DNA of 64,000 nucleotides from an uncultured Chloroflexia bacterium. Its GTDB lineage: Bacteria; Chloroflexota; Limnocylindria; QHBO01. The stretch lies in NCBI GenBank assembly GCA_963814375.1, contig CAWFCQ010000005.1, positions 192,001 to 256,000 on the forward strand. The letters run 5' to 3'. Both the position numbers and the translations under genes were made by a program. This document shows, in pieces, positions 1-64,000 of this stretch (position 1 is its first letter; the number at the start of each line of letters is the position of its first letter). Under the pieces are notes generated by a model. That model was given only the letters and a program-made list of their open reading frames with translations. It ran no database searches and was not told the origin of the DNA.

Positions 1-689
1 CCGAGACGCAGGGGATGATCGGCTACCTCGTCGAGCAGGAGCTCGGCAACTTCCTGCCCGCTGAGGTTCCGCTTGCGACGATCCTGACGATGGTCGAAGT
101 CGATCCCGACGATCCGGCCTTCGGCAACCCAACGAAATTCGTCGGCCCGATCTACGAGAAGGCGGAGGCCGATGCTCTCGCCGCCGACAAGGGTTGGACC
201 GTCAAGGCTGATGGCGACCACTGGCGACGCGTCGTTCCCTCGCCGAAGCCGAAGCGGATCTTCGAGATCCGGCCGATGCGATGGCTCATCGAGCGTGGCG
301 TGGTCGTCATCTGCGCCGGCGGCGGCGGCATCCCCACGATGTACGCGCCGGGCGAGGAGCGGCGGCTGATCGGCGTGGAGGCCGTGATCGACAAGGATTT
401 CGCGACGAGCTTCCTGTCGCGCGAGCTGGACGCCGACCTGTTCATCATGGCGACCGACGTCGACGGCGTGTACGTCGACTGGGGCACGCCCGGCCAGCGG
501 CGCCTCGATCGCGTCACCTCCGAGGAGCTGCGAGCGATCTCGTTCCCCGCCGGCTCGATGGGGCCGAAGGTCGACGCCGCCACGGAGTTCGTGGATGCCA
601 CCGGGAAGCGCGCCGTGATCGGGTCGCTCGAGCAGCTCGACGCGATGGTGGAAGGAACCGCCGGCACGAACGTCGTGTCGGGCAAGTGA
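1..689 (+). CDS. arcC: Carbamate kinase (5' truncated by window edge)
   Basis: Frame is open from the window start (ETQGMIGY). Motifs [36 protein letters not shown]. Adjacent to arcA. Confidence 0.95.
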
Positions 690-705
690 AGGAGTTGATG
701 GAACG

Positions 706-1968
706 ATGAGTGGTTTCGGTGTCCACTCCGAGGTCGGAAAGCTGCGCCAGGTCATCGTGCACCGGCCCGATCTGAGCCTGAAGCGCCTCACCCCCGGCAC
801 CCACGACGAGCTTCTGTTCGACGACGTGCTGTGGGTGGACCGCGCGCAGTGGGAGCACGACCAGTTCGTGGCTCGCATGCGCGAGCGCGACGTGGAGGTC
901 TTCTACGTCCAGGACCTGCTGGGAGAGGCGCTGGCCGCGAGCGATGACGCTCGCAAACGGATCATCGAGCGCGTCGCGAACGAGTACACCGTCGGTATCG
1001 GCCTGGTCGACGACGTGAGCTCCATCCTGGCGGCGATGGCGCCCGACGTGCTGGCGCGCCACCTCATCGGCGGCCTCACCATCGAGGAGTCGGGCCTCGA
1101 CGTCGGTGCGGTCAAGGGCAGCTCGCTCATCGCCGCGGCCGTCGACGACTTCTCGACCTTCGTCCTGCCGCCGCTGCCGAACTCGCTGTTCACGCGCGAC
1201 TCGTCGTGCTGGATCTACGGCGGCGTCTCGATCAACCCGATGTACTGGCCGGCGCGACGGCGCGAGGCCTACAACATGGCCGTCATCTACCGCGCCCACC
1301 CGATGTTCGCCGATGCCGGCTTCGACTACTGGTACCCGCCGATGGGCGACGACGACCGCTTCAACACCGAGGACTTCGGGCTCGCCTCGCTCGAGGGCGG
1401 CGACGTCGAGATCATCGGCAACGGCGCCGTCGCAATCGGCCTCAGCGAGCGCACGCAGGCCCGCATGATCGAGCAGATCGCGCGTGCGCTGTTCGAGAAG
1501 GGCGCTGCCGACCGCGTCATCGCAGCCGTGATGACGAAGGATCGGGCCCACATGCACCTCGACACGGTCTTCACCATGCTCGACCGCGACAAGGCGACCG
1601 CCTATCCGAAGGTCGTCGAGGGGATCCGAGCGATCAGCCTCCGCCCGGGGTCGAAGCCCGGCACGGTCGACGTGCGGGAGGACAAGAACCTCGTCTCCGC
1701 CATCGAGGATGCGCTCGGCATCCCGAAGCTTCACGTCGTGGAGACCGGTGGCGACCAGTACCAGCAGGAGCGGGAGCAGTGGGACGACGGCAACAACGTC
1801 GTCGCGCTCGAGCCGGGGGTGGTGGTCGCCTACGAACGCAACACGTTCACGATCTCGAAGATGCGCGAGGCTGGCGTCGAGGTCGTCGAGATCGCCGGGT
1901 TCGAGCTCGGCAAGGGCCGCGGCGGCGGGCACTGCATGACCTGCCCGATCGCCCGCGATCCACTGTGA
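706..1968 (+). CDS. arcA: Arginine deiminase
   Basis: SEVGKLRQVIVHRP, LLFDD, FTRD, LEGGD, MHLDT and C-terminal GRGGGHCMTCP with the catalytic Cys. Confidence 0.97.
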   Translation: MSGFGVHSEVGKLRQVIVHRPDLSLKRLTPGTHDELLFDDVLWVDRAQWEHDQFVARMRERDVEVFYVQDLLGEALAASDDARKRIIERVANEYTVGIGLVDDVSSILAAMAPDVLARHLIGGLTIEESGLDVGAVKGSSLIAAAVDDFSTFVLPPLPNSLFTRDSSCWIYGGVSINPMYWPARRREAYNMAVIYRAHPMFADAGFDYWYPPMGDDDRFNTEDFGLASLEGGDVEIIGNGAVAIGLSERTQARMIEQIARALFEKGAADRVIAAVMTKDRAHMHLDTVFTMLDRDKATAYPKVVEGIRAISLRPGSKPGTVDVREDKNLVSAIEDALGIPKLHVVETGGDQYQQEREQWDDGNNVVALEPGVVVAYERNTFTISKMREAGVEVVEIAGFELGKGRGGGHCMTCPIARDPL

Positions 1969-1977
1969 GGTCCAGCC

Positions 1978-2166
1978 ATGAACGATGACGTTTCCGTGAC
2001 GGACGGCGACGCTTCGATGGGGCGGGTGATCGGGCTTCTCCAGGTGATCACCGGGCTGCTCATGGTGATTGCCATCGTGCTCCTCGTCATCCTGGCCCGC
2101 GGGCTGGAGGACCAGGAGCGGTCAGGGGCAACGCTCACGGTCGCTGCCTCCCAGGTCACCGCATGA
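1978..2166 (+). CDS. Small single-TM membrane protein
   Basis: 62 aa, GAGG RBS upstream, one hydrophobic helix, tightly packed in the arc operon. Confidence 0.55.
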   Translation: MNDDVSVTDGDASMGRVIGLLQVITGLLMVIAIVLLVILARGLEDQERSGATLTVAASQVTA

Positions 2167-2176
2167 CCGTCCGCCC

Positions 2177-3713
2177 GTGAACGACCAGGTCCCGCTGGGC
2201 GACGAGGACGCGTCCAGGATCCGCGAGCCATCGCTGCTCGACGCGATCATCCCGGTCGTCACCCTCGTCGGCCTGATCGGCCTCACGATCTGGCTGTTCG
2301 GGACCGATGCGACCGGCGGCCCGCTCCAGGTCGCGCTCCTCACGAGCACGATGGTCGCCGGCTTCGTCGCGCTCAAGAACGGCCACACCGTCGTCCGGGT
2401 CCGCGAGGCCGTGGTGGGCGGCATCTCCTCCGCCCTCTCCGCCGTCTTCATCCTCCTCGCGGTCGGCTCGCTCATCGGCGCGTGGAACATGTCGGGAACG
2501 ATCCCGACCGTCGTCTACTACGGCATCGGCCTCCTGAGCGCCACGTGGTTCTACGCCGCGACGGCAATCGTGTGCGGGCTGGTCGGGCTGGCCATCGGCA
2601 GCTCGTGGACCACCGCCGCCACCCTGGGCGTCGCATTCGTGGCGCTGGCGCCCATCCTCGGCGCGGACCCGATCATCGCGGCCGGCGCCGTGATCTCCGG
2701 CGCGTACTTCGGCGACAAGATGACGCCAATCTCGGAGACGACGGTCCTGGTGCCATCGATGGTGGGCGGCGTGACGACCCAGGAGCACATCGGCGCCATG
2801 GTGTGGACGTCGGTGCCGGCAATCGTGCTGTCCATCCTGGGCTTCGCCATCATCGGCCTGATGGCGCCGCCGCCGACCACGGCATTCGATCCGAGCGACG
2901 CGCAGGCGATCCTGGCCGGGGAGTTCGTGATCTCGCCGATCAACCTCGTGCCGATGGTGCTGCTGGTCATCCTGTCGATCCGCCGCACTCCCCCCTTCCT
3001 GGCCATCTTCGGCAGCGCGCTCTTCGCCGCCGTCCTGGGCGTCTTCACCCAGCCCGAGGCCGTGGCGGCGTTCGTCGGTGACGAGTCCGCCGGGACTGTC
3101 CAGACGGGATTGATCGCGATCTACTCGGCGCTGGCCACCGGGTTCGTGTCGAACAGTGGCAACGAGACGATCGACTCGCTGTTCTCGCGCGGCGGGATGG
3201 CGTCGATGCTCAACACGATCTGGCTGGTGCTCGGCGCGCTGTCCTTCGCCGCGGTGATGGAGCACGCCGGCTTCCTCGAACGCCTCATTCGCCCCGTCCT
3301 CGGCGGCTGCGCGCTCCACGGGCCGGCTCATCGCAGCCGTGATCGGCACAGCGATCGGGCTGAACGTGATCGCCGGCGACCAGTACGTGGCGATCGTCAT
3401 GCCCAGCCGCGTCTACCGTGCCGAGTTCGCGAAGCGCGGGATCGCGCCACGAATGCTGTCGAGGACGGTCGAGGATGCCGGCACGGTCACCTCGCCCCTG
3501 GTGCCGTGGAACAGCTGTGGCGCCTACATGGCCGGGGTCCTCGGCGTCGCGACCGTCGCCTACCTGCCCTTCGCGTTCTTCAACCTGCTGAGCCCGCTGA
3601 TCTCGCTCATCTACGGCTTCACCGGGTTCCACATCGAGCACGTGTCACCCCCCGACCAGGCATCGGCGCCGGTCGCTGACCCGTCGCCGCAACCCGCCGA
3701 AGGAGGCTCGTGA
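2177..3713 (+). CDS. nhaC: NhaC-family antiporter (probable Arg/Orn transport); apparent frameshift near 3300
   Basis: GSSWTT, ISGAYFGDKMTPIS and SRGGM in ORF 2069..3679; the C-terminus GDQYVAIVMP..SRTVEDAGT..PLVPWNSCG continues in ORF 3339..3713. Start codon uncertain. Confidence 0.85.
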
Positions 3714-5239
3714 TGACCGCCCAGTCCGCATCGGCCACCCCGCCCGAATCCCACGAAGGCGGCGACGAGAGCGGCGGCCGCGGGTTCGCCCTGCCATCGG
3801 CCTACACGATCCTCTTCGCGCTCATCGTCCTGATGGCAATCGCGACGTGGATCATTCCCGCGGGTCGATACGACCTCAATGAGAGCGGCGAACCGATTCC
3901 GGGGACCTACCAGCAGGTCGAGCAGAATCCGCAGCGGATCGTCACCGACTCGCTGCTGGCGCCGATCAACGGCCTCTACGGCATCGAGAGCGCCGAGGAC
4001 GGGAGCATCAGCTTCTACAACTCCGGCGAGCTGTTCGGTGCCATCGATGTCGCCCTCTTCATCCTCGTCATCGGCGGCTTCCTTGGGGTGACGATGAAGA
4101 CGGGGGCGATCCAGGGCGGGATCGCGCAGATCGTCTCGAGCCTGCGGGGCCGCGAGCGGCTCCTGATCCCGATCCTCATGATCGTCTTCGCGATCGGCGG
4201 CACGACCTTCGGCATGGCGGAAGAGAGCCTCGCCTTCTACGCCCTCGTCATCACGGTCATGATCGCCGCGGGCTATGACGCGCTGGTGGGCGCGGCGATC
4301 CTGCTTCTGGGTTGTGGGATCGGGGTGCTGGGCTCGACGATCAACCCGTTCGCGACGGGCATCGCCTCCGGCTTCGCCGGGGTGAGCATCGACCAGGGGC
4401 TCATCGGCCGGATCGTCATCCTCGTCATCGGCACCGCAATCGGGATCTGGTTCGTCATGCGCTACGCCGCGAAGGTGAAGGCCGATCCGAGCACCTCGAT
4501 GGTCGCGGACAAGAGGGCGGAGAACGAGGCACGCTTCCTCGCCGACACCAACGGGAGCGCGACGACGAGCCTAACCGGCCGGCAGCCCGCCGTCCTCATC
4601 CTCTTCTTCCTGGCCTTCGCAATCATGATCTACGGCGTCATTCCGTGGGAGGACCTCGGCATCGGCCTGCCGACGCTGTGGTGGTGGTTCCCCGAGATGA
4701 CCGCGTCCTTCCTGCTCTTCGCGATCCTGATCGGCATCGTCGGCCGAATGGGTGAAGGCGACATCACATCGACCTTCGTCGACGGCGCGCGCGACCTGCT
4801 GGGCGTCGCGCTGATCATCGGCATCGCGAGGGGCATCACGGTGATCATGAACAACGGCCTGATCACCGACACGGTCCTCAATGCGGCGGAGGTCGCTGTG
4901 GCGGATCTCGGCGGCGTCCTGTTCATCAACCTCATGTACCTCCTCTTCCTGCCGCTGTCGTTCCTGATCCCGTCTTCATCAGGCCTTGCCACGGTCGCAA
5001 TGCCGATCATGGCTCCGCTGGCGAGCTTCGCGGACGTTCCGGCCCAGCTCGTGGTCACCGCGTACCAATCGGCCAACGGCCTTCTCAACCTCATCACGCC
5101 CACGTCGGCGGTCGTCATGGGTGGCCTGGCCATCGCGCGGGTCGGCTACGGCACGTGGCTGCGGTTCGTGTGGCCCGTGCTGCTGCTGTTGGCCGTGCTG
5201 TCGGTGCTGGTACTCTCCGCCGGCGTGGCGTTCCAGTGA
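3710..5239 (+). CDS. YfcC/ArcD-type basic amino acid antiporter
   Basis: PSAYTILF, GGTTFGMAEE, STINPFATGIA, IPSSSGLA and ITPTS motifs; multi-TM; located in the arc cluster. Confidence 0.9.
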   Translation: MMTAQSASATPPESHEGGDESGGRGFALPSAYTILFALIVLMAIATWIIPAGRYDLNESGEPIPGTYQQVEQNPQRIVTDSLLAPINGLYGIESAEDGSISFYNSGELFGAIDVALFILVIGGFLGVTMKTGAIQGGIAQIVSSLRGRERLLIPILMIVFAIGGTTFGMAEESLAFYALVITVMIAAGYDALVGAAILLLGCGIGVLGSTINPFATGIASGFAGVSIDQGLIGRIVILVIGTAIGIWFVMRYAAKVKADPSTSMVADKRAENEARFLADTNGSATTSLTGRQPAVLILFFLAFAIMIYGVIPWEDLGIGLPTLWWWFPEMTASFLLFAILIGIVGRMGEGDITSTFVDGARDLLGVALIIGIARGITVIMNNGLITDTVLNAAEVAVADLGGVLFINLMYLLFLPLSFLIPSSSGLATVAMPIMAPLASFADVPAQLVVTAYQSANGLLNLITPTSAVVMGGLAIARVGYGTWLRFVWPVLLLLAVLSVLVLSAGVAFQ

Positions 5240-5274
5240 CCTCGATCACCCACCTGCATTCCGAGGAGTAGGCA

Positions 5275-8043
5275 ATGACGACCCAATCGACCGCGCCGCA
5301 AGGTGCGCCACAGACGGCGTGGCACACGCTGCCGGTGGCTGATGCGCTCAAGGCGCAGAACGTCGACGCGGCGGTCGGCCTCAGCAGCGCCGAGGTCGAG
5401 GCGCGTCGCGCGGAGTTCGGGCCCAACAAGTTCGCCGAGGCCAAAAAGGAGTCGGGCTGGAGCAAGTTCGTGCGCCAGTATCAGGACCCGATGCAGCTGG
5501 TCCTGCTGATCGCCGCGATCATCAGCCTCATCGTCATTCGCGATCGAGGAACGGCGCTCCTGCTCCTCGGGCTGACCCTGCTCAACGCGGTCATGTCCCT
5601 GAACCAGGAGGGCAAGGCCGAGTCGAGTGTGGCCGCGCTCCAGAAGATGATGATCGTGCAGACGCGCGTCCGGCGAGGCGGGTCGCTCGAGCAGATCCCG
5701 GCGGAGGGGCTGGTCCCGGGCGACATCGTGGCGGTTGAAGCGGGTGACCGGATCCCGGCCGACGGCCGGATCATCAAGGCCGCGACGCTGGAGATCGACG
5801 AGTCGGCCCTGACCGGCGAGAGCGCGCCGGTCCCGAAGGAGGTCGATCCGGTCGCGAGCCCGGATACGCCGCTTGGCGACCGCGTCGACATGGCCCACAT
5901 GAACACGAGTGCCACGCGCGGCTCGGGCGAGATTCTCGTCACCGCGACCGGCATGAACACCGAGGTCGGGCATATCTCCGGCATGCTGCAGGCGACCGAG
6001 GACGAGAAGACCCCGCTCACCCGTCAGCTGGACGCGCTGACGAACCAGATCATCATCATCGCCGGGCTGGCCCTTCTTGCCTCGATCGCGCTCGGCTACT
6101 TCATCTACGACCAGCCATTCGACGTGCTCTTCATCTCGGCCGTGGCCTTCTCCGTCGCCGCCGTGCCGACCGGCCTGCCGGCCGTGGTCACGACCCTGCT
6201 CTCGATCGGAACGAAGACGCTCGCGCAGGCCGGGGCCATCGTGAAGCGACTCCGCTCGGTCGAGACCCTCGGGTCCACGTCGGCGATCAACTCGGACAAG
6301 ACCGGGACCCTGACCCTCAACCAGATGACCGCGGTCGAGCTCACCATTCCCGGGCGCCGATTCACGATCAACGGCGAGGGATACGCCACGACCGGGCAGA
6401 TCACCACGGTGGACGGCGAGCCCACGGGCGACATCTCGGCCTATCTCCTGCCGATGGCGCTCTGCGCCGATGCCGAGGTGCGCGACGGGACGCTTGTTGG
6501 CGACCCGACCGAGGGCGCCCTGGTGGTCCTGGCCGCGAAGGGCGGGATCGATCCCCAGGAGACGCGAGATGCGCTCCCGCGCGTCGCTGTCCTGCCGTTC
6601 GACGCGGCATACAAGTTCATGGCCACCTTCCACCGCGTGAAGGACGACTCGGGCCGCGATGTTATCCGGGCGTTCGTGAAGGGGGCCCCCGACCAGCTCC
6701 TGTCGCGGGCCAAGGACGCCCTGGCGGCCGATGGACGTTTGGTCCCAGCCGCCGAGATGTCCGAGCGCTTCAACGCCGAGAACGAGCGGCTGGCGAAGAA
6801 CGGGCTGCGCGTCATGTGCGCCGCTCGCCGCGACTTCGATCCGGCGAGCTTTGACCCGAACGCCGACCTGTTGCCGCTCGTCTCCGACCTGACGCTGCTG
6901 GCACTGGCGGGCATCGTCGACCCACCGCGGCCGGAGGCCCGCACGGCGATCGCGGAGGCGCATGCCGCGGGCATCCAGGTCAGGATGATCACCGGCGACC
7001 ACGCGGTGACGGCCGCGGCCATCGCCGGTGACCTGGGCATCCGGGGGGAGGCAATAACCGGGGCGGAGTGGGGCGACTACAGCGATGACGAGGCGCTGCG
7101 TCGCATCGACGACATCGGCGTTATCGCCCGCGTCACCCCGGAGCACAAGGTCCGCCTCGTCGACATCCTGAAGCGCAAGGGCCGGATCGTTGCCATGACC
7201 GGCGACGGCGTGAACGACGCGCCGGCGCTCAAGCGGGCCGACATCGGCGTGGCGATGGGCATCACGGGGACCGAGGTCTCGAAGGAAGCCGCGGTCATGA
7301 TCCTTACTGACGACAACTTCGCGACCATCGTGAAGGCGGTCGAGAAGGGCCGCGCCCTCTACGACAACCTCGTGAAGTACATCCGCTACCAGATGGGCGT
7401 CCTCTTCGGGATGATCTGGGTGTTCCTGGGCTCGGGCCTCTTCAACGTCCTCGCCGGCCTGCCGTTCGTGCCCCAGCAGACGCTGTACGTGAACTTCACG
7501 ACGCAGGTCCTGCAGTCGATCGGGTTGGGGCTCGGCGAACCGACGGAAGGCCTCATGGAGCGCCCGCCGCGCAAGGCGGACGAGCAGGTGATGCCATTGC
7601 CGCTTGCCATCCGGTTGGCGATCTTCGGCGCCATCATGGCGGCGACCACGCTCGTAGTGATCCAGTGGGTGAGCGTCAACACCGGCGACGACGTGCTGGC
7701 GCGCACCATGGGGCTGACGACGTTCTCGTTCGGAAACCTCTTCTACGGGCTGGCATGCAACGATCGGAGGGCGTCGGTCTTCAGCCACGCGTTGCTGGCG
7801 AATGCGAAGCTCCTGCAGATGAGCGCGATATCGCTCGGCTTCATCATCATCGGCAACGAGCTCGACCTTCTGAACCGCCTCCTCAACACGACCTCGCTGA
7901 ACATCGAGCAGTGGGTCGTCTGCGCGGCCGCGGGATCAGTGATCCTGTGGGTAATGGAGGTCATCAAGTTCTTTGGCCGCCGCGGGCCTGCGGCGGAGAC
8001 GGTTGCGACGGAGGAGCCGGTGGCCGCCCCCGCGCAGGCCTAA
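5275..8043 (+). CDS. Cation-translocating P-type ATPase (type IIA, Ca2+-like)
   Basis: LTGES, DKTGTLT phosphorylation site, KGAP, MITGD, GDGVNDAPALK. Confidence 0.95.
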   Translation: MTTQSTAPQGAPQTAWHTLPVADALKAQNVDAAVGLSSAEVEARRAEFGPNKFAEAKKESGWSKFVRQYQDPMQLVLLIAAIISLIVIRDRGTALLLLGLTLLNAVMSLNQEGKAESSVAALQKMMIVQTRVRRGGSLEQIPAEGLVPGDIVAVEAGDRIPADGRIIKAATLEIDESALTGESAPVPKEVDPVASPDTPLGDRVDMAHMNTSATRGSGEILVTATGMNTEVGHISGMLQATEDEKTPLTRQLDALTNQIIIIAGLALLASIALGYFIYDQPFDVLFISAVAFSVAAVPTGLPAVVTTLLSIGTKTLAQAGAIVKRLRSVETLGSTSAINSDKTGTLTLNQMTAVELTIPGRRFTINGEGYATTGQITTVDGEPTGDISAYLLPMALCADAEVRDGTLVGDPTEGALVVLAAKGGIDPQETRDALPRVAVLPFDAAYKFMATFHRVKDDSGRDVIRAFVKGAPDQLLSRAKDALAADGRLVPAAEMSERFNAENERLAKNGLRVMCAARRDFDPASFDPNADLLPLVSDLTLLALAGIVDPPRPEARTAIAEAHAAGIQVRMITGDHAVTAAAIAGDLGIRGEAITGAEWGDYSDDEALRRIDDIGVIARVTPEHKVRLVDILKRKGRIVAMTGDGVNDAPALKRADIGVAMGITGTEVSKEAAVMILTDDNFATIVKAVEKGRALYDNLVKYIRYQMGVLFGMIWVFLGSGLFNVLAGLPFVPQQTLYVNFTTQVLQSIGLGLGEPTEGLMERPPRKADEQVMPLPLAIRLAIFGAIMAATTLVVIQWVSVNTGDDVLARTMGLTTFSFGNLFYGLACNDRRASVFSHALLANAKLLQMSAISLGFIIIGNELDLLNRLLNTTSLNIEQWVVCAAAGSVILWVMEVIKFFGRRGPAAETVATEEPVAAPAQA

Positions 8044-8053
8044 GAGACAGACA

Positions 8054-8084
8054 ACGAGGCCGGGCCACAGCCGCCCGGCCTCGT
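8054..8084. terminator. GC hairpin between the convergent ATPase and dnaK genes
   Basis: Perfect 12-bp inverted repeat ACGAGGCCGGGC/GCCCGGCCTCGT. Confidence 0.7.
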
Positions 8085-8116
8085 ATGAGGTTCAGACGGG
8101 CGAGCGCCCGGAGGTG

Positions 8117-10069
<1,953 letters not shown>

Positions 10070-10076
10070 GGGTTCG

Positions 10077-10658
10077 TCAGTGCTCCTTCGGGTTGTTCGC
10101 GACTCGGACGAGGCTCGGCCGGATCACCCGGTCGTGCAGGCGGTATCCGCGCTGCAGCTCGCCGATCACTTCGTTGTCGGGATGCTCGGCGGTGTCCTCG
10201 TGGACGACCGCCTCGTGCAGATTCGGGTCGAATGGTTGGCCGACCGCCTCGATCGGCGTCACGCCCTCCGCCTCGAGGACGCCGCGCAGCTTGCGCTCGA
10301 CGAGCTGGACGCCCTCGATCCAGGCGTCGCCGGCGTCGGCGGGCACGCTCTCGAGCGCCCGGTCGAAGTCATCGAGGACGGCCAGCAGCTTGCCGATGAG
10401 GACCGCGTTGCTGAACTGGCCGACGACGGCGCGCTCCTCGTCCGTCCGTCGCTTGAAGTTCGCGAAGTCGGCGGCGGAGCGCTGCCAGTTGTAGAGGTGC
10501 TCCTCGTTCTTGGCGGACACGTCGGCGAGCTCGCGTTCGAGCTGCTCGATGCGCTCGGCCAGCTCGATACGAGAGGGCGTCTTGATCGCGTCGACGCGTT
10601 CCTCTCCGCGGGTCTTGGTCTGCGGCTTCGTGCCGCCGTTGGTGGGTTGATCGGTCAT
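10077..10658 (-). CDS. grpE: Nucleotide exchange factor GrpE
   Basis: MTDQP start overlaps the hrcA stop. [34 protein letters not shown]. Confidence 0.95.
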
Positions 10659-11759
10659 TGGGTCTCGCCGTACTCGCGGTTGATCAGCTCGTTCATGAGC
10701 GTGGACAGGTATCGGACCGTCGGGATCGCCCGCGGGTAGCGCATGCGGGTCGGTCCCATGACGCCGAGCAGGCCGAGCGCTCGGTCCGGTGTTCCATACG
10801 GGGCAAAGATGAGGCTGACCTCGTGCATCGCGTCGTTCGTGTTCTCGCGGCCGATGATCACGTGCACCCCGCCACGCCGGGTCAGGACCGGGACGAGCTG
10901 CTGAAGGAAGTCCGACCGCTGGATCACCTCGAGGATCGGCCGCAGCTTGCTGCCCTCGGCGAACTCGGGCTGCTCGAGGACGTTGACGATGCCGTCGGTG
11001 AAGACCTCCTCGACGATGACCGAGTCGGCCTCCTCCAGGAGCCCGGTGACGACCTCGCCGATACGCGCCGGCAGCGGCGGCAGCTTCGACGCACGCCGCC
11101 GAACCTGCGGTGCGGTGAGGCCTGCCAGCTCGGCGTTCATCGTTGCCGCCGCGGCGTCGAGCGCGGCCTGGTCGATCGCCTCCTCGGGAAGCTGCCGCTC
11201 GAGCGCCGTGCGATCCAACCGTCGCTGGCTGACGTTGCCGTCGGCCAGGACGAGCACGAGCAGGCGCGTTCCATCGGCGAGGGCGGCGAGCTGGATGTGG
11301 CCGAACCGCGCCCGGCGGGACCGTGCCGGCGTCACCACCGACGCGGACCGCGTGCTGCCCGCCAGGATGCTGGCCGCGAGCCGCAACCACTCGTTGCTCG
11401 TCAGCTGCACCTGGCTGAACTGGTGGCGGATCATGAGCTGGTCGGTGGTGTCGAGCTCCGCCTCGCGCATGAGCGATTCGACATACAGGCGGTAGCCGAG
11501 GTCCGATGGCACCCGTCCGGCGCTGGTGTGGGGATGCGTCAGCAGGCCCAAGCGACTCCAGCTCGGCCATCGCGCTTCGCACGGTGGCCGGTGAAACGCC
11601 GAGGCCGTAGCGCGTGACGAGCGCCTTGGACCCGACGGGAACCGCGGTGAAGACGTAGTCCTCGACCACGGCGCGCAGCACCGAACGCTGCCGCTCGGTC
11701 AGCTCGAGCGCTGGCCGATGCGGACTGGTGCGCTCGCGCGCCGTCCGATCGTCCGCCAT
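10655..11759 (-). CDS. hrcA: Heat-inducible repressor HrcA; apparent frameshift near 11552
   Basis: [34 protein letters not shown] in one frame; [26 protein letters not shown] in the other. Confidence 0.93.
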
Positions 11760-11778
11760 TTCGCCTCCTGCATCGGGG

Positions 11779-11805
11779 TTAGCACTCTCACGCCGAGAGT
11801 GCTAA
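11779..11805. promoter_or_regulatory. CIRCE operator (HrcA binding site)
   Basis: Perfect TTAGCACTC-N9-GAGTGCTAA about 20 bp upstream of hrcA. Confidence 0.97.
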
Positions 11806-11850
11806 CGAGTGCTGGCGGGCATGGTACGCCTGCCGCGGACACGGTGTCAA

Positions 11851-11898
11851 CGCCGCTCGGCCGCGGGTCATCGCCGCTCCGCCGCGGGTCATCGCCGC
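11851..11898. repeat. 21-bp tandem repeat (~2.3 copies)
   Basis: CGCCGCTC(G/C)GCCGCGGGTCAT repeated; duplicates the stop region of the upstream ORF. Confidence 0.7.
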
Positions 11899-12473
11899 GC
11901 CTCCCTGGCGGCGAGAACCGCCCGGCCGCGCGGCGAGAGCCGGTACCCCGGACGCAGGCTCTCGGTCAGGCCGAGCTCCTTCAGCTTGCGCACATCGAGC
12001 TTGAACGGGTCCCGCTCACGGCCGAAGGCCTCCGCCAGGTCGGCGGCGCGAACGCCGGGCTGGTGCGCGATCGTCTCGAGCGTCGCAAACGTCCACGGTC
12101 CATGCCGGCTGGCCACGTCGAGCCGGTCGAGGCGCCGCAACAGCTCGTCGACCTCCGCAGCACCGGGCTCCGACTCGCGCAGCGCGATCCGCGGGTCGGG
12201 ACCGGCGAGGTGGAGGTCGACGCGGAAGATCGTTCCGCTCGGACGGCGGTCGACGAGCTCCAGCAGCTCATCCAGGCCGGCGAGCCCTGCCGACTGCGCG
12301 TCGGCATCGGTCAGGGAGTCTCGCGTGACCGGTTCGACCGCGTCGAAGGCGACCACGCCTGCCGGCGTTCGCTGCCTTCCGCCGGCACGCACCCGCGGTC
12401 GATCCCATTTTCGGTACGCACGGGTGACACTGCCCTCGGCGATCCCCTTCAACGTTGCGGGCCGGAACAGCAT
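11889..12473 (-). CDS. ASCH/PUA-like domain protein with C-terminal wHTH
   Basis: MLFRPATL start overlaps the hemW stop. AYRKWDRPRV, DAQSAG, FKLDVRKLKELGLTESL..GYRLSPRG. Confidence 0.7.
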   Translation of the reverse strand: MLFRPATLKGIAEGSVTRAYRKWDRPRVRAGGRQRTPAGVVAFDAVEPVTRDSLTDADAQSAGLAGLDELLELVDRRPSGTIFRVDLHLAGPDPRIALRESEPGAAEVDELLRRLDRLDVASRHGPWTFATLETIAHQPGVRAADLAEAFGRERDPFKLDVRKLKELGLTESLRPGYRLSPRGRAVLAAREARR

Positions 12474-13633
12474 CAGGCCGGAAGGAAACAGAGGCACGCC
12501 TCCGAGGCCATCAGCCTCCCCGCCGGCGTGAGGCGCAGCCGGTCGGCGCTGATCTCGATCAGCCGATCGGTGTCAGCCTCGGCCAGCGGGCCCGCGAAGC
12601 GCTCCAGCGGATCGGCGCCGAACTCGGCGGCAAAGGCATCGCGCTCGACTCCGTCGATCCGCCGCAGGCCGAGCGCCATCGCCTCGAAGGCACGCGTCCC
12701 CTCGTCGAGCCGGTCGACGCCGGCGATCGGGCGGTGGCCGTCCTCGATCGCGGCGAGGTACTTGTCGAGGTCCCGCGCGTTCCACGAACGTTCTTCCCCG
12801 CCGTCGTACGAGTGAGCGCCTGCGCCGATGCCCGTGTACGCGGTTCGTGCCCAGTAGCCGGCGTTGTGGCGCGACTCGCGACCCGGGCGTGCCCACGAGC
12901 TGAGCTCATAGTGCCGATAGCCAGCAGCACCGAGCACCCGCTCCGCGAGCCGATACTGCTCGGCCGCGAGCCCGTCGTCCTGTCGCGGCGCCATCTGCGA
13001 CCGCCATCGCAGCGCGCCGGGTCGCGGCGGCGCAGCCCACTCGTCCGGCGCGAGCGCGAGCTGGAGCGCATAGCAGCTGACGTGGTCGGGCTCGAGCGCC
13101 ATCGCCGCCTCGAGGCCCTCCTGCCAGTCGCCGAGCGACTGACCCGGGATGCCATAGATGAGGTCGAGGCTGACGTTGTCGAACCCCGCCGCGCGCGCCG
13201 CGCCGAAGGCCGTACGCACCTCGCCGGCCGTGTGGCCGCGGGCGAGCGCCCTCAGATCGGCGTCTCGCAGCGACTGGGCGCCGAGGCTGATCCGGGTCAC
13301 TCCGGCATGCCGCAGCCCGGCCCAGTCCGGCGTCTCGCGCGTGCTCGGGTTCGCCTCCAGGGTGACCTCCTCGAGCGCCGCCGGCCATCGGTCCTTCGCC
13401 GCTGCGACGACGCGCCCGACCTGGTCGGCGCTCAGCAGCGACGGCGTCCCGCCGCCGAAGTAGATCGTGCGAAGCGCGCCCGGCGCATCGCGCAGCGCGA
13501 GCTCCGCCAGCAGCGCATCGGTGTAGCGCGGGATGTCGTCGGCCCTGCCGCCGACCGTCACGAAGTCGCAGTACGCGCACACCAGCCGGCAGAACGGCAC
13601 GTGGACGTAGAGATGGTGCGGGGCCAGATCCAT
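12473..13633 (-). CDS. hemW: Radical SAM heme chaperone HemW
   Basis: LYVHVPFCRLVCAYCDF (CxxxCxxC), YFGGGTPS, YELSSW; lepA-hemW-hrcA context. Confidence 0.92.
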   Translation of the reverse strand: MDLAPHHLYVHVPFCRLVCAYCDFVTVGGRADDIPRYTDALLAELALRDAPGALRTIYFGGGTPSLLSADQVGRVVAAAKDRWPAALEEVTLEANPSTRETPDWAGLRHAGVTRISLGAQSLRDADLRALARGHTAGEVRTAFGAARAAGFDNVSLDLIYGIPGQSLGDWQEGLEAAMALEPDHVSCYALQLALAPDEWAAPPRPGALRWRSQMAPRQDDGLAAEQYRLAERVLGAAGYRHYELSSWARPGRESRHNAGYWARTAYTGIGAGAHSYDGGEERSWNARDLDKYLAAIEDGHRPIAGVDRLDEGTRAFEAMALGLRRIDGVERDAFAAEFGADPLERFAGPLAEADTDRLIEISADRLRLTPAGRLMASEACLCFLPA

Positions 13634-13752
13634 GGTCGGAGTCTACGATCCACAGGTCGTTCAAACTGGCACAAGCGAGACAGGATGGTCGCATCGAGAC
13701 GACGACCCGGCAGCGCACAGGCTCTGATGAATACCCCAACTGACGAAGCGGC

Positions 13753-14340
13753 ATGAATTCGGCAGTCGGTCTGACGAGAGCGGGCGCGATTCTCATCGGG
13801 ATGCGGCTCATCGTTCCCGTCACCATCCTGCGTTGGCCTCTCCCCGGCGCGATCGCCTCGGCCGCCCTGGACGCCTCCGACGTGATCCTGGTCGACGTGA
13901 TCGCCAAAGCCCTGCGAACGCGTGCCGAGTTCGGGCCTGGCTATGTCCGACTCGACAAGTGGCTCGATTCGTATTACCTGGCAGTCGAGGCGATGGAGTC
14001 TCGGGGGTGGCCGGAGGTGCTTGAGCGCCGCATCGGTCTCGCCCTCGCGGTGCACCGAGTCGCAGGGGTTGCTGCATTCGAGGCAACGGGAGACCGACGG
14101 CTGCTCATGGCGTTCCCGAACCTGTTCGAGAACTTCTACTGGTATGTCCTGATCCGCCGACGGCGGGCACCGGGGCACGCCCTGAGAGGCATCGGCGAAG
14201 CGGCGCGGGCGCTGGCTGTCCTCCTAGTCCCAAAACTCGCCCAGGAGTGGCTCCTCCATGTCGCCGGGATACGCCCGTGGCAGCTCGCCAAGGCCGCAAT
14301 GGGCAGGTGGCAAGGGACGAACAGGGTCCGAACCGGGTGA
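13753..14340 (+). CDS. Hypothetical membrane protein
   Basis: 195 aa with hydrophobic segments; LDASD, DKWLD and FPNLFE motifs. Confidence 0.6.
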   Translation: MNSAVGLTRAGAILIGMRLIVPVTILRWPLPGAIASAALDASDVILVDVIAKALRTRAEFGPGYVRLDKWLDSYYLAVEAMESRGWPEVLERRIGLALAVHRVAGVAAFEATGDRRLLMAFPNLFENFYWYVLIRRRRAPGHALRGIGEAARALAVLLVPKLAQEWLLHVAGIRPWQLAKAAMGRWQGTNRVRTG

Positions 14341-14455
14341 GCCCGCCCAACGACCGTTCGGGTGCTGAGGGAGGTCGAGGTTGGGCTCGGCAGCCGGTCT
14401 CGCCCGCCCGCCGGGCGAGCCGGGCGGACGAGCGTCCCCACTCCCCCATCGGCAC

Positions 14456-15118
14456 CTAGATCGGTCGCTGCCGCAGGCGCCCTCCGGCGAACCCGAAGAG
14501 GCTCATGGTCACCGCGAAGTGGCCGACGATGGCCGGGATGATCGAGCCCGTCTCGTAGGTGACCACCCCGGCGGCCCAGCCCAGAAGCACCGAGCCGGCG
14601 AGGAAGTACCAGTCACGATCTCGCCATGCGCGCCGGTTGGCGAGGCCATAGAGCACCGCCTGGACGGCGATGGCCCAGCCCGGCGGGACACCCGCGAACA
14701 GCAGCATGCCGAGCACGATCGAGCGGAACTGAAGCTCCTCGCTGACCGCGTTGGCCGCGGCGCCCAGCACGCGCGAGGGCAGCAGCTCGATCGGGAGCGG
14801 GAGGATGCTGCCGTAGCGCAGGAACGCGAACGCCACCGCGTTGGCGATGGCGATCACCACGAAGGTCAGCATGATCGGCAGCATCTCGTCGGTCTGGCCG
14901 CCGGTGAGGAAGAGCTGCTCGCGCCCCGATGGCAGGATCACGGCGATGCCGATGGTGAAGCCGACCACGAGGATGTAGTAGCTGACCGGCCCCATCCATG
15001 GGGTCCGATAGCGGTAGTAGTCGCTCCGCACGATCCGCTCCGAGTCGAAGCGGAGAAGGACGAGGAAGATGGTCAGGCCGAGGGCGATCGCGAGCCGCAG
15101 CGATTCGAGGAAGTCCAC
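14456..15118 (-). CDS. CPBP (CAAX/Abi) family intramembrane metalloprotease-like protein
   Basis: SEELQFR (EExxxR) and [11 protein letters not shown]; multi-TM. Confidence 0.8.
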
Positions 15119-16933
<1,815 letters not shown>

Positions 16934-16984
16934 GGCGGCGAGTCTAGCGGAGCACCGCCGGCATCACCGCTGCGGCTGGCGGGG

Positions 16985-18901
16985 TCAGCCTCCGGGCGTC
17001 GCGGGCGGGGCGTCGCCGGTGCCGGCGGTCGCGGTGTCGTCGTCCGCCGGCGGGGCGGCCGAAGCGGCCGTCGGGCCGACTGCCGTGATGCCGTTCACCG
17101 TGCGGTAGGAGCTGAAGTACGTGTTCTGGTGCAGGAGCGAGCCGTCGGCGGCGTAGACGTAGCGGGTGCGAGTCACGTCGTGACCGTTGTGGGGGAACTC
17201 GACGCGGCGCGCCGTGCCGGGGGCCATCGACGGGTCGACCACCCTCGTCTCGGTCGCGGTGCGGTGGTTGCTCGTGGCCGGGTCGGTCAGCACCACGCTG
17301 CGCCCGGTCGGGACAGTCCAGATCTGGAAGGTGACGAACCCGTTGCCGCCGAAGCCACGGATGACGATCGGGTTGGCGGTGTCGTTGCGGAACGTCATGT
17401 CCTGGACCCAGTTGTCGTCCATGTAGACCGTCGCGTCGAGCCCGTCGGGATAGCGATCGATGTAGTAGTAGTGGTTGGCCCGGATCCCCATCTCGAGCCC
17501 GGCCCGCAGCGCCGCGTTGAATACCGTGGTCGAGGTTGAGCAGATGCCGCCGCCGATCGCGCCGCCACGAACGCTGCGCCCGCCGATGATGACGCCGCCG
17601 TACTGGAAGCCACGCTCGACCGTGACCGGCCCGATGGAGTCCCAGAAGCTGAACCACTCGCCCGGCACGAGGTTGCGACCGTCGATGTCGAAGGCCGGGA
17701 TGTTGATGTTGTTGCCGAACCCGTTGCCCTCGCCGGGAACGTAGTTCGTCGTCCAGCTGGAGACGAGCTGCATCTGGGGTCGCGCCGCCGTCGCCTCGGC
17801 CGTGGTCAGCGCGGGCTCCGTGACCTGGACGGCCATCGCCAGCGACGCCGCCGATGTGCCTCCCGCCCGCTCCCTCAGCGTCGCCAGCAGCGCTGACGCC
17901 GTCTCGTCGACGATGAGCTCGCGACCGTCCTGGCCGGCGATCACCCCGCCGAGCCCGCCGCCGGCCGCGACGGCAATCTGCGCGTTGACCGGATTGCGAT
18001 CGACCTTGCCCTCGAGGGCGGCAACCGCGTCGGTCAGGGCTCCGGCGTCGATGCGCGCGGCGTAGTGCTGCTCGCCCTCGGGCCCGAAGCTCAGCCAGGC
18101 GGCGATGGTCGCGGGCGCGATCGTAAGAGGCTCCTCGCCCTCGGCGCCGGCGATCGTCAGCGCGAGCGGGGTGGCCATCGCGGTCGCGGCATCCGCGGCG
18201 GCCTGCGCCATCGGCGTGTCGACGATCGGCGGTACGACGGCCGCCTCGAGAGCCACGGTCACATCGTCGGGGCTGGCGGTGTCGACGGCCGCCGCCAGCG
18301 CTGTGGAGACCTCCTCGGCCCCGAGCTTGACTCCCTCCTCGGACGGCCTCACGTTGAAAGCTGTGCCGTCCGGGGTCACGGCCGCCTCGAGCGGCGGGTG
18401 GCTCACATCGCTGGCGATGTCGTCGGCGATTGCAGCCAGGGCATCGGTGTCGTACGGGTGGACGATGACCGGCAACGCGGTCTGATGCGCCAGGGTCCGC
18501 AAGCGGCCGATGCCGTCGGCGAGCGGATCTCCGCCGCGGCCGACGGCGAAGGCGGCGTCGAGCATCTGGTCCATCTCGTAGCCGCGCCCCAGGTCGGCGA
18601 AGGCGACGGTGGTCTCGGTTCCGTCGACCACCACGACGGCCTCCCCGGCGTCGAGCACCGGAAGCTCGGCGGTAAGGCGCTCCGCGGCGGCAGCGCGATC
18701 GAGACCGGCGATATCGACCCCGCCGACGCTCACGCCGGCCATGGCGTTCTGCCCAGTGGTCAGCGCAACGGCCACCGATGTGCCGAGGAGGACGAGGAGG
18801 CCGACGATCATCGTCCCGCCGAATCCGACGAGCAACGAACGCCGCGCGAGGGGCGTGGCCACCGGTCGCATGAAGCGGCGGGGCAGGGTGGCGGTGGTCA
18901 T
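16985..18901 (-). CDS. VanW-family protein with N-terminal TM and peptidoglycan-binding-type repeats
   Basis: TM anchor; C-terminal FSFW..GP, GGGICSTSTTVFNAA, GLDATV and FRNDT. Start taken at MTTAT. Confidence 0.85.
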   Translation of the reverse strand: MTTATLPRRFMRPVATPLARRSLLVGFGGTMIVGLLVLLGTSVAVALTTGQNAMAGVSVGGVDIAGLDRAAAAERLTAELPVLDAGEAVVVVDGTETTVAFADLGRGYEMDQMLDAAFAVGRGGDPLADGIGRLRTLAHQTALPVIVHPYDTDALAAIADDIASDVSHPPLEAAVTPDGTAFNVRPSEEGVKLGAEEVSTALAAAVDTASPDDVTVALEAAVVPPIVDTPMAQAAADAATAMATPLALTIAGAEGEEPLTIAPATIAAWLSFGPEGEQHYAARIDAGALTDAVAALEGKVDRNPVNAQIAVAAGGGLGGVIAGQDGRELIVDETASALLATLRERAGGTSAASLAMAVQVTEPALTTAEATAARPQMQLVSSWTTNYVPGEGNGFGNNINIPAFDIDGRNLVPGEWFSFWDSIGPVTVERGFQYGGVIIGGRSVRGGAIGGGICSTSTTVFNAALRAGLEMGIRANHYYYIDRYPDGLDATVYMDDNWVQDMTFRNDTANPIVIRGFGGNGFVTFQIWTVPTGRSVVLTDPATSNHRTATETRVVDPSMAPGTARRVEFPHNGHDVTRTRYVYAADGSLLHQNTYFSSYRTVNGITAVGPTAASAAPPADDDTATAGTGDAPPATPGG

Positions 18902-19206
18902 GAGGTCTGGCTCGGGAGACGCGCGAGGATCCGCGATCGTTGCGTCGATCGGAAGGCGTCGCACCTCGTGGATCGGCGACATCCGGCGGCGGACCGGACA
19001 TCTCCCAGGCTCGATTGTCTCTCCGATGCGGACCCGTGCGGCGCCAGGGCCGAAGCGCCGATGGCGGTCGCGCGGATTGTCGCCGCTCGGCGCCCATACG
19101 TCCAGTCGCCCATTCGTCGTGCCGCTGCTATACTCCCGACTCCGCCGGCGCTCCCGTCAGTGGCGAGCCCGCGCGCGTTGGATTACATCTGATCTGAGGA
19201 CCATAC

Positions 19207-22231
<3,025 letters not shown>

Positions 22232-22237
22232 CGGGGC

Positions 22238-23248
22238 CTAGAGCCGCTCGGCCATGAACGCGGCCAGGTCGGCGACCCGGCTCGAGTACCCCCACTCGTT
22301 GTCGTACCAGGCGATGACCTTCAGCAGCCGATCGCCAGTCACCATCGTCGAGGCCCCGTCGACGATGCTCGAACGGTCGTCGCCCTTGAAGTCCATGCTG
22401 ACCAGCTCCTCGCTGGTGAAGCCGAGCAGGCCCTGCATCGGTCCGTCCGCAGCCGCGCGAAGCGCCTCGTTGGCGGACTCGGCGCTGACGGGGCGCTCGG
22501 TGATCGCGACGAAGTCGATCACGCTTACGGTCGGCGTCGGAACGCGCAGTGAGAACCCGTCGAACTTTCCCTTGAGCTCGGGTATGACGAGGGCCAGCGC
22601 CTTCGCGGCGCCCGTGGAGGTCGGGATGATGTTCTGGCCCGCGCTTCGGGCGCGACGCAGATCCTTGTGGAAGACGTCGAGCACGTTCTGGTCGTTGGTG
22701 TAGCTGTGGACCGTCGTCATCAGGCCGTGCTCGATGCCGAACGAGTCGAAAATGACCTTGGCCGGCAGCGCCAGCCCGTTGGTCGTGCAGCTGGCGTTGC
22801 TGACGACGTGATGGCGCTCGGGATCGTAGGCGTCCTCGTTCACGCCGAGCACGAGCGTGACATCCTCGTTCTTGGCAGGCGCCGAGATGATCACCTTCTT
22901 CGCGCCGGCCTCGCGGTGCGCGGCGGCCTTCGTCGCATCGGTGAAGATGCCGGTCGACTCGACGACGATGTCGACACCGAGGTCCGCCCACGGCAGCGCC
23001 GCCGGGTCCTTCTCGCTGAACGACCTGATCGAGTGGCCGTCGACGATGATCTCGTTCTCGCCCGCTGTGACCTCGCCGTCGAAGCGGCCGTAGGTCGAGT
23101 CGTACTTGAACAGGTGGGCGTTCGTCTCGTCGTCCGCCAGATCGTTGATGGCGACGACCTCGAGCGCGTCCGGGTGGCGCTCCAGGACCGCCTTGAGCGT
23201 CTGGCGGCCGATGCGGCCGAAGCCATTGATGCCGATCCGGGTCGTCAC
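22238..23248 (-). CDS. gap: Type I glyceraldehyde-3-phosphate dehydrogenase
   Basis: [27 protein letters not shown]. Confidence 0.99.
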
Positions 23249-24306
23249 GAAGAGGGTGCTCCTTGCTGCATGGCGGCCGTTCGAGACCGATGCGACCCGG
23301 TCAGGTAGGCCGGATCGCCGAGGCGATCATTGACGATCGGCAGGCTGCCGATCAGCGAGACATCGGCGCCAAGCTCGGCCGGCTCGATGCGCACATTGTC
23401 GAGATGGATCGGGAACGCGCGGCGGCGAAGCTCCTCGCGTGCGACCACGAAGAGGCGCGGGTGGTGCTCGGCGATGCTGCCGCCGATGACGATCACCTCC
23501 GGCTCGAGCAGGTTGACGAGCGTCGCACACGTTGCGCCGATCGCGACCCATGCCCGTTCGAGCAGGGCGGCGGACGCGACATCCCCCTCCTCCGCCGCTC
23601 GTGCCACGAGCTCGGCGTCGACCTCGGCCCCCTCTGCCGCGAGCCGACCCAGCGGCGTCCCATCGGCGGCGCCGCTCTCGACCAGAGCGCGACCCTCGCG
23701 AGCGAGCGCGGTTCCCGAGGCAATCGCCTCCACGTGTCCATATCCGCCGCAGCCGCACTGCGGGCCGTCGAGATCGACGGTCATGTGCCCGATCTCGCCG
23801 GCCTTTCCGCCGGGGCCCACCTGGGGACGTCCGTCGACGATGATGCCGCCACCGATGCCGGTCGAGACCGTGATGTAGATGGCATTGCGCGTGCCGCGGG
23901 CGGCGCCGTACCGCCATTCGGCCATGACCGCCACGTTGGTGTCACGCTCCAGAAAGGCCGGCATGTCGAGGCCATCGGCGAGGCGCGCACCGAGCGGGAT
24001 CTCGCTCCATCCGGCGAGGTTGGGCGGCGAGATGACGACGCCACGCCAGGGGTCGAGCGGCCCGGGAGACGAGATGCCGACGCCGACCGGAGCCGGAAGG
24101 CCCTGGCCCGCCGCGTCGTCACGCACCGTCGCGGCGGCATCCACGATCCTGGCGATGACGGACTCGATCCCCTCCTCGTCATCGGTCGGCACCGCGCGCC
24201 GAGCATGAACGCTCCGATCGGGGGTAATGAGGGCCGCGCGGATCTGGGTGCCGCCGAGATCGACCGCCAGGACCGGCCGTTCGGCTGAGCTCTCCACCAC
24301 GTTCAT
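23245..24306 (-). CDS. ROK-family sugar kinase (glucokinase-like)
   Basis: [27 protein letters not shown]; first gene of the gap operon. Start uncertain. Confidence 0.9.
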
Positions 24307-24350
24307 TCTAGCCGCCTCCGGGGCCGGAGCCCGCAGCGCGGACAACGAGA

Positions 24351-24380
24351 AGGCGCGCCGGCAGGAGTGCCGACGCGCCT
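24351..24380 (-). terminator. Hairpin downstream of the small zinc-ribbon gene
   Basis: AGGCGCGCCGGCA-GGAG-TGCCGACGCGCCT, followed on the minus strand by TCTCGTTGT. Confidence 0.6.
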
Positions 24381-24405
24381 CAATGCGCTCGAGAAGTACG
24401 GGGCG

Positions 24406-24549
24406 TCAGCCGCCGATCTTGAACATCTTGGTGCCGCAGACCGGGCAGGTGCCCTGTGTCGCCGGCTTGCCATTCTTCATGGTGATCTTGGTCGCGTCCT
24501 GCATGTCGCGCTTCGCCTTGCACTTGACGCAGTATGCCTCGGTCGCCAT
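24406..24549 (-). CDS. Small zinc-ribbon protein (DUF5679-like), 47 aa
   Basis: MATEAYCVKCKAKR..KNGKPATQGTCPVCGTKMFKIGG with two CxxC motifs; strong AAGGAGG RBS. Confidence 0.85.
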   Translation of the reverse strand: MATEAYCVKCKAKRDMQDATKITMKNGKPATQGTCPVCGTKMFKIGG

Positions 24550-24601
24550 TGGTGCTCGTGCCTCCTTGTGGCCGGCAATCGTCGCCGGACAATGCCTTTT
24601 G

Positions 24602-25447
24602 CTACCCGCCAGTCGATCGATCAGACCTCCGCGACAGGGCGTTGATCTCCCCGCCATCGGTGTCGACCTGCCACAGCAGGTGGATGCCGGCCAGTCCGGC
24701 ATCGATGCAGCGTGCCTCCGCGGCCTCCTTCGCCGCGCCTTCGAGGAACGTGCCGTCCGTCCGCTGTGCGTAGGCCGCACAAACGGTGCCGGACCGCAGT
24801 CCCGCAAGATGAGCCAGCACGAAGAGTGCCGACGACTCCATCTCGAGGTTCGCCACACGCTGGCGGCGAAGCTCGTCTGCGAGATCAGGATAACGAACGG
24901 GGAGCGTGCGCATCGCACGTCCCTGCGGAGCGTAAAACCCGCTGGCCGTCGCTGTCAGGCCCAGGTGGTGGCGAAACTCCAGCCGAATACATGCCGCCTC
25001 CAGTGCCGAGACGACATCCCGGTGGGCAATCGCCGGGAACCCGGGGTGGACGTAGAAGTCGGTCGTGTTCTCCAGGCGCACGGCGCCCGTCGACACGATG
25101 AGGTCCCCGAGCTCGATCTCCGGCTGCAGCGCGCCGGAGGAGCCGATGCGGATGAAGGTGGCGGCGTCGGTGATCTCCATCACCTCGGCAAGCACGATCT
25201 CGACGTTGTCGGTGCCCATCCCGGTCGACATGCAGCTGACGCGCATGCCGCGATAGGTTCCGGTGGCGGTCGTGATCTCGCGGTTGCTTCGCTCGAGCTC
25301 GATCGCATCCCAGCGTGACGAGACCTTCGCCACTCGTCCGGGGTCGCCGACGAGGAGCACGTATTCGGACAGCTCGCCGCGCTCGAGGCCGATGTGGTAC
25401 TGGCGCTCACCGGTCTTCGGCGCGTCTGCCTGGGTCAGCTGGGTCAA
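24602..25447 (-). CDS. udp: Uridine/nucleoside phosphorylase
   Basis: QYHIGL, GDPGRV, STGMG, RIGSSGALQ, EMESSALF. TTG start inferred. Confidence 0.88.
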   Translation of the reverse strand: MTQLTQADAPKTGERQYHIGLERGELSEYVLLVGDPGRVAKVSSRWDAIELERSNREITTATGTYRGMRVSCMSTGMGTDNVEIVLAEVMEITDAATFIRIGSSGALQPEIELGDLIVSTGAVRLENTTDFYVHPGFPAIAHRDVVSALEAACIRLEFRHHLGLTATASGFYAPQGRAMRTLPVRYPDLADELRRQRVANLEMESSALFVLAHLAGLRSGTVCAAYAQRTDGTFLEGAAKEAAEARCIDAGLAGIHLLWQVDTDGGEINALSRRSDRSTGG

Positions 25448-25495
25448 GACCCGCCCTCGTGCGTGAACGCGCGGGAGTATACGCCGCACGCACGC

Positions 25496-28355
25496 TCACG
25501 GGCCGCGCTCGCGCGGCAGCCCCACGAGCGTGAGCCGAGGCGGTTCGTCATCGTCCGCAGAGCTCGGTGCCGACGCCGCCTCGCCCGACCCGGCCGCCAG
25601 CGGCGGCGTTCCCTGATGTCGCCAGGCAAGAGTGCCCGCGATCGTGACCAGCGCTGCGATGCCCAGCAACCCGGCGGCGAGGACGTTCCCGGCGCCCTGT
25701 CCATGCAGGCTGGCGGCAGCCTGGGCGGCAGCGCCGTCCACCGTGCCCTTCCCGATCGAGTCGCTCCCACGGGATCGCAGGAGCGCCGGAGCGGGACGCA
25801 GGCCACCGCACGGGACCAGGATGCGCCCCGGGTCACTCAGGCCGATGCCGGTCACGGCGGCCACGCCACTCGGCCGACGCTGCTCGTCACCGCACCTGAT
25901 GTCGAGCGCGACCCCGAGCCGCTCGAGATGGAGCGTCGGCTGCCGCGCGGGTCCGGCGACACGGCCCACGACGGCGACCCACGCCGGGGATGCGCCCGGC
26001 GAGAGCGAGGCACGTGGGCTTGCCGGCTGAGCCGTGCCGAGAAGGACGTCGTCCGGCTCGGTGCCGAGTGCCACCAGGGTGAGCCCCGTGACGGCGTGCG
26101 TGCCGACGCGTCGAAGTCCCTCGAGCTCGACGGCCACCGGTGGTCGCCGCGGGCCGAGGACCGCCCGGAGGCGCTGGAGAGAACCACGCTCGATGGCGAC
26201 GAGTCGCGCCCCGTCCCAGAGGAGCCCGGCCAGGCCGAGCTCCGGCCACGGCGCGACGACCAGGGTGGCCCCGATGCGCAGGCCATCCGCACCGGCGACA
26301 TCCAGCGCGTCGAGCCCCGCCGTCGGTTCACCCGAGGCCGGCCCGCCGTCATCGGATGACCCGGCGGAGCCGGATGGGCCGCCGGTCGCGCCCGCGACGA
26401 TGCGAAGGTCCGTGGTGCTCCGCGGCCAGACCCGGTAGCCACGCAGGGGCTGCGCCCCGGTCGTCTCCTGTCCCAGCGCGCCGACCACCTCGACCCACGC
26501 GCCGGCCACGAGGGAGTCGCGCTCGGCGCCGATCGCCGCTGAGACCGCGATCCGGAGCGGTCCGCTGCCGTCGTCGATCTCGAACGAGACGCTGCCACTC
26601 GATGCCTTTCGCGCGTTCGCGACCAGGGCGCCGCGCACCGTGACGAGGTGCGCCTCGAGCGCCTCCGCCGCGCTCCCGGTGCGGATCCGAGCCGGCGACG
26701 GAGGACTGCCCGATCCGATCTTGATCGGCGCCTCCGTCACGCGAATCGTCTCCATCCCGCTCTTCGTCGATCTCGTGCCGGCCACCTCCAAAAGCTGCCC
26801 CAGGGTCAGCCGGCCGACGTCATCGCCAAGCCGCAGCAGGATGGCGCCCGATCCGTCCTGGATGATTGCGGACGACTCGTCGACGACGCCGGTGGGAAGC
26901 GTCACGACGCCGCGCACGCGGGCACGGGCGTTCTTCGGGAGGGCTCGGGCGCCCTCGATGGTCAGCAGCGCGCCGGGGGCGGCGGACGACGCCGGGCTTT
27001 CGGTCGGGGAACCGGGCGGAATCGGGGTCGCTGTCGGGGAGCCGGGCTCGATGCGCATGATGTCGGCGGCGTCGCGCGGCATCACGCGATACCCCGCGGT
27101 GCCCGAGCCGGACGAGTCGCGCTGACCGGCGACCCCATTGAGCTCGAGCCCGACGCCGGCCTTCCAGATGGTGGTGTCGATCCCCGTGTCCGTGCCGACC
27201 AGCACGCGAGTCGGCCCGGATCCGTCGTCGACATCGAACGCCACGCCCGTGGTCAGGGTGGTCGCGCCGCCGATGATCGTCCCGGCGATACGCACCAGCT
27301 CCCCCTCGGCCTCCTCGCCAACCGACCCCGTCGGCACGAGCAGGGGTGCCGGGGCGGTTCCCGGCCCGACACGTCACGACGGCCTGACCATCGGCGCGCA
27401 GGGTGCGCTGGGCGAAGCGGTCGTCGATCTCGCCGGTGATGCGAAGCAGCGTGCCGCGCGTGAAGGCGCCATCGGTGACGAGCACCGCGATGCCGCCGCT
27501 GGCGTCGGCCACGAAGCCTCCCCCATCGTGGAAGCCGGACCCCGTGAGCGCGACGCCCTCGATCGTCAGCTCGGTCCCGTCGGCTGCCGAGCGCGCCGCG
27601 GCGATCGGCGTGGCGGGGGGCGGGATCGGCGTGGGCTCCGGTGGGACTGGAGTCGGGATGGGTGTTGGGACGGGCGGGATCGGCGTCGAGACCGGGTCGC
27701 CGCCGCCGGGCGCCGGGGTCGGCGGCGAGGTGAGGTTCTGTGGCTCGGGGACCACGCGCGCCACGAAGTCGGACGCGTTGTCGTCGGTGTCGTGTGACGA
27801 CCCGAGGTCTCCGCCCGGCAGCCGCTCGATGCTGCTACCGGCGTCCGGGACGACGGAAGAGTTTCCCTCGCGCCAGGTGCTGGTGGCCGTGCCCCATCCG
27901 ACGGCGTCGATCGCCGATGTTGCGCCCATGATCCGAATGGCGACGCTCCCGCCAGTCGCAGCCATACCGCTGGCGTAGAGCGCATCGGCGATCGGGGCGA
28001 AGGCACCGGCCTCGTTGGCGACGAGCACGTGTCCGCCCGGTGGGACGCTCGGGGCGCCGGCGTCCCACGCGGTCCGGCGGCTGATCGTCGCCCCGCTGGC
28101 AGTGACGTAGATCAGCTCCAGGCCTTCGAGCGGCAGCGACGACGCGGTGGGGTTGTGGAGCTCGATCAGCTCGTCCGATGCGCTCGCACCGCCGGTAACG
28201 ACCTCGCTGACCACGAGATGGTCCGCGGGCGCCGCGGTCGCGCCACCCGGAAGACCGAAAGGGATCGACAGGCTGCCGAGGACGATCAGGGCCAGGATCC
28301 AGGCGCGAGCGCGTCGGGATTGCAGGCGGGGCGAAGGCTGGACGGCAACGGGCAT
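25496..28355 (-). CDS. Secreted, C-terminally anchored protein: lamin-tail domain, Pro-rich linker and OB-fold repeats; apparent frameshift near 27370
   Basis: Signal peptide; HLVVSEV..DELIELHNP (lamin-tail domain); repeated 'V.V.G...D(D/G)SG..I' OB-like units; C-terminal TM followed by WRH. Confidence 0.75.
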
Positions 28356-28459
28356 GGCACACCTCGGTCGGAGGCGCGCAGGATGGGCAGCATCGCCGTT
28401 GCACGGTTACCGTGCGCTTACGGTCCGCTTATCGTCCGCTCCCGGTACAATCCCGCCCC

Positions 28460-29101
28460 ATGTCGTCACCACCGACCGACGATCGCACCGCATCCCGCGC
28501 CGAGGCGCGGCGACGCGCGCGGCTCGCTGCCCGCGGTGAGCTTCCGGCTGAGCCGGAGGTGGAAACGGACGAGCCGCAATCAAAGCCCAACTTCCTCCAG
28601 CGCATCTTCCCGCCCGCGCCGCCACTGCCCAACCGGCCCGATCCGCTTGCGGGCTTCGACCGGTCGGGGCCGCTGCGGCCGGTTCGCGAGCGGCTGTTCC
28701 TGCTCAGGCACAACCTGGTGGCGTGGCTCGTGATGGGCATCGTCGCGTTCCTCGGCTACATCGCCTCGTCGTTCTACGGCTCGAGCCTGCTCGGGCTCAT
28801 CGGCACCTTCGTGCTCTTCGGCTCGCTCATCGCCGCTGGGTGGCTCGGTTGGCAGCGGCCGCCGCTCTTCGGCACCGCGGCGGGCCTTATCGGATTCGTC
28901 CTGGCCGCCGGCTTCATCGTCTTCTCGTTCGCGCAGGCGGACGTGACGCCGGACACCTTTGGCTCGGCCGGGCAGTTCGCGACCCAGCTCGGGCTCCAGG
29001 CCTTCTACCAGGCCGGCCTGGGCTTCCTGGGCGGCTGGTACGGCGGCTATCTGCGGCGACGGCAGACCCAGCTGAGCGCGCAGAACCCCCGCCGTCGGTA
29101 A
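28460..29101 (+). CDS. Hypothetical membrane protein (about 4 TM)
   Basis: TACAAT -10 located 8 nt before the ATG; hydrophobic C-terminal half. Confidence 0.7.
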   Translation: MSSPPTDDRTASRAEARRRARLAARGELPAEPEVETDEPQSKPNFLQRIFPPAPPLPNRPDPLAGFDRSGPLRPVRERLFLLRHNLVAWLVMGIVAFLGYIASSFYGSSLLGLIGTFVLFGSLIAAGWLGWQRPPLFGTAAGLIGFVLAAGFIVFSFAQADVTPDTFGSAGQFATQLGLQAFYQAGLGFLGGWYGGYLRRRQTQLSAQNPRRR

Positions 29102-29152
29102 GCGTCCGCTTGCTCGGATGCAACAGGGCACGAGACTTGCTAAGGTGTTACT

Positions 29153-29330
29153 CGTTGACGCCGAGAGCGATACGGTCACGCCGAACAATCGACGTAGCCC
29201 GTCGCCGACGGAAGCTCGGGCCGGACGCGACTTTATGCGGCTCGTCCGTTCGCGAGATCGTGCTCGAAGCGTCATCTGGGGGCCGTCGAGTTCCAGGACC
29301 CTCCGTACTGGAGCCGACGGCCCCTTCTTC
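29153..29330 (+). ncRNA. Putative standalone structured small RNA
   Basis: Extended -10 TGCTAAGGT at 29138-29146; long imperfect rod at 29156-29274; terminal hairpin GGGGCCGTCG/CGACGGCCCC followed by TTCTTC. Confidence 0.55.
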
Positions 29331-29362
29331 ATGCCCTCCCTCAACCGCGGTGCGCGCCCGCG

Positions 29363-32163
29363 CTAGCCGCCGTGCGCGGCCGCGGCCTGGGCGGCCAGCT
29401 CATGGGCGACCGCAGCGTTTGCGCCCAGCCCGAGGACCTCGCCGGTCGACCGCATCTCGGGACCGAGCTCGACGCTGACGCCCGGCAGCCGCCAGAGGGA
29501 ACCGATCGGCGTCTTGACCGCGACCTGGTCCCCGTCGGCCGCCAGGCCGGGGACGAGCCCGACGGCTTCGAGCGTGGCGCCGAGTGCGCAGCGCACCGCC
29601 GCGGCGACCACATCACGGCCCGTGGCCTTGGCGACGATGGGCACCGTACGGCTTGCGCGCGGGTTGGCCTCGATGACCACGATGCGGTCCCCGGCCACGA
29701 TCATCTGGACGTTGAGGATGCCGCGGACGCCGAGGCCCAGCGCGATGCGCCCGGCGGCCTCGGCCGCGCGCTCCTGGACCTCGCGCGAGAGTCGCTGCGG
29801 CGGGAGCACCGCGACGCTGTCGCCCGAGTGGATGCCGGGCGGGTCGATCTGCTCCAGGATGCCCGGCACGGCCCAGGCCACGCCGTCGCTGATGGCATCC
29901 ACGTCGAGCTCGATCCCGGCCACCAGCTCGTCGACCCGCAGCGGCCAGCCGATGTCGGTCGCGAGGTAGGCCGCCACGTCCCCCTGCGTCCGCAGCACCG
30001 CGATGCCGCGACCGCCGATCACCCACGAGGGTCGGACGATGACCGGCAGCCCGCCGAGCTGCGCGATCGCCGCCCGCAGCTCACGGGCATCGGACGCGAG
30101 CTGCCCCCGCGGCCCATCGAGGCCGAGCTCGTCGAGCAGGAGCGCGAAGCGCTGGCGGTCCTCGGTGATCTCGATGGCCTCGGCCGTCAGCCCGGCGATC
30201 GGCACATCGGCGTAGGCGAGGTCCTTGGCGAGATCGATCGCGGTCTGCCCGCCGAAGGTCAGGACCACCTCGGGCGGCGACCCGGTCAGCGCGCGCTCGT
30301 GGTCGATGATGTCGAGCACCGACTCCGTGTCGAGCGGCTCGAAGTAGAGGCGGGTGCAGGCGTCGTAGTCGGTGCTCACCGTCTCGGGGTTGTTGTTGAT
30401 GACGACGGCGTCGAGCCCCATCTCGCGGATCGCCCAGGCAGCCCGAACGCTGCAGTAGTCGAACTCGATTCCCTGCCCGATGCGGATCGGTCCCGAGCCG
30501 ACCACGATCACGCTGCGCCGATCCGCCGGCGGCGCCACCTCTCGCTCGGCGTAGCTCGAGTAGAAGTACGGCGTCTCGGCCGGAAACTCGCCGGCGCAGG
30601 TATCGACCCGCCGATAGGCCGGACCGATGCCGGCACGCACCCGGGCGCGCCGGACCGCCACGGCGGGCGCGCCAGACAGCGCAGCGATCTCGGCGTCGCC
30701 GAACCCCGCCCGCTTGGCGTCGAGCAGCGGCGAGCCGACGACCGCCGACTCGGCTGCGACCAGCTCGGCGATCCGATCGGTGAACCACGGCGCGATGCCG
30801 GTCGCGGCCGCGATCGTCGCGGCGTCGGCCCAGCCGTGGCGCAGGAGCGCGATCATCCGCCACAGGCGGGTGTCGGTGGGCTCGAGGAAGCCTTCGAGGT
30901 CGGCCGGAGGCCGATCGGTCAGCCCCCAGCCCGCGTCCTCCCACAGCCATCCCCGGCCACGCGGCTCGAGCGACCGGATCGCCTTGAGCAGGGCCGGACC
31001 GAACTCGCGGTCGATCGCCATCGCCTCGCCGGTCGCCTTCATCTGGATGCCGAGGGTCCGGTCGGCGGCCGGGAACTTGTCGAACGGCCAGCGCGGCAGC
31101 TTGACCACGACGTAGTCGACCGCCGGTTCGAAGGCGGCCGAGTTGCCGCCGGTTGCTGGATTCGGCATCTCGTGCAGCCGCCGCCCGAGGGCGATGAGCG
31201 CCGCGATCCGCGCGATCGGGTAGCCGGTCGCCTTCGAGGCCAGCGCCGATGAGCGGCTCACGCGCGGGTTGACCTCGATGACGCGGTAGTCGCTGCCGTC
31301 CGGCGCAACCGCCAGCTGGACGTTGCAGCCGCCCTCCAGGGCGAGGGCGCGCACGATCTTCAGGGCGCATCGGCGCAGGCGCTGGACGACCGGGTCGGGC
31401 AGGGTCTGGATCGGCGCGACGACGATCGAGTCTCCGGTGTGGACCCCCATCGGATCGAGGTTCTCCATGCCGCAGATCGCGATCGTGGTGTCCGATGCGT
31501 CGCGCAGGACCTCCCATTCGATCTCGTACCAGCCCAGCAGCGAGCGCTCGACGAGGACCTGGCCGATGGGGCTGGCGGCGAGGCCAGTCGCGATCCGTTC
31601 TCGGGCCTCCGCGGCGGTTCGCGCGAACCCCCCTCCTCCACCGCCGAGCGTGAATGCCGGCCGGATCACGATCGGGGCGTTCAGGTGCTCGAAGAACCGG
31701 ATCCCATCCTCGAGCGATTCGACGACCGCGGACTCGGGCACCGGCTCGCCGATGCCCATCACCAGCGAGCGGAAGCCCCCGCGGTCCTCCGCCGCCCGCA
31801 CCGCCGCCAACGGGGTGCCGAGAACGCGGACGCCGCACCGATCCAGGACGCCGGCGTCGTCGAGCGCCACTGCCAGGTTGAGGCCGGTCTGCCCGCCGAG
31901 CGTCGGGAGCAGGGCGTCCGGCCGGTGCTCCTCGATCACGCGAGTGACGAAGTCCAGCGTCAGCGGTCCGATCACCACCGTGCCGCCGACGTCCGGATCG
32001 GTCATGACGGTGGCGGGGTTCGAGTTGACCAGGATCGTCTCGACGCCCGCATGACGCAGCGCGAGGCATGCCTGGACGCCCGCATAGTCGAACTCGGCGG
32101 CCTGGCCGATCAGGATCGGCCCGGACCCGATGACGAGAACCCGCCGCGGCGCCGGAGCGTCAT
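29363..32163 (-). CDS. carB: Carbamoyl-phosphate synthase large subunit lacking the C-terminal MGS domain; apparent 1-nt indel just after the start
   Basis: RRVLVIGSGPILIGQAAEFDY upstream of the ORF; HTGDS, IEVNPRVSRSSALASKATGYPIA; second half GSGPIRIGQGIEFDY..EMRSTGE. Confidence 0.93.
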
Positions 32164-33321
32164 GCCAGGGCGCGCTCGACGGCGAGGTCGAAGACGCGCG
32201 CCGCGTCGATCGGCCCGGGCGCCCCCTCCGGATGGAACTGGACCGATGCGATCCGGCCCGACCGGTGGCTCAGGCCCTCGACCGTCCCGTCGTTGAGATC
32301 CCGGTGGCTGACTGCGTAGCCGCTCGCCTCCAGCGCCGGGCCGTCGACCACCTCGACCTCGTGGTTGTGAGCGCCGATGTCGACCCGGCCGCCCGCGAAC
32401 TCGAGCACCGCGTGGTTTCCGCCGTGGTGGCCGACCGCCAGGCGCCGCGTGACGCGCTCCGGCCGCCAGCCCGAGCAGCTGATGACCGAGACAGACGCCC
32501 AGGACCGGCGCGCCACCGGTGATCGCATCGGCCGCCAGGGCGCCGACGGTCGCGATCTGCGCGGCCATGCGCGACGGATCGCCCGGCCCTGGCGATAGCA
32601 CGACAAGGTCGGGGGCGCGTGACCGGACGTCGTCCGCCGACGCATCGGGCGGGAGGGCGGTCACCTCGAGACCACGCGCCGCCAGGGCACGAAGCAGCGA
32701 CCGCTTGACGCCATAGTCGACGAGGACCGCTCGAGCGCGTCGTTCGCCGCTGGCGGGCACGACGAACGGCTCCCGGGTTGCGACCGCGGAGACATGGTCG
32801 ACCGACTCCCAGGTCGGGCTGCGCTTCGCGCGCTCGATCGCGTCATCGGGACCGCCTCCGGCCGGGACGATCACCGCCCGCCGCGCCGCGCCGTTGCGCA
32901 GGTGGAGCGTCAGCGCTCGGGTGTCGATGCCCGAGATGGCCGAGATGCCTCCGTCGCGCAGCAGCTCGTCGAGCGACACGCCCCGCCCGGGCGGAGGGTC
33001 CACCAGGCGCGTCACCACCAGGCCGCGGGCATGGACGCGATCCGACTCGAGCTCTTCGCGCGCGATCCGGTAGCTGCCCGCCATCGGATGGGTGAGGACC
33101 ACCATCTGGCCGGCGTAGGAGGGATCCGTCAGGATCTCGCCCCACCCGGTCGAGGCGGTCGTGAAAACGAGGTCGCCCTCCGCCGCCGCGCGGCTCCCGT
33201 GGAGCTCGCCGTCGAGAGTCAGCCCTCCCTCGAGAGCAAGAAGGCCCGGAGACGAAAACGACGCCATCCGCTCGGTGGCGGTTGGCGTCTCGGTTTCGTT
33301 CGGGTGCGCGGCCGTCGGCAT
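32160..33321 (-). CDS. carA: Carbamoyl-phosphate synthase small subunit; apparent frameshift near 32455
   Basis: LTDPSYAGQ, GIDTRALT, DYGVK, SPGPGDP, GVCLGHQ; the other frame gives GHHGGNH and SVQFHPEGAPGP. Confidence 0.93.
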
Positions 33322-33325
33322 CGAT

Positions 33326-33376
33326 CTCCTTCCCGGCATCACGGTGCCGGCCTTAAAGGACTCGCGGCGGAGTCTA
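33326..33376 (-). promoter_or_regulatory. carA promoter and PyrR-binding-like leader hairpin sequestering the RBS
   Basis: Minus strand: TAGACT -10, then GAGTCCTTTAAGGCCGGCACCGTGATGCCGGGAAGGAG; TCCTT pairs with AAGGA. Confidence 0.6.
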
Positions 33377-33412
33377 GCGCATCGGCTCCGGTGCAGCGGC
33401 TAGCATCGGCCC

Positions 33413-34222
33413 ATGGAGAATCGCACCGCGGAGCTGCTGGCGGACGAGGATGCCCGTGCCTCGATGGCGGCCGCGGACTTCGACCACGAGTTTCTCCGAG
33501 CACACCTCGCCGATGAGCGCCGCAAGGCCAGCCTGCTCGGAGAGGTCCGCGAGGCGATCTTCGGCGCTCAGGACGGCCTCGTGAGCACGGTCGCCGTCGT
33601 GAACATTGCGGCCGGCGCCACCACCGATCAATACCTGGTCCTCGTCGCCGGCATCGCGACCGCGCTCGGCGGCATCTTCAGCATGGCCGCCGGCGAGTAC
33701 ATCGGCAGCAAGAGCCAGCGGGAGATCTTCGACGCTCAGATCGTCGAGGAGCGCGAGGAGGTCCACGAACGGCCCGGCGAGGCGGAGGCCGAGGTGGCAT
33801 ACATGTTCGAGGAGGACGGCCTGCCCCATGACAAGGCCCTCGGCGTCGCGCGGCTCATGGCGCAGCACCCGGACACGCTGCTGAAGACCATGGTCGAGAA
33901 GGAGCTCGGCCTCTCGGTCGAGCCGGACGAGGGCTCACCGCTGCAGGGCGCGCTCATCATGGGCGCGGCGTTCGGGTTAGGGGCCCTTCCGCCGATCCTT
34001 CCTCACTTGTTCGTGCCGGGAGACGCGGCGGTTGCGCTGTCGGTCGGGCTGACGCTCGCGGTGCTGTTCGGCATCGGCGTCGTGAAGAGCCGCTGGACGC
34101 ATCGGTCCTGGCTGAGCTCGGGGCTCGAGATCGTTGCCATCGGCGCCGTCGCGGGCGTGGCCGGCTTCTTCTTCGGCAGCATCCTGCCGGTCCTGCTCGG
34201 AGCGCCCGAGGCCGCCGCCTAG
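33413..34222 (+). CDS. VIT1/CCC1 family Fe/Mn transporter
   Basis: REAIFGAQDGLVS, SMAAGEYIG, EKELGL. Confidence 0.92.
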   Translation: MENRTAELLADEDARASMAAADFDHEFLRAHLADERRKASLLGEVREAIFGAQDGLVSTVAVVNIAAGATTDQYLVLVAGIATALGGIFSMAAGEYIGSKSQREIFDAQIVEEREEVHERPGEAEAEVAYMFEEDGLPHDKALGVARLMAQHPDTLLKTMVEKELGLSVEPDEGSPLQGALIMGAAFGLGALPPILPHLFVPGDAAVALSVGLTLAVLFGIGVVKSRWTHRSWLSSGLEIVAIGAVAGVAGFFFGSILPVLLGAPEAAA

Positions 34223-34342
34223 ATCACCTCGAACCACGCGCCGCGCGCCGGTTCCCGACGGCACGCCGCCTACTGCGATCCCTTCGGCATGCTGTTCCTG
34301 TTCATCGGTCCCGACGCCTGATCCGCCGTCGCGGCGGGTAGG

Positions 34343-34747
34343 TCAGGCCTCGACGGTGAGCGTCCCGACCATGCCGTAGGCCTCGTGCCCGGGCAGGTGG
34401 CAGATAAAGGCATAGCGGCCAGCCTCGTCGAAGGTGATCGTGGTGCGCACCGTCTCGAGCGCCGGGATCGTCACCTCGGTAGGCACTGCCGCGTGACTGG
34501 CGTGCGTGCCGGTGCGGTGCTTCTGGTGGAACGCCTCGTCGCCGATCAGCCACTCGTGGTCGATCGGGTCCTCGTTGACGAGCACGAACGTGACCGGCAC
34601 GCCAATCGGGACCGTCGCCGCCGTCGTGTCGAAGCCGGAGTAGTGGATCGTGATCGTCACCGTGTGGTCGGTCGGCGCGCACCCGGCAGCAGTCACCGCG
34701 ACCCCGACGAGGATCGCGGCGGCCGCGGCCCGGACCATACGCTTCAT
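34343..34747 (-). CDS. Cupredoxin-domain lipoprotein
   Basis: Lipobox AAGC; N-D-IDHEW; C-terminal ICHLPGHEAYGMVG (type-1 Cu ligands C, H, M). Confidence 0.88.
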   Translation of the reverse strand: MKRMVRAAAAAILVGVAVTAAGCAPTDHTVTITIHYSGFDTTAATVPIGVPVTFVLVNEDPIDHEWLIGDEAFHQKHRTGTHASHAAVPTEVTIPALETVRTTITFDEAGRYAFICHLPGHEAYGMVGTLTVEA

Positions 34748-35812
34748 GCGCCGGCCAGCGGCGGGTGACTGCTGCGGCTCGCGCGCGCAGCCCGGTCGAG
34801 AGCCAGCGGAACGGCGACGATCGCGGCCGCGGCCAGGAGCAGGTACAGCGCGATCGGCGCTCGCGGAACGGGATTCGAGGTGAACGGTGCGTACCCGGCG
34901 TCCACTGGTGACGGCCGGCCGGCGCCCGACACGTCGATCGCGAGGTCGAAGTCGAGGTCGGCCGCGGGCGAGTCGATGACGACCTTCGTCAGCCACGCCT
35001 CGTCGGGCACCCACTCCATGCCGTCATCGGACCGCAGGTCTGCGAGCAGGGTGTCGCTTGCCGCGGCGCTGTGATCGAGGATCAGCCCGTCGGACTCGCC
35101 GAAGGCTGCGCCGGCGTTCGGAAGCATCGCGGGACGGATGTCGGTCAGCAGGTAGACGTCCGCCTGCACCGTTTCGCCCGCCTGCTTGCCGAGGCCCAGG
35201 ATGCGGAGCGGTACCCACGGGTTGTCGGTCGGGATGGTGAGGTGGACGGGTGTGCCGTCGCCGATCGCCTGGCCGCGCTCGGCGGCCGCATCGGCGTCGA
35301 AGGCGGCTGCCATGAAAATGGGACTGCGGTCGGCGTAGAAGTCGAGCACCTCGGGCGCATCCGGCGGCAGCCGGAAGCCATGGTTCTTGGCCCACAGGCC
35401 GACCTCGTCGCCGCCACCGCGCAGGATGGTGATATCGAGCGCGTCGATCGTCGTCTCGAGCAGCACCTCGGCCTCGCGTGCGGAGTCCGCCGCGCCGAGC
35501 GCGAGAAGCGGCCTGCTGCGGAACGGGATCGGTCTCGCGCACGAGGCGCTGGAGCGTCCAGTCACCGCCGCGCTCGACGTCGGTCGGGATGCCCGGCAGC
35601 GGCGTGATCGAGCCGAACGCGCCGCCGCCACCTGCGAACTCGAAGGCGGTGACGTAGTGCTCGACGCCGTCGTGGTAGCCGGCGAACGTTGTCGTGCGGA
35701 GCAGGTTCACGGCGCCGTTCGGGCCGATGAGCCCACCGCAGGCGAGCATCGGCGTGGCGGTTATGAGCAGCGCGGCCGTGGCGACCACGAGCGAGAGCAA
35801 GGGACGTCGCAT
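34744..35812 (-). CDS. DUF2330-like secreted, membrane-anchored protein; apparent frameshift near 35515
   Basis: Signal peptide followed by ACGG; FGSITPLP; W...HG(F) segment; PWVPLRI; C-terminal TM. Confidence 0.7.
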
Positions 35813-35870
35813 CGATCGTCCTCCTTCGAGTGTGGATGGCGTGGGATCGATGCTGATCAGCACCCGTTTG

Positions 35871-35896
35871 GACGCCGGTGCCTCGGGATCGGTTCC
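35871..35896 (-). promoter_or_regulatory. ECF sigma-type promoter
   Basis: Minus strand GGAAC-N17-CGTC about 60 bp upstream of the DUF2330/cupredoxin operon. Confidence 0.55.
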
Positions 35897-35977
35897 CTGG
35901 AGTGCGTAACGCCAGCGAAGCGTTCGGATTCACATGGAGCGGGCGTTACGATCGGATGGCGCGGCTCAGACCTGCAC

Positions 35978-36059
35978 ATTCACACCGGGCGTGAACGCGC
36001 GTGCTCAACCGTGGACGTTCGCGATGGGCAATGCCGCATAACGCACGTCAGGTGTGAAT
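35978..36059. repeat. Intergenic inverted-repeat element
   Basis: ATTCACACCGGGCGTG ... CACGTCAGGTGTGAAT. Confidence 0.6.
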
Positions 36060-36104
36060 TCGGACGCTCGGGCCTGGTTCCCCACATTGCCACCGTGCGA
36101 TAGG

Positions 36105-36479
36105 TCAGCCCTCGTCGAGGGTCGCCACGAGGCGCTTCGGCGCCACGAGCCGATAGCTCTCCTCGATCCAGCCGCGGAACAGCTCGACGGGTGCATCTTC
36201 CGGCGCGTTGACCGTCAGCCAGCCACCTCGCCCGAGGCCGTAGCCGGGGTCGGCCGTCCAGGGCATGGCGCTGGCTTCGTCGTGGGACTCGCGCAGCTTC
36301 ACGGTGAAGCTGCGAGCGCGCTCGGGGGCGTCGTCGCCGAAGAACACGAAGACCTTCTTGCCGACCTTGGCAACCGATTCGCCCCACGGATGGTCCTCCC
36401 ACGCCTCCGGAAGGCCGAGGGCGAACTCGAGCAGCTCCGCCTTCGGTGGTTGGGCGCGACCAGGCGAGTCAGATCCCAT
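36105..36479 (-). CDS. MmcQ/YjbR family DNA-binding protein
   Basis: LPEAWEDHPWG, KVGKKVF, GYGLGRGGW, WIEESYRLVAPK. Confidence 0.88.
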   Translation of the reverse strand: MGSDSPGRAQPPKAELLEFALGLPEAWEDHPWGESVAKVGKKVFVFFGDDAPERARSFTVKLRESHDEASAMPWTADPGYGLGRGGWLTVNAPEDAPVELFRGWIEESYRLVAPKRLVATLDEG

Positions 36480-38155
36480 CGGAGATCCTGATCAGCACGT
36501 AGGCGGCCGTGGCCGCGGTGATCAGGGCGGCCAGGAGGATGGGCGTGCCGAAGCGGAGGAAGGTGGCGGTCGTGTAGCCGCCCGGGCGCATCACCATCAG
36601 GTTCGTCTGGTGGCCGAAGGGGTTGAGGAACGTGAACGAGATGCAGGTCCCGATGAGGGCCAGCATCACGGTCGGGCTCGATCCCGTACTCGAGCGCGAT
36701 CGCGATCCCGACGGGCGTCAGGATCGAAGCCGCGGCGGCGTTGGTGATGAGATTCGTCATCACGGTCGTGATGACGGCGAACGCGATCACGAACAGGAGC
36801 TCGCTTCCGCCGGACGCGAGCCGCACGCCGCCGGCGATGAGGTCGGCGAGGCCGCTCGACACCACGATCGCGCCCAGTCCGACCGACCCCGCGATGACGA
36901 AGAGCACGTTCCAGTCGAGTGCGCGGCCGGCCGCTCGGGGAGTCAGCACGCCGGTCAGCACCATCAGTACCGCCCCCGCCACGGCGGCCAGCACAATCGG
37001 CAGCAGGCCCAGGGTGGCGGACGTGATCACCGCACCCATGATGCCCAGCGCGATCCAGGTGTTGCCCGGCTGCGGGGCGCGGCCGGCCGCGCTCTGCCAC
37101 AGGGCAAACGCCTCGTTCCTCCCGATCGCGTCGACATTGTCGGTCGTGACGAAGCACGTTTCGCCCGGGGTCGGAACGGTGTCGCGCAGGGGCCGGTCGG
37201 TGCGCGCGGCAACGACGCGCAGCGAGTCACTCTCGAAGTCGTGCAGCGTCTTGCCCTCCGCGAGCTTGATGGTCGTGGCGTAGAGGCGTTGGGGCGAGTG
37301 GCCGAAGAGCGGGCTGCGCCAGAGCGCAGAGACGCCAGCCTCGGTGGCCGAGAAGGTGAGCACGTCATCGGCCTCGATCTCGCTGTCGGGGTCGAGCTCC
37401 CTGCCCCAACGCTGGATGCCGGCCAGCTCGTACTGCTGCGTTCGCGCCACGCCCTCGGCCGATGCCCGCCGCCCGTTGATGACGGCATGTGCAGTGACCG
37501 GGATCTCGACGCGCCAATCCCGCTCGGGTCGCTTGGACGCAGCCGTCCCGCGCAGCAACAGCGGCGCCAGGAGGTAGATGGCCAGCGATCCGACGAGCGC
37601 GGTCGGAAGCGCCACGGGCGCATAGGAAAGCATGCCCATCTCGATCCCCTGGCCGGCGGCGATGCCGGCGATGAGGAGGTTCGAGCTCGTCCCGATGAGC
37701 GACACCGAGCCCGACAGGGTGGTGACGTGCGCGATCGGCAGCAGCACCTCGCGCGCCGCGATGCCGCGCGTCTGCTCGAGCTCGCGCGTGGCAGGGATGA
37801 GCATCGCGACCAGGGGCGTGGTGTTCATCAGGGCCGACGCCACTGCCGTCGGCCCCATCAACCGCTGCAACGCCTGGCGAGCGCTTCGCGTCGTCGACAG
37901 CAGGAGCCAGCTGAGGCGGGTCACCACCCCGGTCTGAACGATTCCCTTGGCGAGCACGAGCATGGCGCCGATGGTGATGACCCCCGGGTTCGAAAGCCCC
38001 GACGCGAGCTCTTCGACGGTCGCCAGCCCCAGGATGCCCGCCAGCGTCAGGCCGCCGGCAAGGGCCAGCACCGGAGGCACCCGCCTCGACGCCATGGCGA
38101 CCAGGGTTCCGGTGACAACGACGGCGGCGATCACCATCGTGAGTTCGGGGCTCAC
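36469..38155 (-). CDS. SLC13-family permease with TrkA-C-like central region; apparent frameshift near 36670
   Basis: SALMNTTP, IGTSSNL, TNAAAA; the C-terminus PFGHQTNLMVM.PGGY..F.RFG lies in ORF 36469..36669. Confidence 0.85.
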
Positions 38156-38179
38156 GTCCGGATCGTAGCGGTGCCGTCG

Positions 38180-41100
38180 TCAGCGGAACATGCGTTGCTG
38201 TTTCGCGAGGTCGAGCCGCTCCGGCGGTCGGTCGAGGGTCTCGTCCACGCTCCGGAGCCGCTGCGCGACGACATTGAGCACCGCGCCCTCGACCTGGAGC
38301 CGCCCGTCGATGACGAGCAGCGGATGCCGGTGCAGCAACGCCCGATGCGCCTGGTACACCTTCGGACGCAGGGTGACGTTGATCATCCCGGTCTCGTCCT
38401 CGAGCGCGATGAACACGAAGCCCTTCGCCGTCATCGGGTGCTGGACGCTGACCGCCAGGCCCGCCAGACGGATGGTGGACCGATCGCGCAGCCGGGCCGC
38501 ATCGGCCACGGAGATCACCCCGCGCGAGGCCAGGCGCTCGCGGAAGAGCTCGACGGCATGAAGGTTCGGCGCGACGCCGGTGTCGCGGTAGTCGGCGGCC
38601 ACCTGCTCGGCATCGGTCATCGGCGGCAGTGAGGCGCCCAGCGCGCGCTGCGCGTCATCGGTCAGTCCCAGCGCCGGGTGCGCCGGGTCAGCGTCGGCCA
38701 GGGTGGTGCGCAGCTGCCAGAGAAGCTCGCGGCGGGGCGAACCGGTCCAGTCGAAGGCGCCGATGCTGATGAGCCGCTCAACCACCTGCTCGCCGAGCCC
38801 GGTGCGGGCGACGAAGTCGCGGATCCCCGCGTACGGGCCTCGAGCGCGTTCACGTTCCAGCGTCTCGCGCGCGGACTCGTCGATCCCCTTCACCTGGCGC
38901 AGGCCCAGGCGAATCGCGTAGGTGTCGGGCGAGCCATTGCACGGGGTGAAGGCATCGGCCACGGAACGCGGCGTGGATGGCCGCTCGTTGCAGGAGGTGG
39001 CACTGGCGACGATCGAGACCCCGGATCTCGCCGCTTGTTGGCCGTTATTGCCGCCGGATGAAATCGAGGGCGCCGGCGAAGGCAAAGGACGTGTGTCGTG
39101 CTCCCAGGCGGATTCGTTGACGTCGATCGGCAGGACGCGGATGCCGTGGCGCTTCGCGTCGTTGATGACCACCGCGGGCGAGTAGAAGCCCATCGGCTGG
39201 TTGTTCAGCACGCCGACGGTGTAATGCGCGGGCCAGTAGTGCTTCAGCCAGGCGGTGTCGTAGCTGATCTTGGCAAAGGCGGCGGCGTGGGCGCGGGCGA
39301 AGCCGAACTCGGCGAAGGCGGAGCACTTCTGGAAGAGCTCCTCGGCCTGCTCGTCGGTCAGGCCGGTGCGCATGGCGCCACCGATGAAGCGCGGCCGCTC
39401 CGCCTGCATCTTGGCGTGCGACCGATGAGAGCCCATCGCCTTGCGAAAGATGTCGGCCTCGACCGCGGTGTAGCCGCACACCTCGATCGCGACCTGCATC
39501 ACCTGCTCCTGGTAGAGGATCACGCCGAGGGTGTCCTCCAGGATCGGCCGCAGGCTCTCGTGCGCATAGGTCACCTCCTCCTCGCCGGCCCTTCGTCGCA
39601 GGTACGGATGCACCGCGTTGCCCTGCACCGGGCCGGGCCGGATGATCGCGACCTGGACCACGAGATCCTCGAAGCGCTCTGGCCGAGCCTTGGGCAGCGC
39701 CTGCATCTGGGCGCGACTCTCGATCTGGAACATGCCGACCGTGTCGGCCGCCTGGATGGAGCGAAACACCTCGGGATCGTCGTGCGGGAGCGAGTCGAGG
39801 TCGATGCGGCTTCCCGTGTCGCGCTCGACCCGGTCGAGGGCGTCGCTGACCACGCCGAGCGTCCGCAGGCTGAGAAGATCGATCTTCACGAGGCCGAGCT
39901 GCTCGATGTCCTCCTTGTCGTACTGGGTGACGACCCGATTGGGCATGGTGGCGCGCTCGATCGGGACGAGGTCGATCAGGGGCGTGCGGGTGACGAGCAT
40001 CCCACCGACGTGGATGCCGAGGTGGCGCGGGTAGCCGTCGATCTCGGCGCACAGCTGGAGCAGCCACTGCCAACGATTGCGTGGCGGGTGGGCATCGTGG
40101 GAAACCTGTGAATGGTAAGAGTTGCCGTTGAGCGGAGCTAACGGCCAACTTGAGTTCCCTCCGTTCCCATCGGTTGCTCCCGAGTGCAACCGGTGGGCAT
40201 CCAGGGCGTCAATCTCGTCCCAACTTCGCCGATAGTTCCGGTCAGAGAAAACTCCGGGCCCAGCACCACCAACCCCCACTTCCGGCACGACCGGAATTCG
40301 CCGGCGCTCCTCGACCGGCATCCCGCTCTCGGGATCGAGATGCACGACCCGAGGCCGCTCGCTTGACGGTCCCGGCGACCCGTTGTCGCGCGGCGTCGGC
40401 AGTCGGAGCTCGCCGCCCGAAAGCTCGCCTGAGCGCGCGTACCGCTTCGTTTCCTGTGCCTCGTGCTTCACCGTCGTGACCGATGCGTCGAGCACCCGCG
40501 GCTTGCGCGGCGGCGACCAGTGGCCCTGACCGACCGGCTGCGGATCGAGAACCGGCCGCGGGCGATGGTTCCACGACGAGTCGGAGGCCTTGTGCACGAG
40601 GCTGGGATCGGCGCGACCATCGTTCCCGGGCGGGATGGCGGCGGCGGCCATGTCGATCCCCAGCTCCTCGAACAGCCAGGCGAACGACCCGTCAAGCGCC
40701 AGGTCGCGAGCGACGTCGCCCGCCTCGCGGGTGTCGAGCGCCTTGGCCAGCGCGTCGATCCCCTCGGGCGGGAAGCCGAGCGCCTTGGCCACCTCGCGCA
40801 CCGCGTTCCTGGCCCGGTAGGTGACGATCGTGCAGACCATGGCGGAGTGGTCGGGGCCGTACGTGTCGTAGACGTACTGGATGACCTCCTCGCGCCGGTT
40901 GACGTCGAAGTCGATGTCGATGTCCGGCAGCGCGCGCGCCTCGTTGATGAAGCGCTCGAAGAGGAGCTTGTGCTCGATCGGGTCGACCTTGGTGATGCCC
41001 AGGCAGTAGGCCACGATCGAGTCGCCGGCGCTCCCCCGCCCCTGGCCGATGATCTTCCCCTCCCTCGCGAACTCCATCAGGTCCCACACGATGAGGAAGA

Positions 41101-42259
41101 ACTCGGCGAGGTTCGTGCGCTCGATGACGTCGAGCTCGTGAGTCAGCTGCTTGAGCGCCTGCTTGGTAACCGGCCGGTAACGGACCAGTAAGCCGCGATG
41201 GGCAAGCTGATACAGATATGAGAACGCGGTCTCCCCCTCCGGCACGCTGAAGCCGGGAAACCGATAGCGCTCGAAGCCGAGCTCCAGCCGGCACGCCTGA
41301 CCGATGTCCGCGCTGCGCGCCAGGCCGGCCTCCCACGCCCGGCGGCTGCGCGCATCGGGCAGCGCCGCACCGATGACGGCCAGCTCGGCCCCGGTCTTGA
41401 GCCGGTACTCCGCGTTCGGCAGGAGCAGCTCGCGCGCCTCCTCGAGCGTCGCCCCATGGCGGATGCAGACGAGCACGTCCTGGAGCCGGTGCCCCGCCGG
41501 ATCGGCGTAGTGGACCTCGTTGGTGACCACCGTCGGCAGCCCTGCGCCGTGCGCCAGGTCGGCAAGCTGGGCTATGAGCCAGTCGTCGTCGGGCTGGAGG
41601 TGGTGACTGAGCTCGATCGCAAAGTCGCCGGCTGGAAAGTGGCTGCCCCAGGCCTGGGCCGCGGCCAGCGCACGCTCGCGCTCCCCTCCCAGGAGATGGC
41701 GCGGCACCTCGCCGTTGCGGCAGCCGGAGAGGCCGAAGAGATGGCCGCGAGCCTCGTCGAGCGCCGCGGTGACCAGCGAGCGCTCGAAGACCGGGAACTG
41801 CTTCTCGCCTGCCAGGTGGCCGCGGCTCGCCAGCCGGGAGAGGGCGGTGTAGCCGTCGACGTCCCGCGCGAGAAGGACGAGGTGGTCGCCCGGGATCGGG
41901 CCGGCATGGTGCTCCCCCGGCCAGCCGCGGCTCGCATCTGGTCCGCGCAGCGGATCGTTGAGCTTTCGGCCACGATGCGCCAGGCGCAGCTCGTCGTCGG
42001 TGCGCGGGATCGCGAGCTCGAGCCCCACGATCGGCCGCACCGGGGCGAGGCCGGCCGCGCGGGCCGCATCGGTCTCGGTCTCCTGGGCCGCCTTCCACAT
42101 GCGGACCGCGGCATACAGCCCGGCGTGGTCGGTGATGGCCAGCGAACCGATCCCGAGCTGGGCAGCTCGGGCAATCAGCTCCTCGGGATGGCTGGCGCCG
42201 TCGAGGAAGCTGAAGTTGCTGTGCGCGTGGAGCTCGCAGTAGCCGTCCGGCATTGCCAT
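38180..42259 (-). CDS. dnaE2: Error-prone DNA polymerase DnaE2 (ImuC) with internal insertions
   Basis: PHP domain HAHSNFSFLDG; GRGSA; PDIDIDF; PRHLGIHVGG; FQIESRAQ; IIRPGP; LNNQPMGFY; LEDETG; C-terminal RMFR; LexA box upstream. Confidence 0.95.
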   Translation of the reverse strand: MAMPDGYCELHAHSNFSFLDGASHPEELIARAAQLGIGSLAITDHAGLYAAVRMWKAAQETETDAARAAGLAPVRPIVGLELAIPRTDDELRLAHRGRKLNDPLRGPDASRGWPGEHHAGPIPGDHLVLLARDVDGYTALSRLASRGHLAGEKQFPVFERSLVTAALDEARGHLFGLSGCRNGEVPRHLLGGERERALAAAQAWGSHFPAGDFAIELSHHLQPDDDWLIAQLADLAHGAGLPTVVTNEVHYADPAGHRLQDVLVCIRHGATLEEARELLLPNAEYRLKTGAELAVIGAALPDARSRRAWEAGLARSADIGQACRLELGFERYRFPGFSVPEGETAFSYLYQLAHRGLLVRYRPVTKQALKQLTHELDVIERTNLAEFFLIVWDLMEFAREGKIIGQGRGSAGDSIVAYCLGITKVDPIEHKLLFERFINEARALPDIDIDFDVNRREEVIQYVYDTYGPDHSAMVCTIVTYRARNAVREVAKALGFPPEGIDALAKALDTREAGDVARDLALDGSFAWLFEELGIDMAAAAIPPGNDGRADPSLVHKASDSSWNHRPRPVLDPQPVGQGHWSPPRKPRVLDASVTTVKHEAQETKRYARSGELSGGELRLPTPRDNGSPGPSSERPRVVHLDPESGMPVEERRRIPVVPEVGVGGAGPGVFSDRNYRRSWDEIDALDAHRLHSGATDGNGGNSSWPLAPLNGNSYHSQVSHDAHPPRNRWQWLLQLCAEIDGYPRHLGIHVGGMLVTRTPLIDLVPIERATMPNRVVTQYDKEDIEQLGLVKIDLLSLRTLGVVSDALDRVERDTGSRIDLDSLPHDDPEVFRSIQAADTVGMFQIESRAQMQALPKARPERFEDLVVQVAIIRPGPVQGNAVHPYLRRRAGEEEVTYAHESLRPILEDTLGVILYQEQVMQVAIEVCGYTAVEADIFRKAMGSHRSHAKMQAERPRFIGGAMRTGLTDEQAEELFQKCSAFAEFGFARAHAAAFAKISYDTAWLKHYWPAHYTVGVLNNQPMGFYSPAVVINDAKRHGIRVLPIDVNESAWEHDTRPLPSPAPSISSGGNNGQQAARSGVSIVASATSCNERPSTPRSVADAFTPCNGSPDTYAIRLGLRQVKGIDESARETLERERARGPYAGIRDFVARTGLGEQVVERLISIGAFDWTGSPRRELLWQLRTTLADADPAHPALGLTDDAQRALGASLPPMTDAEQVAADYRDTGVAPNLHAVELFRERLASRGVISVADAARLRDRSTIRLAGLAVSVQHPMTAKGFVFIALEDETGMINVTLRPKVYQAHRALLHRHPLLVIDGRLQVEGAVLNVVAQRLRSVDETLDRPPERLDLAKQQRMFR
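38933..39067. mobile_element. Diverged palindromic element, copy 3 (in frame within dnaE2)
   Basis: CGGCCA and TGGCCG(TTA) arms at family spacing (1 nt shorter); central GTTGC-N8-GCAC; ATCTCG near the right arm. Boundaries approximate. Confidence 0.6.
40119..40254. mobile_element. 136-bp palindromic MITE-like element, copy 1 (in frame within dnaE2)
   Basis: 30-bp imperfect TIRs GAGTTGCCGTTGAGCGGAGCTAACGGCCAA / TTCGCCGATAGTTCCGGTCAGAGAAAACTC; central hairpin CCCATCGGTTGC-N8-GCAACCGGTGGG. Confidence 0.8.
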
Positions 42260-42272
42260 CGGACGACCGATG

Positions 42273-42290
42273 ATAGAACGTTTGTTCTAT
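42273..42290. promoter_or_regulatory. LexA (SOS) box upstream of dnaE2
   Basis: ATAGAACGTTTGTTCTAT (GAAC-N4-GTTC) between TTCCCT (-35) and TATCAT (-10), 17-bp spacer on the minus strand. Confidence 0.9.
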
Positions 42291-42843
42291 TCAGGGAAGA
42301 CCGTACGTCCCTTCGTCACGGCTGAGCCGATACAGCACGTGCCGCACGAGGTGCGGGTACTTCGCCGCGTCGACGCGTGGATGGTCGAAGTCGCCGGCGG
42401 GATCGCGCGACGAGGCCGATGCGCTCCATCACCCGCCACGATCGCTCGTTGGCAGGCACGGTGAAGGAGACGATCTCGTCGAGGCCCACCTCCTCGAAGC
42501 CGAACCGAAGCGCCTCGCGCGCGCCCTCCGTCGCGTAGCCGTGCCCCCAATGGGCCCGCGCCAGCCGCCAGCCGACCTCGACCATGCCGGGAGCGACGAA
42601 GTCGGCGGGCCACAGCCCGACATACCCGACGAACGGCGCCACGCCGGGCACCTCGACCGCCCACTGCGCCCAGCCGTGCTCCTCCCAGTGGCGCTGGATG
42701 CGATCGACGAAGTCGTTGCTCTGCTCCGCCGTCATGAGCCCCTGCATGTGCTCCATCACCGCGGGGTCCGCGTTCATCGCGGCGAACGCATCGCGGTCGG
42801 CATCAGTCCAGCGGCGCAGGAGCAGTCGCTCGGTGCGGATCAC
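42291..42843 (-). CDS. RimJ/RimL-type GNAT acetyltransferase; apparent frameshift near 42405
   Basis: IRTERLLLRRW, VEVGWRL..WGHGYATE, NERSWRVMERIG; the shifted frame gives DFDHP..HVLYR. Confidence 0.85.
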
Positions 42844-44135
42844 GCCGGCGCGGCGAGGCGGATACGGCGTCCCTCGAACGCGAGGACGGCGGCCGGAATC
42901 AGGGTGAGGCCGATCCCGACGAACCCGAGCACGGTGTACGAGGCGGCCGCGACGACGAGGCCGGACGCGAGGCTGGCGAAGGCGGCCGTGCCCCAGGTCA
43001 GCGTGTCGGCGATGCCCTGCACCCGCGTCCGCTCGCCGAGGGCGAGCCCATGGCTCACCAGCGACGAGGCGGCGACGAAGCAGAGGCTCCAGCCGAAGCC
43101 GAGCAGGAAGAGGGCGAAGGTGAGCACCAACCCGCCGTCGGGCGGCGCCAGCGCGGCGAGCAGCGCGGCGGCGGCCAGCCCGATCAGCCCGGCCGCGATG
43201 ACCGCGAGGCTGCCGAATCGATCGGTGAGGCGCCCGCTGATCGGCGAGAGGCCGAACATGCCAAAGGTGTGGGCCGACAGCACGATGCCGACGGTCGCCA
43301 GGCCGTGGCCATGGTCGATCAGGTGGAGTGGCGTCATCGTCATGATCAGGACCATCACCACCTGCGCGCCGACGAGGCTGACGAGCGCCACCGCGACCGA
43401 GGGCCGACGGAGGAGCTCGCCCATGGACGGGGCCGGTCCCGTATCGGTGTCGTGGGATCGCAACGCCGACGGATCGGCCAACGCGTACGGCTCCGGTCGC
43501 AGCATGAGCGCCGCCACCACCCATGCCAGGCCGATGAAGATCACGGTCACCGCGTACGGCCCGGCCAGCTCGGGCAGCCCGATCGAGGTTGCGAGCGCGC
43601 CAGCCGGGGCGGTCAGGTTCGGGCCGATGACGGCACCCACCGTCGTCCCCCACACCACCATGCCGATGGCCGAGGCGCGCCGCTCCGGCGAAGCCATGTC
43701 CGCCGCGATGTAGCGACCGAGATTGCCCGCGGCGTTCGCAAATCCGGTGAAGCCGCTGCCGAGCAGGAGGAGCGGGATCGACGCCGCCAGCACCGAGCCG
43801 AAGACGATCGCGCCGCCGAGCACGCCGACCGCCAGCCCCAGCAGCAGCCCGTACCGGCGTCCGAATCGCAGCATCAGCAGCGCGAGCAGGCTCGCGGCGA
43901 TGGCGGTGCCGATCGTCGTCACCGTGGTCGGCAGCCCGCCGTAGGCCGCGCTGCCGGACAGCTCCGCCGCGACCAGCGTGCCGACCGTGACGGCCGCGAT
44001 GTAGCCGGTGCTGCCGAGGGCGGCGATGACGAAGAGGACCCAGCGCATGCGGCGGCGCAGCCGCGGCAGCTCATCGGCGGAGAACTGCGCCGCGGTTGCC
44101 TCGGCCCGCTCGATGGCCTGCGGCTGGACGCTCAT
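42840..44135 (-). CDS. MFS transporter
   Basis: About 12 TM; RFGRRYGL and GRLTDRFG motifs. Confidence 0.9.
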   Translation of the reverse strand: MSVQPQAIERAEATAAQFSADELPRLRRRMRWVLFVIAALGSTGYIAAVTVGTLVAAELSGSAAYGGLPTTVTTIGTAIAASLLALLMLRFGRRYGLLLGLAVGVLGGAIVFGSVLAASIPLLLLGSGFTGFANAAGNLGRYIAADMASPERRASAIGMVVWGTTVGAVIGPNLTAPAGALATSIGLPELAGPYAVTVIFIGLAWVVAALMLRPEPYALADPSALRSHDTDTGPAPSMGELLRRPSVAVALVSLVGAQVVMVLIMTMTPLHLIDHGHGLATVGIVLSAHTFGMFGLSPISGRLTDRFGSLAVIAAGLIGLAAAALLAALAPPDGGLVLTFALFLLGFGWSLCFVAASSLVSHGLALGERTRVQGIADTLTWGTAAFASLASGLVVAAASYTVLGFVGIGLTLIPAAVLAFEGRRIRLAAPA

Positions 44136-45010
44136 GCCAGCGCTTCCAAGGTGGGGAGATGCTCGGTCGTCCCGTCGGGGGCGATCGGGATGACCGCGAC
44201 GTGATCCGCGCCGGCGGCCAGCAGCGCCTCGGTCCGGGAGCGAGCGTCTGCCTCCGAGCCGATCGACACCATCGCGTCGACGAGCCGGTCGCCGCCGGGC
44301 AGCTGCCAGTCGGCGGCCTCGAAGCCCTGGAGCTCCCACGACGCGTGATAGGTCGGCGTGCGCAGGTACGGCTTCAGGTACGCCCGGGCCGCGTCGCGAT
44401 CGTCGCCGAGCACGACCGGCAGCGTCACCGCCAGCGTCGGGCGGTGGTCGGATGCCGCCCTGTCGAGCCGCGCCCGAATCCAGGCCACCCGCTCGGGTGT
44501 CACGAGGTACGGAAAGGCGCCGTCGGCTTCGGTGGCGGCGAGGTCGGTCATGCGCTCGCGCAGGGCGGCAATGAGCAGTGGTGGGTCGTCTTCGATGGAT
44601 CCGGGCCCCCGGTAGATGGCGGTCCGATAGGCCGCGAGGTACTCCCGCATGCGGGTCAGCGGTCGCTCGAAGTCGTGCCCGCGCAGCTTGGTGGCGAGGT
44701 GCGGGTGGCTCACGCCGAGGCCGAGCACGAAGCGGCCCTCGGTCGCCTCCGACAGGGTGCGGGCGCCCATGCGGGTCGCCTGCGCATCGCGGCCCCAGAT
44801 GTTCACGATGCTGGTGCCGAGAACCAGGCGCGACGTCTCGCCGGCCAGCATGCCGAGGAAGGTGAACGGCTCGCGGCCGACGGTCTCGGGCACCCACAGG
44901 CTGCCGTAGCCGAGCTCCTCGACGCGCCGCGCGTAGGCGCGTGCATCGGTCGCCGAGAGCGTGTCGAGATGTCCCCAGACGCCGATGCGCCCGAGGTCCG
45001 GGGCGGTCAC
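44132..45010 (-). CDS. F420-dependent LLM-class oxidoreductase (TIGR03620-like)
   Basis: LGRIGVW, EELGYGSLWVPE, GTSIVNIW, RFVLGLGVSH, AGADHV. Confidence 0.85.
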   Translation of the reverse strand: MTAPDLGRIGVWGHLDTLSATDARAYARRVEELGYGSLWVPETVGREPFTFLGMLAGETSRLVLGTSIVNIWGRDAQATRMGARTLSEATEGRFVLGLGVSHPHLATKLRGHDFERPLTRMREYLAAYRTAIYRGPGSIEDDPPLLIAALRERMTDLAATEADGAFPYLVTPERVAWIRARLDRAASDHRPTLAVTLPVVLGDDRDAARAYLKPYLRTPTYHASWELQGFEAADWQLPGGDRLVDAMVSIGSEADARSRTEALLAAGADHVAVIPIAPDGTTEHLPTLEALA

Positions 45011-45020
45011 CCGCGGAATG

Positions 45021-45800
45021 CTACCCGCTGGAATCCAATTCGAATCGATAGCGCAGGAACAGCTCGTCGTCGTGGCGCATGACGCTGACGAGGCGTCCGC
45101 CGCGCGGGCTCGATTCGAAGGGCGAGCCGCCCTCGATGGGCGCGATCATCGGCAGCGCATCGGTGCCGACCAGCATCGCCCCGGCGGTCCAGTACAGCTC
45201 GTCGATCAGGCCCGCCTCGAGGAAGGCCGCGTTGATGTGCGGGCCGCCCTCCAGCAGAAGGCTGCGAATGCCGCGCTCGGCGAGGCGCGACAGCACCCAC
45301 GACGGAGACGGCCGACCCTCGGGCGCGCGCAGCAGGTCCGTGCCGGCCGGCGCGTCCTCGATCGGGTTCCCCCGTCCGACGACCAGGATGCGCGCCTCGT
45401 CACCGGTGAACCAGCGCGCGCCGAGGTCGATCGGCTCCTCGCCGGCGATCATCACGCCGGTCGGGTTCGGCGGCCTGCCCTCGGCGGAGCGCCGGCGCTC
45501 CAGCGCGGATCCGACCCGCAGCCAGACCCCGGTCGCGCGCAGCGTCCCGACACCACTGCCGACGGCGTCGAAGGCGGCGCGGTAGTGGCGCATCAGCATC
45601 CGATCCGCGCGGCTGCCGAGCCCGTCGGCGGTGCCGTCCAGCTGTGCCCGCCCGTCGATGGTGGTGACCATGTTGATCGCCACCAAGGGCCGATCGGACG
45701 GCGGCTCCGGCAGGGCGAACCCGGCCATCGCCTCGTCCAGGGTCAGGTCCGTCGCGGGATCGGGCCAGAGGCAGTCGACGCGGTGGGCGGTATCTGTCAC
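45021..45800 (-). CDS. RibD C-terminal / dihydrofolate reductase family protein
   Basis: INMVTTIDG, GVGTLR, LLLEGGPHIN, GLIDELYWT. Confidence 0.85.
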   Translation of the reverse strand: MTDTAHRVDCLWPDPATDLTLDEAMAGFALPEPPSDRPLVAINMVTTIDGRAQLDGTADGLGSRADRMLMRHYRAAFDAVGSGVGTLRATGVWLRVGSALERRRSAEGRPPNPTGVMIAGEEPIDLGARWFTGDEARILVVGRGNPIEDAPAGTDLLRAPEGRPSPSWVLSRLAERGIRSLLLEGGPHINAAFLEAGLIDELYWTAGAMLVGTDALPMIAPIEGGSPFESSPRGGRLVSVMRHDDELFLRYRFELDSSG

Positions 45801-45810
45801 GTGGCCGATG

Positions 45811-46245
45811 CTAGCCGAGCTCGCCCTTCGCCTCGACGGGGTGGTACTCGTCGGCATTCTCGAGGGCGTCGGCGTCGAACGCGATCTGCACCTTCGAGCT
45901 GGTGAGGCTGATGACCGAATCGGCCACGACGACGCGCGTCGTGCCATCGCGATACGGCGTCACGGCGATCCCGTGGAAGATGCCCTCCGTCTCGGTGCCG
46001 AGCATCGCCTCGACGCGCCCGACGTCCTCGCCGCTGGGACCCACCACGAGCGTTTCCGCCTCGACATAGCTCCACGCGACCGGGTCGTCGGGGCCTGGCA
46101 GGTCCAGCTCGGCCGCGCTCGGCTCGCCGGGCGTGCCCGTGTCATCCGCCGAGCTGCCCGGTGGGAGCGTGTCGATCTCGGGATCGAGACCGCCCTTCAT
46201 GCCCGGGTCGTCGATGGCGCCCGGCTTCCGATCGAAGTCGTTCAT
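45811..46245 (-). CDS. Acidic hypothetical protein with PRC-barrel-like domain
   Basis: GAGGATGAGG RBS region; V.WSY....VVGPSGEDVGRVEAMLG...GIFHGI. Confidence 0.6.
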   Translation of the reverse strand: MNDFDRKPGAIDDPGMKGGLDPEIDTLPPGSSADDTGTPGEPSAAELDLPGPDDPVAWSYVEAETLVVGPSGEDVGRVEAMLGTETEGIFHGIAVTPYRDGTTRVVVADSVISLTSSKVQIAFDADALENADEYHPVEAKGELG

Positions 46246-46288
46246 GCCCTCATCCTCGCATCAGCGATGCCACGATCGAAGGAACCGA

Positions 46289-47191
46289 TCACAGGAAGAA
46301 CGGCGGCGAGAAGCCGATGAACCGATCGAAGCGGCCAAACGGCCTGCTCGACATGAACAGGTTGAGGAAGCCATCCATGCGCATCCCGCGGCCCATGAGG
46401 TGGCGCATCGCGACCTCGTTGACCATCGGCACCTCGAGCGAGAGGGCGTCGATACCCAGCTCGGCCGCCCGCGTCTCCACGTGGCTCAGGATCGGCGCCA
46501 TGTCGCCCGCCTCGAGCGTTGCGATCGGTCCCATCCCGCCCCGGCTGATGAACGCGTAGCCGATCGCTACGCCATCGCGGCGGTAGAGGTAGCCCTCGCG
46601 GTGCTCGGCGAGCCACCTGAACTCGTCGCCGCGGTCGAACTCGAGCACCGATGCCTCGATCTCGACGAGCTGCGCCATCTCCGCGGACCCGTCGAGGCGG
46701 ATGGCTTCCACGTCCGGGGCGAGCTTGGCGGCGCGAGGCTTCCCCTCGAGCGCCACGATCGGGAAGCGCGCCACCGTGCCGGCGGCGTAGTAGCGGGCCT
46801 GCGCGCGCACGTCAGTGGTGGCGATGATGGCCCGCACCTCGCCGCGCCCTGTGGGAAACGCGTGGGCAATGAGATCGGCGCCCACGCCGGCCGACTGCCG
46901 GTCGGGACGGACGAAGAGCTCGGTGAGCTCGAACAGCGCGCCACGCTCGACGGACCTGGCGTAGCCGATCAGCTCGCCGTCGCGGCCGAGATCTTCCGCC
47001 ACCCACCATTCGGCGGCGTGCTCGGCGAGGAGGTCGTACATCGGGCTCAGCTCGGCCCACAGCTCGTCGCGGTTCGGCTCCCACGGCGATCCCTGACGCG
47101 CGGTGAGATCGCGGATGGCGGGCAGGAAGACGTCGAAGACGGCGCGGGTGTCGTCGGGGGTGCCGCGTCGGAGGCGATACGGCTCGGCCAT
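46289..47191 (-). CDS. GNAT family acetyltransferase
   Basis: LTELFVRPDRQSAGVGADL (acetyl-CoA motif A); leaderless start MAEPY. Confidence 0.8.
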   Translation of the reverse strand: MAEPYRLRRGTPDDTRAVFDVFLPAIRDLTARQGSPWEPNRDELWAELSPMYDLLAEHAAEWWVAEDLGRDGELIGYARSVERGALFELTELFVRPDRQSAGVGADLIAHAFPTGRGEVRAIIATTDVRAQARYYAAGTVARFPIVALEGKPRAAKLAPDVEAIRLDGSAEMAQLVEIEASVLEFDRGDEFRWLAEHREGYLYRRDGVAIGYAFISRGGMGPIATLEAGDMAPILSHVETRAAELGIDALSLEVPMVNEVAMRHLMGRGMRMDGFLNLFMSSRPFGRFDRFIGFSPPFFL

Positions 47192-47211
47192 CTCGCGGAG
47201 GGTAGCAGGCG

Positions 47212-47466
47212 TTAGTCGAAGACCCGCTCGAGGTGCCAGGTGCCGCGAATCTCGTCGAGGAAGATCACCGCGACAAGGCCCGAGCGGGTGACGACCTTGA
47301 AGCAGGCACGGGCCACCGGCTCGCGCCACCAGCCGTCGTCGACCCGCCATCGGTTGCAGATGCCGACCTCGCCGTGATCGGTCCCGTCCAGGTGCAGGCG
47401 CTGCGGGATGCCGGCGGCATCGGTCTCGACCTGCACCAGCGGATGGTCGGGATAGCGGCGGGTCAC
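47212..47466 (-). CDS. Small ImuB-associated protein (DUF6504-like)
   Basis: RWRVDDGWW and W.LERVFD motifs; translationally coupled to imuB. Confidence 0.75.
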   Translation of the reverse strand: MTRRYPDHPLVQVETDAAGIPQRLHLDGTDHGEVGICNRWRVDDGWWREPVARACFKVVTRSGLVAVIFLDEIRGTWHLERVFD

Positions 47467-48652
47467 GAGCCGATGTCCACCAGCCGCGACCGATGCTCCG
47501 GCAGCGCCGCGGTCGGCCGCTCGTTCGTCGCCCGCCAGAGACGGCCCTCACCGAACCGATGCCGGATCCGCTCGAGCGACCATCGCAGCTCCTCCCAGCG
47601 CCCGGCGCGTGCCTCGAAGGCGGAGAGCTGGCGCGTGGCGGGATCGGCAAGGCGATCGAACGCCAGGTGCACCGATGCGACCCGCGGCTCTTCGGGCTCT
47701 TCGGCCTCTTCCTCTGCGAGTTGCCCGAGAGCGGAGCTAACGGCCAACTTCGAGCCTCTGCCTGGCCGAGAGTTGCCCACAGCCGCAACAGGTCGCCAAG
47801 GAACCGTGCCATCTGGTCCCTTCTTGGCCGTTAGTTCCGGTGGGCGGCAACTTCGGGCGCGCGCGGCGGCCTCGAGGCGCGACAGCAGCAGCCGCGCGAT
47901 CCAGTCCGGCTCGAGGGCCGGCTGGGGGAAGGGCTGCGCCACGCGCAGCATCGGCGCATCCTCGAGGACGAGCTCGAGCGTCGCCCGCCCCGGCGCAAGG
48001 CGCCGTTCGCGCAGCCGATCGCACAGGTCGGCGGCGAGCCGCCGCAGCGTGAGGCTCACCGCGCCGATCCCGTCGAGCGGCACCTCGAACTCCTCCGCCG
48101 CCTCGATCCGCTCGGGGCGCCGGCGGGGAACGATCGGCCGAGGGTCGTGGCCGCGGGCGAGGGCCTGGAGCCGCTCCCCGACCGGGCCGAACTGGGCGCC
48201 GACCGCGGAGCGCGGCAGACCGGCCAGCTGCCGCATCTCGGTCAGGCCGAAGAGACCGAAGCGCTGTCGCGTGGCCGCATCGGCGGGCAGCAGGGCCAGC
48301 GGCAGGTCGTCCAGCTCGTCGCGCTCCAGGATGCGGAAGGCGGCCGGCGCCTCGGGGCGCTCGAAGCGCGCCAACCGGGCGGCGAGCGTCGCCAGCCAGC
48401 GGTTGTCGCCGATCCCGCAGCGCACGGGCATCGGCGCCACCGCCCGGGTCAGCATCACCGCCCGCGCCGCGACCCGGCGTTCCGGCCCCCACATCGGCTC
48501 CAGCCCGGTGACGTCGACGAGCGCCACGCCGACGTCCACCGCCTCGACCCGCGGGGAGAGGTCGTCGAGTGCGTCGAGCATCGGCTCGAAGGGCGCCGTC
48601 TCCGCGTCGGGCGCGCGCAGCTCGGGCCAGGCGAGCACCAGCAGGCGGTCAT
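47463..48652 (-). CDS. imuB: ImuB-like Y-family polymerase homolog; apparent indel just after the ATG
   Basis: SPRVE....VALVDVTGL...WG.E; CGIGDNRWLATLAAR; L.DLPLALLP; LPRSAV.AQFG. The ATG overlapping the imuA stop is 1 nt out of frame. Confidence 0.8.
47718..47853. mobile_element. 136-bp palindromic MITE-like element, copy 2 (in frame within imuB)
   Basis: 30-bp TIRs GAGTTGCCCGAGAGCGGAGCTAACGGCCAA / TTGGCCGTTAGTTCCGGTGGGCGGCAACTT; central GTTGC-N8-GCAAC. Confidence 0.82.
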
Positions 48653-49443
48653 CAGGCGCCCACCACGCGCAGCGCCGGACGCTCCTCGGCTTGCTCCACC
48701 CCGCGTGGCGTTGCCGAGGCCGCCAGCAGCGGATCAATGCGCCTCCCCTCGCCGAACCACAGGTCGAGCTCGGCCGATCCGCCGGCCAGGGCCCAGCGCT
48801 GGCGCTCCACCACCGCGCGCGTGCGCTGGCCGACGAGGTCGCGGCCGATCGCCAGCCAGGCGGACCGATGCAGCGCCACCCGCACGCTCGCCGCCGCCCC
48901 GGCCACGGCCCGCCCGGCGGGGGCAAGGACCAGCACCGAGGTGGCTCCCGAGCGGGCCAGCAGCGTGCCGAGCCGATCCAGCGCGCGACGGTCCGGCACG
49001 GCGCGCTCGCCGAGGTCGAGGACGAGCGCGTCGATGAGCTCCGAGCGGCCGAGCCACGCGGCCAGCTCGATCGCCTCCTGCGGGTCGCGCGGGCGGGCGA
49101 CGAGGAGCCAGTCGAGGCTCACCCCGAGGCGCGCGGCCACGGCCGGGTCGAGGGTCCCGTCGAGGTCGAGCCAGGCCGCAAGCCCACCCGTCGCCTGGGC
49201 TGCGGCCAGCGTCCCGAGGGCCAGGGTCGAGGCGCCGCACCCCAGCGGCCCGTCCAGGAGCGCCAGCCCGCCGCGCGGCCAGCCGCCGGTGCCGAGCGCG
49301 GCGTCGAGCGTCGGATATCCGGTGGGGACGGGGGGCCGCGCTCGCTCCGGCATCGGCTCCGGGTCGCTTCCGCGACGCAGTGTCAGGCCGCGGGCACGCA
49401 GCGTCTCGAGCGCATCGGTGAGGGCCGCATCGGTCCGGGTCAT
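48652..49443 (-). CDS. imuA: RecA-like ImuA protein
   Basis: PTGYPTLDAALGTGGWPRG; degenerate P-loop GCGAST; LDPAVAARLGV; LexA box upstream. Confidence 0.85.
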   Translation of the reverse strand: MTRTDAALTDALETLRARGLTLRRGSDPEPMPERARPPVPTGYPTLDAALGTGGWPRGGLALLDGPLGCGASTLALGTLAAAQATGGLAAWLDLDGTLDPAVAARLGVSLDWLLVARPRDPQEAIELAAWLGRSELIDALVLDLGERAVPDRRALDRLGTLLARSGATSVLVLAPAGRAVAGAAASVRVALHRSAWLAIGRDLVGQRTRAVVERQRWALAGGSAELDLWFGEGRRIDPLLAASATPRGVEQAEERPALRVVGA

Positions 49444-49456
49444 TGGACTCTCGATC

Positions 49457-49474
49457 ATAGAACAGATGTTCTAT
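49457..49474. promoter_or_regulatory. LexA (SOS) box upstream of imuA
   Basis: ATAGAACAGATGTTCTAT; minus-strand promoter TTCCCG-N17-TATGAT. Confidence 0.9.
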
Positions 49475-49508
49475 TTCGGGAAGCCCTGTTATACTCGCCG
49501 ACGCCCGT

Positions 49509-49584
49509 GGGGATGTAGCTCAGCTGGGAGAGCACCGCGTTCGCATCGCGGGGGTCAGGGGTTCGAGTCCCCTCATCTCCACCA
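49509..49584 (+). tRNA. tRNA-Ala (CGC)
   Basis: Cloverleaf with acceptor GGGGATG/CATCTCC and G3:U70; anticodon loop TT-CGC-AT; TTCGAGT T-loop; encoded CCA; TATACT -10 at 49490. Confidence 0.97.
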
Positions 49585-49608
49585 CTTTCCCTCCCCCCTT
49601 CGCGCCGC

Positions 49609-49626
49609 CGTATATACGTATATACG
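49609..49626. repeat. AT-rich perfect palindrome CGTATATACGTATATACG
   Basis: Two tandem GTATATAC octamers; self-complementary. Confidence 0.8.
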
Positions 49627-49642
49627 CGCGCTCTCGAGACCG

Positions 49643-50833
49643 TCAGGCGCCGGCGGATGCCTCCTCCGCCCCTGGCGACGATTCGATCACCCGCTCCGGC
49701 GCCGCCAGGTAGGCGGCGTGGACGGCCATGATCTGCTCGACATCGCCCACGACGCGGGCGTGGAAGTCGGCTCGGAATGCCGCATCGGTCAACGCCAGCC
49801 CCGTGAAGTAGAGCGCCGAGACACCACCCAGCAGCGCGGCCGTGATGAGCAGCTCCACCGACACCAGCCGCGGCTCGCCGAGGAGCTCGAACCCGACGAA
49901 GGGGCGTACCGGCTCCCCGACCCACATCTCCTGGACCGATGCGGGAATCGCCAGCACCCCAAGCGCGACGAGGAAGAGGAGCACCAGCAGCGCCACGAAC
50001 AGGGACTGGACGAGCTGGCTGATGAGCATGAGGAGGACGAGGTTCAGCCGCTCCTGCCACGCGAGGCGCCGCGGAAGCGGCGCATCGGTCCGGATCACGT
50101 CATCCATCAAGGGCTCGGCCGGGGTTCCGGGCAGGAGAGCCAGGATGGCGGCCCAGTCGCGCTTCTCCTCGATCTCGCGCACCTCCGACCTGGCGCTCGT
50201 GACGACCAGGACCGTCGCCACCAGCATGAGGAGCCCGATGACCGCGGCGAGATCGGCACCGCCGAGGGTGTGCGCGGCCTGCCACAGCTCGGAGGCGAAG
50301 AGCAGGAAGACGACGAGGATGAGGAGCACCGGCAGGGTCCGGGCGACGAGCGTCGCGATCTGGCTCAGCTGCGCGCGCAGGTGACGCACCGCCCAGGCGG
50401 CGAGCTCGAGAAGGCCGAAGCCGGTCACGAGGTAGATGATTCCGACGCCGATGAGCACCGAGCCGGCGAAACCGATGACGGCGATCGGCGAGCGGTGGAT
50501 CACCGCGGCGGCCGCACCGGGCACCAGCCCGATCATGGCGACGTCGATGAGGTCGAGGCGTCCCGGTCCGAACGGCGGATGCCGGCGCAGGAGGAGGAAG
50601 GCGCCGAGCACGGCGAACGAGGCGATGATCGCGATGGCCATCGCCGCCGCGTTATCGGCGAGCGACGCCTCCGGGCGACGGCCCCACAGCAAAATCGTCC
50701 CGAGCACGATCCAGGCGGCGATGAAGGGAATCGCCCGCTGATCCATGCGCTGCTCGGTGCTGAACCCCTCGATCAGCTGCGGCACGCCGCGGCCGGCCAA
50801 CCAGCGCTCGATCTCCCGTCGCCGTTCGCGCAT
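49643..50833 (-). CDS. Hypothetical integral membrane protein
   Basis: Multi-TM; ERWL..RGVP and RTLP.LL...FL.F..E.WQ; start taken at MRERR. Confidence 0.75.
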   Translation of the reverse strand: MRERRREIERWLAGRGVPQLIEGFSTEQRMDQRAIPFIAAWIVLGTILLWGRRPEASLADNAAAMAIAIIASFAVLGAFLLLRRHPPFGPGRLDLIDVAMIGLVPGAAAAVIHRSPIAVIGFAGSVLIGVGIIYLVTGFGLLELAAWAVRHLRAQLSQIATLVARTLPVLLILVVFLLFASELWQAAHTLGGADLAAVIGLLMLVATVLVVTSARSEVREIEEKRDWAAILALLPGTPAEPLMDDVIRTDAPLPRRLAWQERLNLVLLMLISQLVQSLFVALLVLLFLVALGVLAIPASVQEMWVGEPVRPFVGFELLGEPRLVSVELLITAALLGGVSALYFTGLALTDAAFRADFHARVVGDVEQIMAVHAAYLAAPERVIESSPGAEEASAGA

Positions 50834-50961
50834 CGCGACCGATTGTGCACCGGCGCCATGCCGATTCGCCCGGCACTCCGACGCCGCCCACGGCATGATG
50901 TGCGTCGCACCGACGAGCTGGCCCGAGCGGCTCGATGCCATCAGAGGGAGGATGCAACCCC

Positions 50962-52107
50962 ATGTTCGACCTACGACGCTCGTTGATCGGCGTCGCCGTG
51001 CTCGCGTTCGTGGTCACCGCCTGCGGCGACCAGGCGCCGAGCTCCGAGGCTCCCGCCGCCAGCCCTGGCGGGAGCGCCGAGGAGAGCGCGGCACCGACCG
51101 AGAGCACCCCGGCCGCCTCCGAGGCCCCGCCGGCTGCCGGTGACAGCCGCTTGGCCGCCGTCCAGGAGCGCGGCAACCTCATCTGCGGCGTGAACGGCTC
51201 GCTGGCCGGCTTCAGCTTCCTCGACGAGGACGGCAACACCGTCGGCTTCGACGCCGACTTCTGCCGCGCCGTGGCGGCGGCCGTGCTCGGCGACCCGGAG
51301 GCGGTCGAGTATCGCGCCCTCTCGACCGACCAGCGCGGCCCGGCCCTCCAGACCGGCGAGGTGGATGTTCTCATCCGCAACACGACCTGGACCGTCAGCC
51401 GCGACACGACGTGGGGCCTCTTCGCGCCCACCACCTTCTACGACGGCCAGGCGATCATGGTGAACTCGACCGCGGTCGACGCGGCCACCATCGAGGACCT
51501 CGCCGGCGCCACGATCTGCGTCCAGACCGGCACGACCACCGAGCTGAACCTGGCCGATACGTTCGGCGCGGCCGGCATCGACTTCGAGCCGCTTCCGTTC
51601 GCGGAGATCGACCCGACCTATGCCGCCTACGAGGAGGGCCGATGCGACGCGGTCACCAGCGACCGTTCGCAGCTGGTCTCGCGCCGGACGGCGTTCGCCA
51701 CCCCGGATGACCACGTCATCCTCGATGAGGTGCTCTCAAAGGAGCCGCTCGGACCGGTCGCGCCGCTCGGCGACGACCAGTGGTTCAACATCGTGAGGTG
51801 GGTCGTCTTCGCGACCATCGAGGCCGAGGAGCAGGGCATCACGTCCGCGAACGCGGCCGAGATGGCCGAGACGAGCACCGACCCGGTCGTCCAGCGGCTG
51901 CTGGGCGTGACTCCCGAAGGGGCCGAGGCCTTCGACGATGGCCTAGGCCTCGAGCCGGACTGGGTGCTCACGATGATCACCGCCGTCGGCAACTACGGCG
52001 AGATCTACGAGCGCAACCTCGGCCCGGGCACCCCGTTCGAGCTCGAGCGCGGGCTGAACGAGCTGTGGACCAACGGCGGGCTCCTGTACGCGCCGCCGTA
52101 CCGCTAG
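50962..52107 (+). CDS. aapJ: General L-amino acid ABC transporter substrate-binding lipoprotein (AapJ/BztA type)
   Basis: Lipobox VTAC; RNTTWT.SRD, SKEPLGP, VGNYGEIYERNLG, GGLLYAPP. Confidence 0.9.
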   Translation: MFDLRRSLIGVAVLAFVVTACGDQAPSSEAPAASPGGSAEESAAPTESTPAASEAPPAAGDSRLAAVQERGNLICGVNGSLAGFSFLDEDGNTVGFDADFCRAVAAAVLGDPEAVEYRALSTDQRGPALQTGEVDVLIRNTTWTVSRDTTWGLFAPTTFYDGQAIMVNSTAVDAATIEDLAGATICVQTGTTTELNLADTFGAAGIDFEPLPFAEIDPTYAAYEEGRCDAVTSDRSQLVSRRTAFATPDDHVILDEVLSKEPLGPVAPLGDDQWFNIVRWVVFATIEAEEQGITSANAAEMAETSTDPVVQRLLGVTPEGAEAFDDGLGLEPDWVLTMITAVGNYGEIYERNLGPGTPFELERGLNELWTNGGLLYAPPYR

Positions 52108-52124
52108 GCCGATCTGGAGCCTGA

Positions 52125-52156
52125 GCCTCGGGGCCGGCACGAGCCGGCTCCGGGGC
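52125..52156 (+). terminator. Intercistronic hairpin after the binding-protein gene
   Basis: GCCTCGGGGCCGGC-ACGA-GCCGGCTCCGGGGC. Confidence 0.55.
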
Positions 52157-52176
52157 CACGCACCCCGACGGAACCG

Positions 52177-53364
52177 ATGACCAGCGCCGCCGGCGCGCCG
52201 GCCGAGGCCGGGACGCCGCTGTGGCGCGACGTCCGCGCCCTGCGCGTCGCGGCCCAGGTGGCGGTGATCCTCGGCGTCGGGCTGCTCGTCGCCTGGATGG
52301 CGAGCAACATGCTGGCCGCCATGGACGAGCGAGGGCTCGGCTTCGGCTTCAGCTTCCTGAACCGGCAGGCCGGTTTCGAGATCAGCGAGAGCCCGATCCC
52401 CTATTCGTCGACCGCGACGTACGGGACCGCCTTCCTCGTCGGCCTCTTCAACACGTTGTTCGTCAGCATCGTCGGGATCATCCTGGCGACGCTGCTCGGG
52501 ATCGTCGTCGGCGTCGCGCGGCTCTCGCCGAACTGGCTCGTCAGGCGCACCGCGTCCGGCTACGTCGAGCTGATGCGCAACACGCCGCTGCTCGTCCAGC
52601 TGTTCATCATCTACTTCGTCGTCTTCATCCAGCTGCCGTCGGTGGCCGAGTCGCTGGCCATCGGCCAGGGAGTCTTCCTCAACCAGCGCGGCCTCTTCGT
52701 GCCCGGTCCGCAGGTCGCGAGCGGCATCGGCCTCTGGCTCGCCTTCGGGGTGGCGGGCGTCGTCGCCCTCATCGGCGCACGCGCGTTCGCCGCACGACGC
52801 GAGGAGGCCGGCCACCCGATCCATGGCCTCAGAGCCGCCGGGTGGGTCGCGCTCATCGCCTTTCCGGTGCTCGGCTGGTTCGTCGCCGGCGGAGCGCCGC
52901 TGACGTTCGATCTCCCGGTGCGGGAGCGGTTCAACTTCGTGGGCGGCCTGCGGCTGTCGCCGGAGTTCACGGCTCTCCTCACCGGACTCGTGCTGTACAC
53001 CGCGGCCTTCATCGGCGAGGTGGTGCGCGGCGGGATCCAGTCGGTGCGGCGCGGGCAGCTCGAGGCGGCGCGCGCGCTCGGCCTGTCCGAGGGCCAGGTG
53101 CTCAGGCTCGTGATCTTCCCGCAGGCGATGCGCGTGATCGTTCCTCCGCTGACGAGCCAGTACCTGAACCTGGTGAAGAACTCGAGCCTGGCCATCGCCA
53201 TCGGCTATCCCGACCTGTTCAAGGTTGGCCAGACGATGGCGAACCAGACCGGCCAGCCGGTGTCGGTGATGATCCTGGTGATGAGCACCTACCTCGCGAT
53301 CAGCCTCGCCACCAGCGCGCTCATGAACCTCTACAACCGCCGCATCCAGGTGCTCGAGCGATGA
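52177..53364 (+). CDS. aapQ: Amino acid ABC permease (AapQ type)
   Basis: [40 protein letters not shown]. Confidence 0.9.
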
Positions 53365-54558
53365 CGGCAGAGACGCTCCCGCCGCCGCGCACCGTCGTCG
53401 GGCCGATGGCGTGGCTGCGCCAGAACCTCTTCTCGGGCTGGGCCAGCAGCCTCATCACCGTCGTCCTCGGCGTGACGATCGCCTGGGTCACGATTCAGGT
53501 GGCCGGATGGGCGGTGACCGATGCCCGGTGGGAGGTCGTCACCGACAACCTGCGGCTCTTCCTCATCGGCCAGTACCCGGCTGACCAGGCGTGGCGCATC
53601 CTGGCGGCCCTGACCCTGCTGTCGGTCCTTGCCGGGCTGTCGGCGGGAACCTTCGGCCGCGCCTCGCGGATGCTGGCGATCACGCTGTCGGTCGTCCAGG
53701 CGATGCTGGCGGCGCTCATGCTGGCCTCGCCGATCGGCCTCGTGGCGGTTGGGGCCATGGCCGCGAACGCCGCCCTCGTGTGGATCGGCTTCGTCGTCGG
53801 CCTGCGGAGGTGGATCCCGCGGCGCGCACTCGTCATCGCCTGGGCTGATCTCACTGCCGGTCAGCTACCTGCTTCTGGCCGGCTTCGGCGCCGGCACGCT
53901 CCTGCCATCGGTCTCGTCGAACGCCTGGGGCGGGCTGCTGCTGACGGTGCTTTTGGCGACGGTCGGGATCATCCTCTCGTTCCCGCTCGGCGTGCTCCTC
54001 GCGCTCGGACGGCGCAGCCGGCTGCCCGTGGTGCGCGGGCTATCGACCGGCTACATCGAGATCATCCGCGGCGTCCCGCTCGTGACGATCCTGTTCATGG
54101 CCGACATCATCCTGCCGCTCTTCCTGCCCGGCGAATGGCGGCTCGATCGCGTGGCGCGCGCGATGGGCGGCATCACCCTCTTCTCGGCGGCGTATGTGGC
54201 CGAAAACGTCCGCGGCGGCCTCCAGGCCATCCCGACCGGCCAGATCGAGGCGGCGCAGGCCCTCGGCCTGTCGGGCATCAAGACGAACCTCTACATCGTC
54301 CTGCCGCAGGCGCTGCGATCGGTCATCCCAGCCAACGTCGGCCTCTTCATCAGCCTGCTCAAGGACACGACCCTAGTCACGATCATCGGCCTCCTGGAGC
54401 TGCTCGGCATCGGCCGTGCGGTTCTCGCCCAGCCGGATTCGTTCGGCGCCAACATGGAGGTCTACGCCTTCGTCGCCGCCGTCTTCTTCGTCCTCTGCTA
54501 TGCCATGTCGCAGGCGAGCTACCGGCTCGAGCGTGCGCTCGGCGTCGGAACCCGCTGA
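53361..54558 (+). CDS. aapM: Amino acid ABC permease (AapM type); apparent frameshift near 53845
   Basis: WLRQNLFS, then [36 protein letters not shown] and KDTTLV in the second frame. Confidence 0.88.
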
Positions 54559-54572
54559 TGGAGCGCTCAACC

Positions 54573-55355
54573 ATGGACCAGAACCAGACCGATGCGGCGG
54601 CTGCCGCCACCGAGCCCGCCGAGGGAATCATCGTCGCGCGCGACGTGCACAAGTGGTTCGGCCAGCTCCACGTGCTGCGCGGGATTGACCTCGTCGTCGC
54701 ACCCGGCGAGGTCGTCGTCATCTTCGGCGCATCGGGCTCGGGCAAGTCGACCTTCATCCGCACGATCAACCGGCTCGAGGAGCACCAGCGCGGCGAGATC
54801 ATCGTCGACGGCATCCGGCTGACGAACGACGTCCGCAACATCGGCGCGATCCGCAGCGAGATCGGGATGGTATTCCAGTCGTTCAACCTGTTCCCGCACC
54901 TGACTGCGCTCCAGAACGTGACCCTGGCGCCCATGAAGGTGCGCGGCTACCCGCGAGCTGAAGCCGATGCCGTTGGCATGCAGCTGCTCGAGCGGGTCGG
55001 GATCCCGGAGCAGGCGCACAAGTACCCCGCCCAGCTGTCAGGTGGCCAGCAGCAGCGGGTCGCCATCGCCCGCGCCCTGGCCATGAACCCCAAGATCATG
55101 CTGTTCGACGAGCCGACGTCGGCCCTCGACCCCGAGATGATCAGCGAGGTGCTCGACGTCATGCAGTCACTCGCCCGCGACGCCGGGATGACGATGATCT
55201 GTGTCACCCACGAGATGGGCTTCGCCCGCGCCGTCGCCGACCGGCTGGTCTTCTTCGACCACGGCCAGATCGTCGAACAGGGCCCGCCCGCCCAGATCTT
55301 CGAGTCCCCGCAGCACGAGCGCACCCGCCGCTTCCTATCCCAGATCCTGCACTGA
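54573..55355 (+). CDS. aapP: Amino acid ABC ATP-binding protein
   Basis: [43 protein letters not shown]. Confidence 0.92.
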
Positions 55356-55388
55356 CCTCGGTCAGCTGCCACGGTGTACCGTGGCCGC

Positions 55389-55832
55389 ATGAAACGTGTC
55401 GAGGGCGGTGCGCGGATCGAGGCGCCGCCCGACGAGGTCTTCGCCTACCTCGCCGATCTCGACAACCTGGCCGAGTGGCAGACCGGCATCGTGACCGCAG
55501 AGCTGACCTCGCCCGGCGAGCCGACCGTCGGCACCACCGCCCGCGTCGTGCGCGAGCTGATGGGCAACCAGATCGAGGCGCCGCTGACGATCACCGCCTA
55601 CGACCCACCACGACGCCTCGCCATCACGTCCGAGGTATCCGGCGTGAATGCGGTCGCCGAGCTGGACCTGGCCGATGCAGGCGACGCCACCGACCTCGCC
55701 TTCGCGATGGAGATCCGCGGCTCGATGCTCACGAAGTTCATGGAGCCGATGATCGCCGGCGCTGCCAAGGGCGAGGTCGACGCGAGCCTGGCCCGCATCC
55801 AGGCTCGCTTCTCGCCATCACCTGCGGCCTGA
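55389..55832 (+). CDS. SRPBCC (START-like) family protein
   Basis: I.APPDEVFAYLADLDNLAEW. Confidence 0.85.
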   Translation: MKRVEGGARIEAPPDEVFAYLADLDNLAEWQTGIVTAELTSPGEPTVGTTARVVRELMGNQIEAPLTITAYDPPRRLAITSEVSGVNAVAELDLADAGDATDLAFAMEIRGSMLTKFMEPMIAGAAKGEVDASLARIQARFSPSPAA

Positions 55833-55848
55833 GCCACCCGCGGGACTA

Positions 55849-56806
55849 ATGCGCGCCTTCGTCACCGGCGGCGGCGGGTTCATCGGCCGCCATCTCGTCA
55901 GCCGCCTGCGCGGATCCGGCGCCGAAGTGCGCGCCATCGCCCGCAGCCAGCGCTCGGCCGGCAGCCTGTCCCGGGCCGGCTGCGAGGTCGTCGTCGCCGA
56001 CATCCTCGACGCCGATGCGCTTCGTCGCGCCATCGACGGCTGCGAGATCGCCTTCCACCTCGCCGGCGACTACCGGGTCGGCATCCGCGCTGAAGATCGG
56101 CCGGCGATGGAGGCCGCCAACGTCACCGCCACCGAGCGCCTGCTCGATGCGGCGACCAATGCCGGCGTCGCGCGCATCGTCCACGTCTCGACCATTAACG
56201 CCTTCGGCGACACCGGCTACCGGGTCGTCGACGAGGCCTACGAGCGACCGCGTCCGTATCGGTACGTCAGCTACTACGACGAGACGAAGCACCGCGCACA
56301 TCTCCTGGCGCACGAGCGGATCTCGGCCGGCGCGCCGATCCTCATCGCCCAGCCGGGCGGGGTCTACGGTCCGGGCGACCACTCCAGCCTTGGCGGCGTT
56401 CTGCGCGACGCGGCCGACCGGCAAGCTGCGCGCGCTCACCTTCGGCGACCTTGGCATGAACATGGCCCACGTCGAGGACATCGCCGAGGGGATCGCGCTG
56501 GTCGGCGAGCGCGGGACGCCGGGTCGGGCCTACGTCCTGGGTGGCGAGCTCACGACGATGGTCGAGCTGGTGCGGCGGGTAGCCGCCATCGCAGGTCACC
56601 GCCCACCGCGTCTCAGCACGCCGACCTGGGCATTGCGGGCGGCGGCGCCGCTCGTGAGGCGCATCGGTCCAGATCTGCGGGAACTGGTGAGCGCCAGCGC
56701 CGGCGTGACGTATTGGGCCACCGATGCCAAGGCGCGCGCGGAACTGGCCTACGCGCCGCGCGACCTCGAGGCGGGGCTGACCGAGGTGTTCGGCGCGCGA
56801 TCGTAG
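55849..56806 (+). CDS. NAD-dependent epimerase/dehydratase; apparent frameshift near 56415
   Basis: VTGGGGFIG, HLAG, YDETK (YxxxK), VYGPGD; second frame HVEDIAEG..G..YVLGG. Confidence 0.85.
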
Positions 56807-57456
56807 ACGCCAATGTGCCAGAGGCCGATCCGGTCGCTGGCGGCCGGCCGGAACCCGGCGTCGGCGAGGCGCCGCTCGATCCGCCGCAGGTCGTGGACGT
56901 AGCCCCGGCACCCGCCCCACAGACGGTCCCAGGCGAACTCAATGGCCCACAGCGGCCGGTTGACGAAGCCGCGCCAGCCGCGCGACTCGGGCACGGTGAT
57001 CGCGATCCGCTCGCCGGCGGTCTCGATCGCTCGCGCGACCAGGCGGTCGACATCACCGAAGCAGCAGATCACGCGGTCCATCACGACCCAGTCGTGAGGT
57101 TGCGCTTCGACATCGGCGGCATTGCCAACCTCGAAGGTCGATGCATCGGCGAACCCGGTGGCCTCGGCGCGGCGATTCGCCACCTCGATGCTGGCCGGCG
57201 AAAGGTCGATGCCGGTGGCCTGCCTGGCGCCCATCTCGAGCAGGGCGATGCTGAGAGCGCCGGTGCCGCACCCGAACTCGAGGACGGTCGGACGCCGCGT
57301 CGGAGCGTCTCGAAGCAGGTCGAGCATCGCCGCGCTCACATCGACGAGGTCGGGGAACTCATCGACATCGGCCCAGTCGGCGGCATGCGCGTCGAACTGG
57401 CGCGCGATCCGCGGGTCCGCGGGCGCGCAGCAATCAGGCGGCTCCTGGCTATCCAT
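56749..57456 (-). CDS. Class I SAM-dependent methyltransferase
   Basis: VLEFGCGTG, GIDLS, DRVICCF; leaderless TATGCT-N7-ATG. Confidence 0.85.
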   Translation of the reverse strand: MDSQEPPDCCAPADPRIARQFDAHAADWADVDEFPDLVDVSAAMLDLLRDAPTRRPTVLEFGCGTGALSIALLEMGARQATGIDLSPASIEVANRRAEATGFADASTFEVGNAADVEAQPHDWVVMDRVICCFGDVDRLVARAIETAGERIAITVPESRGWRGFVNRPLWAIEFAWDRLWGGCRGYVHDLRRIERRLADAGFRPAASDRIGLWHIGVYDRAPNTSVSPASRSRGA

Positions 57457-57496
57457 CCCGTCCAGCATATGGAGTGTCGCGACGCATCGCGACCGA

Positions 57497-57636
57497 TTCA
57501 CCAGAGCCGTACTGGGGGTTGCGTTCTCGCGATCTATCGCGGACTGGTGAGCCTGAGCGGCACCCGGAGGTGCGCCTTGTGCTGCGGAGCCCACGATCTT
57601 TCGCGGGAACGCAACCCCAACGCGCCCTCCGGTGAA
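57497..57636. mobile_element. 140-bp intergenic palindromic MITE/REP-like element
   Basis: About 46-bp imperfect TIRs TTCACCAGAG..GGGGTTGCGTTCTCGCGA / TCGCGGGAACGCAACCCC..CTCCGGTGAA. Confidence 0.75.
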
Positions 57637-57647
57637 CCAACCACGAT

Positions 57648-58419
57648 CTATCGCGAGCGGGCGGCGTTGGCCTTGATGGCATCGTGGAGGTACTGGGCCA
57701 TGCCCGGCGCGATCTTCTCGTAGGTGGCGTTGAAGCGCGGATCGGCGATGTACATCTCGGCCAGGCCGACATGGATCTCCGAGGAGCAGTCGTAGAACCA
57801 GCGGCTGATGTGCTGCCGATGCTCTTCGGCCGCGTCCATCGCCTCGGCGCTGTCGGCCGGGCAGCCCGGCCTTCATGGCGGCCACGATGCGATCGCCGTT
57901 GGCCTGCGTCTCGTCCTTCATGCGCTGCCAGTCGGCCTTGGTGTAGCTGCTCGTGCGCCGCTGTGACTCGCGGTAGGCATCGGTGTCGCCCCAGCGCTCC
58001 TCGACCTCATCGGTGTACTGATCCGGATCGAAGTCGCCGAAGACCTCGAGGCGCTCCTCCGGCGTCAGTGAAATTCCCATCGTTCGTGCCTCCATTGCCT
58101 TCTCGACCGCCGCGGCCATCCGCTCCAGCCTCCGGATCCGATCGCGCAGCATCGCGTGCTGGCGACGGAGGTGGGCCGATGCGTCCGCGCCGCCATCCGT
58201 CATGACCGTCCTGATGTCGTCAAGGCCGAACCCGAGCTCGCGGTAGAAGAGGATGCGCTGGAGCCGCTCGAGATCGGCGTCGTCGTAGCGGCGGTAGCCC
58301 GCGTCCGAGCGATCGCACGGCGACAGCAGGCCGATCTCGTCGTAGTGGTGCAGCGTCCGCACCGTGATCCCGGCCATCCGGGCCACCGCGCCAACCCTGA
58401 GCGTCGTCGGTTCGTCCAT
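57648..58419 (-). CDS. tipA: MerR-family regulator with TipAS domain (TipA-like); apparent frameshift near 57860
   Basis: VRTLHHYDEIGLL, LQRILFYRELGF, E..ERWGDTDAY.ES; second frame HRQHI..FY.C...H..LAEMYIADPRF. Confidence 0.85.
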
Positions 58420-58426
58420 CGGAGGC

Positions 58427-58457
58427 ACCCTAGAACCTACCGTAACGTGAGGGTCAA
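58427..58457 (-). promoter_or_regulatory. MerR/TipA-type promoter with 19-bp spacer
   Basis: TTGACC-CTCACGTTACGGTAGGTTC-TAGGGT; the spacer carries an imperfect dyad resembling the Streptomyces tipA operator. Confidence 0.8.
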
Positions 58458-60631
58458 GCGGGCTCGACGTTGCCAGTGCTGCCGTCGACGGTGATGCGCA
58501 TCCCGGTTCGCAGCCGGGCGGTCGCGTCGCCGCAGCCGACGACGGCGGGAATCCCGTACTCGCGGGCGATGATCGAGGCGTGTGCCGCGGCACTTCCCAC
58601 ATCGGTGACAACCGCGGCGGCGCGGCTGAAGAGCGGCGTCCAGGCCGGTGCGGTCATCGGCGCCACGAGGATCTCGCCCGGCTGAAACTCGTCGAAGTCG
58701 TCCGGGCCACGGATGACGCGCACCACGCCGGTAGCTCGGCCACCCGAGGCAGGGGTCCCGGTGACGAGCGCCGTCGATGAGGGCTCCGCCCCGAGCGCGC
58801 GAGGAAAGCCGTCCCACATCCGCCTCAGCATCGGATTGACGGTACCGATGAGCAGGGGCGGCACGAGGCGGGCCTGCTCGACGCGGAGGGCGCGACGGGC
58901 AGCCACGTCGACGCCCGGCTCCAGATGGCCGTGTACTACGGCAGCCAGCGCCTCTCCACGGGTGAGGAAGAAGATGTCGTCGGGCCCTTCGAGCAGCCCT
59001 CGCTCGACGAGCGCCTCACCGATCCTCTCCACGGCGCGCCGCATGACCGGCCAGGGAGCGGTGAGCTCGCTGATCTGCTGCTCGCGCAGCGGGACGAGAG
59101 ACTGCGCGTCGGCGAGAACGCGCTTGAAGGCCGCAAGACGGCGCGGCGACGAGGCCAGCGCTGCGAAGGCCTCCTCCTCGGCGGCGTGGCGCGCCTCCAC
59201 GAGGGCTCGCTGCGCCTCGGGCGGCGGCGGGGACTGTGTCGGGGACGCCGGGAAGAACCAGTCGAGCGAAACGATGGCGTGCGCGCCGTCCGCCGACGGC
59301 ATGCCAAACCCCGTCACCAGCGGGAGGTGGCTGCCGCCCAGCGCTGGACGCAGGTGCCGCCGGTAGAACCCGGCGAGGTTGAACTCGAGCTTGTACGCCG
59401 CGCCGGCCAGCGCCGCCAGCCAGCCGAAGCCCTCGCCGGCCAGGCCGGCCAGCTCGTCGATCAATGGCGGAAGCTCGGCGACGGGCAGCGTCTCAACCTT
59501 GGCCTCCGCGTCCAGGATGGCCACCCGGTAGCGCGGGCGAAAGTCCGCGCGCCACTCTCGCTCGACGGTTCGGAAGCTGTGCCGCACGGTCGCCGGCATG
59601 ACGCCCGCGAGGCGCCGAGGGTGTCGGACGAGGTGCCCGAGCATGCGTGGCAGGTTGCCGATCATGGCGGCCGGTGACGCCCAGTTGAGCGAGTAGAAGT
59701 ACCAGCCGTTGACCACGACGTGCAGGGGCGCGGGCGCGCGCTGCCCGATCTGCTCGACGAACCAGGCGTGCATCCCCGCCTCCATCACCGTCAGCAGCCA
59801 CGACTCGAACAGCGGTGTGACGGGCTCTCCGATCCATTCGCCGAGGCGGAACTGGCGGGTGAACGTGCCGGGCGCCGGCGGCGTCCATGACACCTCGAGC
59901 GGCAGGGCGGTCATCGGCCGAGCCTGCAGCAGCCAGAGCACGCCCGCGCCGTCGATGGCCCACTCGATGTCCTGCGGCATCCCACGCGCTTCGGCGATCC
60001 GTCGCGCCTCGCTGGCGATCTCGAGCGCCTGCCGCGCTTCGATGGCCGACTCGGGCTGCCGACGCGCGGTGGCCTGTCGCTCACGGACGACCCATTCGTC
60101 GCCGGCGGCCGCGCCGGAGACCAGCCGATCGCCGCGACCCCGCACCGCCGTCACGATGATCGACGACCGGTCGCCCGTGAGCGGATCGGCCGTGAGGACC
60201 ACGCCGGCCGCCACCGGCGCGACCATGCGCTGAACGATGACCGCCATGCGGTCGCTGGCCGTGCGCTCGTATTCCGTCACGCGCGCGGCGCGCGCGCTCG
60301 CCAGGCAGCGCTCGACGGCCTTGGCCACGTCGTCTGGCGCCACATCGAGCTCGGTCTCATACATGCCGGCGAACGACCGATCAACCCCGTCCTCAGAGAT
60401 CCCGCTCGACCGGACCGCAAATGGGCCGTTGCCCAGGTCCCGTGTGCCGTCGGCCCGGTCCCACGATCCATCCGACGACAGCGCCGATGGGGTTCCCGCC
60501 GTCACGACGACCCCATCGGGAACGCGAACGCCGGCGGCGATCAGCTCTCCGAGGCTGGCGGCCTTGCCGCCGACCTCAGCCGAGTCGGACGAGCGCACAT
60601 CGCGGAGACGACGGATGACGGCGGCGCTCAC
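58454..60631 (-). CDS. PEP-synthase-like phosphotransferase (rifampin phosphotransferase architecture)
   Basis: N-terminal ATP-grasp VGGKAASL, AVRSS..ED....SFAG, QDIEWA, LQARP; C-terminal His domain AHASIIAREYGIPAVVG. Confidence 0.8.
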   Translation of the reverse strand: MSAAVIRRLRDVRSSDSAEVGGKAASLGELIAAGVRVPDGVVVTAGTPSALSSDGSWDRADGTRDLGNGPFAVRSSGISEDGVDRSFAGMYETELDVAPDDVAKAVERCLASARAARVTEYERTASDRMAVIVQRMVAPVAAGVVLTADPLTGDRSSIIVTAVRGRGDRLVSGAAAGDEWVVRERQATARRQPESAIEARQALEIASEARRIAEARGMPQDIEWAIDGAGVLWLLQARPMTALPLEVSWTPPAPGTFTRQFRLGEWIGEPVTPLFESWLLTVMEAGMHAWFVEQIGQRAPAPLHVVVNGWYFYSLNWASPAAMIGNLPRMLGHLVRHPRRLAGVMPATVRHSFRTVEREWRADFRPRYRVAILDAEAKVETLPVAELPPLIDELAGLAGEGFGWLAALAGAAYKLEFNLAGFYRRHLRPALGGSHLPLVTGFGMPSADGAHAIVSLDWFFPASPTQSPPPPEAQRALVEARHAAEEEAFAALASSPRRLAAFKRVLADAQSLVPLREQQISELTAPWPVMRRAVERIGEALVERGLLEGPDDIFFLTRGEALAAVVHGHLEPGVDVAARRALRVEQARLVPPLLIGTVNPMLRRMWDGFPRALGAEPSSTALVTGTPASGGRATGVVRVIRGPDDFDEFQPGEILVAPMTAPAWTPLFSRAAAVVTDVGSAAAHASIIAREYGIPAVVGCGDATARLRTGMRITVDGSTGNVEPA

Positions 60632-61242
60632 GAGAGTTCGTCCGTTCGTGCCTGCGCGATGAGCGCTCGGAGGAACCAGTCGACGTCCTCCGCAGCCTGA
60701 TCCGGCGAGACCCCGAGATGATCGCGCCACGTCCGCAGCGAGGACTGGGAGACGAGGACGACCAGGAAGCGCGCAATCCGGTCCTGGTCGGTGCCGGTAA
60801 GCGGCGGCTCGACCGACTCGACCAGCCGACGCATCCTGGCGAAGCGTGAGGGCATCGTGACGTGCCTGACCTCGCCGGCGATCGGGCTGGCAAACGCAGC
60901 GCGCTCCATGTCGTCCAAGGCGTCGAGGCGCTCGATGAATCCGCGGACCGCGCTCTTGACGTCGCCGACGCTTTCCGGATCCGGCACCCGATCGAAGCCC
61001 GCGCGCCGAGCCGCGTGCGGGTACATCTGCGCGAGGAGATCGGCCTTTGTTCCGAAGTGCCGATACACCGTCGGGACCGACACTCCCGCCTCGCGCGAGA
61101 CCGCCGGGATGGACAGGCTCGCGAGGCCCGTCGACATGACCCGCAGAGCCGCGTCGAGGATCCGGCTCCGGGTCTCCTCCGCGTGCTCGGCTCGCAGCGT
61201 ACTGCGATATGCACGTGTCTCGCTATTAGCGATACGACTCAT
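60628..61242 (-). CDS. TetR/AcrR family regulator
   Basis: R.Y.S.LR...A..TR.RILDAA and AGVSVPTVYRHFGTKADL. Confidence 0.92.
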   Translation of the reverse strand: MSRIANSETRAYRSTLRAEHAEETRSRILDAALRVMSTGLASLSIPAVSREAGVSVPTVYRHFGTKADLLAQMYPHAARRAGFDRVPDPESVGDVKSAVRGFIERLDALDDMERAAFASPIAGEVRHVTMPSRFARMRRLVESVEPPLTGTDQDRIARFLVVLVSQSSLRTWRDHLGVSPDQAAEDVDWFLRALIAQARTDELS

Positions 61243-61267
61243 ATTGTGAATATATGACTCATGTCAA
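61236..61267 (-). promoter_or_regulatory. TetR promoter/operator
   Basis: TTGACA at 61262-61267; dyad TCATAT-N7-ATATGA and GACTCAT direct repeats overlap the start codon. Confidence 0.55.
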
Positions 61268-61317
61268 GCCTCGGTCCACATTGAGGGCATTCGGGCCCTG
61301 TGATAATCTCGGTGTGA

Positions 61318-61640
61318 CGCGTTGACGCGGGAGCCAGTACGCGCAAAGACCTCGTTTTCGAGCGAGCCGGGACGGTGGAAGCCGGCAAACGAGGAGCGCG
61401 GAACTCGCCCGTCGAGCAGCCCGGTGACGAGCCGGGCCGGGTGGCGCCCGATATCCGCGCTGACGAGAGGACCGACCGAATCCGTGGGGTTGTAGCTCAG
61501 CTGGGAGAGCACCTGCATGGCATGCAGGGGGTCGGGGGTTCGAGTCCCCCCAGCTCCACCACCCCATTGCGGGGAATGGCGGTCAAGCTCAGGTGGTACC
61601 GCGAAGCGCCCCTTCGTCCAGAGCGACGGAGGGGTTTGTC
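61318..61640 (+). ncRNA. T-box riboswitch (Leu, CUC specifier)
   Basis: Stem I with GA kink-turn, AGTA/GAA loop E, AGCGA bulge, GGTGGAA terminal loop and specifier CTC at 61404; T-box AGGTGGTACCGCG at 61591-61603; antiterminator; terminator CCCCTTCGTC/GACGGAGGGG-TTTGT; leuS downstream. Confidence 0.9.
61486..61561 (+). tRNA. tRNA-Ala (GGC), located inside the T-box leader
   Basis: 76-nt cloverleaf with acceptor GGGGTTG/CAGCTCC and G3:U70; anticodon loop AT-GGC-AT; TTCGAGT; encoded CCA. Confidence 0.97.
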
Positions 61641-62228
61641 GTGTCCGAGGATGAGAGCCCAGAACCGATGATCATGACCGGAGCCGGTGAAGCGAAGACG
61701 GCCCGCGATGGGCGCGGATGGACGCTGCGCCCCGCACGGCCGACCGACGGCCGCGCCCTGGCCCGCCTCTTCGCCGCCGTCCGGGACGAGGGCGAATGGC
61801 TTATCACTCCGCCGGGCGCGGTGAGCGAGCCCTCCGAGGCATTCTGGGTAGCCGAGATGATCCGTGCCGCCGAGCACCTGGTGCTGATCGCCGAGGCCGA
61901 TGCGGACGTGGTCGGCAACGTCTTGGTCAGCGTCGACCGCGGGGTCGCCACCGAGCACATCGGCGTGCTATCGATCACGATCGCCCACGACTGGCGCGAC
62001 GTCGGCATCGGCACCGAGCTCGTCGCGGCCGCGCAAGACTGGGCGACCAAGCGCCGCCTGCACAAGGTCTCGCTGGGCGTCTTCCCGGAGAACGTGCGCG
62101 CCATCGCGGTCTACGAGAAGCGTGGATTCGTGCGCGAGGGGCTCCGCCGCGACCAGTATCGGTCCGGCGAGCGCTTCCGCGACGAGGTGATGATGGCCTG
62201 GTTCCCTGACGAGGCGACGGACCGATGA
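61641..62228 (+). CDS. GNAT family acetyltransferase
   Basis: WRDVGIGTEL, LGVFPENVRAIAVYEKRGFVREG. Start uncertain (61641, 61668 or 61674). Confidence 0.85.
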   Translation: MSEDESPEPMIMTGAGEAKTARDGRGWTLRPARPTDGRALARLFAAVRDEGEWLITPPGAVSEPSEAFWVAEMIRAAEHLVLIAEADADVVGNVLVSVDRGVATEHIGVLSITIAHDWRDVGIGTELVAAAQDWATKRRLHKVSLGVFPENVRAIAVYEKRGFVREGLRRDQYRSGERFRDEVMMAWFPDEATDR

Positions 62229-64000
62229 CGACCGAGATGCCCTCCCGCACCCAGCGCCCGGACCGCTACGACCCGGCCGGCTTCGAGCAGGGATGGCGCG
62301 ATCGCTGGGAGGCGGACGAGCTGTACGCCGCCCGCGACGACGATCCGCGGCCGAAGCGCTACGACCTGACGATGTACCCGTATCCGTCGGGTGACCTGCA
62401 CATCGGCCATTGGTATGCCATGACCGGGCCGGACATCGTGGCCCGCATGCATCGGATGCAGGGCTTCAACGTCATGTTCCCGATGGGCTTCGACGGCTTC
62501 GGGCTGCCCGCCGAGAACGCGGCCATCGACCGCGGCATCCATCCGGCGACGTGGACCTACGAGAACATCAACACGATGCGCCGCCAGATGCGGCTGATGG
62601 GCGCGTCGTTCGACTGGAGCCGCGAGGTCGTCACCTGCGACCCGAGCTACTACCGCTGGCAGCAGTGGCTGTTCCTGAAGCTCTACTCCGCAGGGCTGGC
62701 GTACAAGGCGATGGGGACCGTCGACTGGTGCCCCAAGGACAAGGTCGTCCTGGCCCGTGAGCAGGTCGAGGGAACGGATCGGCGCTGCTGGCGGTGCGGC
62801 ACGCCGGTCGACAAGCGCGACCTCGAGCAGTGGTATTTCCGCATCACGAACTACAGCGACGAGCTGCTGAGCTTCGACGGGCTCGACTATCCCGAGCCGA
62901 TCAAGGCGATGCAGACGAACTGGATCGGCCGATCCGAGGGCGCCGAGATCGACTTCCCGACCGAGGCCGATGACGCCGAGCCGATCCGCGTCTTCACCAC
63001 CCGGCCGGACACCGTGTTCGGCGCCACCTTCATGGTCCTGGCGCCGGAGCACCCGCTGGTGGGCGTGCTGACCACCGACGACCGACGCGCCGATGTCGAC
63101 GCCTACGTCAGCGCTGCCCGGCGCGAGACCGAGATCGAGCGCATGAGCACCGAGCGCGAGAAGACCGGCGTGCCCATCGGCGCGCATGCCATCAACCCGA
63201 TGACGAGCGAGCGGATCCCGATCTGGATCGCCGACTACGTGCTGCCCGGGTACGGCACGGGCGCGATCATGGCCGTCCCCGCCCACGACGAGCGCGACTA
63301 CGAGTTCGCGAGGAAGTTCGACCTGCCGATCCGGTACGTGGTGGCGCCGGCCTCCGGCGAGCTGCCCACCGACAAGGCACTGGTGGAGCACTCCGCCGAC
63401 GAGGTGCTGGTCGACTCCGGAGAGTTCACCGGGATGCCGGCATTGGAGGCGATCGGCGCAATCACGCGTGCGCTCGAGGAGCGCGATCAGGGTCGCTTCG
63501 CGGTCACCTATCGCCAGCGAGACTGGGTCGCGGGCCGGCAGCGCTACTGGGGCGCACCGATCCCGATCATCTACTGCGACACCCACGGCGCCCAGCCGGT
63601 GCCGGAGGACCAGCTGCCCGTCGTGCTGCCGACCGACGTCGACTTCGCCCCCACCGGCGTGTCGCCGCTCCAGTCGCACGCGGAGTTCCTGAACGCGACG
63701 TGCCCGGTGTGCGGCGAGCCGTCGCGCCGCGAGACCGACACGATGGACACATTCGTCGACTCGTCCTGGTATTTCCTGCGCTACTGCTCGCCACACGACG
63801 AAACCGCTGCCTGGGACCGCGAGAAGGCCGACGCATGGATGCCGATTCACCTCTACGGCGGTGGAGCCGAGCACGCGGTCATGCACCTGCTCTACTTCCG
63901 CTTCTTCACCAAGGCGTTGCGCGACCTCGGCCTGCTCGGCTTCGACGAGCCGACGCTCAAGCTACGCAACCAGGGCCAGATCCTGGGGGCCGACCACAAT
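62225..64000 (+). CDS. leuS: Leucine--tRNA ligase (3' truncated by window edge)
   Basis: Read manually from ATG 62225: MYPYPSGDLHIGH, GFDGFGLPAENAA, NWIGRSEG, FTTRPDT, YGTGAIMAVPAHD, QRYWGAPIP, DTMDTFVDSSWYF, GGAEHAVMHLLY. Confidence 0.98.
   Translation, partial: MTTEMPSRTQRPDRYDPAGFEQGWRDRWEADELYAARDDDPRPKRYDLTMYPYPSGDLHIGHWYAMTGPDIVARMHRMQGFNVMFPMGFDGFGLPAENAAIDRGIHPATWTYENINTMRRQMRLMGASFDWSREVVTCDPSYYRWQQWLFLKLYSAGLAYKAMGTVDWCPKDKVVLAREQVEGTDRRCWRCGTPVDKRDLEQWYFRITNYSDELLSFDGLDYPEPIKAMQTNWIGRSEGAEIDFPTEADDAEPIRVFTTRPDTVFGATFMVLAPEHPLVGVLTTDDRRADVDAYVSAARRETEIERMSTEREKTGVPIGAHAINPMTSERIPIWIADYVLPGYGTGAIMAVPAHDERDYEFARKFDLPIRYVVAPASGELPTDKALVEHSADEVLVDSGEFTGMPALEAIGAITRALEERDQGRFAVTYRQRDWVAGRQRYWGAPIPIIYCDTHGAQPVPEDQLPVVLPTDVDFAPTGVSPLQSHAEFLNATCPVCGEPSRRETDTMDTFVDSSWYFLRYCSPHDETAAWDREKADAWMPIHLYGGGAEHAVMHLLYFRFFTKALRDLGLLGFDEPTLKLRNQGQILGADHN

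Follow-up and report, generated by a model that had tools for sequence, protein, structure and literature searches.

What is a palindromic repeat doing inside the coding sequences of error-prone polymerase genes, and why inside those genes in particular? The question is raised by a 64-kb stretch of DNA, referred to here as the window, in which dnaE2 and imuB between them carry three palindromic segments (copies A, B, and C; Table 1). The dnaE2 product has the Pfam domains PHP, DNA_pol3_alpha (split), finger, HHH_6, and OB, and 860 homologs of ImuB were recovered at E<=1e-20. Because these homologs are about 393 aa long and begin MTRLL, imuB probably begins near 48,650 and overlaps the end of imuA', a gene that itself carries no copy of the element. 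An earlier, sequence-only reading of the window had regarded the host genes as SOS-regulated. This is plausible, as the motif GAAC-N4-GTTC has only two matches in 64 kb, directly upstream of imuA' and dnaE2, and the longer palindrome that includes the first of these is presumably a LexA box. No LexA-type box is found within the arms of the element, where GAAC and GTTC both occur but are separated by about 90 nt.

Table 1. Element copies, host genes, and LexA-box-like palindromes in the 64-kb window
Feature	Position	Strand	Description
Copy A	40119..40254		In-frame palindromic element at about aa 670-713 of dnaE2
Copy B	47718..47854		Palindromic element in frame in imuB
Copy C	about 38922..39067		Degenerate, in frame in dnaE2, about aa 1066-1112
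dnaE2	38180..42259	-	Error-prone homolog of Pol III alpha (1359 aa); carries copies A and C
imuB open frame	47463..48926	-	Hosts copy B; weak IMS match
imuA' (RecA-like)	48652..49458	-	First gene of imuA'-imuB unit; Pfam RecA 5e-24
LexA-box-like palindrome ATAGAAC-N4-GTTCTAT	49460..49471		1 nt upstream of imuA' ATG
Second LexA-box-like palindrome	42276..42287		16 nt upstream of dnaE2 ATG

The observation that palindromic copies lie inside mutasome genes is confirmed. Copies A and B have an exact 22-mer in common, with two matches in the window and none in 100 shuffles, and a 16-nt degenerate arm core has four mismatch-free occurrences in the window, in both arms of A and both arms of B. The central GTTGC-N8-GCAAC palindrome described for these two copies is visible in their sequence, as is the stretch that they share before the right arm, and both are also recovered by a repeat search. 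An nhmmer profile built from ten copies gave scores of 95 bits for A and 110 bits for B, matched copy C weakly (38963-39053, E=3.9e-4), and found nothing else, in agreement with the earlier statement that the window holds no further copy. Copy C, first described as a diverged third member, is indeed degenerate. With two mismatches allowed, the arm core occurs once within it, at 39038-39053, against a chance expectation of 0.27, and its fold is no better than that of shuffled sequences (z of +0.6 and +1.2), whereas copy A folds with z-scores of -2.9 (mRNA strand) and -4.0 (opposite strand). Comparison with orthologs bears out its identity: approximately 142 bp corresponding to copy C are missing from the 81%-identical dnaE2 of locus L010, which does have an orthologous copy A; the Pfam HHH_6 match (a 90-position profile) spans 141 aa over copy C and 93 aa in L010; and the site-C peptides of other dnaE2 orthologs match bona fide copies of the element by tblastn.

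All three copies are in frame, A and C being open in dnaE2 and B in the imuB ORF, and their codons are as atypical as had been suggested, with GC3 values of 0.66 (A) and 0.77 (C) compared with 0.91 in the remainder of dnaE2, and of 0.58 (B) against 0.92 for the imuB flanks. The same orientation had also been assigned to all copies; profile scores agree (A gains 29 bits and B 35 bits on the plus strand relative to the minus strand), but orientation says little because the element is near-palindromic. Copies A and B are read in different frames, such that one and the same arm yields PPELTAKK in imuB and DRNYRR in dnaE2, and no element-encoded peptide is therefore conserved across the two host genes.

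The copies in the window belong to a family of repeats specific to Candidatus Limnocylindria, a group of soil Chloroflexi. A scan of GTDB species genomes with a degenerate 22-nt arm pattern returned 45 loci, 31 of which are titled Limnocylindria, Limnocylindrales, Chloroflexia, or Chloroflexota; locus L041 also has a full copy, and 13 loci of other taxa have the 22-mer match only. In total, 38 full copies were recovered from 29 loci together with the window. They are 133-156 bp long, and each consists of inverted arms of approximately 33 bp with a strongly conserved core, a central small palindrome, and an interior that varies apart from a few conserved boxes. The fold z-score is below -2 in 34 of the 38 copies (mean -4.2). 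However, RNAalifold on 37 copies recovered the arms alone, with no convincing covariation, and the self-complementarity of the interior under global alignment is barely higher than that of shuffles (0.61 versus 0.57). An Rfam search (E<=1) of 38-50 kb of the window and of five loci returned no family for the element; the rows labelled 'tmRNA' in that output are tRNA-Ala genes.

Copies from the same genome have interiors in common (L037a/b, L028b/c, and L043/44), and up to eight copies were seen in one assembly, DASTYP (two each in L005, L007, and L022, and one each in L013 and L045). The proposal of a non-autonomous, MITE- or REP-like element stands insofar as this is a palindromic repeat family, mostly intergenic and found in many genomes. 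A search for target-site duplications found none, and no direct repeat flanks any of the 38 copies. Instead, the palindrome extends 1-2 nt beyond the copy ends, as GA..TC or CG..CG. No transposase, RAYT-type, or Y1 gene was found in 81 flanking ORFs or in 30 ORFs of the window, and the sole trace of a mobile element in the flanking set is a weak IS1 fragment at L023; thus, it is from distribution alone that we infer the elements to be mobile. The literature search returned no paper that describes repeats in Limnocylindria or repeat elements within imuB or dnaE2, and text searches of PMC6511836 and PMC3919608 gave nothing useful on linkers or insertions.

The sequence-only reading had held that the element is confined to mutasome genes. 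For the family as a whole this is incorrect, as 31 of the 38 full copies are intergenic and adjoin diverse housekeeping genes, 15 of them starting within 30 nt of the 3' end (stop codon) of a gene; a copy at L005 lies upstream of the real gene start, as judged by GC3. For coding copies it holds, because all seven full copies in coding sequence are in imuB (the window, L009, L026, L030, and L045) or dnaE2 (the window and L010), and an additional remnant, at L038, is again in imuB. A search of 1.84 billion cluster representatives with a profile of the frame-a peptide yielded a single protein at E<=0.001, an ImuB; a word-index search of longer proteins with the peptide of the GTNGQ...WPLVPL frame gave eight candidates, none of them significant, which is weak evidence. 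The scan sees only copies with an intact arm, and old, decayed coding insertions in other genes would therefore escape it.

Where the copies sit within their host proteins agrees with the expectation that the inserts occupy loops. Site A of dnaE2 falls in a hypervariable loop flanked by EERRR.RVVPE and H.PRNRWQ, site C lies between WEHDTR and YAIRLGL, and both face short loops of a solved Pol III alpha, that of Thermus (2HPI), with query residues 510-728 aligned opposite chain residues 527-553 and residues 1054-1115 opposite 880-886. The imuB site separates the Y-family-like core from the C-terminal part. In a model of ImuB that is poor overall (mean pLDDT 55.9) and was used for local contrast around the insert only, the insert is a low-confidence linker of pLDDT about 28, with no secondary structure, between a helix and a strand at pLDDT 80-89.

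Turnover at these sites is fast. The insertion of the copies had implied empty sites, and orthologs supply them: in addition to L010, which is empty at site C, that site is empty in 75 of 102 dnaE2 orthologs, site A is short in 30 of 102, and in ImuB orthologs of 350-364 aa the insert is missing or reduced to in-frame remnants. Where the insert is partly deleted, the frame is always preserved, as in the imuB of L038, where the 5' half of the element is gone and the 3' arm is intact. Furthermore, unrelated classes of peptide occupy the same sites in other orthologs: at the imuB site, 23 of 105 end in IGIWQE-like motifs; at site A of dnaE2 a second insert class is found in 51 of 102 orthologs, and one protein, P0152, has both classes in tandem. 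When the second-class peptides were compared by tblastn with about 350 kb of DNA, no element-like copy was found, the best match being a Pro/Thr-rich low-complexity linker at 27571-27747 of the window. Gene trees (FastTree, with many weak forks) require at least 36 changes of insert state at site A of dnaE2 and at least 48 at the imuB site. The proteins P0013 and P0074 are identical outside the insert and have unrelated inserts, a contrast that simple decay would not readily produce and that suggests recombination or active replacement.

The inserts themselves evolve in a non-coding style. GC3 of the imuB copies is 0.49-0.67, compared with 0.87-0.92 in their flanks, and the identity of the interior, at 0.60, is near the 0.57 of flanking four-fold sites. 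The arm cores are conserved well beyond this, at 0.91 overall and 0.85 at third codon positions. Among amino-acid-invariant codons, 8 of 11 in the arms are also codon-invariant, 5 of them A/T-ending, as opposed to 68 of 221 in the flanks, 2 of them A/T-ending (Fisher P=0.007), a test that is biased upward because its loci were picked by exact arm match. An unbiased protein set gives a weaker contrast, with values of 0.61 and 0.48 for the arms, 0.43 for the interior, and 0.84 for the flanks. In 44 ImuB proteins collected by homology alone, the conserved positions of the insert match the conserved DNA boxes of the family. Across five species, imuB interiors are 0.59 identical (gapless) to one another, versus 0.46 to intergenic copies of the same size class, and, with regard to gene conversion as a possible cause of arm conservation, the arms of the imuB copies are 0.82 identical among orthologs, 0.78 identical to copies of the same genome, and 0.74 identical to copies of other genomes. 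One arm pair is variable (AU 24, GU 7, AC 4, and GC 2) and shows no covariation.

The segments in the window are probably copies of a Limnocylindria-specific, non-autonomous palindromic repeat that is tolerated in frame in the linkers of imuB and dnaE2. The usual home of this element is the spacer just 3' of a stop codon, as for a REP or MITE, and copies probably landed in surface loops or linkers at one imuB site and two dnaE2 sites. Genic copies are free of stops in the host frame and so should be translated, as peptides of about 45 residues that are probably disordered and that the host proteins would tolerate. The addition of in-frame peptide had been proposed earlier, and the frames are indeed open through all genic copies; translation and tolerance are what we infer from this. 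Once occupied, the sites have probably behaved as indel hot spots, at which copies are kept, trimmed in frame, lost, or swapped for other inserts. Passive tolerance does not account for the conservation of the arms at the DNA level, nor does it explain why coding copies are confined to two functionally linked mutasome genes that are preceded by LexA-box-like palindromes. Our leading guess for this confinement is that genes which are seldom expressed and rich in loops tolerate the inserts, with a degree of insertion bias in addition.

An alternative is targeted recurrent insertion, in which the elements and the second insert class would return again and again to fixed sites in the two genes. 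Either a target motif at these sites could draw them in, or transposition could be tied to the SOS state, when imuB and dnaE2 are accessible and being transcribed. Conservation of the arms would then mainly reflect resident copies that are young or refreshed. Three separate sites in two linked genes, with no coding copy elsewhere, fit such targeting, as do the unrelated peptide classes at the same sites in other orthologs, the near-identical proteins that differ in their insert only, the sister pairs on tiny branches with different insert states, and a site C that is empty in L010, the closest ortholog compared as DNA, and filled in more distant ones. We regard recurrent homing as rather unlikely, however, because the imuB interiors of five species are closer to one another than to intergenic copies, and the imuB copies agree in junction, orientation, and frame, both of which fit one old insertion. 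Moreover, the three sites have no common target motif or duplication, and an equally patchy pattern could arise by recombination between populations together with deletions from an ancestor in which both classes were present in tandem. Also unlikely, and slightly more so, is a function in cis that keeps the copies in place. The arms might be bound by a protein of the host or of the element (we know of no binder), or a long hairpin in mRNA or DNA might hold down expression of the mutagenic polymerase, for example by attracting a nuclease or acting as a roadblock. The conservation of arm cores and of their third positions relative to four-fold flanks speaks for such a function, along with the retention of rare A/T-ending arm codons, the match between insert positions in the 44 ImuB proteins and the DNA boxes, the persistence of an intact 3' arm in L038, and the strong fold signal. 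Against it, the arms show no compensatory changes and no covariation at the one variable pair, the insert is lost or trimmed in many orthologs, the codon test carries its ascertainment bias, and no Rfam family matches; the single arm of L038 speaks specifically against a requirement for the hairpin. More speculative still, and improbable as a whole, is a scheme that joins these ideas, in which the sites are dedicated landing pads that at least two kinds of palindromic element occupy, vacate, and take over from one another on a population timescale, the arms are selected cis-sites, and the insert acts as a switch or brake on the SOS mutasome, with transposition coupled to damage.

The sequence-only reading had suggested that the hairpins might act as RNA-level regulators or be excised under DNA damage. 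Removal of the inserts after transcription or translation, as an intron, an intein, or a translational bypass, has the hairpin potential and nothing else in its favour. It is very improbable, since partial deletions always keep the frame; this, along with the frame kept by every genic copy, is the signature of read-through translation. Furthermore, the insert, at about 45 aa, is far below intein size, and Rfam has no intron or other RNA family to match it. The least credible possibility is that the segments are ordinary lineage-specific linkers of ImuB and DnaE2, alike by protein-level conservation or by chance. Their location in variable linkers and the large, lineage-specific expansion of Limnocylindria DnaE2 around site A are what one would expect of linkers, but the same DNA element exists in 31 intergenic copies, which refute this reading, and the different reading frames in the two genes, the non-genic GC3, and the empty sites point the same way.

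The distribution of the element has consequences beyond this locus. Among the DNA examined, and across dozens of species, the sole genes to carry it are damage-inducible error-prone polymerase genes, which is the unusual part of its biology. If targeting or function were to prove true, mobile-element activity would be linked to the machinery of stress-induced mutation; if tolerance is all there is, the inserts mark dispensable loops of ImuB and DnaE2. For annotation, the low-complexity inserts of about 45 residues in these proteins should be recognized as repeat DNA.

Known systems resemble the element to differing degrees. Integron attC sites were considered for the conserved ends, the variable centre, and the ORFs between two copies, and were rejected: copies are single and scattered among housekeeping genes rather than grouped in arrays of cassettes that each end in an attC, and one ORF lies between two copies at only three loci (L005, L023, and L037). 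The likeness to MITEs lies in small size (133-156 bp), terminal inverted repeats (arms of approximately 33 bp in 38 copies), the lack of coding capacity of its own, and several, mostly intergenic copies per genome with interiors alike within a genome; unlike a MITE, the element has no target-site duplication at its 38 copies and no parent IS with the same ends among the flanking and window ORFs scanned. As extragenic palindromes near gene ends, with two inverted arms that form a hairpin, the copies also resemble REPs and REPINs. Long vertical persistence, described for REPINs in two reports (10.1101/2022.05.22.493013, 10.1101/2021.07.10.451892), is a further likeness, and REPINs share with the present element arms that are more conserved than the spacer and the absence of a target duplication. 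They differ in that REP ends bear a GTAG or CGTC tetranucleotide tag (PMC3733652), which is lacking at the ends of our arm consensus. Furthermore, no RAYT (Y1 transposase) gene is present among the 81 flanking and 30 window ORFs. REPINs are not known to lie in frame within genes.

In-frame palindromic 'selfish DNA' in genes is best known from Rickettsia, and its occurrence in free-living soil Chloroflexi widens that picture. As described in PMC10969869 (citing Ogata et al. 2000), Rickettsia palindromic elements (RPEs) are palindromic repeats of roughly 100-150 bp that insert in frame into genes and add a peptide while the protein remains intact, and they do so in many unrelated genes, with 44 insertions in R. 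conorii. The Limnocylindria element belongs to another phylum and has another sequence, and it differs from RPEs in that most of its copies are intergenic and its coding copies are confined to imuB and dnaE2 rather than spread over many unrelated genes. Like RPEs, it leaves the host reading frame open, in all seven full coding copies as well as in copy C and one remnant, and is thus an RPE-like in-frame palindromic element.

Copies A and B, the palindromic elements lying within dnaE2 and imuB, share an exact 22-mer with two matches in the window and none in shuffled sequence, and the four exact occurrences of a degenerate 16-nt arm core in the window are the two arms of A and the two arms of B. 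Both copies fold into long hairpins, with strand-dependent z-scores of -1.9 to -4.0, in agreement with the sequence-only reading that they are related palindromic elements. The further claim of a diverged third copy, C, also in dnaE2, holds in part. Copy C scores weakly (nhmmer E=3.9e-4), has no fold signal, and contains the single occurrence of the 16-nt core found with two mismatches, but an ortholog of 81% identity (L010) lacks this insertion, and peptides at the same site in other dnaE2 orthologs match true element copies. A profile search of the 64-kb window found no further copies, as had been stated.

A 22-position degenerate arm pattern, run once against the GTDB species genomes, matched at 45 loci, 31 of which are titled Limnocylindria, Limnocylindrales, Chloroflexia or Chloroflexota. 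At 13 loci from scattered taxa the similarity is confined to the 22-mer, a number close to that expected from the pattern's information content by our own estimate. One locus titled Gemmatimonadales (L041) carries a full copy at 1095-1229 of a 3.8-kb MAG contig, upstream of an adenylate-cyclase/AAA_16 gene; the contig could be mis-binned, or the element transferred. With a profile made from ten copies that have both arms, 38 full copies were recovered. They form two size classes, near 136 and 146 bp, and have a consensus of terminal GTTGC...GCAAC, arm cores around GGAACTAACGGCCAA, inner TGGCCG and CGGCCA boxes, and a central GTTGC-N8-GCAAC. The fold z-score is below -2 in 34 of the 38, and the interiors differ strongly between genomes and are shared within them (L037a/b, L028b/c, L043/44). 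No Rfam family matches the element, and a literature search turned up no account of elements of this sort, either in this class or in the two host genes. Most of the 38 copies are stop-free in two to four of the six frames, with one frame per arm closed by a TAA or TAG within the arm core; a CTATCGG arm variant abolishes the TAA stop in the frame that dnaE2 uses. This variant is found in both L010, a dnaE2 copy, and L020, which belong to one assembly; two partial copies, which abut or overlap, come after a full one at L020 3846-4189.

Coding and intergenic copies were told apart using stop-to-stop frames filtered by codon-position G+C, Pfam, and tblastn with the window proteins. Because 31 of the 38 copies are intergenic, the earlier statement that the elements occur only in mutasome genes is false for the family; it stands for the coding copies of this sample, all seven of which lie in imuB or dnaE2 (window A and B, the imuB genes of L009, L026, L030 and L045, and the dnaE2 gene of L010), with the caveat that the arm scan detects only copies with one intact arm. 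An element remnant is also kept in the imuB gene of L038. Fifteen of the 31 intergenic copies start within 30 nt of a stop codon, two of these fifteen overlapping the stop, and the genes adjoining copies are unrelated housekeeping genes. One apparently coding copy, at L005, was rejected as such, as it lies upstream of the true start: GC3 rises from 0.64-0.74 ahead of the receiver domain to 0.91-0.94 inside it. The only transposase-like match near copies is a weak IS1 fragment at L023. At three loci two copies bracket a single ORF, encoding an HTH_31 protein (L037 3991-4996), a 232-aa unknown (L023 3005-4032) and a 404-aa unknown (L005 2390-4126), an arrangement that resembles a composite or cassette.

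The imuB copies all share a single junction, between ...AAARAR and ...EPRV, as well as one orientation and one frame. Insert state could be parsed for 105 of 120 ImuB homologs: 46 are element-type, 7 a diverged form, 23 an unrelated class with IGIWQE-like motifs at its end, 15 unclassified, and 14 short inserts of 10-29 residues, several of which start with a remnant SCR..ELT. A poor ImuB model (mean pLDDT 55.9) has its lowest confidence in the insert, about 28, with a helix and a strand at 80-89 on either side. Among 102 full-length DnaE2 orthologs, site A (window aa about 662-722) is element-type in 10, of a second class in 51, other in 11 and short in 30, while site C is empty in 75 and filled in 27, mostly by the element in a third frame. 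Against Thermus Pol III alpha (2HPI), 219 query residues stand opposite 27 chain residues in the site A region, and 62 opposite 7 at site C. Only about 45 of the roughly 219 residues that Limnocylindria DnaE2 has here (aa 510-728, window 40076-40732) are copy A; the remainder of this expansion has a GC3 of 0.83 and is common to orthologs.

The window region is G+C-rich, and the interval between imuB and dnaE2 holds GNAT, RibD_C, luciferase-like, MFS and second GNAT genes; no transposase was found among 30 other window genes, all ordinary housekeeping. The GAAC-N4-GTTC motif occurs just twice in the 64 kb, 5' of imuA' and of dnaE2, in an extended form that resembles the LexA box used by Chloroflexi and Gram-positives. 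With a LexA-like box before each, the split cassette (imuA'-imuB and dnaE2) appears to form two SOS-regulated units. At 48640-48660 the window has an in-frame DDRLL where ImuB homologs start MTRLL, so the imuB start codon is uncertain there and may overlap the imuA' stop. Two tRNA-Ala genes are 85% alike, the one at 49509-49584 adjoining the imuA' promoter region; the Rfam label 'tmRNA' on that gene is a clan-filtering artefact below the gathering score. A tblastn match of an ImuB insert peptide to the low-complexity linker of a lamin-tail ORF was dismissed as spurious.

Genes, elements and motifs located in the window
Feature	Position	Strand	Description
dnaE2	38180-42259	-	open frame, 1359 aa; PHP, split Pol III alpha core, finger, stretched HhH domain, OB fold
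imuB	open frame, end at 47463	-	homologs about 393 aa
imuA'	48652-49458	-	RecA-like
GAAC-N4-GTTC motif	42276-42287		16 nt upstream of dnaE2 start; form ATAGAAC-N4-GTTCTAT
GAAC-N4-GTTC motif	49460-49471		1 nt upstream of imuA' start; form ATAGAAC-N4-GTTCTAT
Copy A	40119-40254		in dnaE2
Copy B	47718-47854		in imuB
Copy C (proposed)	about 38922-39067		in dnaE2
tRNA-Ala	49509-49584		anticodon CGC
tRNA-Ala	61486-61561		anticodon GGC
Lamin-tail ORF	26820-28355	-	lamin-tail domain and long Pro/Thr-rich low-complexity linker

Insert states turn over rapidly. FastTree trees built without insert columns require at least 36 changes at dnaE2 site A, 24 at site C and 48 at the imuB site, although many forks are weakly supported. 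Independently of any tree, the ImuB proteins P0013 and P0074 differ outside the insert by only two substitutions, both adjacent to it, and their inserts, of 57 and 66 residues, are unrelated; the pair P0029 and P0102 is much the same. Such pairs show that replacement, nested insertion or short-tract recombination takes place on the timescale of populations. The second insert class, known here from protein sequence alone, is present in many orthologs at both the imuB site and dnaE2 site A (P0181, for instance), and in one DnaE2 (P0152) both classes occur in tandem.

The best-supported reading is a case like that of the Rickettsia palindromic elements (RPEs), a REP/MITE-like palindromic family with in-frame read-through copies in loops of ImuB and DnaE2. 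Copies would have landed in tolerant loops and would be translated through in the host frame. The genic copies have a GC3 of 0.49-0.77, as against 0.87-0.92 in their surroundings, and the interiors of five imuB copies are about as similar (identity 0.60) as flanking four-fold sites (0.57). Gapless interior identity among imuB copies is 0.59, compared with 0.46 between imuB and intergenic copies of the same size, which fits common descent of the imuB copies. Removal of the insert from RNA or protein is unlikely, because the frame is kept in every partial deletion.

Left unaccounted for by the RPE-like reading are the presence of coding copies solely in two mutasome genes preceded by putative LexA boxes and the retention of arm sequence there. 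Site targeting or SOS-coupled insertion, which is compatible with that reading, we consider fairly unlikely, and a cis function of the arms, also compatible, slightly less likely still. Identity of the arm cores among the five imuB copies is 0.91 overall and 0.85 for third codon positions. Of 11 arm codons with an invariant amino acid, 8 use the same codon throughout the five sequences (5 A/T-ending), compared with 68 of 221 in the flanks (2 A/T-ending; P=0.007), in a test biased by the choice of loci by exact matching of the arm. A set of 44 ImuB proteins collected purely by homology shows the arms (0.61 and 0.48) to be just moderately more conserved than the interior (0.43; flanks 0.84), and the best-kept insert positions coincide with the family's conserved DNA boxes. 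Since no arm covariation was found and the lone arm in the imuB gene of L038 is intact, any constraint would be on arm sequence rather than pairing.

According to the review PMC10969869, RPEs work like the element reported here, but they insert into many unrelated genes, a trait that it lacks. Its size, inverted repeats and multiple copies are those of a MITE, although no target duplication was found. With REPINs, as described in two accounts (10.1101/2022.05.22.493013, 10.1101/2021.07.10.451892), it shares position, hairpin form, the absence of duplication and persistence. However, it carries neither the GTAG nor the CGTC tag that PMC3733652 gives for these repeats, and no RAYT partner was seen in the flanking or window ORFs scanned. 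Because its match to RPE, MITE and REPIN traits is thus mixed, we assign the element to no named family; it is related to known kinds.

Follow-up and report, generated by a model that had tools for sequence, protein, structure and literature searches.

The window (the whole 64,000-nucleotide stretch of DNA analysed here, from an uncultured member of the Chloroflexota) encodes a GNAT acetyltransferase and, directly after it, leucyl-tRNA synthetase (leuS). Upstream of these genes we identified a T-box leader with a leucine specifier, inside which a tRNA-Ala(GGC) gene is nested (Table 1). The leuS start overlaps the GNAT stop (ATGA), and the leuS open reading frame runs off the window. The GNAT start (ATGATC) is conserved in the genus; a GTG at 61641 was considered as the start and rejected, as the genus-conserved start is the ATG at 61668. 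A comparison of the GNAT protein with NCBIfam returned no family at its cut-off.

Table 1. Features of the nested leader and its surroundings (positions are those of the window).
Feature	Position	Strand	Remarks
tRNA-Ala(CGC)	49509-49584	+	12 kb upstream, same strand; ARAGORN
Divergent TetR-family regulator gene	60628-61242	-	Pfam TetR_N, E 1.6e-13
Promoter-like extended -10, TGnTAATCT (TGTGATAAT)	about 61299-61308	+	about 5 nt 5' of the T-box model start
Leu (CUC) T-box leader	61313-61635	+	upstream of GNAT-leuS
T-box Stem I: K-turn, S-turn/specifier loop, AG bulge, distal loop	61313-61417	+	Rfam RF00230 alignment; genus-conserved
Specifier CUC (Leu)	61404-61406	+	within GAA-CUC-G, 61401-61407: GAA before, purine G after
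Stem II and Stem IIA/B region	61418-61464	+	hairpins align to the Rfam model
Discriminator purine string GAGAG	61465-61469	+	directly 5' of Stem III
Stem III 5' strand GACCGAC	61470-61476	+	GACCG is 61470-61474; covariation
tRNA-Ala(GGC) gene with G3:U70, A73 and encoded CCA	61486-61561	+	ARAGORN, Rfam
3' trailer with small lineage-specific hairpin CCCC..GGGG	61562-61577	+	length and sequence vary within the genus
Stem III 3' strand GGCGGTC, then conserved AA	61578-61586	+	CGGTC is 61580-61584; AA is 61585-61586
Antiterminator helix A1	61587-61593/61618-61624	+	Rfam alignment; covaries
T-box sequence AGGTGGTACCGCG	61591-61603	+	read from sequence
Antiterminator T-box bulge UGGUACC	61594-61600	+	Rfam alignment
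Antiterminator helix A2	61601-61605/61613-61617	+	Rfam alignment; covaries
Terminator hairpin and U-rich tail	61608-61645	+	arms 61608-61618/61625-61635
GNAT acetyltransferase gene, first of the regulated operon	61668-62228	+	Pfam Acetyltransf_1, E 1.5e-16
leuS (leucyl-tRNA synthetase), 5' part	62225-64000	+	Pfam LeuRS editing domain, E 3.5e-65

The Rfam T-box model (RF00230) is matched over its full length (1-219) at 61313-61624, with 101 nt placed as an insertion in the loop of Stem III. The score of 38.6 bits (local E 3.8e-7) lies below the curated gathering cut-off of 93 bits; since the model is matched throughout, the low score is attributed to the 101-nt insertion and to GC-rich divergence. 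Nested homologues exceed the cut-off in 8 of 20 loci, at 97-133 bits, and two nested loci (L026 and L156) score 96.7 and 108.2 bits against the same model. Stem I contains the K-turn, the S-turn specifier loop, a codon followed by a purine, the AG bulge and the distal loop. Upstream of the nested tRNA, nearly all loci carry the specifier GAACTC[GA], with conservation in the genus and across phyla, and within the genus the T-box sequence and terminator are kept with it. The antiterminator bulge UGGUACC fits UGGNACC, and its UGGU matches the ACCA 3' end of the genome's own cognate tRNA-Leu(GAG). The downstream gene (leuS, after a GNAT gene) fits the amino acid of the specifier, and leuS lies within 1.5 kb downstream in 102 of 119 loci. 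Excerpts of two papers give RRRNG-Stem III-AA as the discriminator motif of T-boxes (PMC7778990, PMC7583486), and the flanks of Stem III in the window fit it (GAGAG-GACCGAC...GGCGGTC-AA). Judged from its sequence, this T-box is under selection.

The terminator hairpin (61608-61635) folds at -20.1 kcal/mol and the antiterminator, folded alone, at -12.2 kcal/mol. The two are mutually exclusive, as they have the strand 61613-61624 in common, and the minimum free energy fold of the whole leader contains the terminator hairpin. Helix A1 carries one A.A mismatch in the window. The U-tract of the window is weak (UUUGUCGUG), and a consensus promoter and terminator scan of its plus strand, with criteria that demand a T run, found no terminator site; the hairpin tail is TTCGTTGTTGT in most members of the genus and T4-5 in family f2. 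A preliminary description of this DNA had placed the -10 element, specifier, GACCG and CGGTC strands, T-box sequence and terminator at positions that agree with the sequence. The Rfam alignment and ARAGORN likewise bear out the architecture that it proposed, with a tRNA at the apex of Stem III, a leucine specifier and GNAT-leuS downstream. The closing helix it gave as GACCG/CGGTC is present, but the helix is really GACCGAC/GGCGGTC, with seven positions and one A.G mismatch.

Pairing in the helix around the tRNA is conserved through extensive sequence change. Anchoring on the discriminator motif was possible for 107 of 111 loci, and a count anchored by hand found at least five of six Stem III pairs in 93 of these 107, formed by 72 distinct helices. 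The mean number of pairs was 5.17, compared with 3.58 +/- 0.10 when the strands were permuted. Compensatory change was found in five of the six pairs in the seed alignment and in all six in a covariance-model alignment of 123 rows (89.5% of cells paired); helices A1 and A2 also covary in both. The covariation of the GACCG/CGGTC helix, for which the preliminary description had proposed a survey of relatives, does occur. Over the same 123 rows the whole structure is 97.6% paired, compared with about 50% when partners are slid. The linkers between Stem III and the tRNA are variable, at 7-54 nt before the tRNA and 13-67 nt after it, and some lineages have additional hairpins there; the variable lengths argue against precise structural coupling. 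The tRNA typically begins 9-12 nt from the start of Stem III, and where the unit is compact, pairing between 5' leader and 3' trailer extends as far as the tRNA itself. Alignment of 49 diverse sequences with MAFFT and RNAalifold recovered the tRNA and not Stem III, because variable linkers misalign its strands; the evidence for Stem III is taken instead from the hand-anchored count and the covariance-model alignment.

ARAGORN identified the tRNA-Ala(GGC) at 61486-61561, and the Rfam tRNA model gives it 62.5 bits (cut-off 29). All four stems of the cloverleaf covary, all 49 aligned homologues have the G3:U70 identity pair for AlaRS, and the discriminator base is A in all 111 nested tRNAs. The tRNA sequence is almost invariant in the genus, and its flanks vary. 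CCA is encoded in 91 of the 111 and absent in 20; it is also absent in all six loci of family f2. A cis pairing of the embedded ACCA with the UGGU bulge had been proposed, but this cannot be a conserved feature, since CCA is not always encoded. On sequence grounds, the nested tRNA-Ala(GGC) is a real tRNA. In its own genome this tRNA, counted as single-copy, was found only as two nested copies. Among five other genomes checked, one (G452) has a candidate for a further tRNA-Ala(GGC) at another site, and thus the nested copy is not always the sole one.

The nested unit was identified in 20 of 24 genomes of the same genus, and three families of the class have it. Elsewhere in the phylum (Chloroflexota) it was found in 26 of 150 genomes, and in the phylum that holds Thermosyntropha the count is 42 of 151. 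Across the sampled genomes of the two phyla it occurs in roughly a sixth to a quarter. In a motif scan open to many tRNAs, the tRNA was tRNA-Ala(GGC) in 111 of 119 loci, nearly all with a CUC specifier and leuS downstream; a control with the pattern reversed gave no matches in 301 genomes. The strict DNA pattern undercounts, as it found none in 16 of genus g14 and none in two of family f5, where a covariance model and Rfam detect the unit. The covariance model R1 has a grey zone, with long-linker nested units at 87-95 bits and plain tRNA-Ala genes at up to about 89 bits. The same arrangement is seen in more than 100 independent assemblies, including those of the isolates Thermosyntropha lipolytica DSM 11003 and Desulfotruncus alcoholivorax DSM 16058, which together with the empty control excludes chance and misassembly. 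Desulfitispora alkaliphila DSM 22410 and Tengunoibacter tsumagoiensis Uno3 are likewise cultured carriers. Misassembly was among the scenarios raised against the nested reading in the preliminary description; another, a one-off insertion beside a decayed T-box, is refuted by conservation of the unit across two phyla.

The -10-like element upstream of Stem I is conserved as TGTGnTATCCT in the 18 loci of the genus that have sequence there, and its equivalent in family f2 is TATACT in six of six loci. This comparison of genus loci upholds an earlier claim of one promoter, as a single conserved promoter element lies upstream of Stem I. A consensus scan of the plus strand of the window, whose criteria demand a -35 box, found no full -35/-10 site. 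No conserved -10 element was seen between Stem IIA/B and the tRNA, where the space is occupied by the purine string and Stem III. In T-box-bearing loci the sole conserved promoter is the one before Stem I or, where a tRNA-Ala(CGC) gene comes first, the one before that gene. Such a gene immediately precedes the T-box leader in 19 of 93 other loci, and a TTGACA-N17-TAnAnT promoter lies upstream of it in five of the six inspected among those 19. Families f3 and f4 have tRNA-Ala(GGC)-leuS with no detectable T-box, and there a -10-like hexamer is found about 10 nt upstream of the tRNA. The earlier suggestion that the leader is also a tRNA precursor is consistent with the exclusively nested tRNA-Ala(GGC), the lack of room for a promoter and the hexamer of families f3 and f4.

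Weak support at the RNA level comes from three studies, whose RNA libraries yielded contigs that link parts of the T-box with the tRNA (X3 record 16, covering 61360-61634; X2 record 9; X6 record 24). These are assembled contigs from libraries that may contain DNA, and as they are only 90-95% alike to the window they stem from relatives. No RNA-library contig covers the region 61250-61317. One further contig (X1 record 1) stops 4 nt inside the tRNA; it was considered as a sign of cleavage and rejected, as a break in the assembly at a conserved repeat is the likeliest cause.

We conclude that the leader is probably a working attenuator that doubles as a precursor of tRNA-Ala(GGC). It would be a leucine-responsive T-box that acts by transcription attenuation before GNAT-leuS, and in which a complete, functional tRNA-Ala(GGC) gene has taken the place of the apical loop of Stem III. 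Transcription would begin at one promoter upstream of Stem I, so that every transcript, terminated or read-through, would carry the tRNA, and we infer that RNase P and 3'-end processing enzymes release it from the leader. The output of tRNA-Ala(GGC) would then track promoter activity, and that of leuS would be the product of promoter activity and tRNA-Leu(GAG)-dependent antitermination. Because the tRNA folds on itself and its ends are brought together, the base helix of Stem III and the flanking purines could still form the discriminator, and the T-box response could remain intact. The tRNA is best seen as the entrenched passenger of one ancient fusion and not as part of the sensor, given the varying linker lengths and the inconsistent encoding of CCA. 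A passenger does not explain why the tRNA stays inside Stem III in two phyla, with no drift to the flank.

Alternatively, the nested tRNA or its excision may be part of the switch, which we consider unlikely. Induction might, for example, be limited by an RNase P cut of the nascent leader, which could part Stem I and the discriminator. Other possibilities are a delay for the binding of tRNA-Leu provided by the extra ~100 nt, a leuS mRNA whose 5' end and stability depend on excision, or an effect of tRNA-Leu bound at the T-box on how tRNA-Ala(GGC) matures. Such coupling would fit the use of the same tRNA throughout, in a scan not aimed at one tRNA, as well as its constant position within Stem III and the pairing right up to the tRNA in compact versions. 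Leader cleavage alters expression in other T-box systems, among them the B. subtilis thrS leader. For the S. aureus met leader, which is cut by RNase III, such an effect is described in an excerpt of PMC7913692. Pairing of a 5' leader with 3' RCCA inhibits RNase P, according to an excerpt of PMC9433436; an equivalent inhibition in the nested leader is conjecture, since Stem III pairing starts a few nt past the CCA. The variable linkers with their lineage-specific hairpins and the inconsistent CCA count against coupling, as does the loss of the T-box in families f3 and f4, which yet kept tRNA-leuS. T-boxes also generally work without a nested tRNA, and the valS T-box of the same genome has a plain Stem III hairpin with none; no conserved sequence beyond the known T-box and tRNA elements was seen in the nested loci. 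It is quite doubtful that occupancy of the T-box by tRNA-Leu and tRNA-processing cleavage act on each other, and that nesting is functional in this sense. If so, maturation of the tRNA for the alanine codons GCC and GCU would be tuned by whether tRNA-Leu is charged, and excision by RNase P would set the timing or the ceiling of leuS induction as well as the 5' end of the leuS mRNA. The leader would then be a riboswitch that gates the biogenesis of a tRNA and couples the decoding of two amino acids.

Translational T-boxes occur in Actinobacteria, and the hairpin at 61608-61635 could act mainly in this way, by sequestering the Shine-Dalgarno-like GGAGGGG (61628-61634) of its 3' strand without serving as a terminator. 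The in-frame GTG at 61641, the weak U-tract and the consensus scan without a terminator site would fit this very unlikely reading. However, the conserved start at ATG 61668 lies about 30 nt past the hairpin and has its own GGAG-like motif, a T-rich run follows the hairpin in most genus members (T4-5 in family f2), and Stem I is full length, unlike that of most translational T-boxes as characterised in an excerpt of PMC7583486. Highly improbable, too, is an independent tRNA gene with its own promoter between the decaying halves of a relic T-box. The window does score under the Rfam cut-off, and in families f3 and f4 the tRNA has outlasted the T-box, but the T-box elements are conserved, A1, A2 and Stem III covary, relatives exceed the cut-off, and the gap between Stem IIA/B and the tRNA is filled as described above. 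The genome bin holds two related versions of the region (contig C2 matches window positions 47854-63999 at 91.5-93% identity), as might be expected of an assembly artefact or chimeric contig; yet both versions have the nested unit, as do the many independent assemblies, and the probability of an artefact is negligible.

The working attenuator with a nested tRNA shares with canonical transcriptional T-boxes (RF00230; B. subtilis tyrS, glyQS and leuS) a full Stem I with specifier loop, hairpins that align as Stem II and IIA/B, RRRNG-Stem III-AA, the UGGN bulge, competing antiterminator and terminator, and a specifier-matched aminoacyl-tRNA synthetase gene downstream. It differs from them in that the apex of Stem III is a 76-nt non-cognate tRNA gene with linkers (101 nt extra), which would make the leader a tRNA precursor also. 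Extra structured RNA in the discriminator half is known from stem Sa of the staphylococcal glyS antiterminator and from Stem III/helix A2 insertions of translational T-boxes, but those are simple helices without a function of their own, whereas here a complete gene for another RNA is present in more than one phylum. In the E. coli thrU-tyrU-glyT-thrT-tufB operon, tRNAs are cut from a transcript that also carries the mRNA of a translation factor. The leader described here would similarly place tRNA and mRNA on one transcript, but the E. coli tRNAs are separate units upstream of the mRNA, and here the tRNA lies between the sensing and switching halves; in some lineages the 5' domain of the T-box is the spacer between two tRNA-Ala genes. 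As in the processed leaders of B. subtilis thrS and S. aureus met, an endonucleolytic cut in the T-box leader is expected, but here it would come from tRNA-maturation enzymes and free a functional tRNA. The preliminary description knew of no T-box with this architecture. In agreement, no description of such an arrangement was found in the literature that we searched, a set that did not include the comparative surveys by Vitreschak et al. (2008) and Gutierrez-Preciado et al. (2009) or the tables of TBDB, where such leaders may be listed.

For annotation, Rfam thresholds miss many nested leaders, and overlapping tRNA and riboswitch calls resemble errors. T-boxes are among the best-studied RNA switches, and our searches brought up none that is described as enclosing the gene of another functional RNA; the nested unit is not a curiosity of one genome. 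It is a marker for the history of leuS regulation, as some lineages lost the T-box and kept tRNA-leuS, and in others the T-box 5' domain forms the spacer of a tRNA-Ala operon. Nested leaders also provide a natural test of the load that the apex of the discriminator's Stem III can carry, and set co-transcriptional riboswitch folding against RNase P and 3'-end processing on the same molecule. The terminated leader, normally discarded, may here be a productive tRNA precursor. As the nested arrangement recurs in many genomes of two phyla, one leader RNA appears to be both regulator and tRNA precursor in these bacteria.

We identified an intact tRNA-Ala(GGC) gene within a Leu T-box leader, as the preliminary description had claimed. 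The tRNA was called by ARAGORN and scores 62.5 bits with the Rfam tRNA model (cut-off 29). No T-box was reported in the window at the Rfam gathering threshold. A sensitive Rfam scan of 61200-61700 aligned the T-box model over its full length (positions 1-219) to 61313-61624 (38.6 bits, E-value 3.8e-7 for that search), with 101 nt, including the tRNA, as an insertion in the Stem III loop. Predicted folding energies are -20.1 kcal/mol for the terminator and -12.2 kcal/mol for the antiterminator region, and the minimum-energy fold of the 333-nt leader includes the terminator and the helix closing around the tRNA. The genome encodes a tRNA-Leu(GAG) that fits the CUC specifier and whose ACCA end fits the UGGU in the bulge.

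Components of the leader and neighbouring genes (positions in the window)
Feature	Position	Strand	Basis or remark
TetR-family gene	upstream of leader	-	opposite strand
Extended -10-like element	61300-61308	+	sequence
Stem I with GAA-CUC-G	61401-61407	+	sequence
Stem II and Stem IIA/B	after Stem I, before purine string	+	sequence
Purine string GAGAG	61465-61469	+	sequence
Stem III 5' strand GACCGAC	61470-61476	+	sequence
Linker, 9 nt	between Stem III 5' strand and tRNA	+	sequence
tRNA-Ala(GGC), CCA encoded	61486-61561	+	ARAGORN, Rfam
Trailer, 16 nt, small hairpin	3' of tRNA	+	sequence
Stem III 3' strand GGCGGTC, then AA	61578-61584	+	sequence
Helix A1, bulge UGGUACC (61594-61600), helix A2	after AA	+	sequence
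Terminator hairpin	61608-61635	+	sequence; 61613-61624 common to antiterminator
GNAT acetyltransferase gene	61668-62228	+	downstream of leader; stop overlaps leuS start (ATGA)
leuS	62225 onward	+	downstream of GNAT gene

The window lies on contig C5 of a 2.5-Mb bin. A second contig (C2:222780-239797) is collinear with window positions 47854-63999 (16 kb, 91.5-93% identical) and also carries the nested unit, and several tRNA clusters have one copy on contig C4 and another on C8. Two related strains are probably mixed in the bin, and orthology is a better reading of the C5 and C2 copies than paralogy. Whole-genome ARAGORN calls place tRNA-Ala(GGC) at the two nested sites only; tRNA-Ala(UGC) and tRNA-Ala(CGC) are encoded elsewhere. 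The third T-box match in the genome (L001, G000:C4:50834-51030) is an ordinary 197-nt leader with a simple Stem III hairpin, a probable GUC specifier and a downstream ORF whose N-terminus resembles valS by eye. This locus serves as an internal control, as it shows that the genome also has canonical T-boxes. The GNAT gene matched no specific NCBIfam family at its cut-off.

The arrangement is conserved in leuS leaders of relatives. BLAST against 40 relatives, 24 of the same genus, identified the whole unit in 16 of the 24 (81-87% identity; one of these, G006, locus L014, is flagged unpublished) and contig-end fragments in four more; in the remaining four (56-83% complete) only tRNA-range matches were found. 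ARAGORN called tRNA-Ala(GGC) in 22/23 loci examined at this stage, the exception being a valS-type T-box locus. The tRNA, the specifier box GGAACTC(G/A)CC, AGCTCAGGTGGTACCGCG and the terminator stem are nearly invariant in the genus alignment, and the linkers and trailer are variable. The GNAT gene between T-box and leuS is kept in the genus and absent from family f2 of the same class. In all six f2 loci examined, an Rfam T-box match (69.8-96.7 bits) encloses tRNA-Ala(GGC), leuS follows directly, clear T-runs lie past the terminator, the nested tRNA lacks an encoded CCA, and the Stem III helices differ (e.g., GAGAC/GTCTC and GAGAGCATC/GATGCTCTC).

An exact motif pattern (tRNA T-loop, gap, GGTGGTACCRCG) was found in 119/301 genomes of the class, or 111/293 without eight matching genomes flagged unpublished (G256, G089, G128, G266, G312, G144, G178 and G118); the reversed pattern gave no matches in the 301. 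By family, the counts are 64/103 (f1), 54/92 (f2), 0/91 (f3), 0/12 (f4) and 0/2 (f5), with undercounting in two known places, f5 and genus g14. The f5 locus L156 has a 108-bit Rfam T-box with a nested tRNA and a UGGCACC bulge instead of the usual UGGUACC. Such a bulge would match a tRNA with G73 as discriminator, yet the specifier remains CUC. Genus g14 gave 0/16 by pattern, yet 4/4 genomes scored 124-127 bits with R1, a covariance model of 150 positions that we built for Stem III, tRNA and antiterminator.

The same pattern, applied to one genome per species (about 185,000 species), matched at least 119 loci, its T-loop motif being common to many tRNAs. Among the matches listed, ARAGORN called tRNA-Ala(GGC) at the match in 111/119. 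Of the others listed, two run into the end of a contig or locus (L050, L077), one has leuS downstream and no tRNA call (L144), and five have neither tRNA nor leuS and are probably chance matches (L055, L058, L063, L068, L075). In the same list, leuS lies within 1.5 kb downstream on the same strand in 102 loci and at 1.7-1.9 kb in four; four lack downstream sequence, and leuS was not seen within the locus in nine. In one of these nine (L044, Desulfotruncus alcoholivorax), a gene for an AMP-binding enzyme intervenes and leuS is about 2 kb downstream; inserted genes before leuS differ by lineage. Of the listed loci with enough upstream sequence, only three lack GAACTC[GA] at 73-196 nt 5' of the nested tRNA. 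LeuRS of the nearest named contigs listed (labelled Candidatus Limnocylindria or Chloroflexota) is 84-89% identical to that of the window.

The labels of the first 80 matches listed include Chloroflexota (Thermomicrobiales, Limnocylindria, Ktedonobacteria, Chloroflexia, Anaerolineae, Caldilineae) and Bacillota (Syntrophomonadaceae, Peptococcaceae, Thermoanaerobacteraceae, Thermacetogeniaceae), and a few are from bins labelled Proteobacteria or Acidobacteria. Nested T-box, tRNA and leuS were seen on bins labelled Acidiferrales, Proteobacteria, Sphingomonadaceae and Methylocystaceae (L037, L038, L054, L061, L101); such units may reflect mis-binned contigs or horizontal transfer. Eight of the first 20 loci listed exceed the curated Rfam T-box cut-off, scoring 97-133 bits, and in each the match encloses the tRNA. 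In the window's phylum, 26 of 150 further high-quality genomes gave an R1 score of at least 97 bits, and known true cases also fall in a grey zone of 87-95 bits; the unpublished G339 in this sample has a tRNA-level match only. In the phylum holding Thermosyntropha, 42/151 genomes have one R1 match each (E-values up to 1e-21), 37 of them at 110 bits or more. Five named genomes have exactly one strong R1 match apiece (106-157 bits). The best four non-nested R1 matches in each of five other genomes included a second candidate tRNA-Ala(GGC) in one (G452).

Covariation was identified in the helix around the tRNA. A 6-bp Stem III, anchored on RRRNG and AA, could be placed in 107 of the 111 listed loci, with at least five standard pairs in 93 and 72 distinct helices. 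The mean of 5.17 pairs, compared with 3.58 +/- 0.10 when strands were permuted among sequences (maximum 3.93, 2000 permutations), is somewhat favourable because anchors were picked for best pairing. In a MAFFT seed alignment of 29 sequences with a hand-written structure, five of six Stem III pairs show both-sided changes and 92% of cells are paired; over the whole structure, pairing is 98.3%, falling to 84% on shuffling and to about 50% on sliding. The model-fitted alignment (123 distinct rows), which is biased towards the model's structure, has compensatory changes in all six Stem III pairs (89.5% of cells paired; position 3 is CG in 46, UA in 28 and GC in 14), as well as covariation in helices A1 and A2 and all tRNA stems. 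RNAalifold recovered the cloverleaf from 49 diverse sequences, with G3:U70 in 49/49.

The single promoter previously proposed upstream of Stem I is supported by TGTGnTATCCT, conserved there in the genus, and by a TATACT element in the six f2 loci. Related evidence comes from genomes in which we identified no T-box (no Rfam match at E-values up to 1), three of family f3 (L152, L153, L155) and one of f4 (L154). All four have tRNA-Ala(GGC) 50-190 nt upstream of leuS and a -10-like hexamer (TACACT, TAGAAT or TATACT) about 10 nt 5' of the tRNA; the f3 loci also have a GC-rich hairpin, CCCCTCGCCGG..CGGCGGGGGG, 3' of the tRNA. It is thus precisely in these four loci, which lack the T-box 5' domain, that the tRNA has a predicted promoter of its own. 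This speaks for transcription from the T-box promoter in loci that have the domain. Promoter placement across the genus, f2 and f3/f4 points to a single transcription unit, judging from sequence.

This is reinforced by a tRNA-Ala(CGC) gene directly 5' of the T-box in 19/93 listed loci with enough upstream sequence (L035, L045, L052, L065, L066, L080, L081, L084, L089, L093, L096, L097, L105, L108, L119, L127, L137, L139, L145), 194-335 nt before the nested tRNA. In six loci inspected, the T-box K-turn and S-turn motifs start about 10-45 nt past this gene, and five have a predicted TTGACA-N17-TAnAnT promoter just 5' of it. In those lineages, what separates the two tRNA-Ala genes is the T-box 5' domain (Stem I/II) itself. 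The window's counterpart is at 49509-49584, 12 kb upstream on the same strand. RNA-library contigs from three studies, 90-95% like the window, connect T-box parts with the tRNA: X3 record 16 (511 nt, depth 86.8) covers 61360-61634, X2 record 9 has both on one contig, and X6 record 24 spans the 3' junction only; these contigs derive from relatives, do not resolve ends and may stem from carried-over DNA.

We think it unlikely that the nested tRNA, or its excision, has a regulatory role. Among the matches listed, the distance from Stem III start to tRNA ranges over 7-54 nt (mode 11) and from discriminator to AA over 13-67 nt (mode 17), and CCA is encoded in 91/111 nested tRNAs. Such loose linkers and a non-universal CCA are hard to square with a tertiary relation of fixed geometry between tRNA and T-box. 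They also argue against conserved pairing in cis between the embedded ACCA and the bulge, an idea of the preliminary description that we do not retain.

The further claim that no such architecture had been described stands within the searchable literature: no tRNA gene inside a T-box was found in the full text searched, a scope outside which the two main comparative surveys and supplementary files fall. The portions covered include a 2020 review (PMC7583486), which notes insertions of unknown function in every T-box domain, TBDB (PMC7778990), PMC2494555, PMC12452182 and a 2026 preprint. The nested arrangement is a real, conserved feature, undescribed within the scope of our search. Because the f3/f4 loci keep tRNA and leuS together without a T-box, this linkage outlives the riboswitch. 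We consider it probable that the unit is a normal Leu T-box attenuator, stemming from one ancient fusion, whose leader RNA would double as the precursor of tRNA-Ala(GGC).
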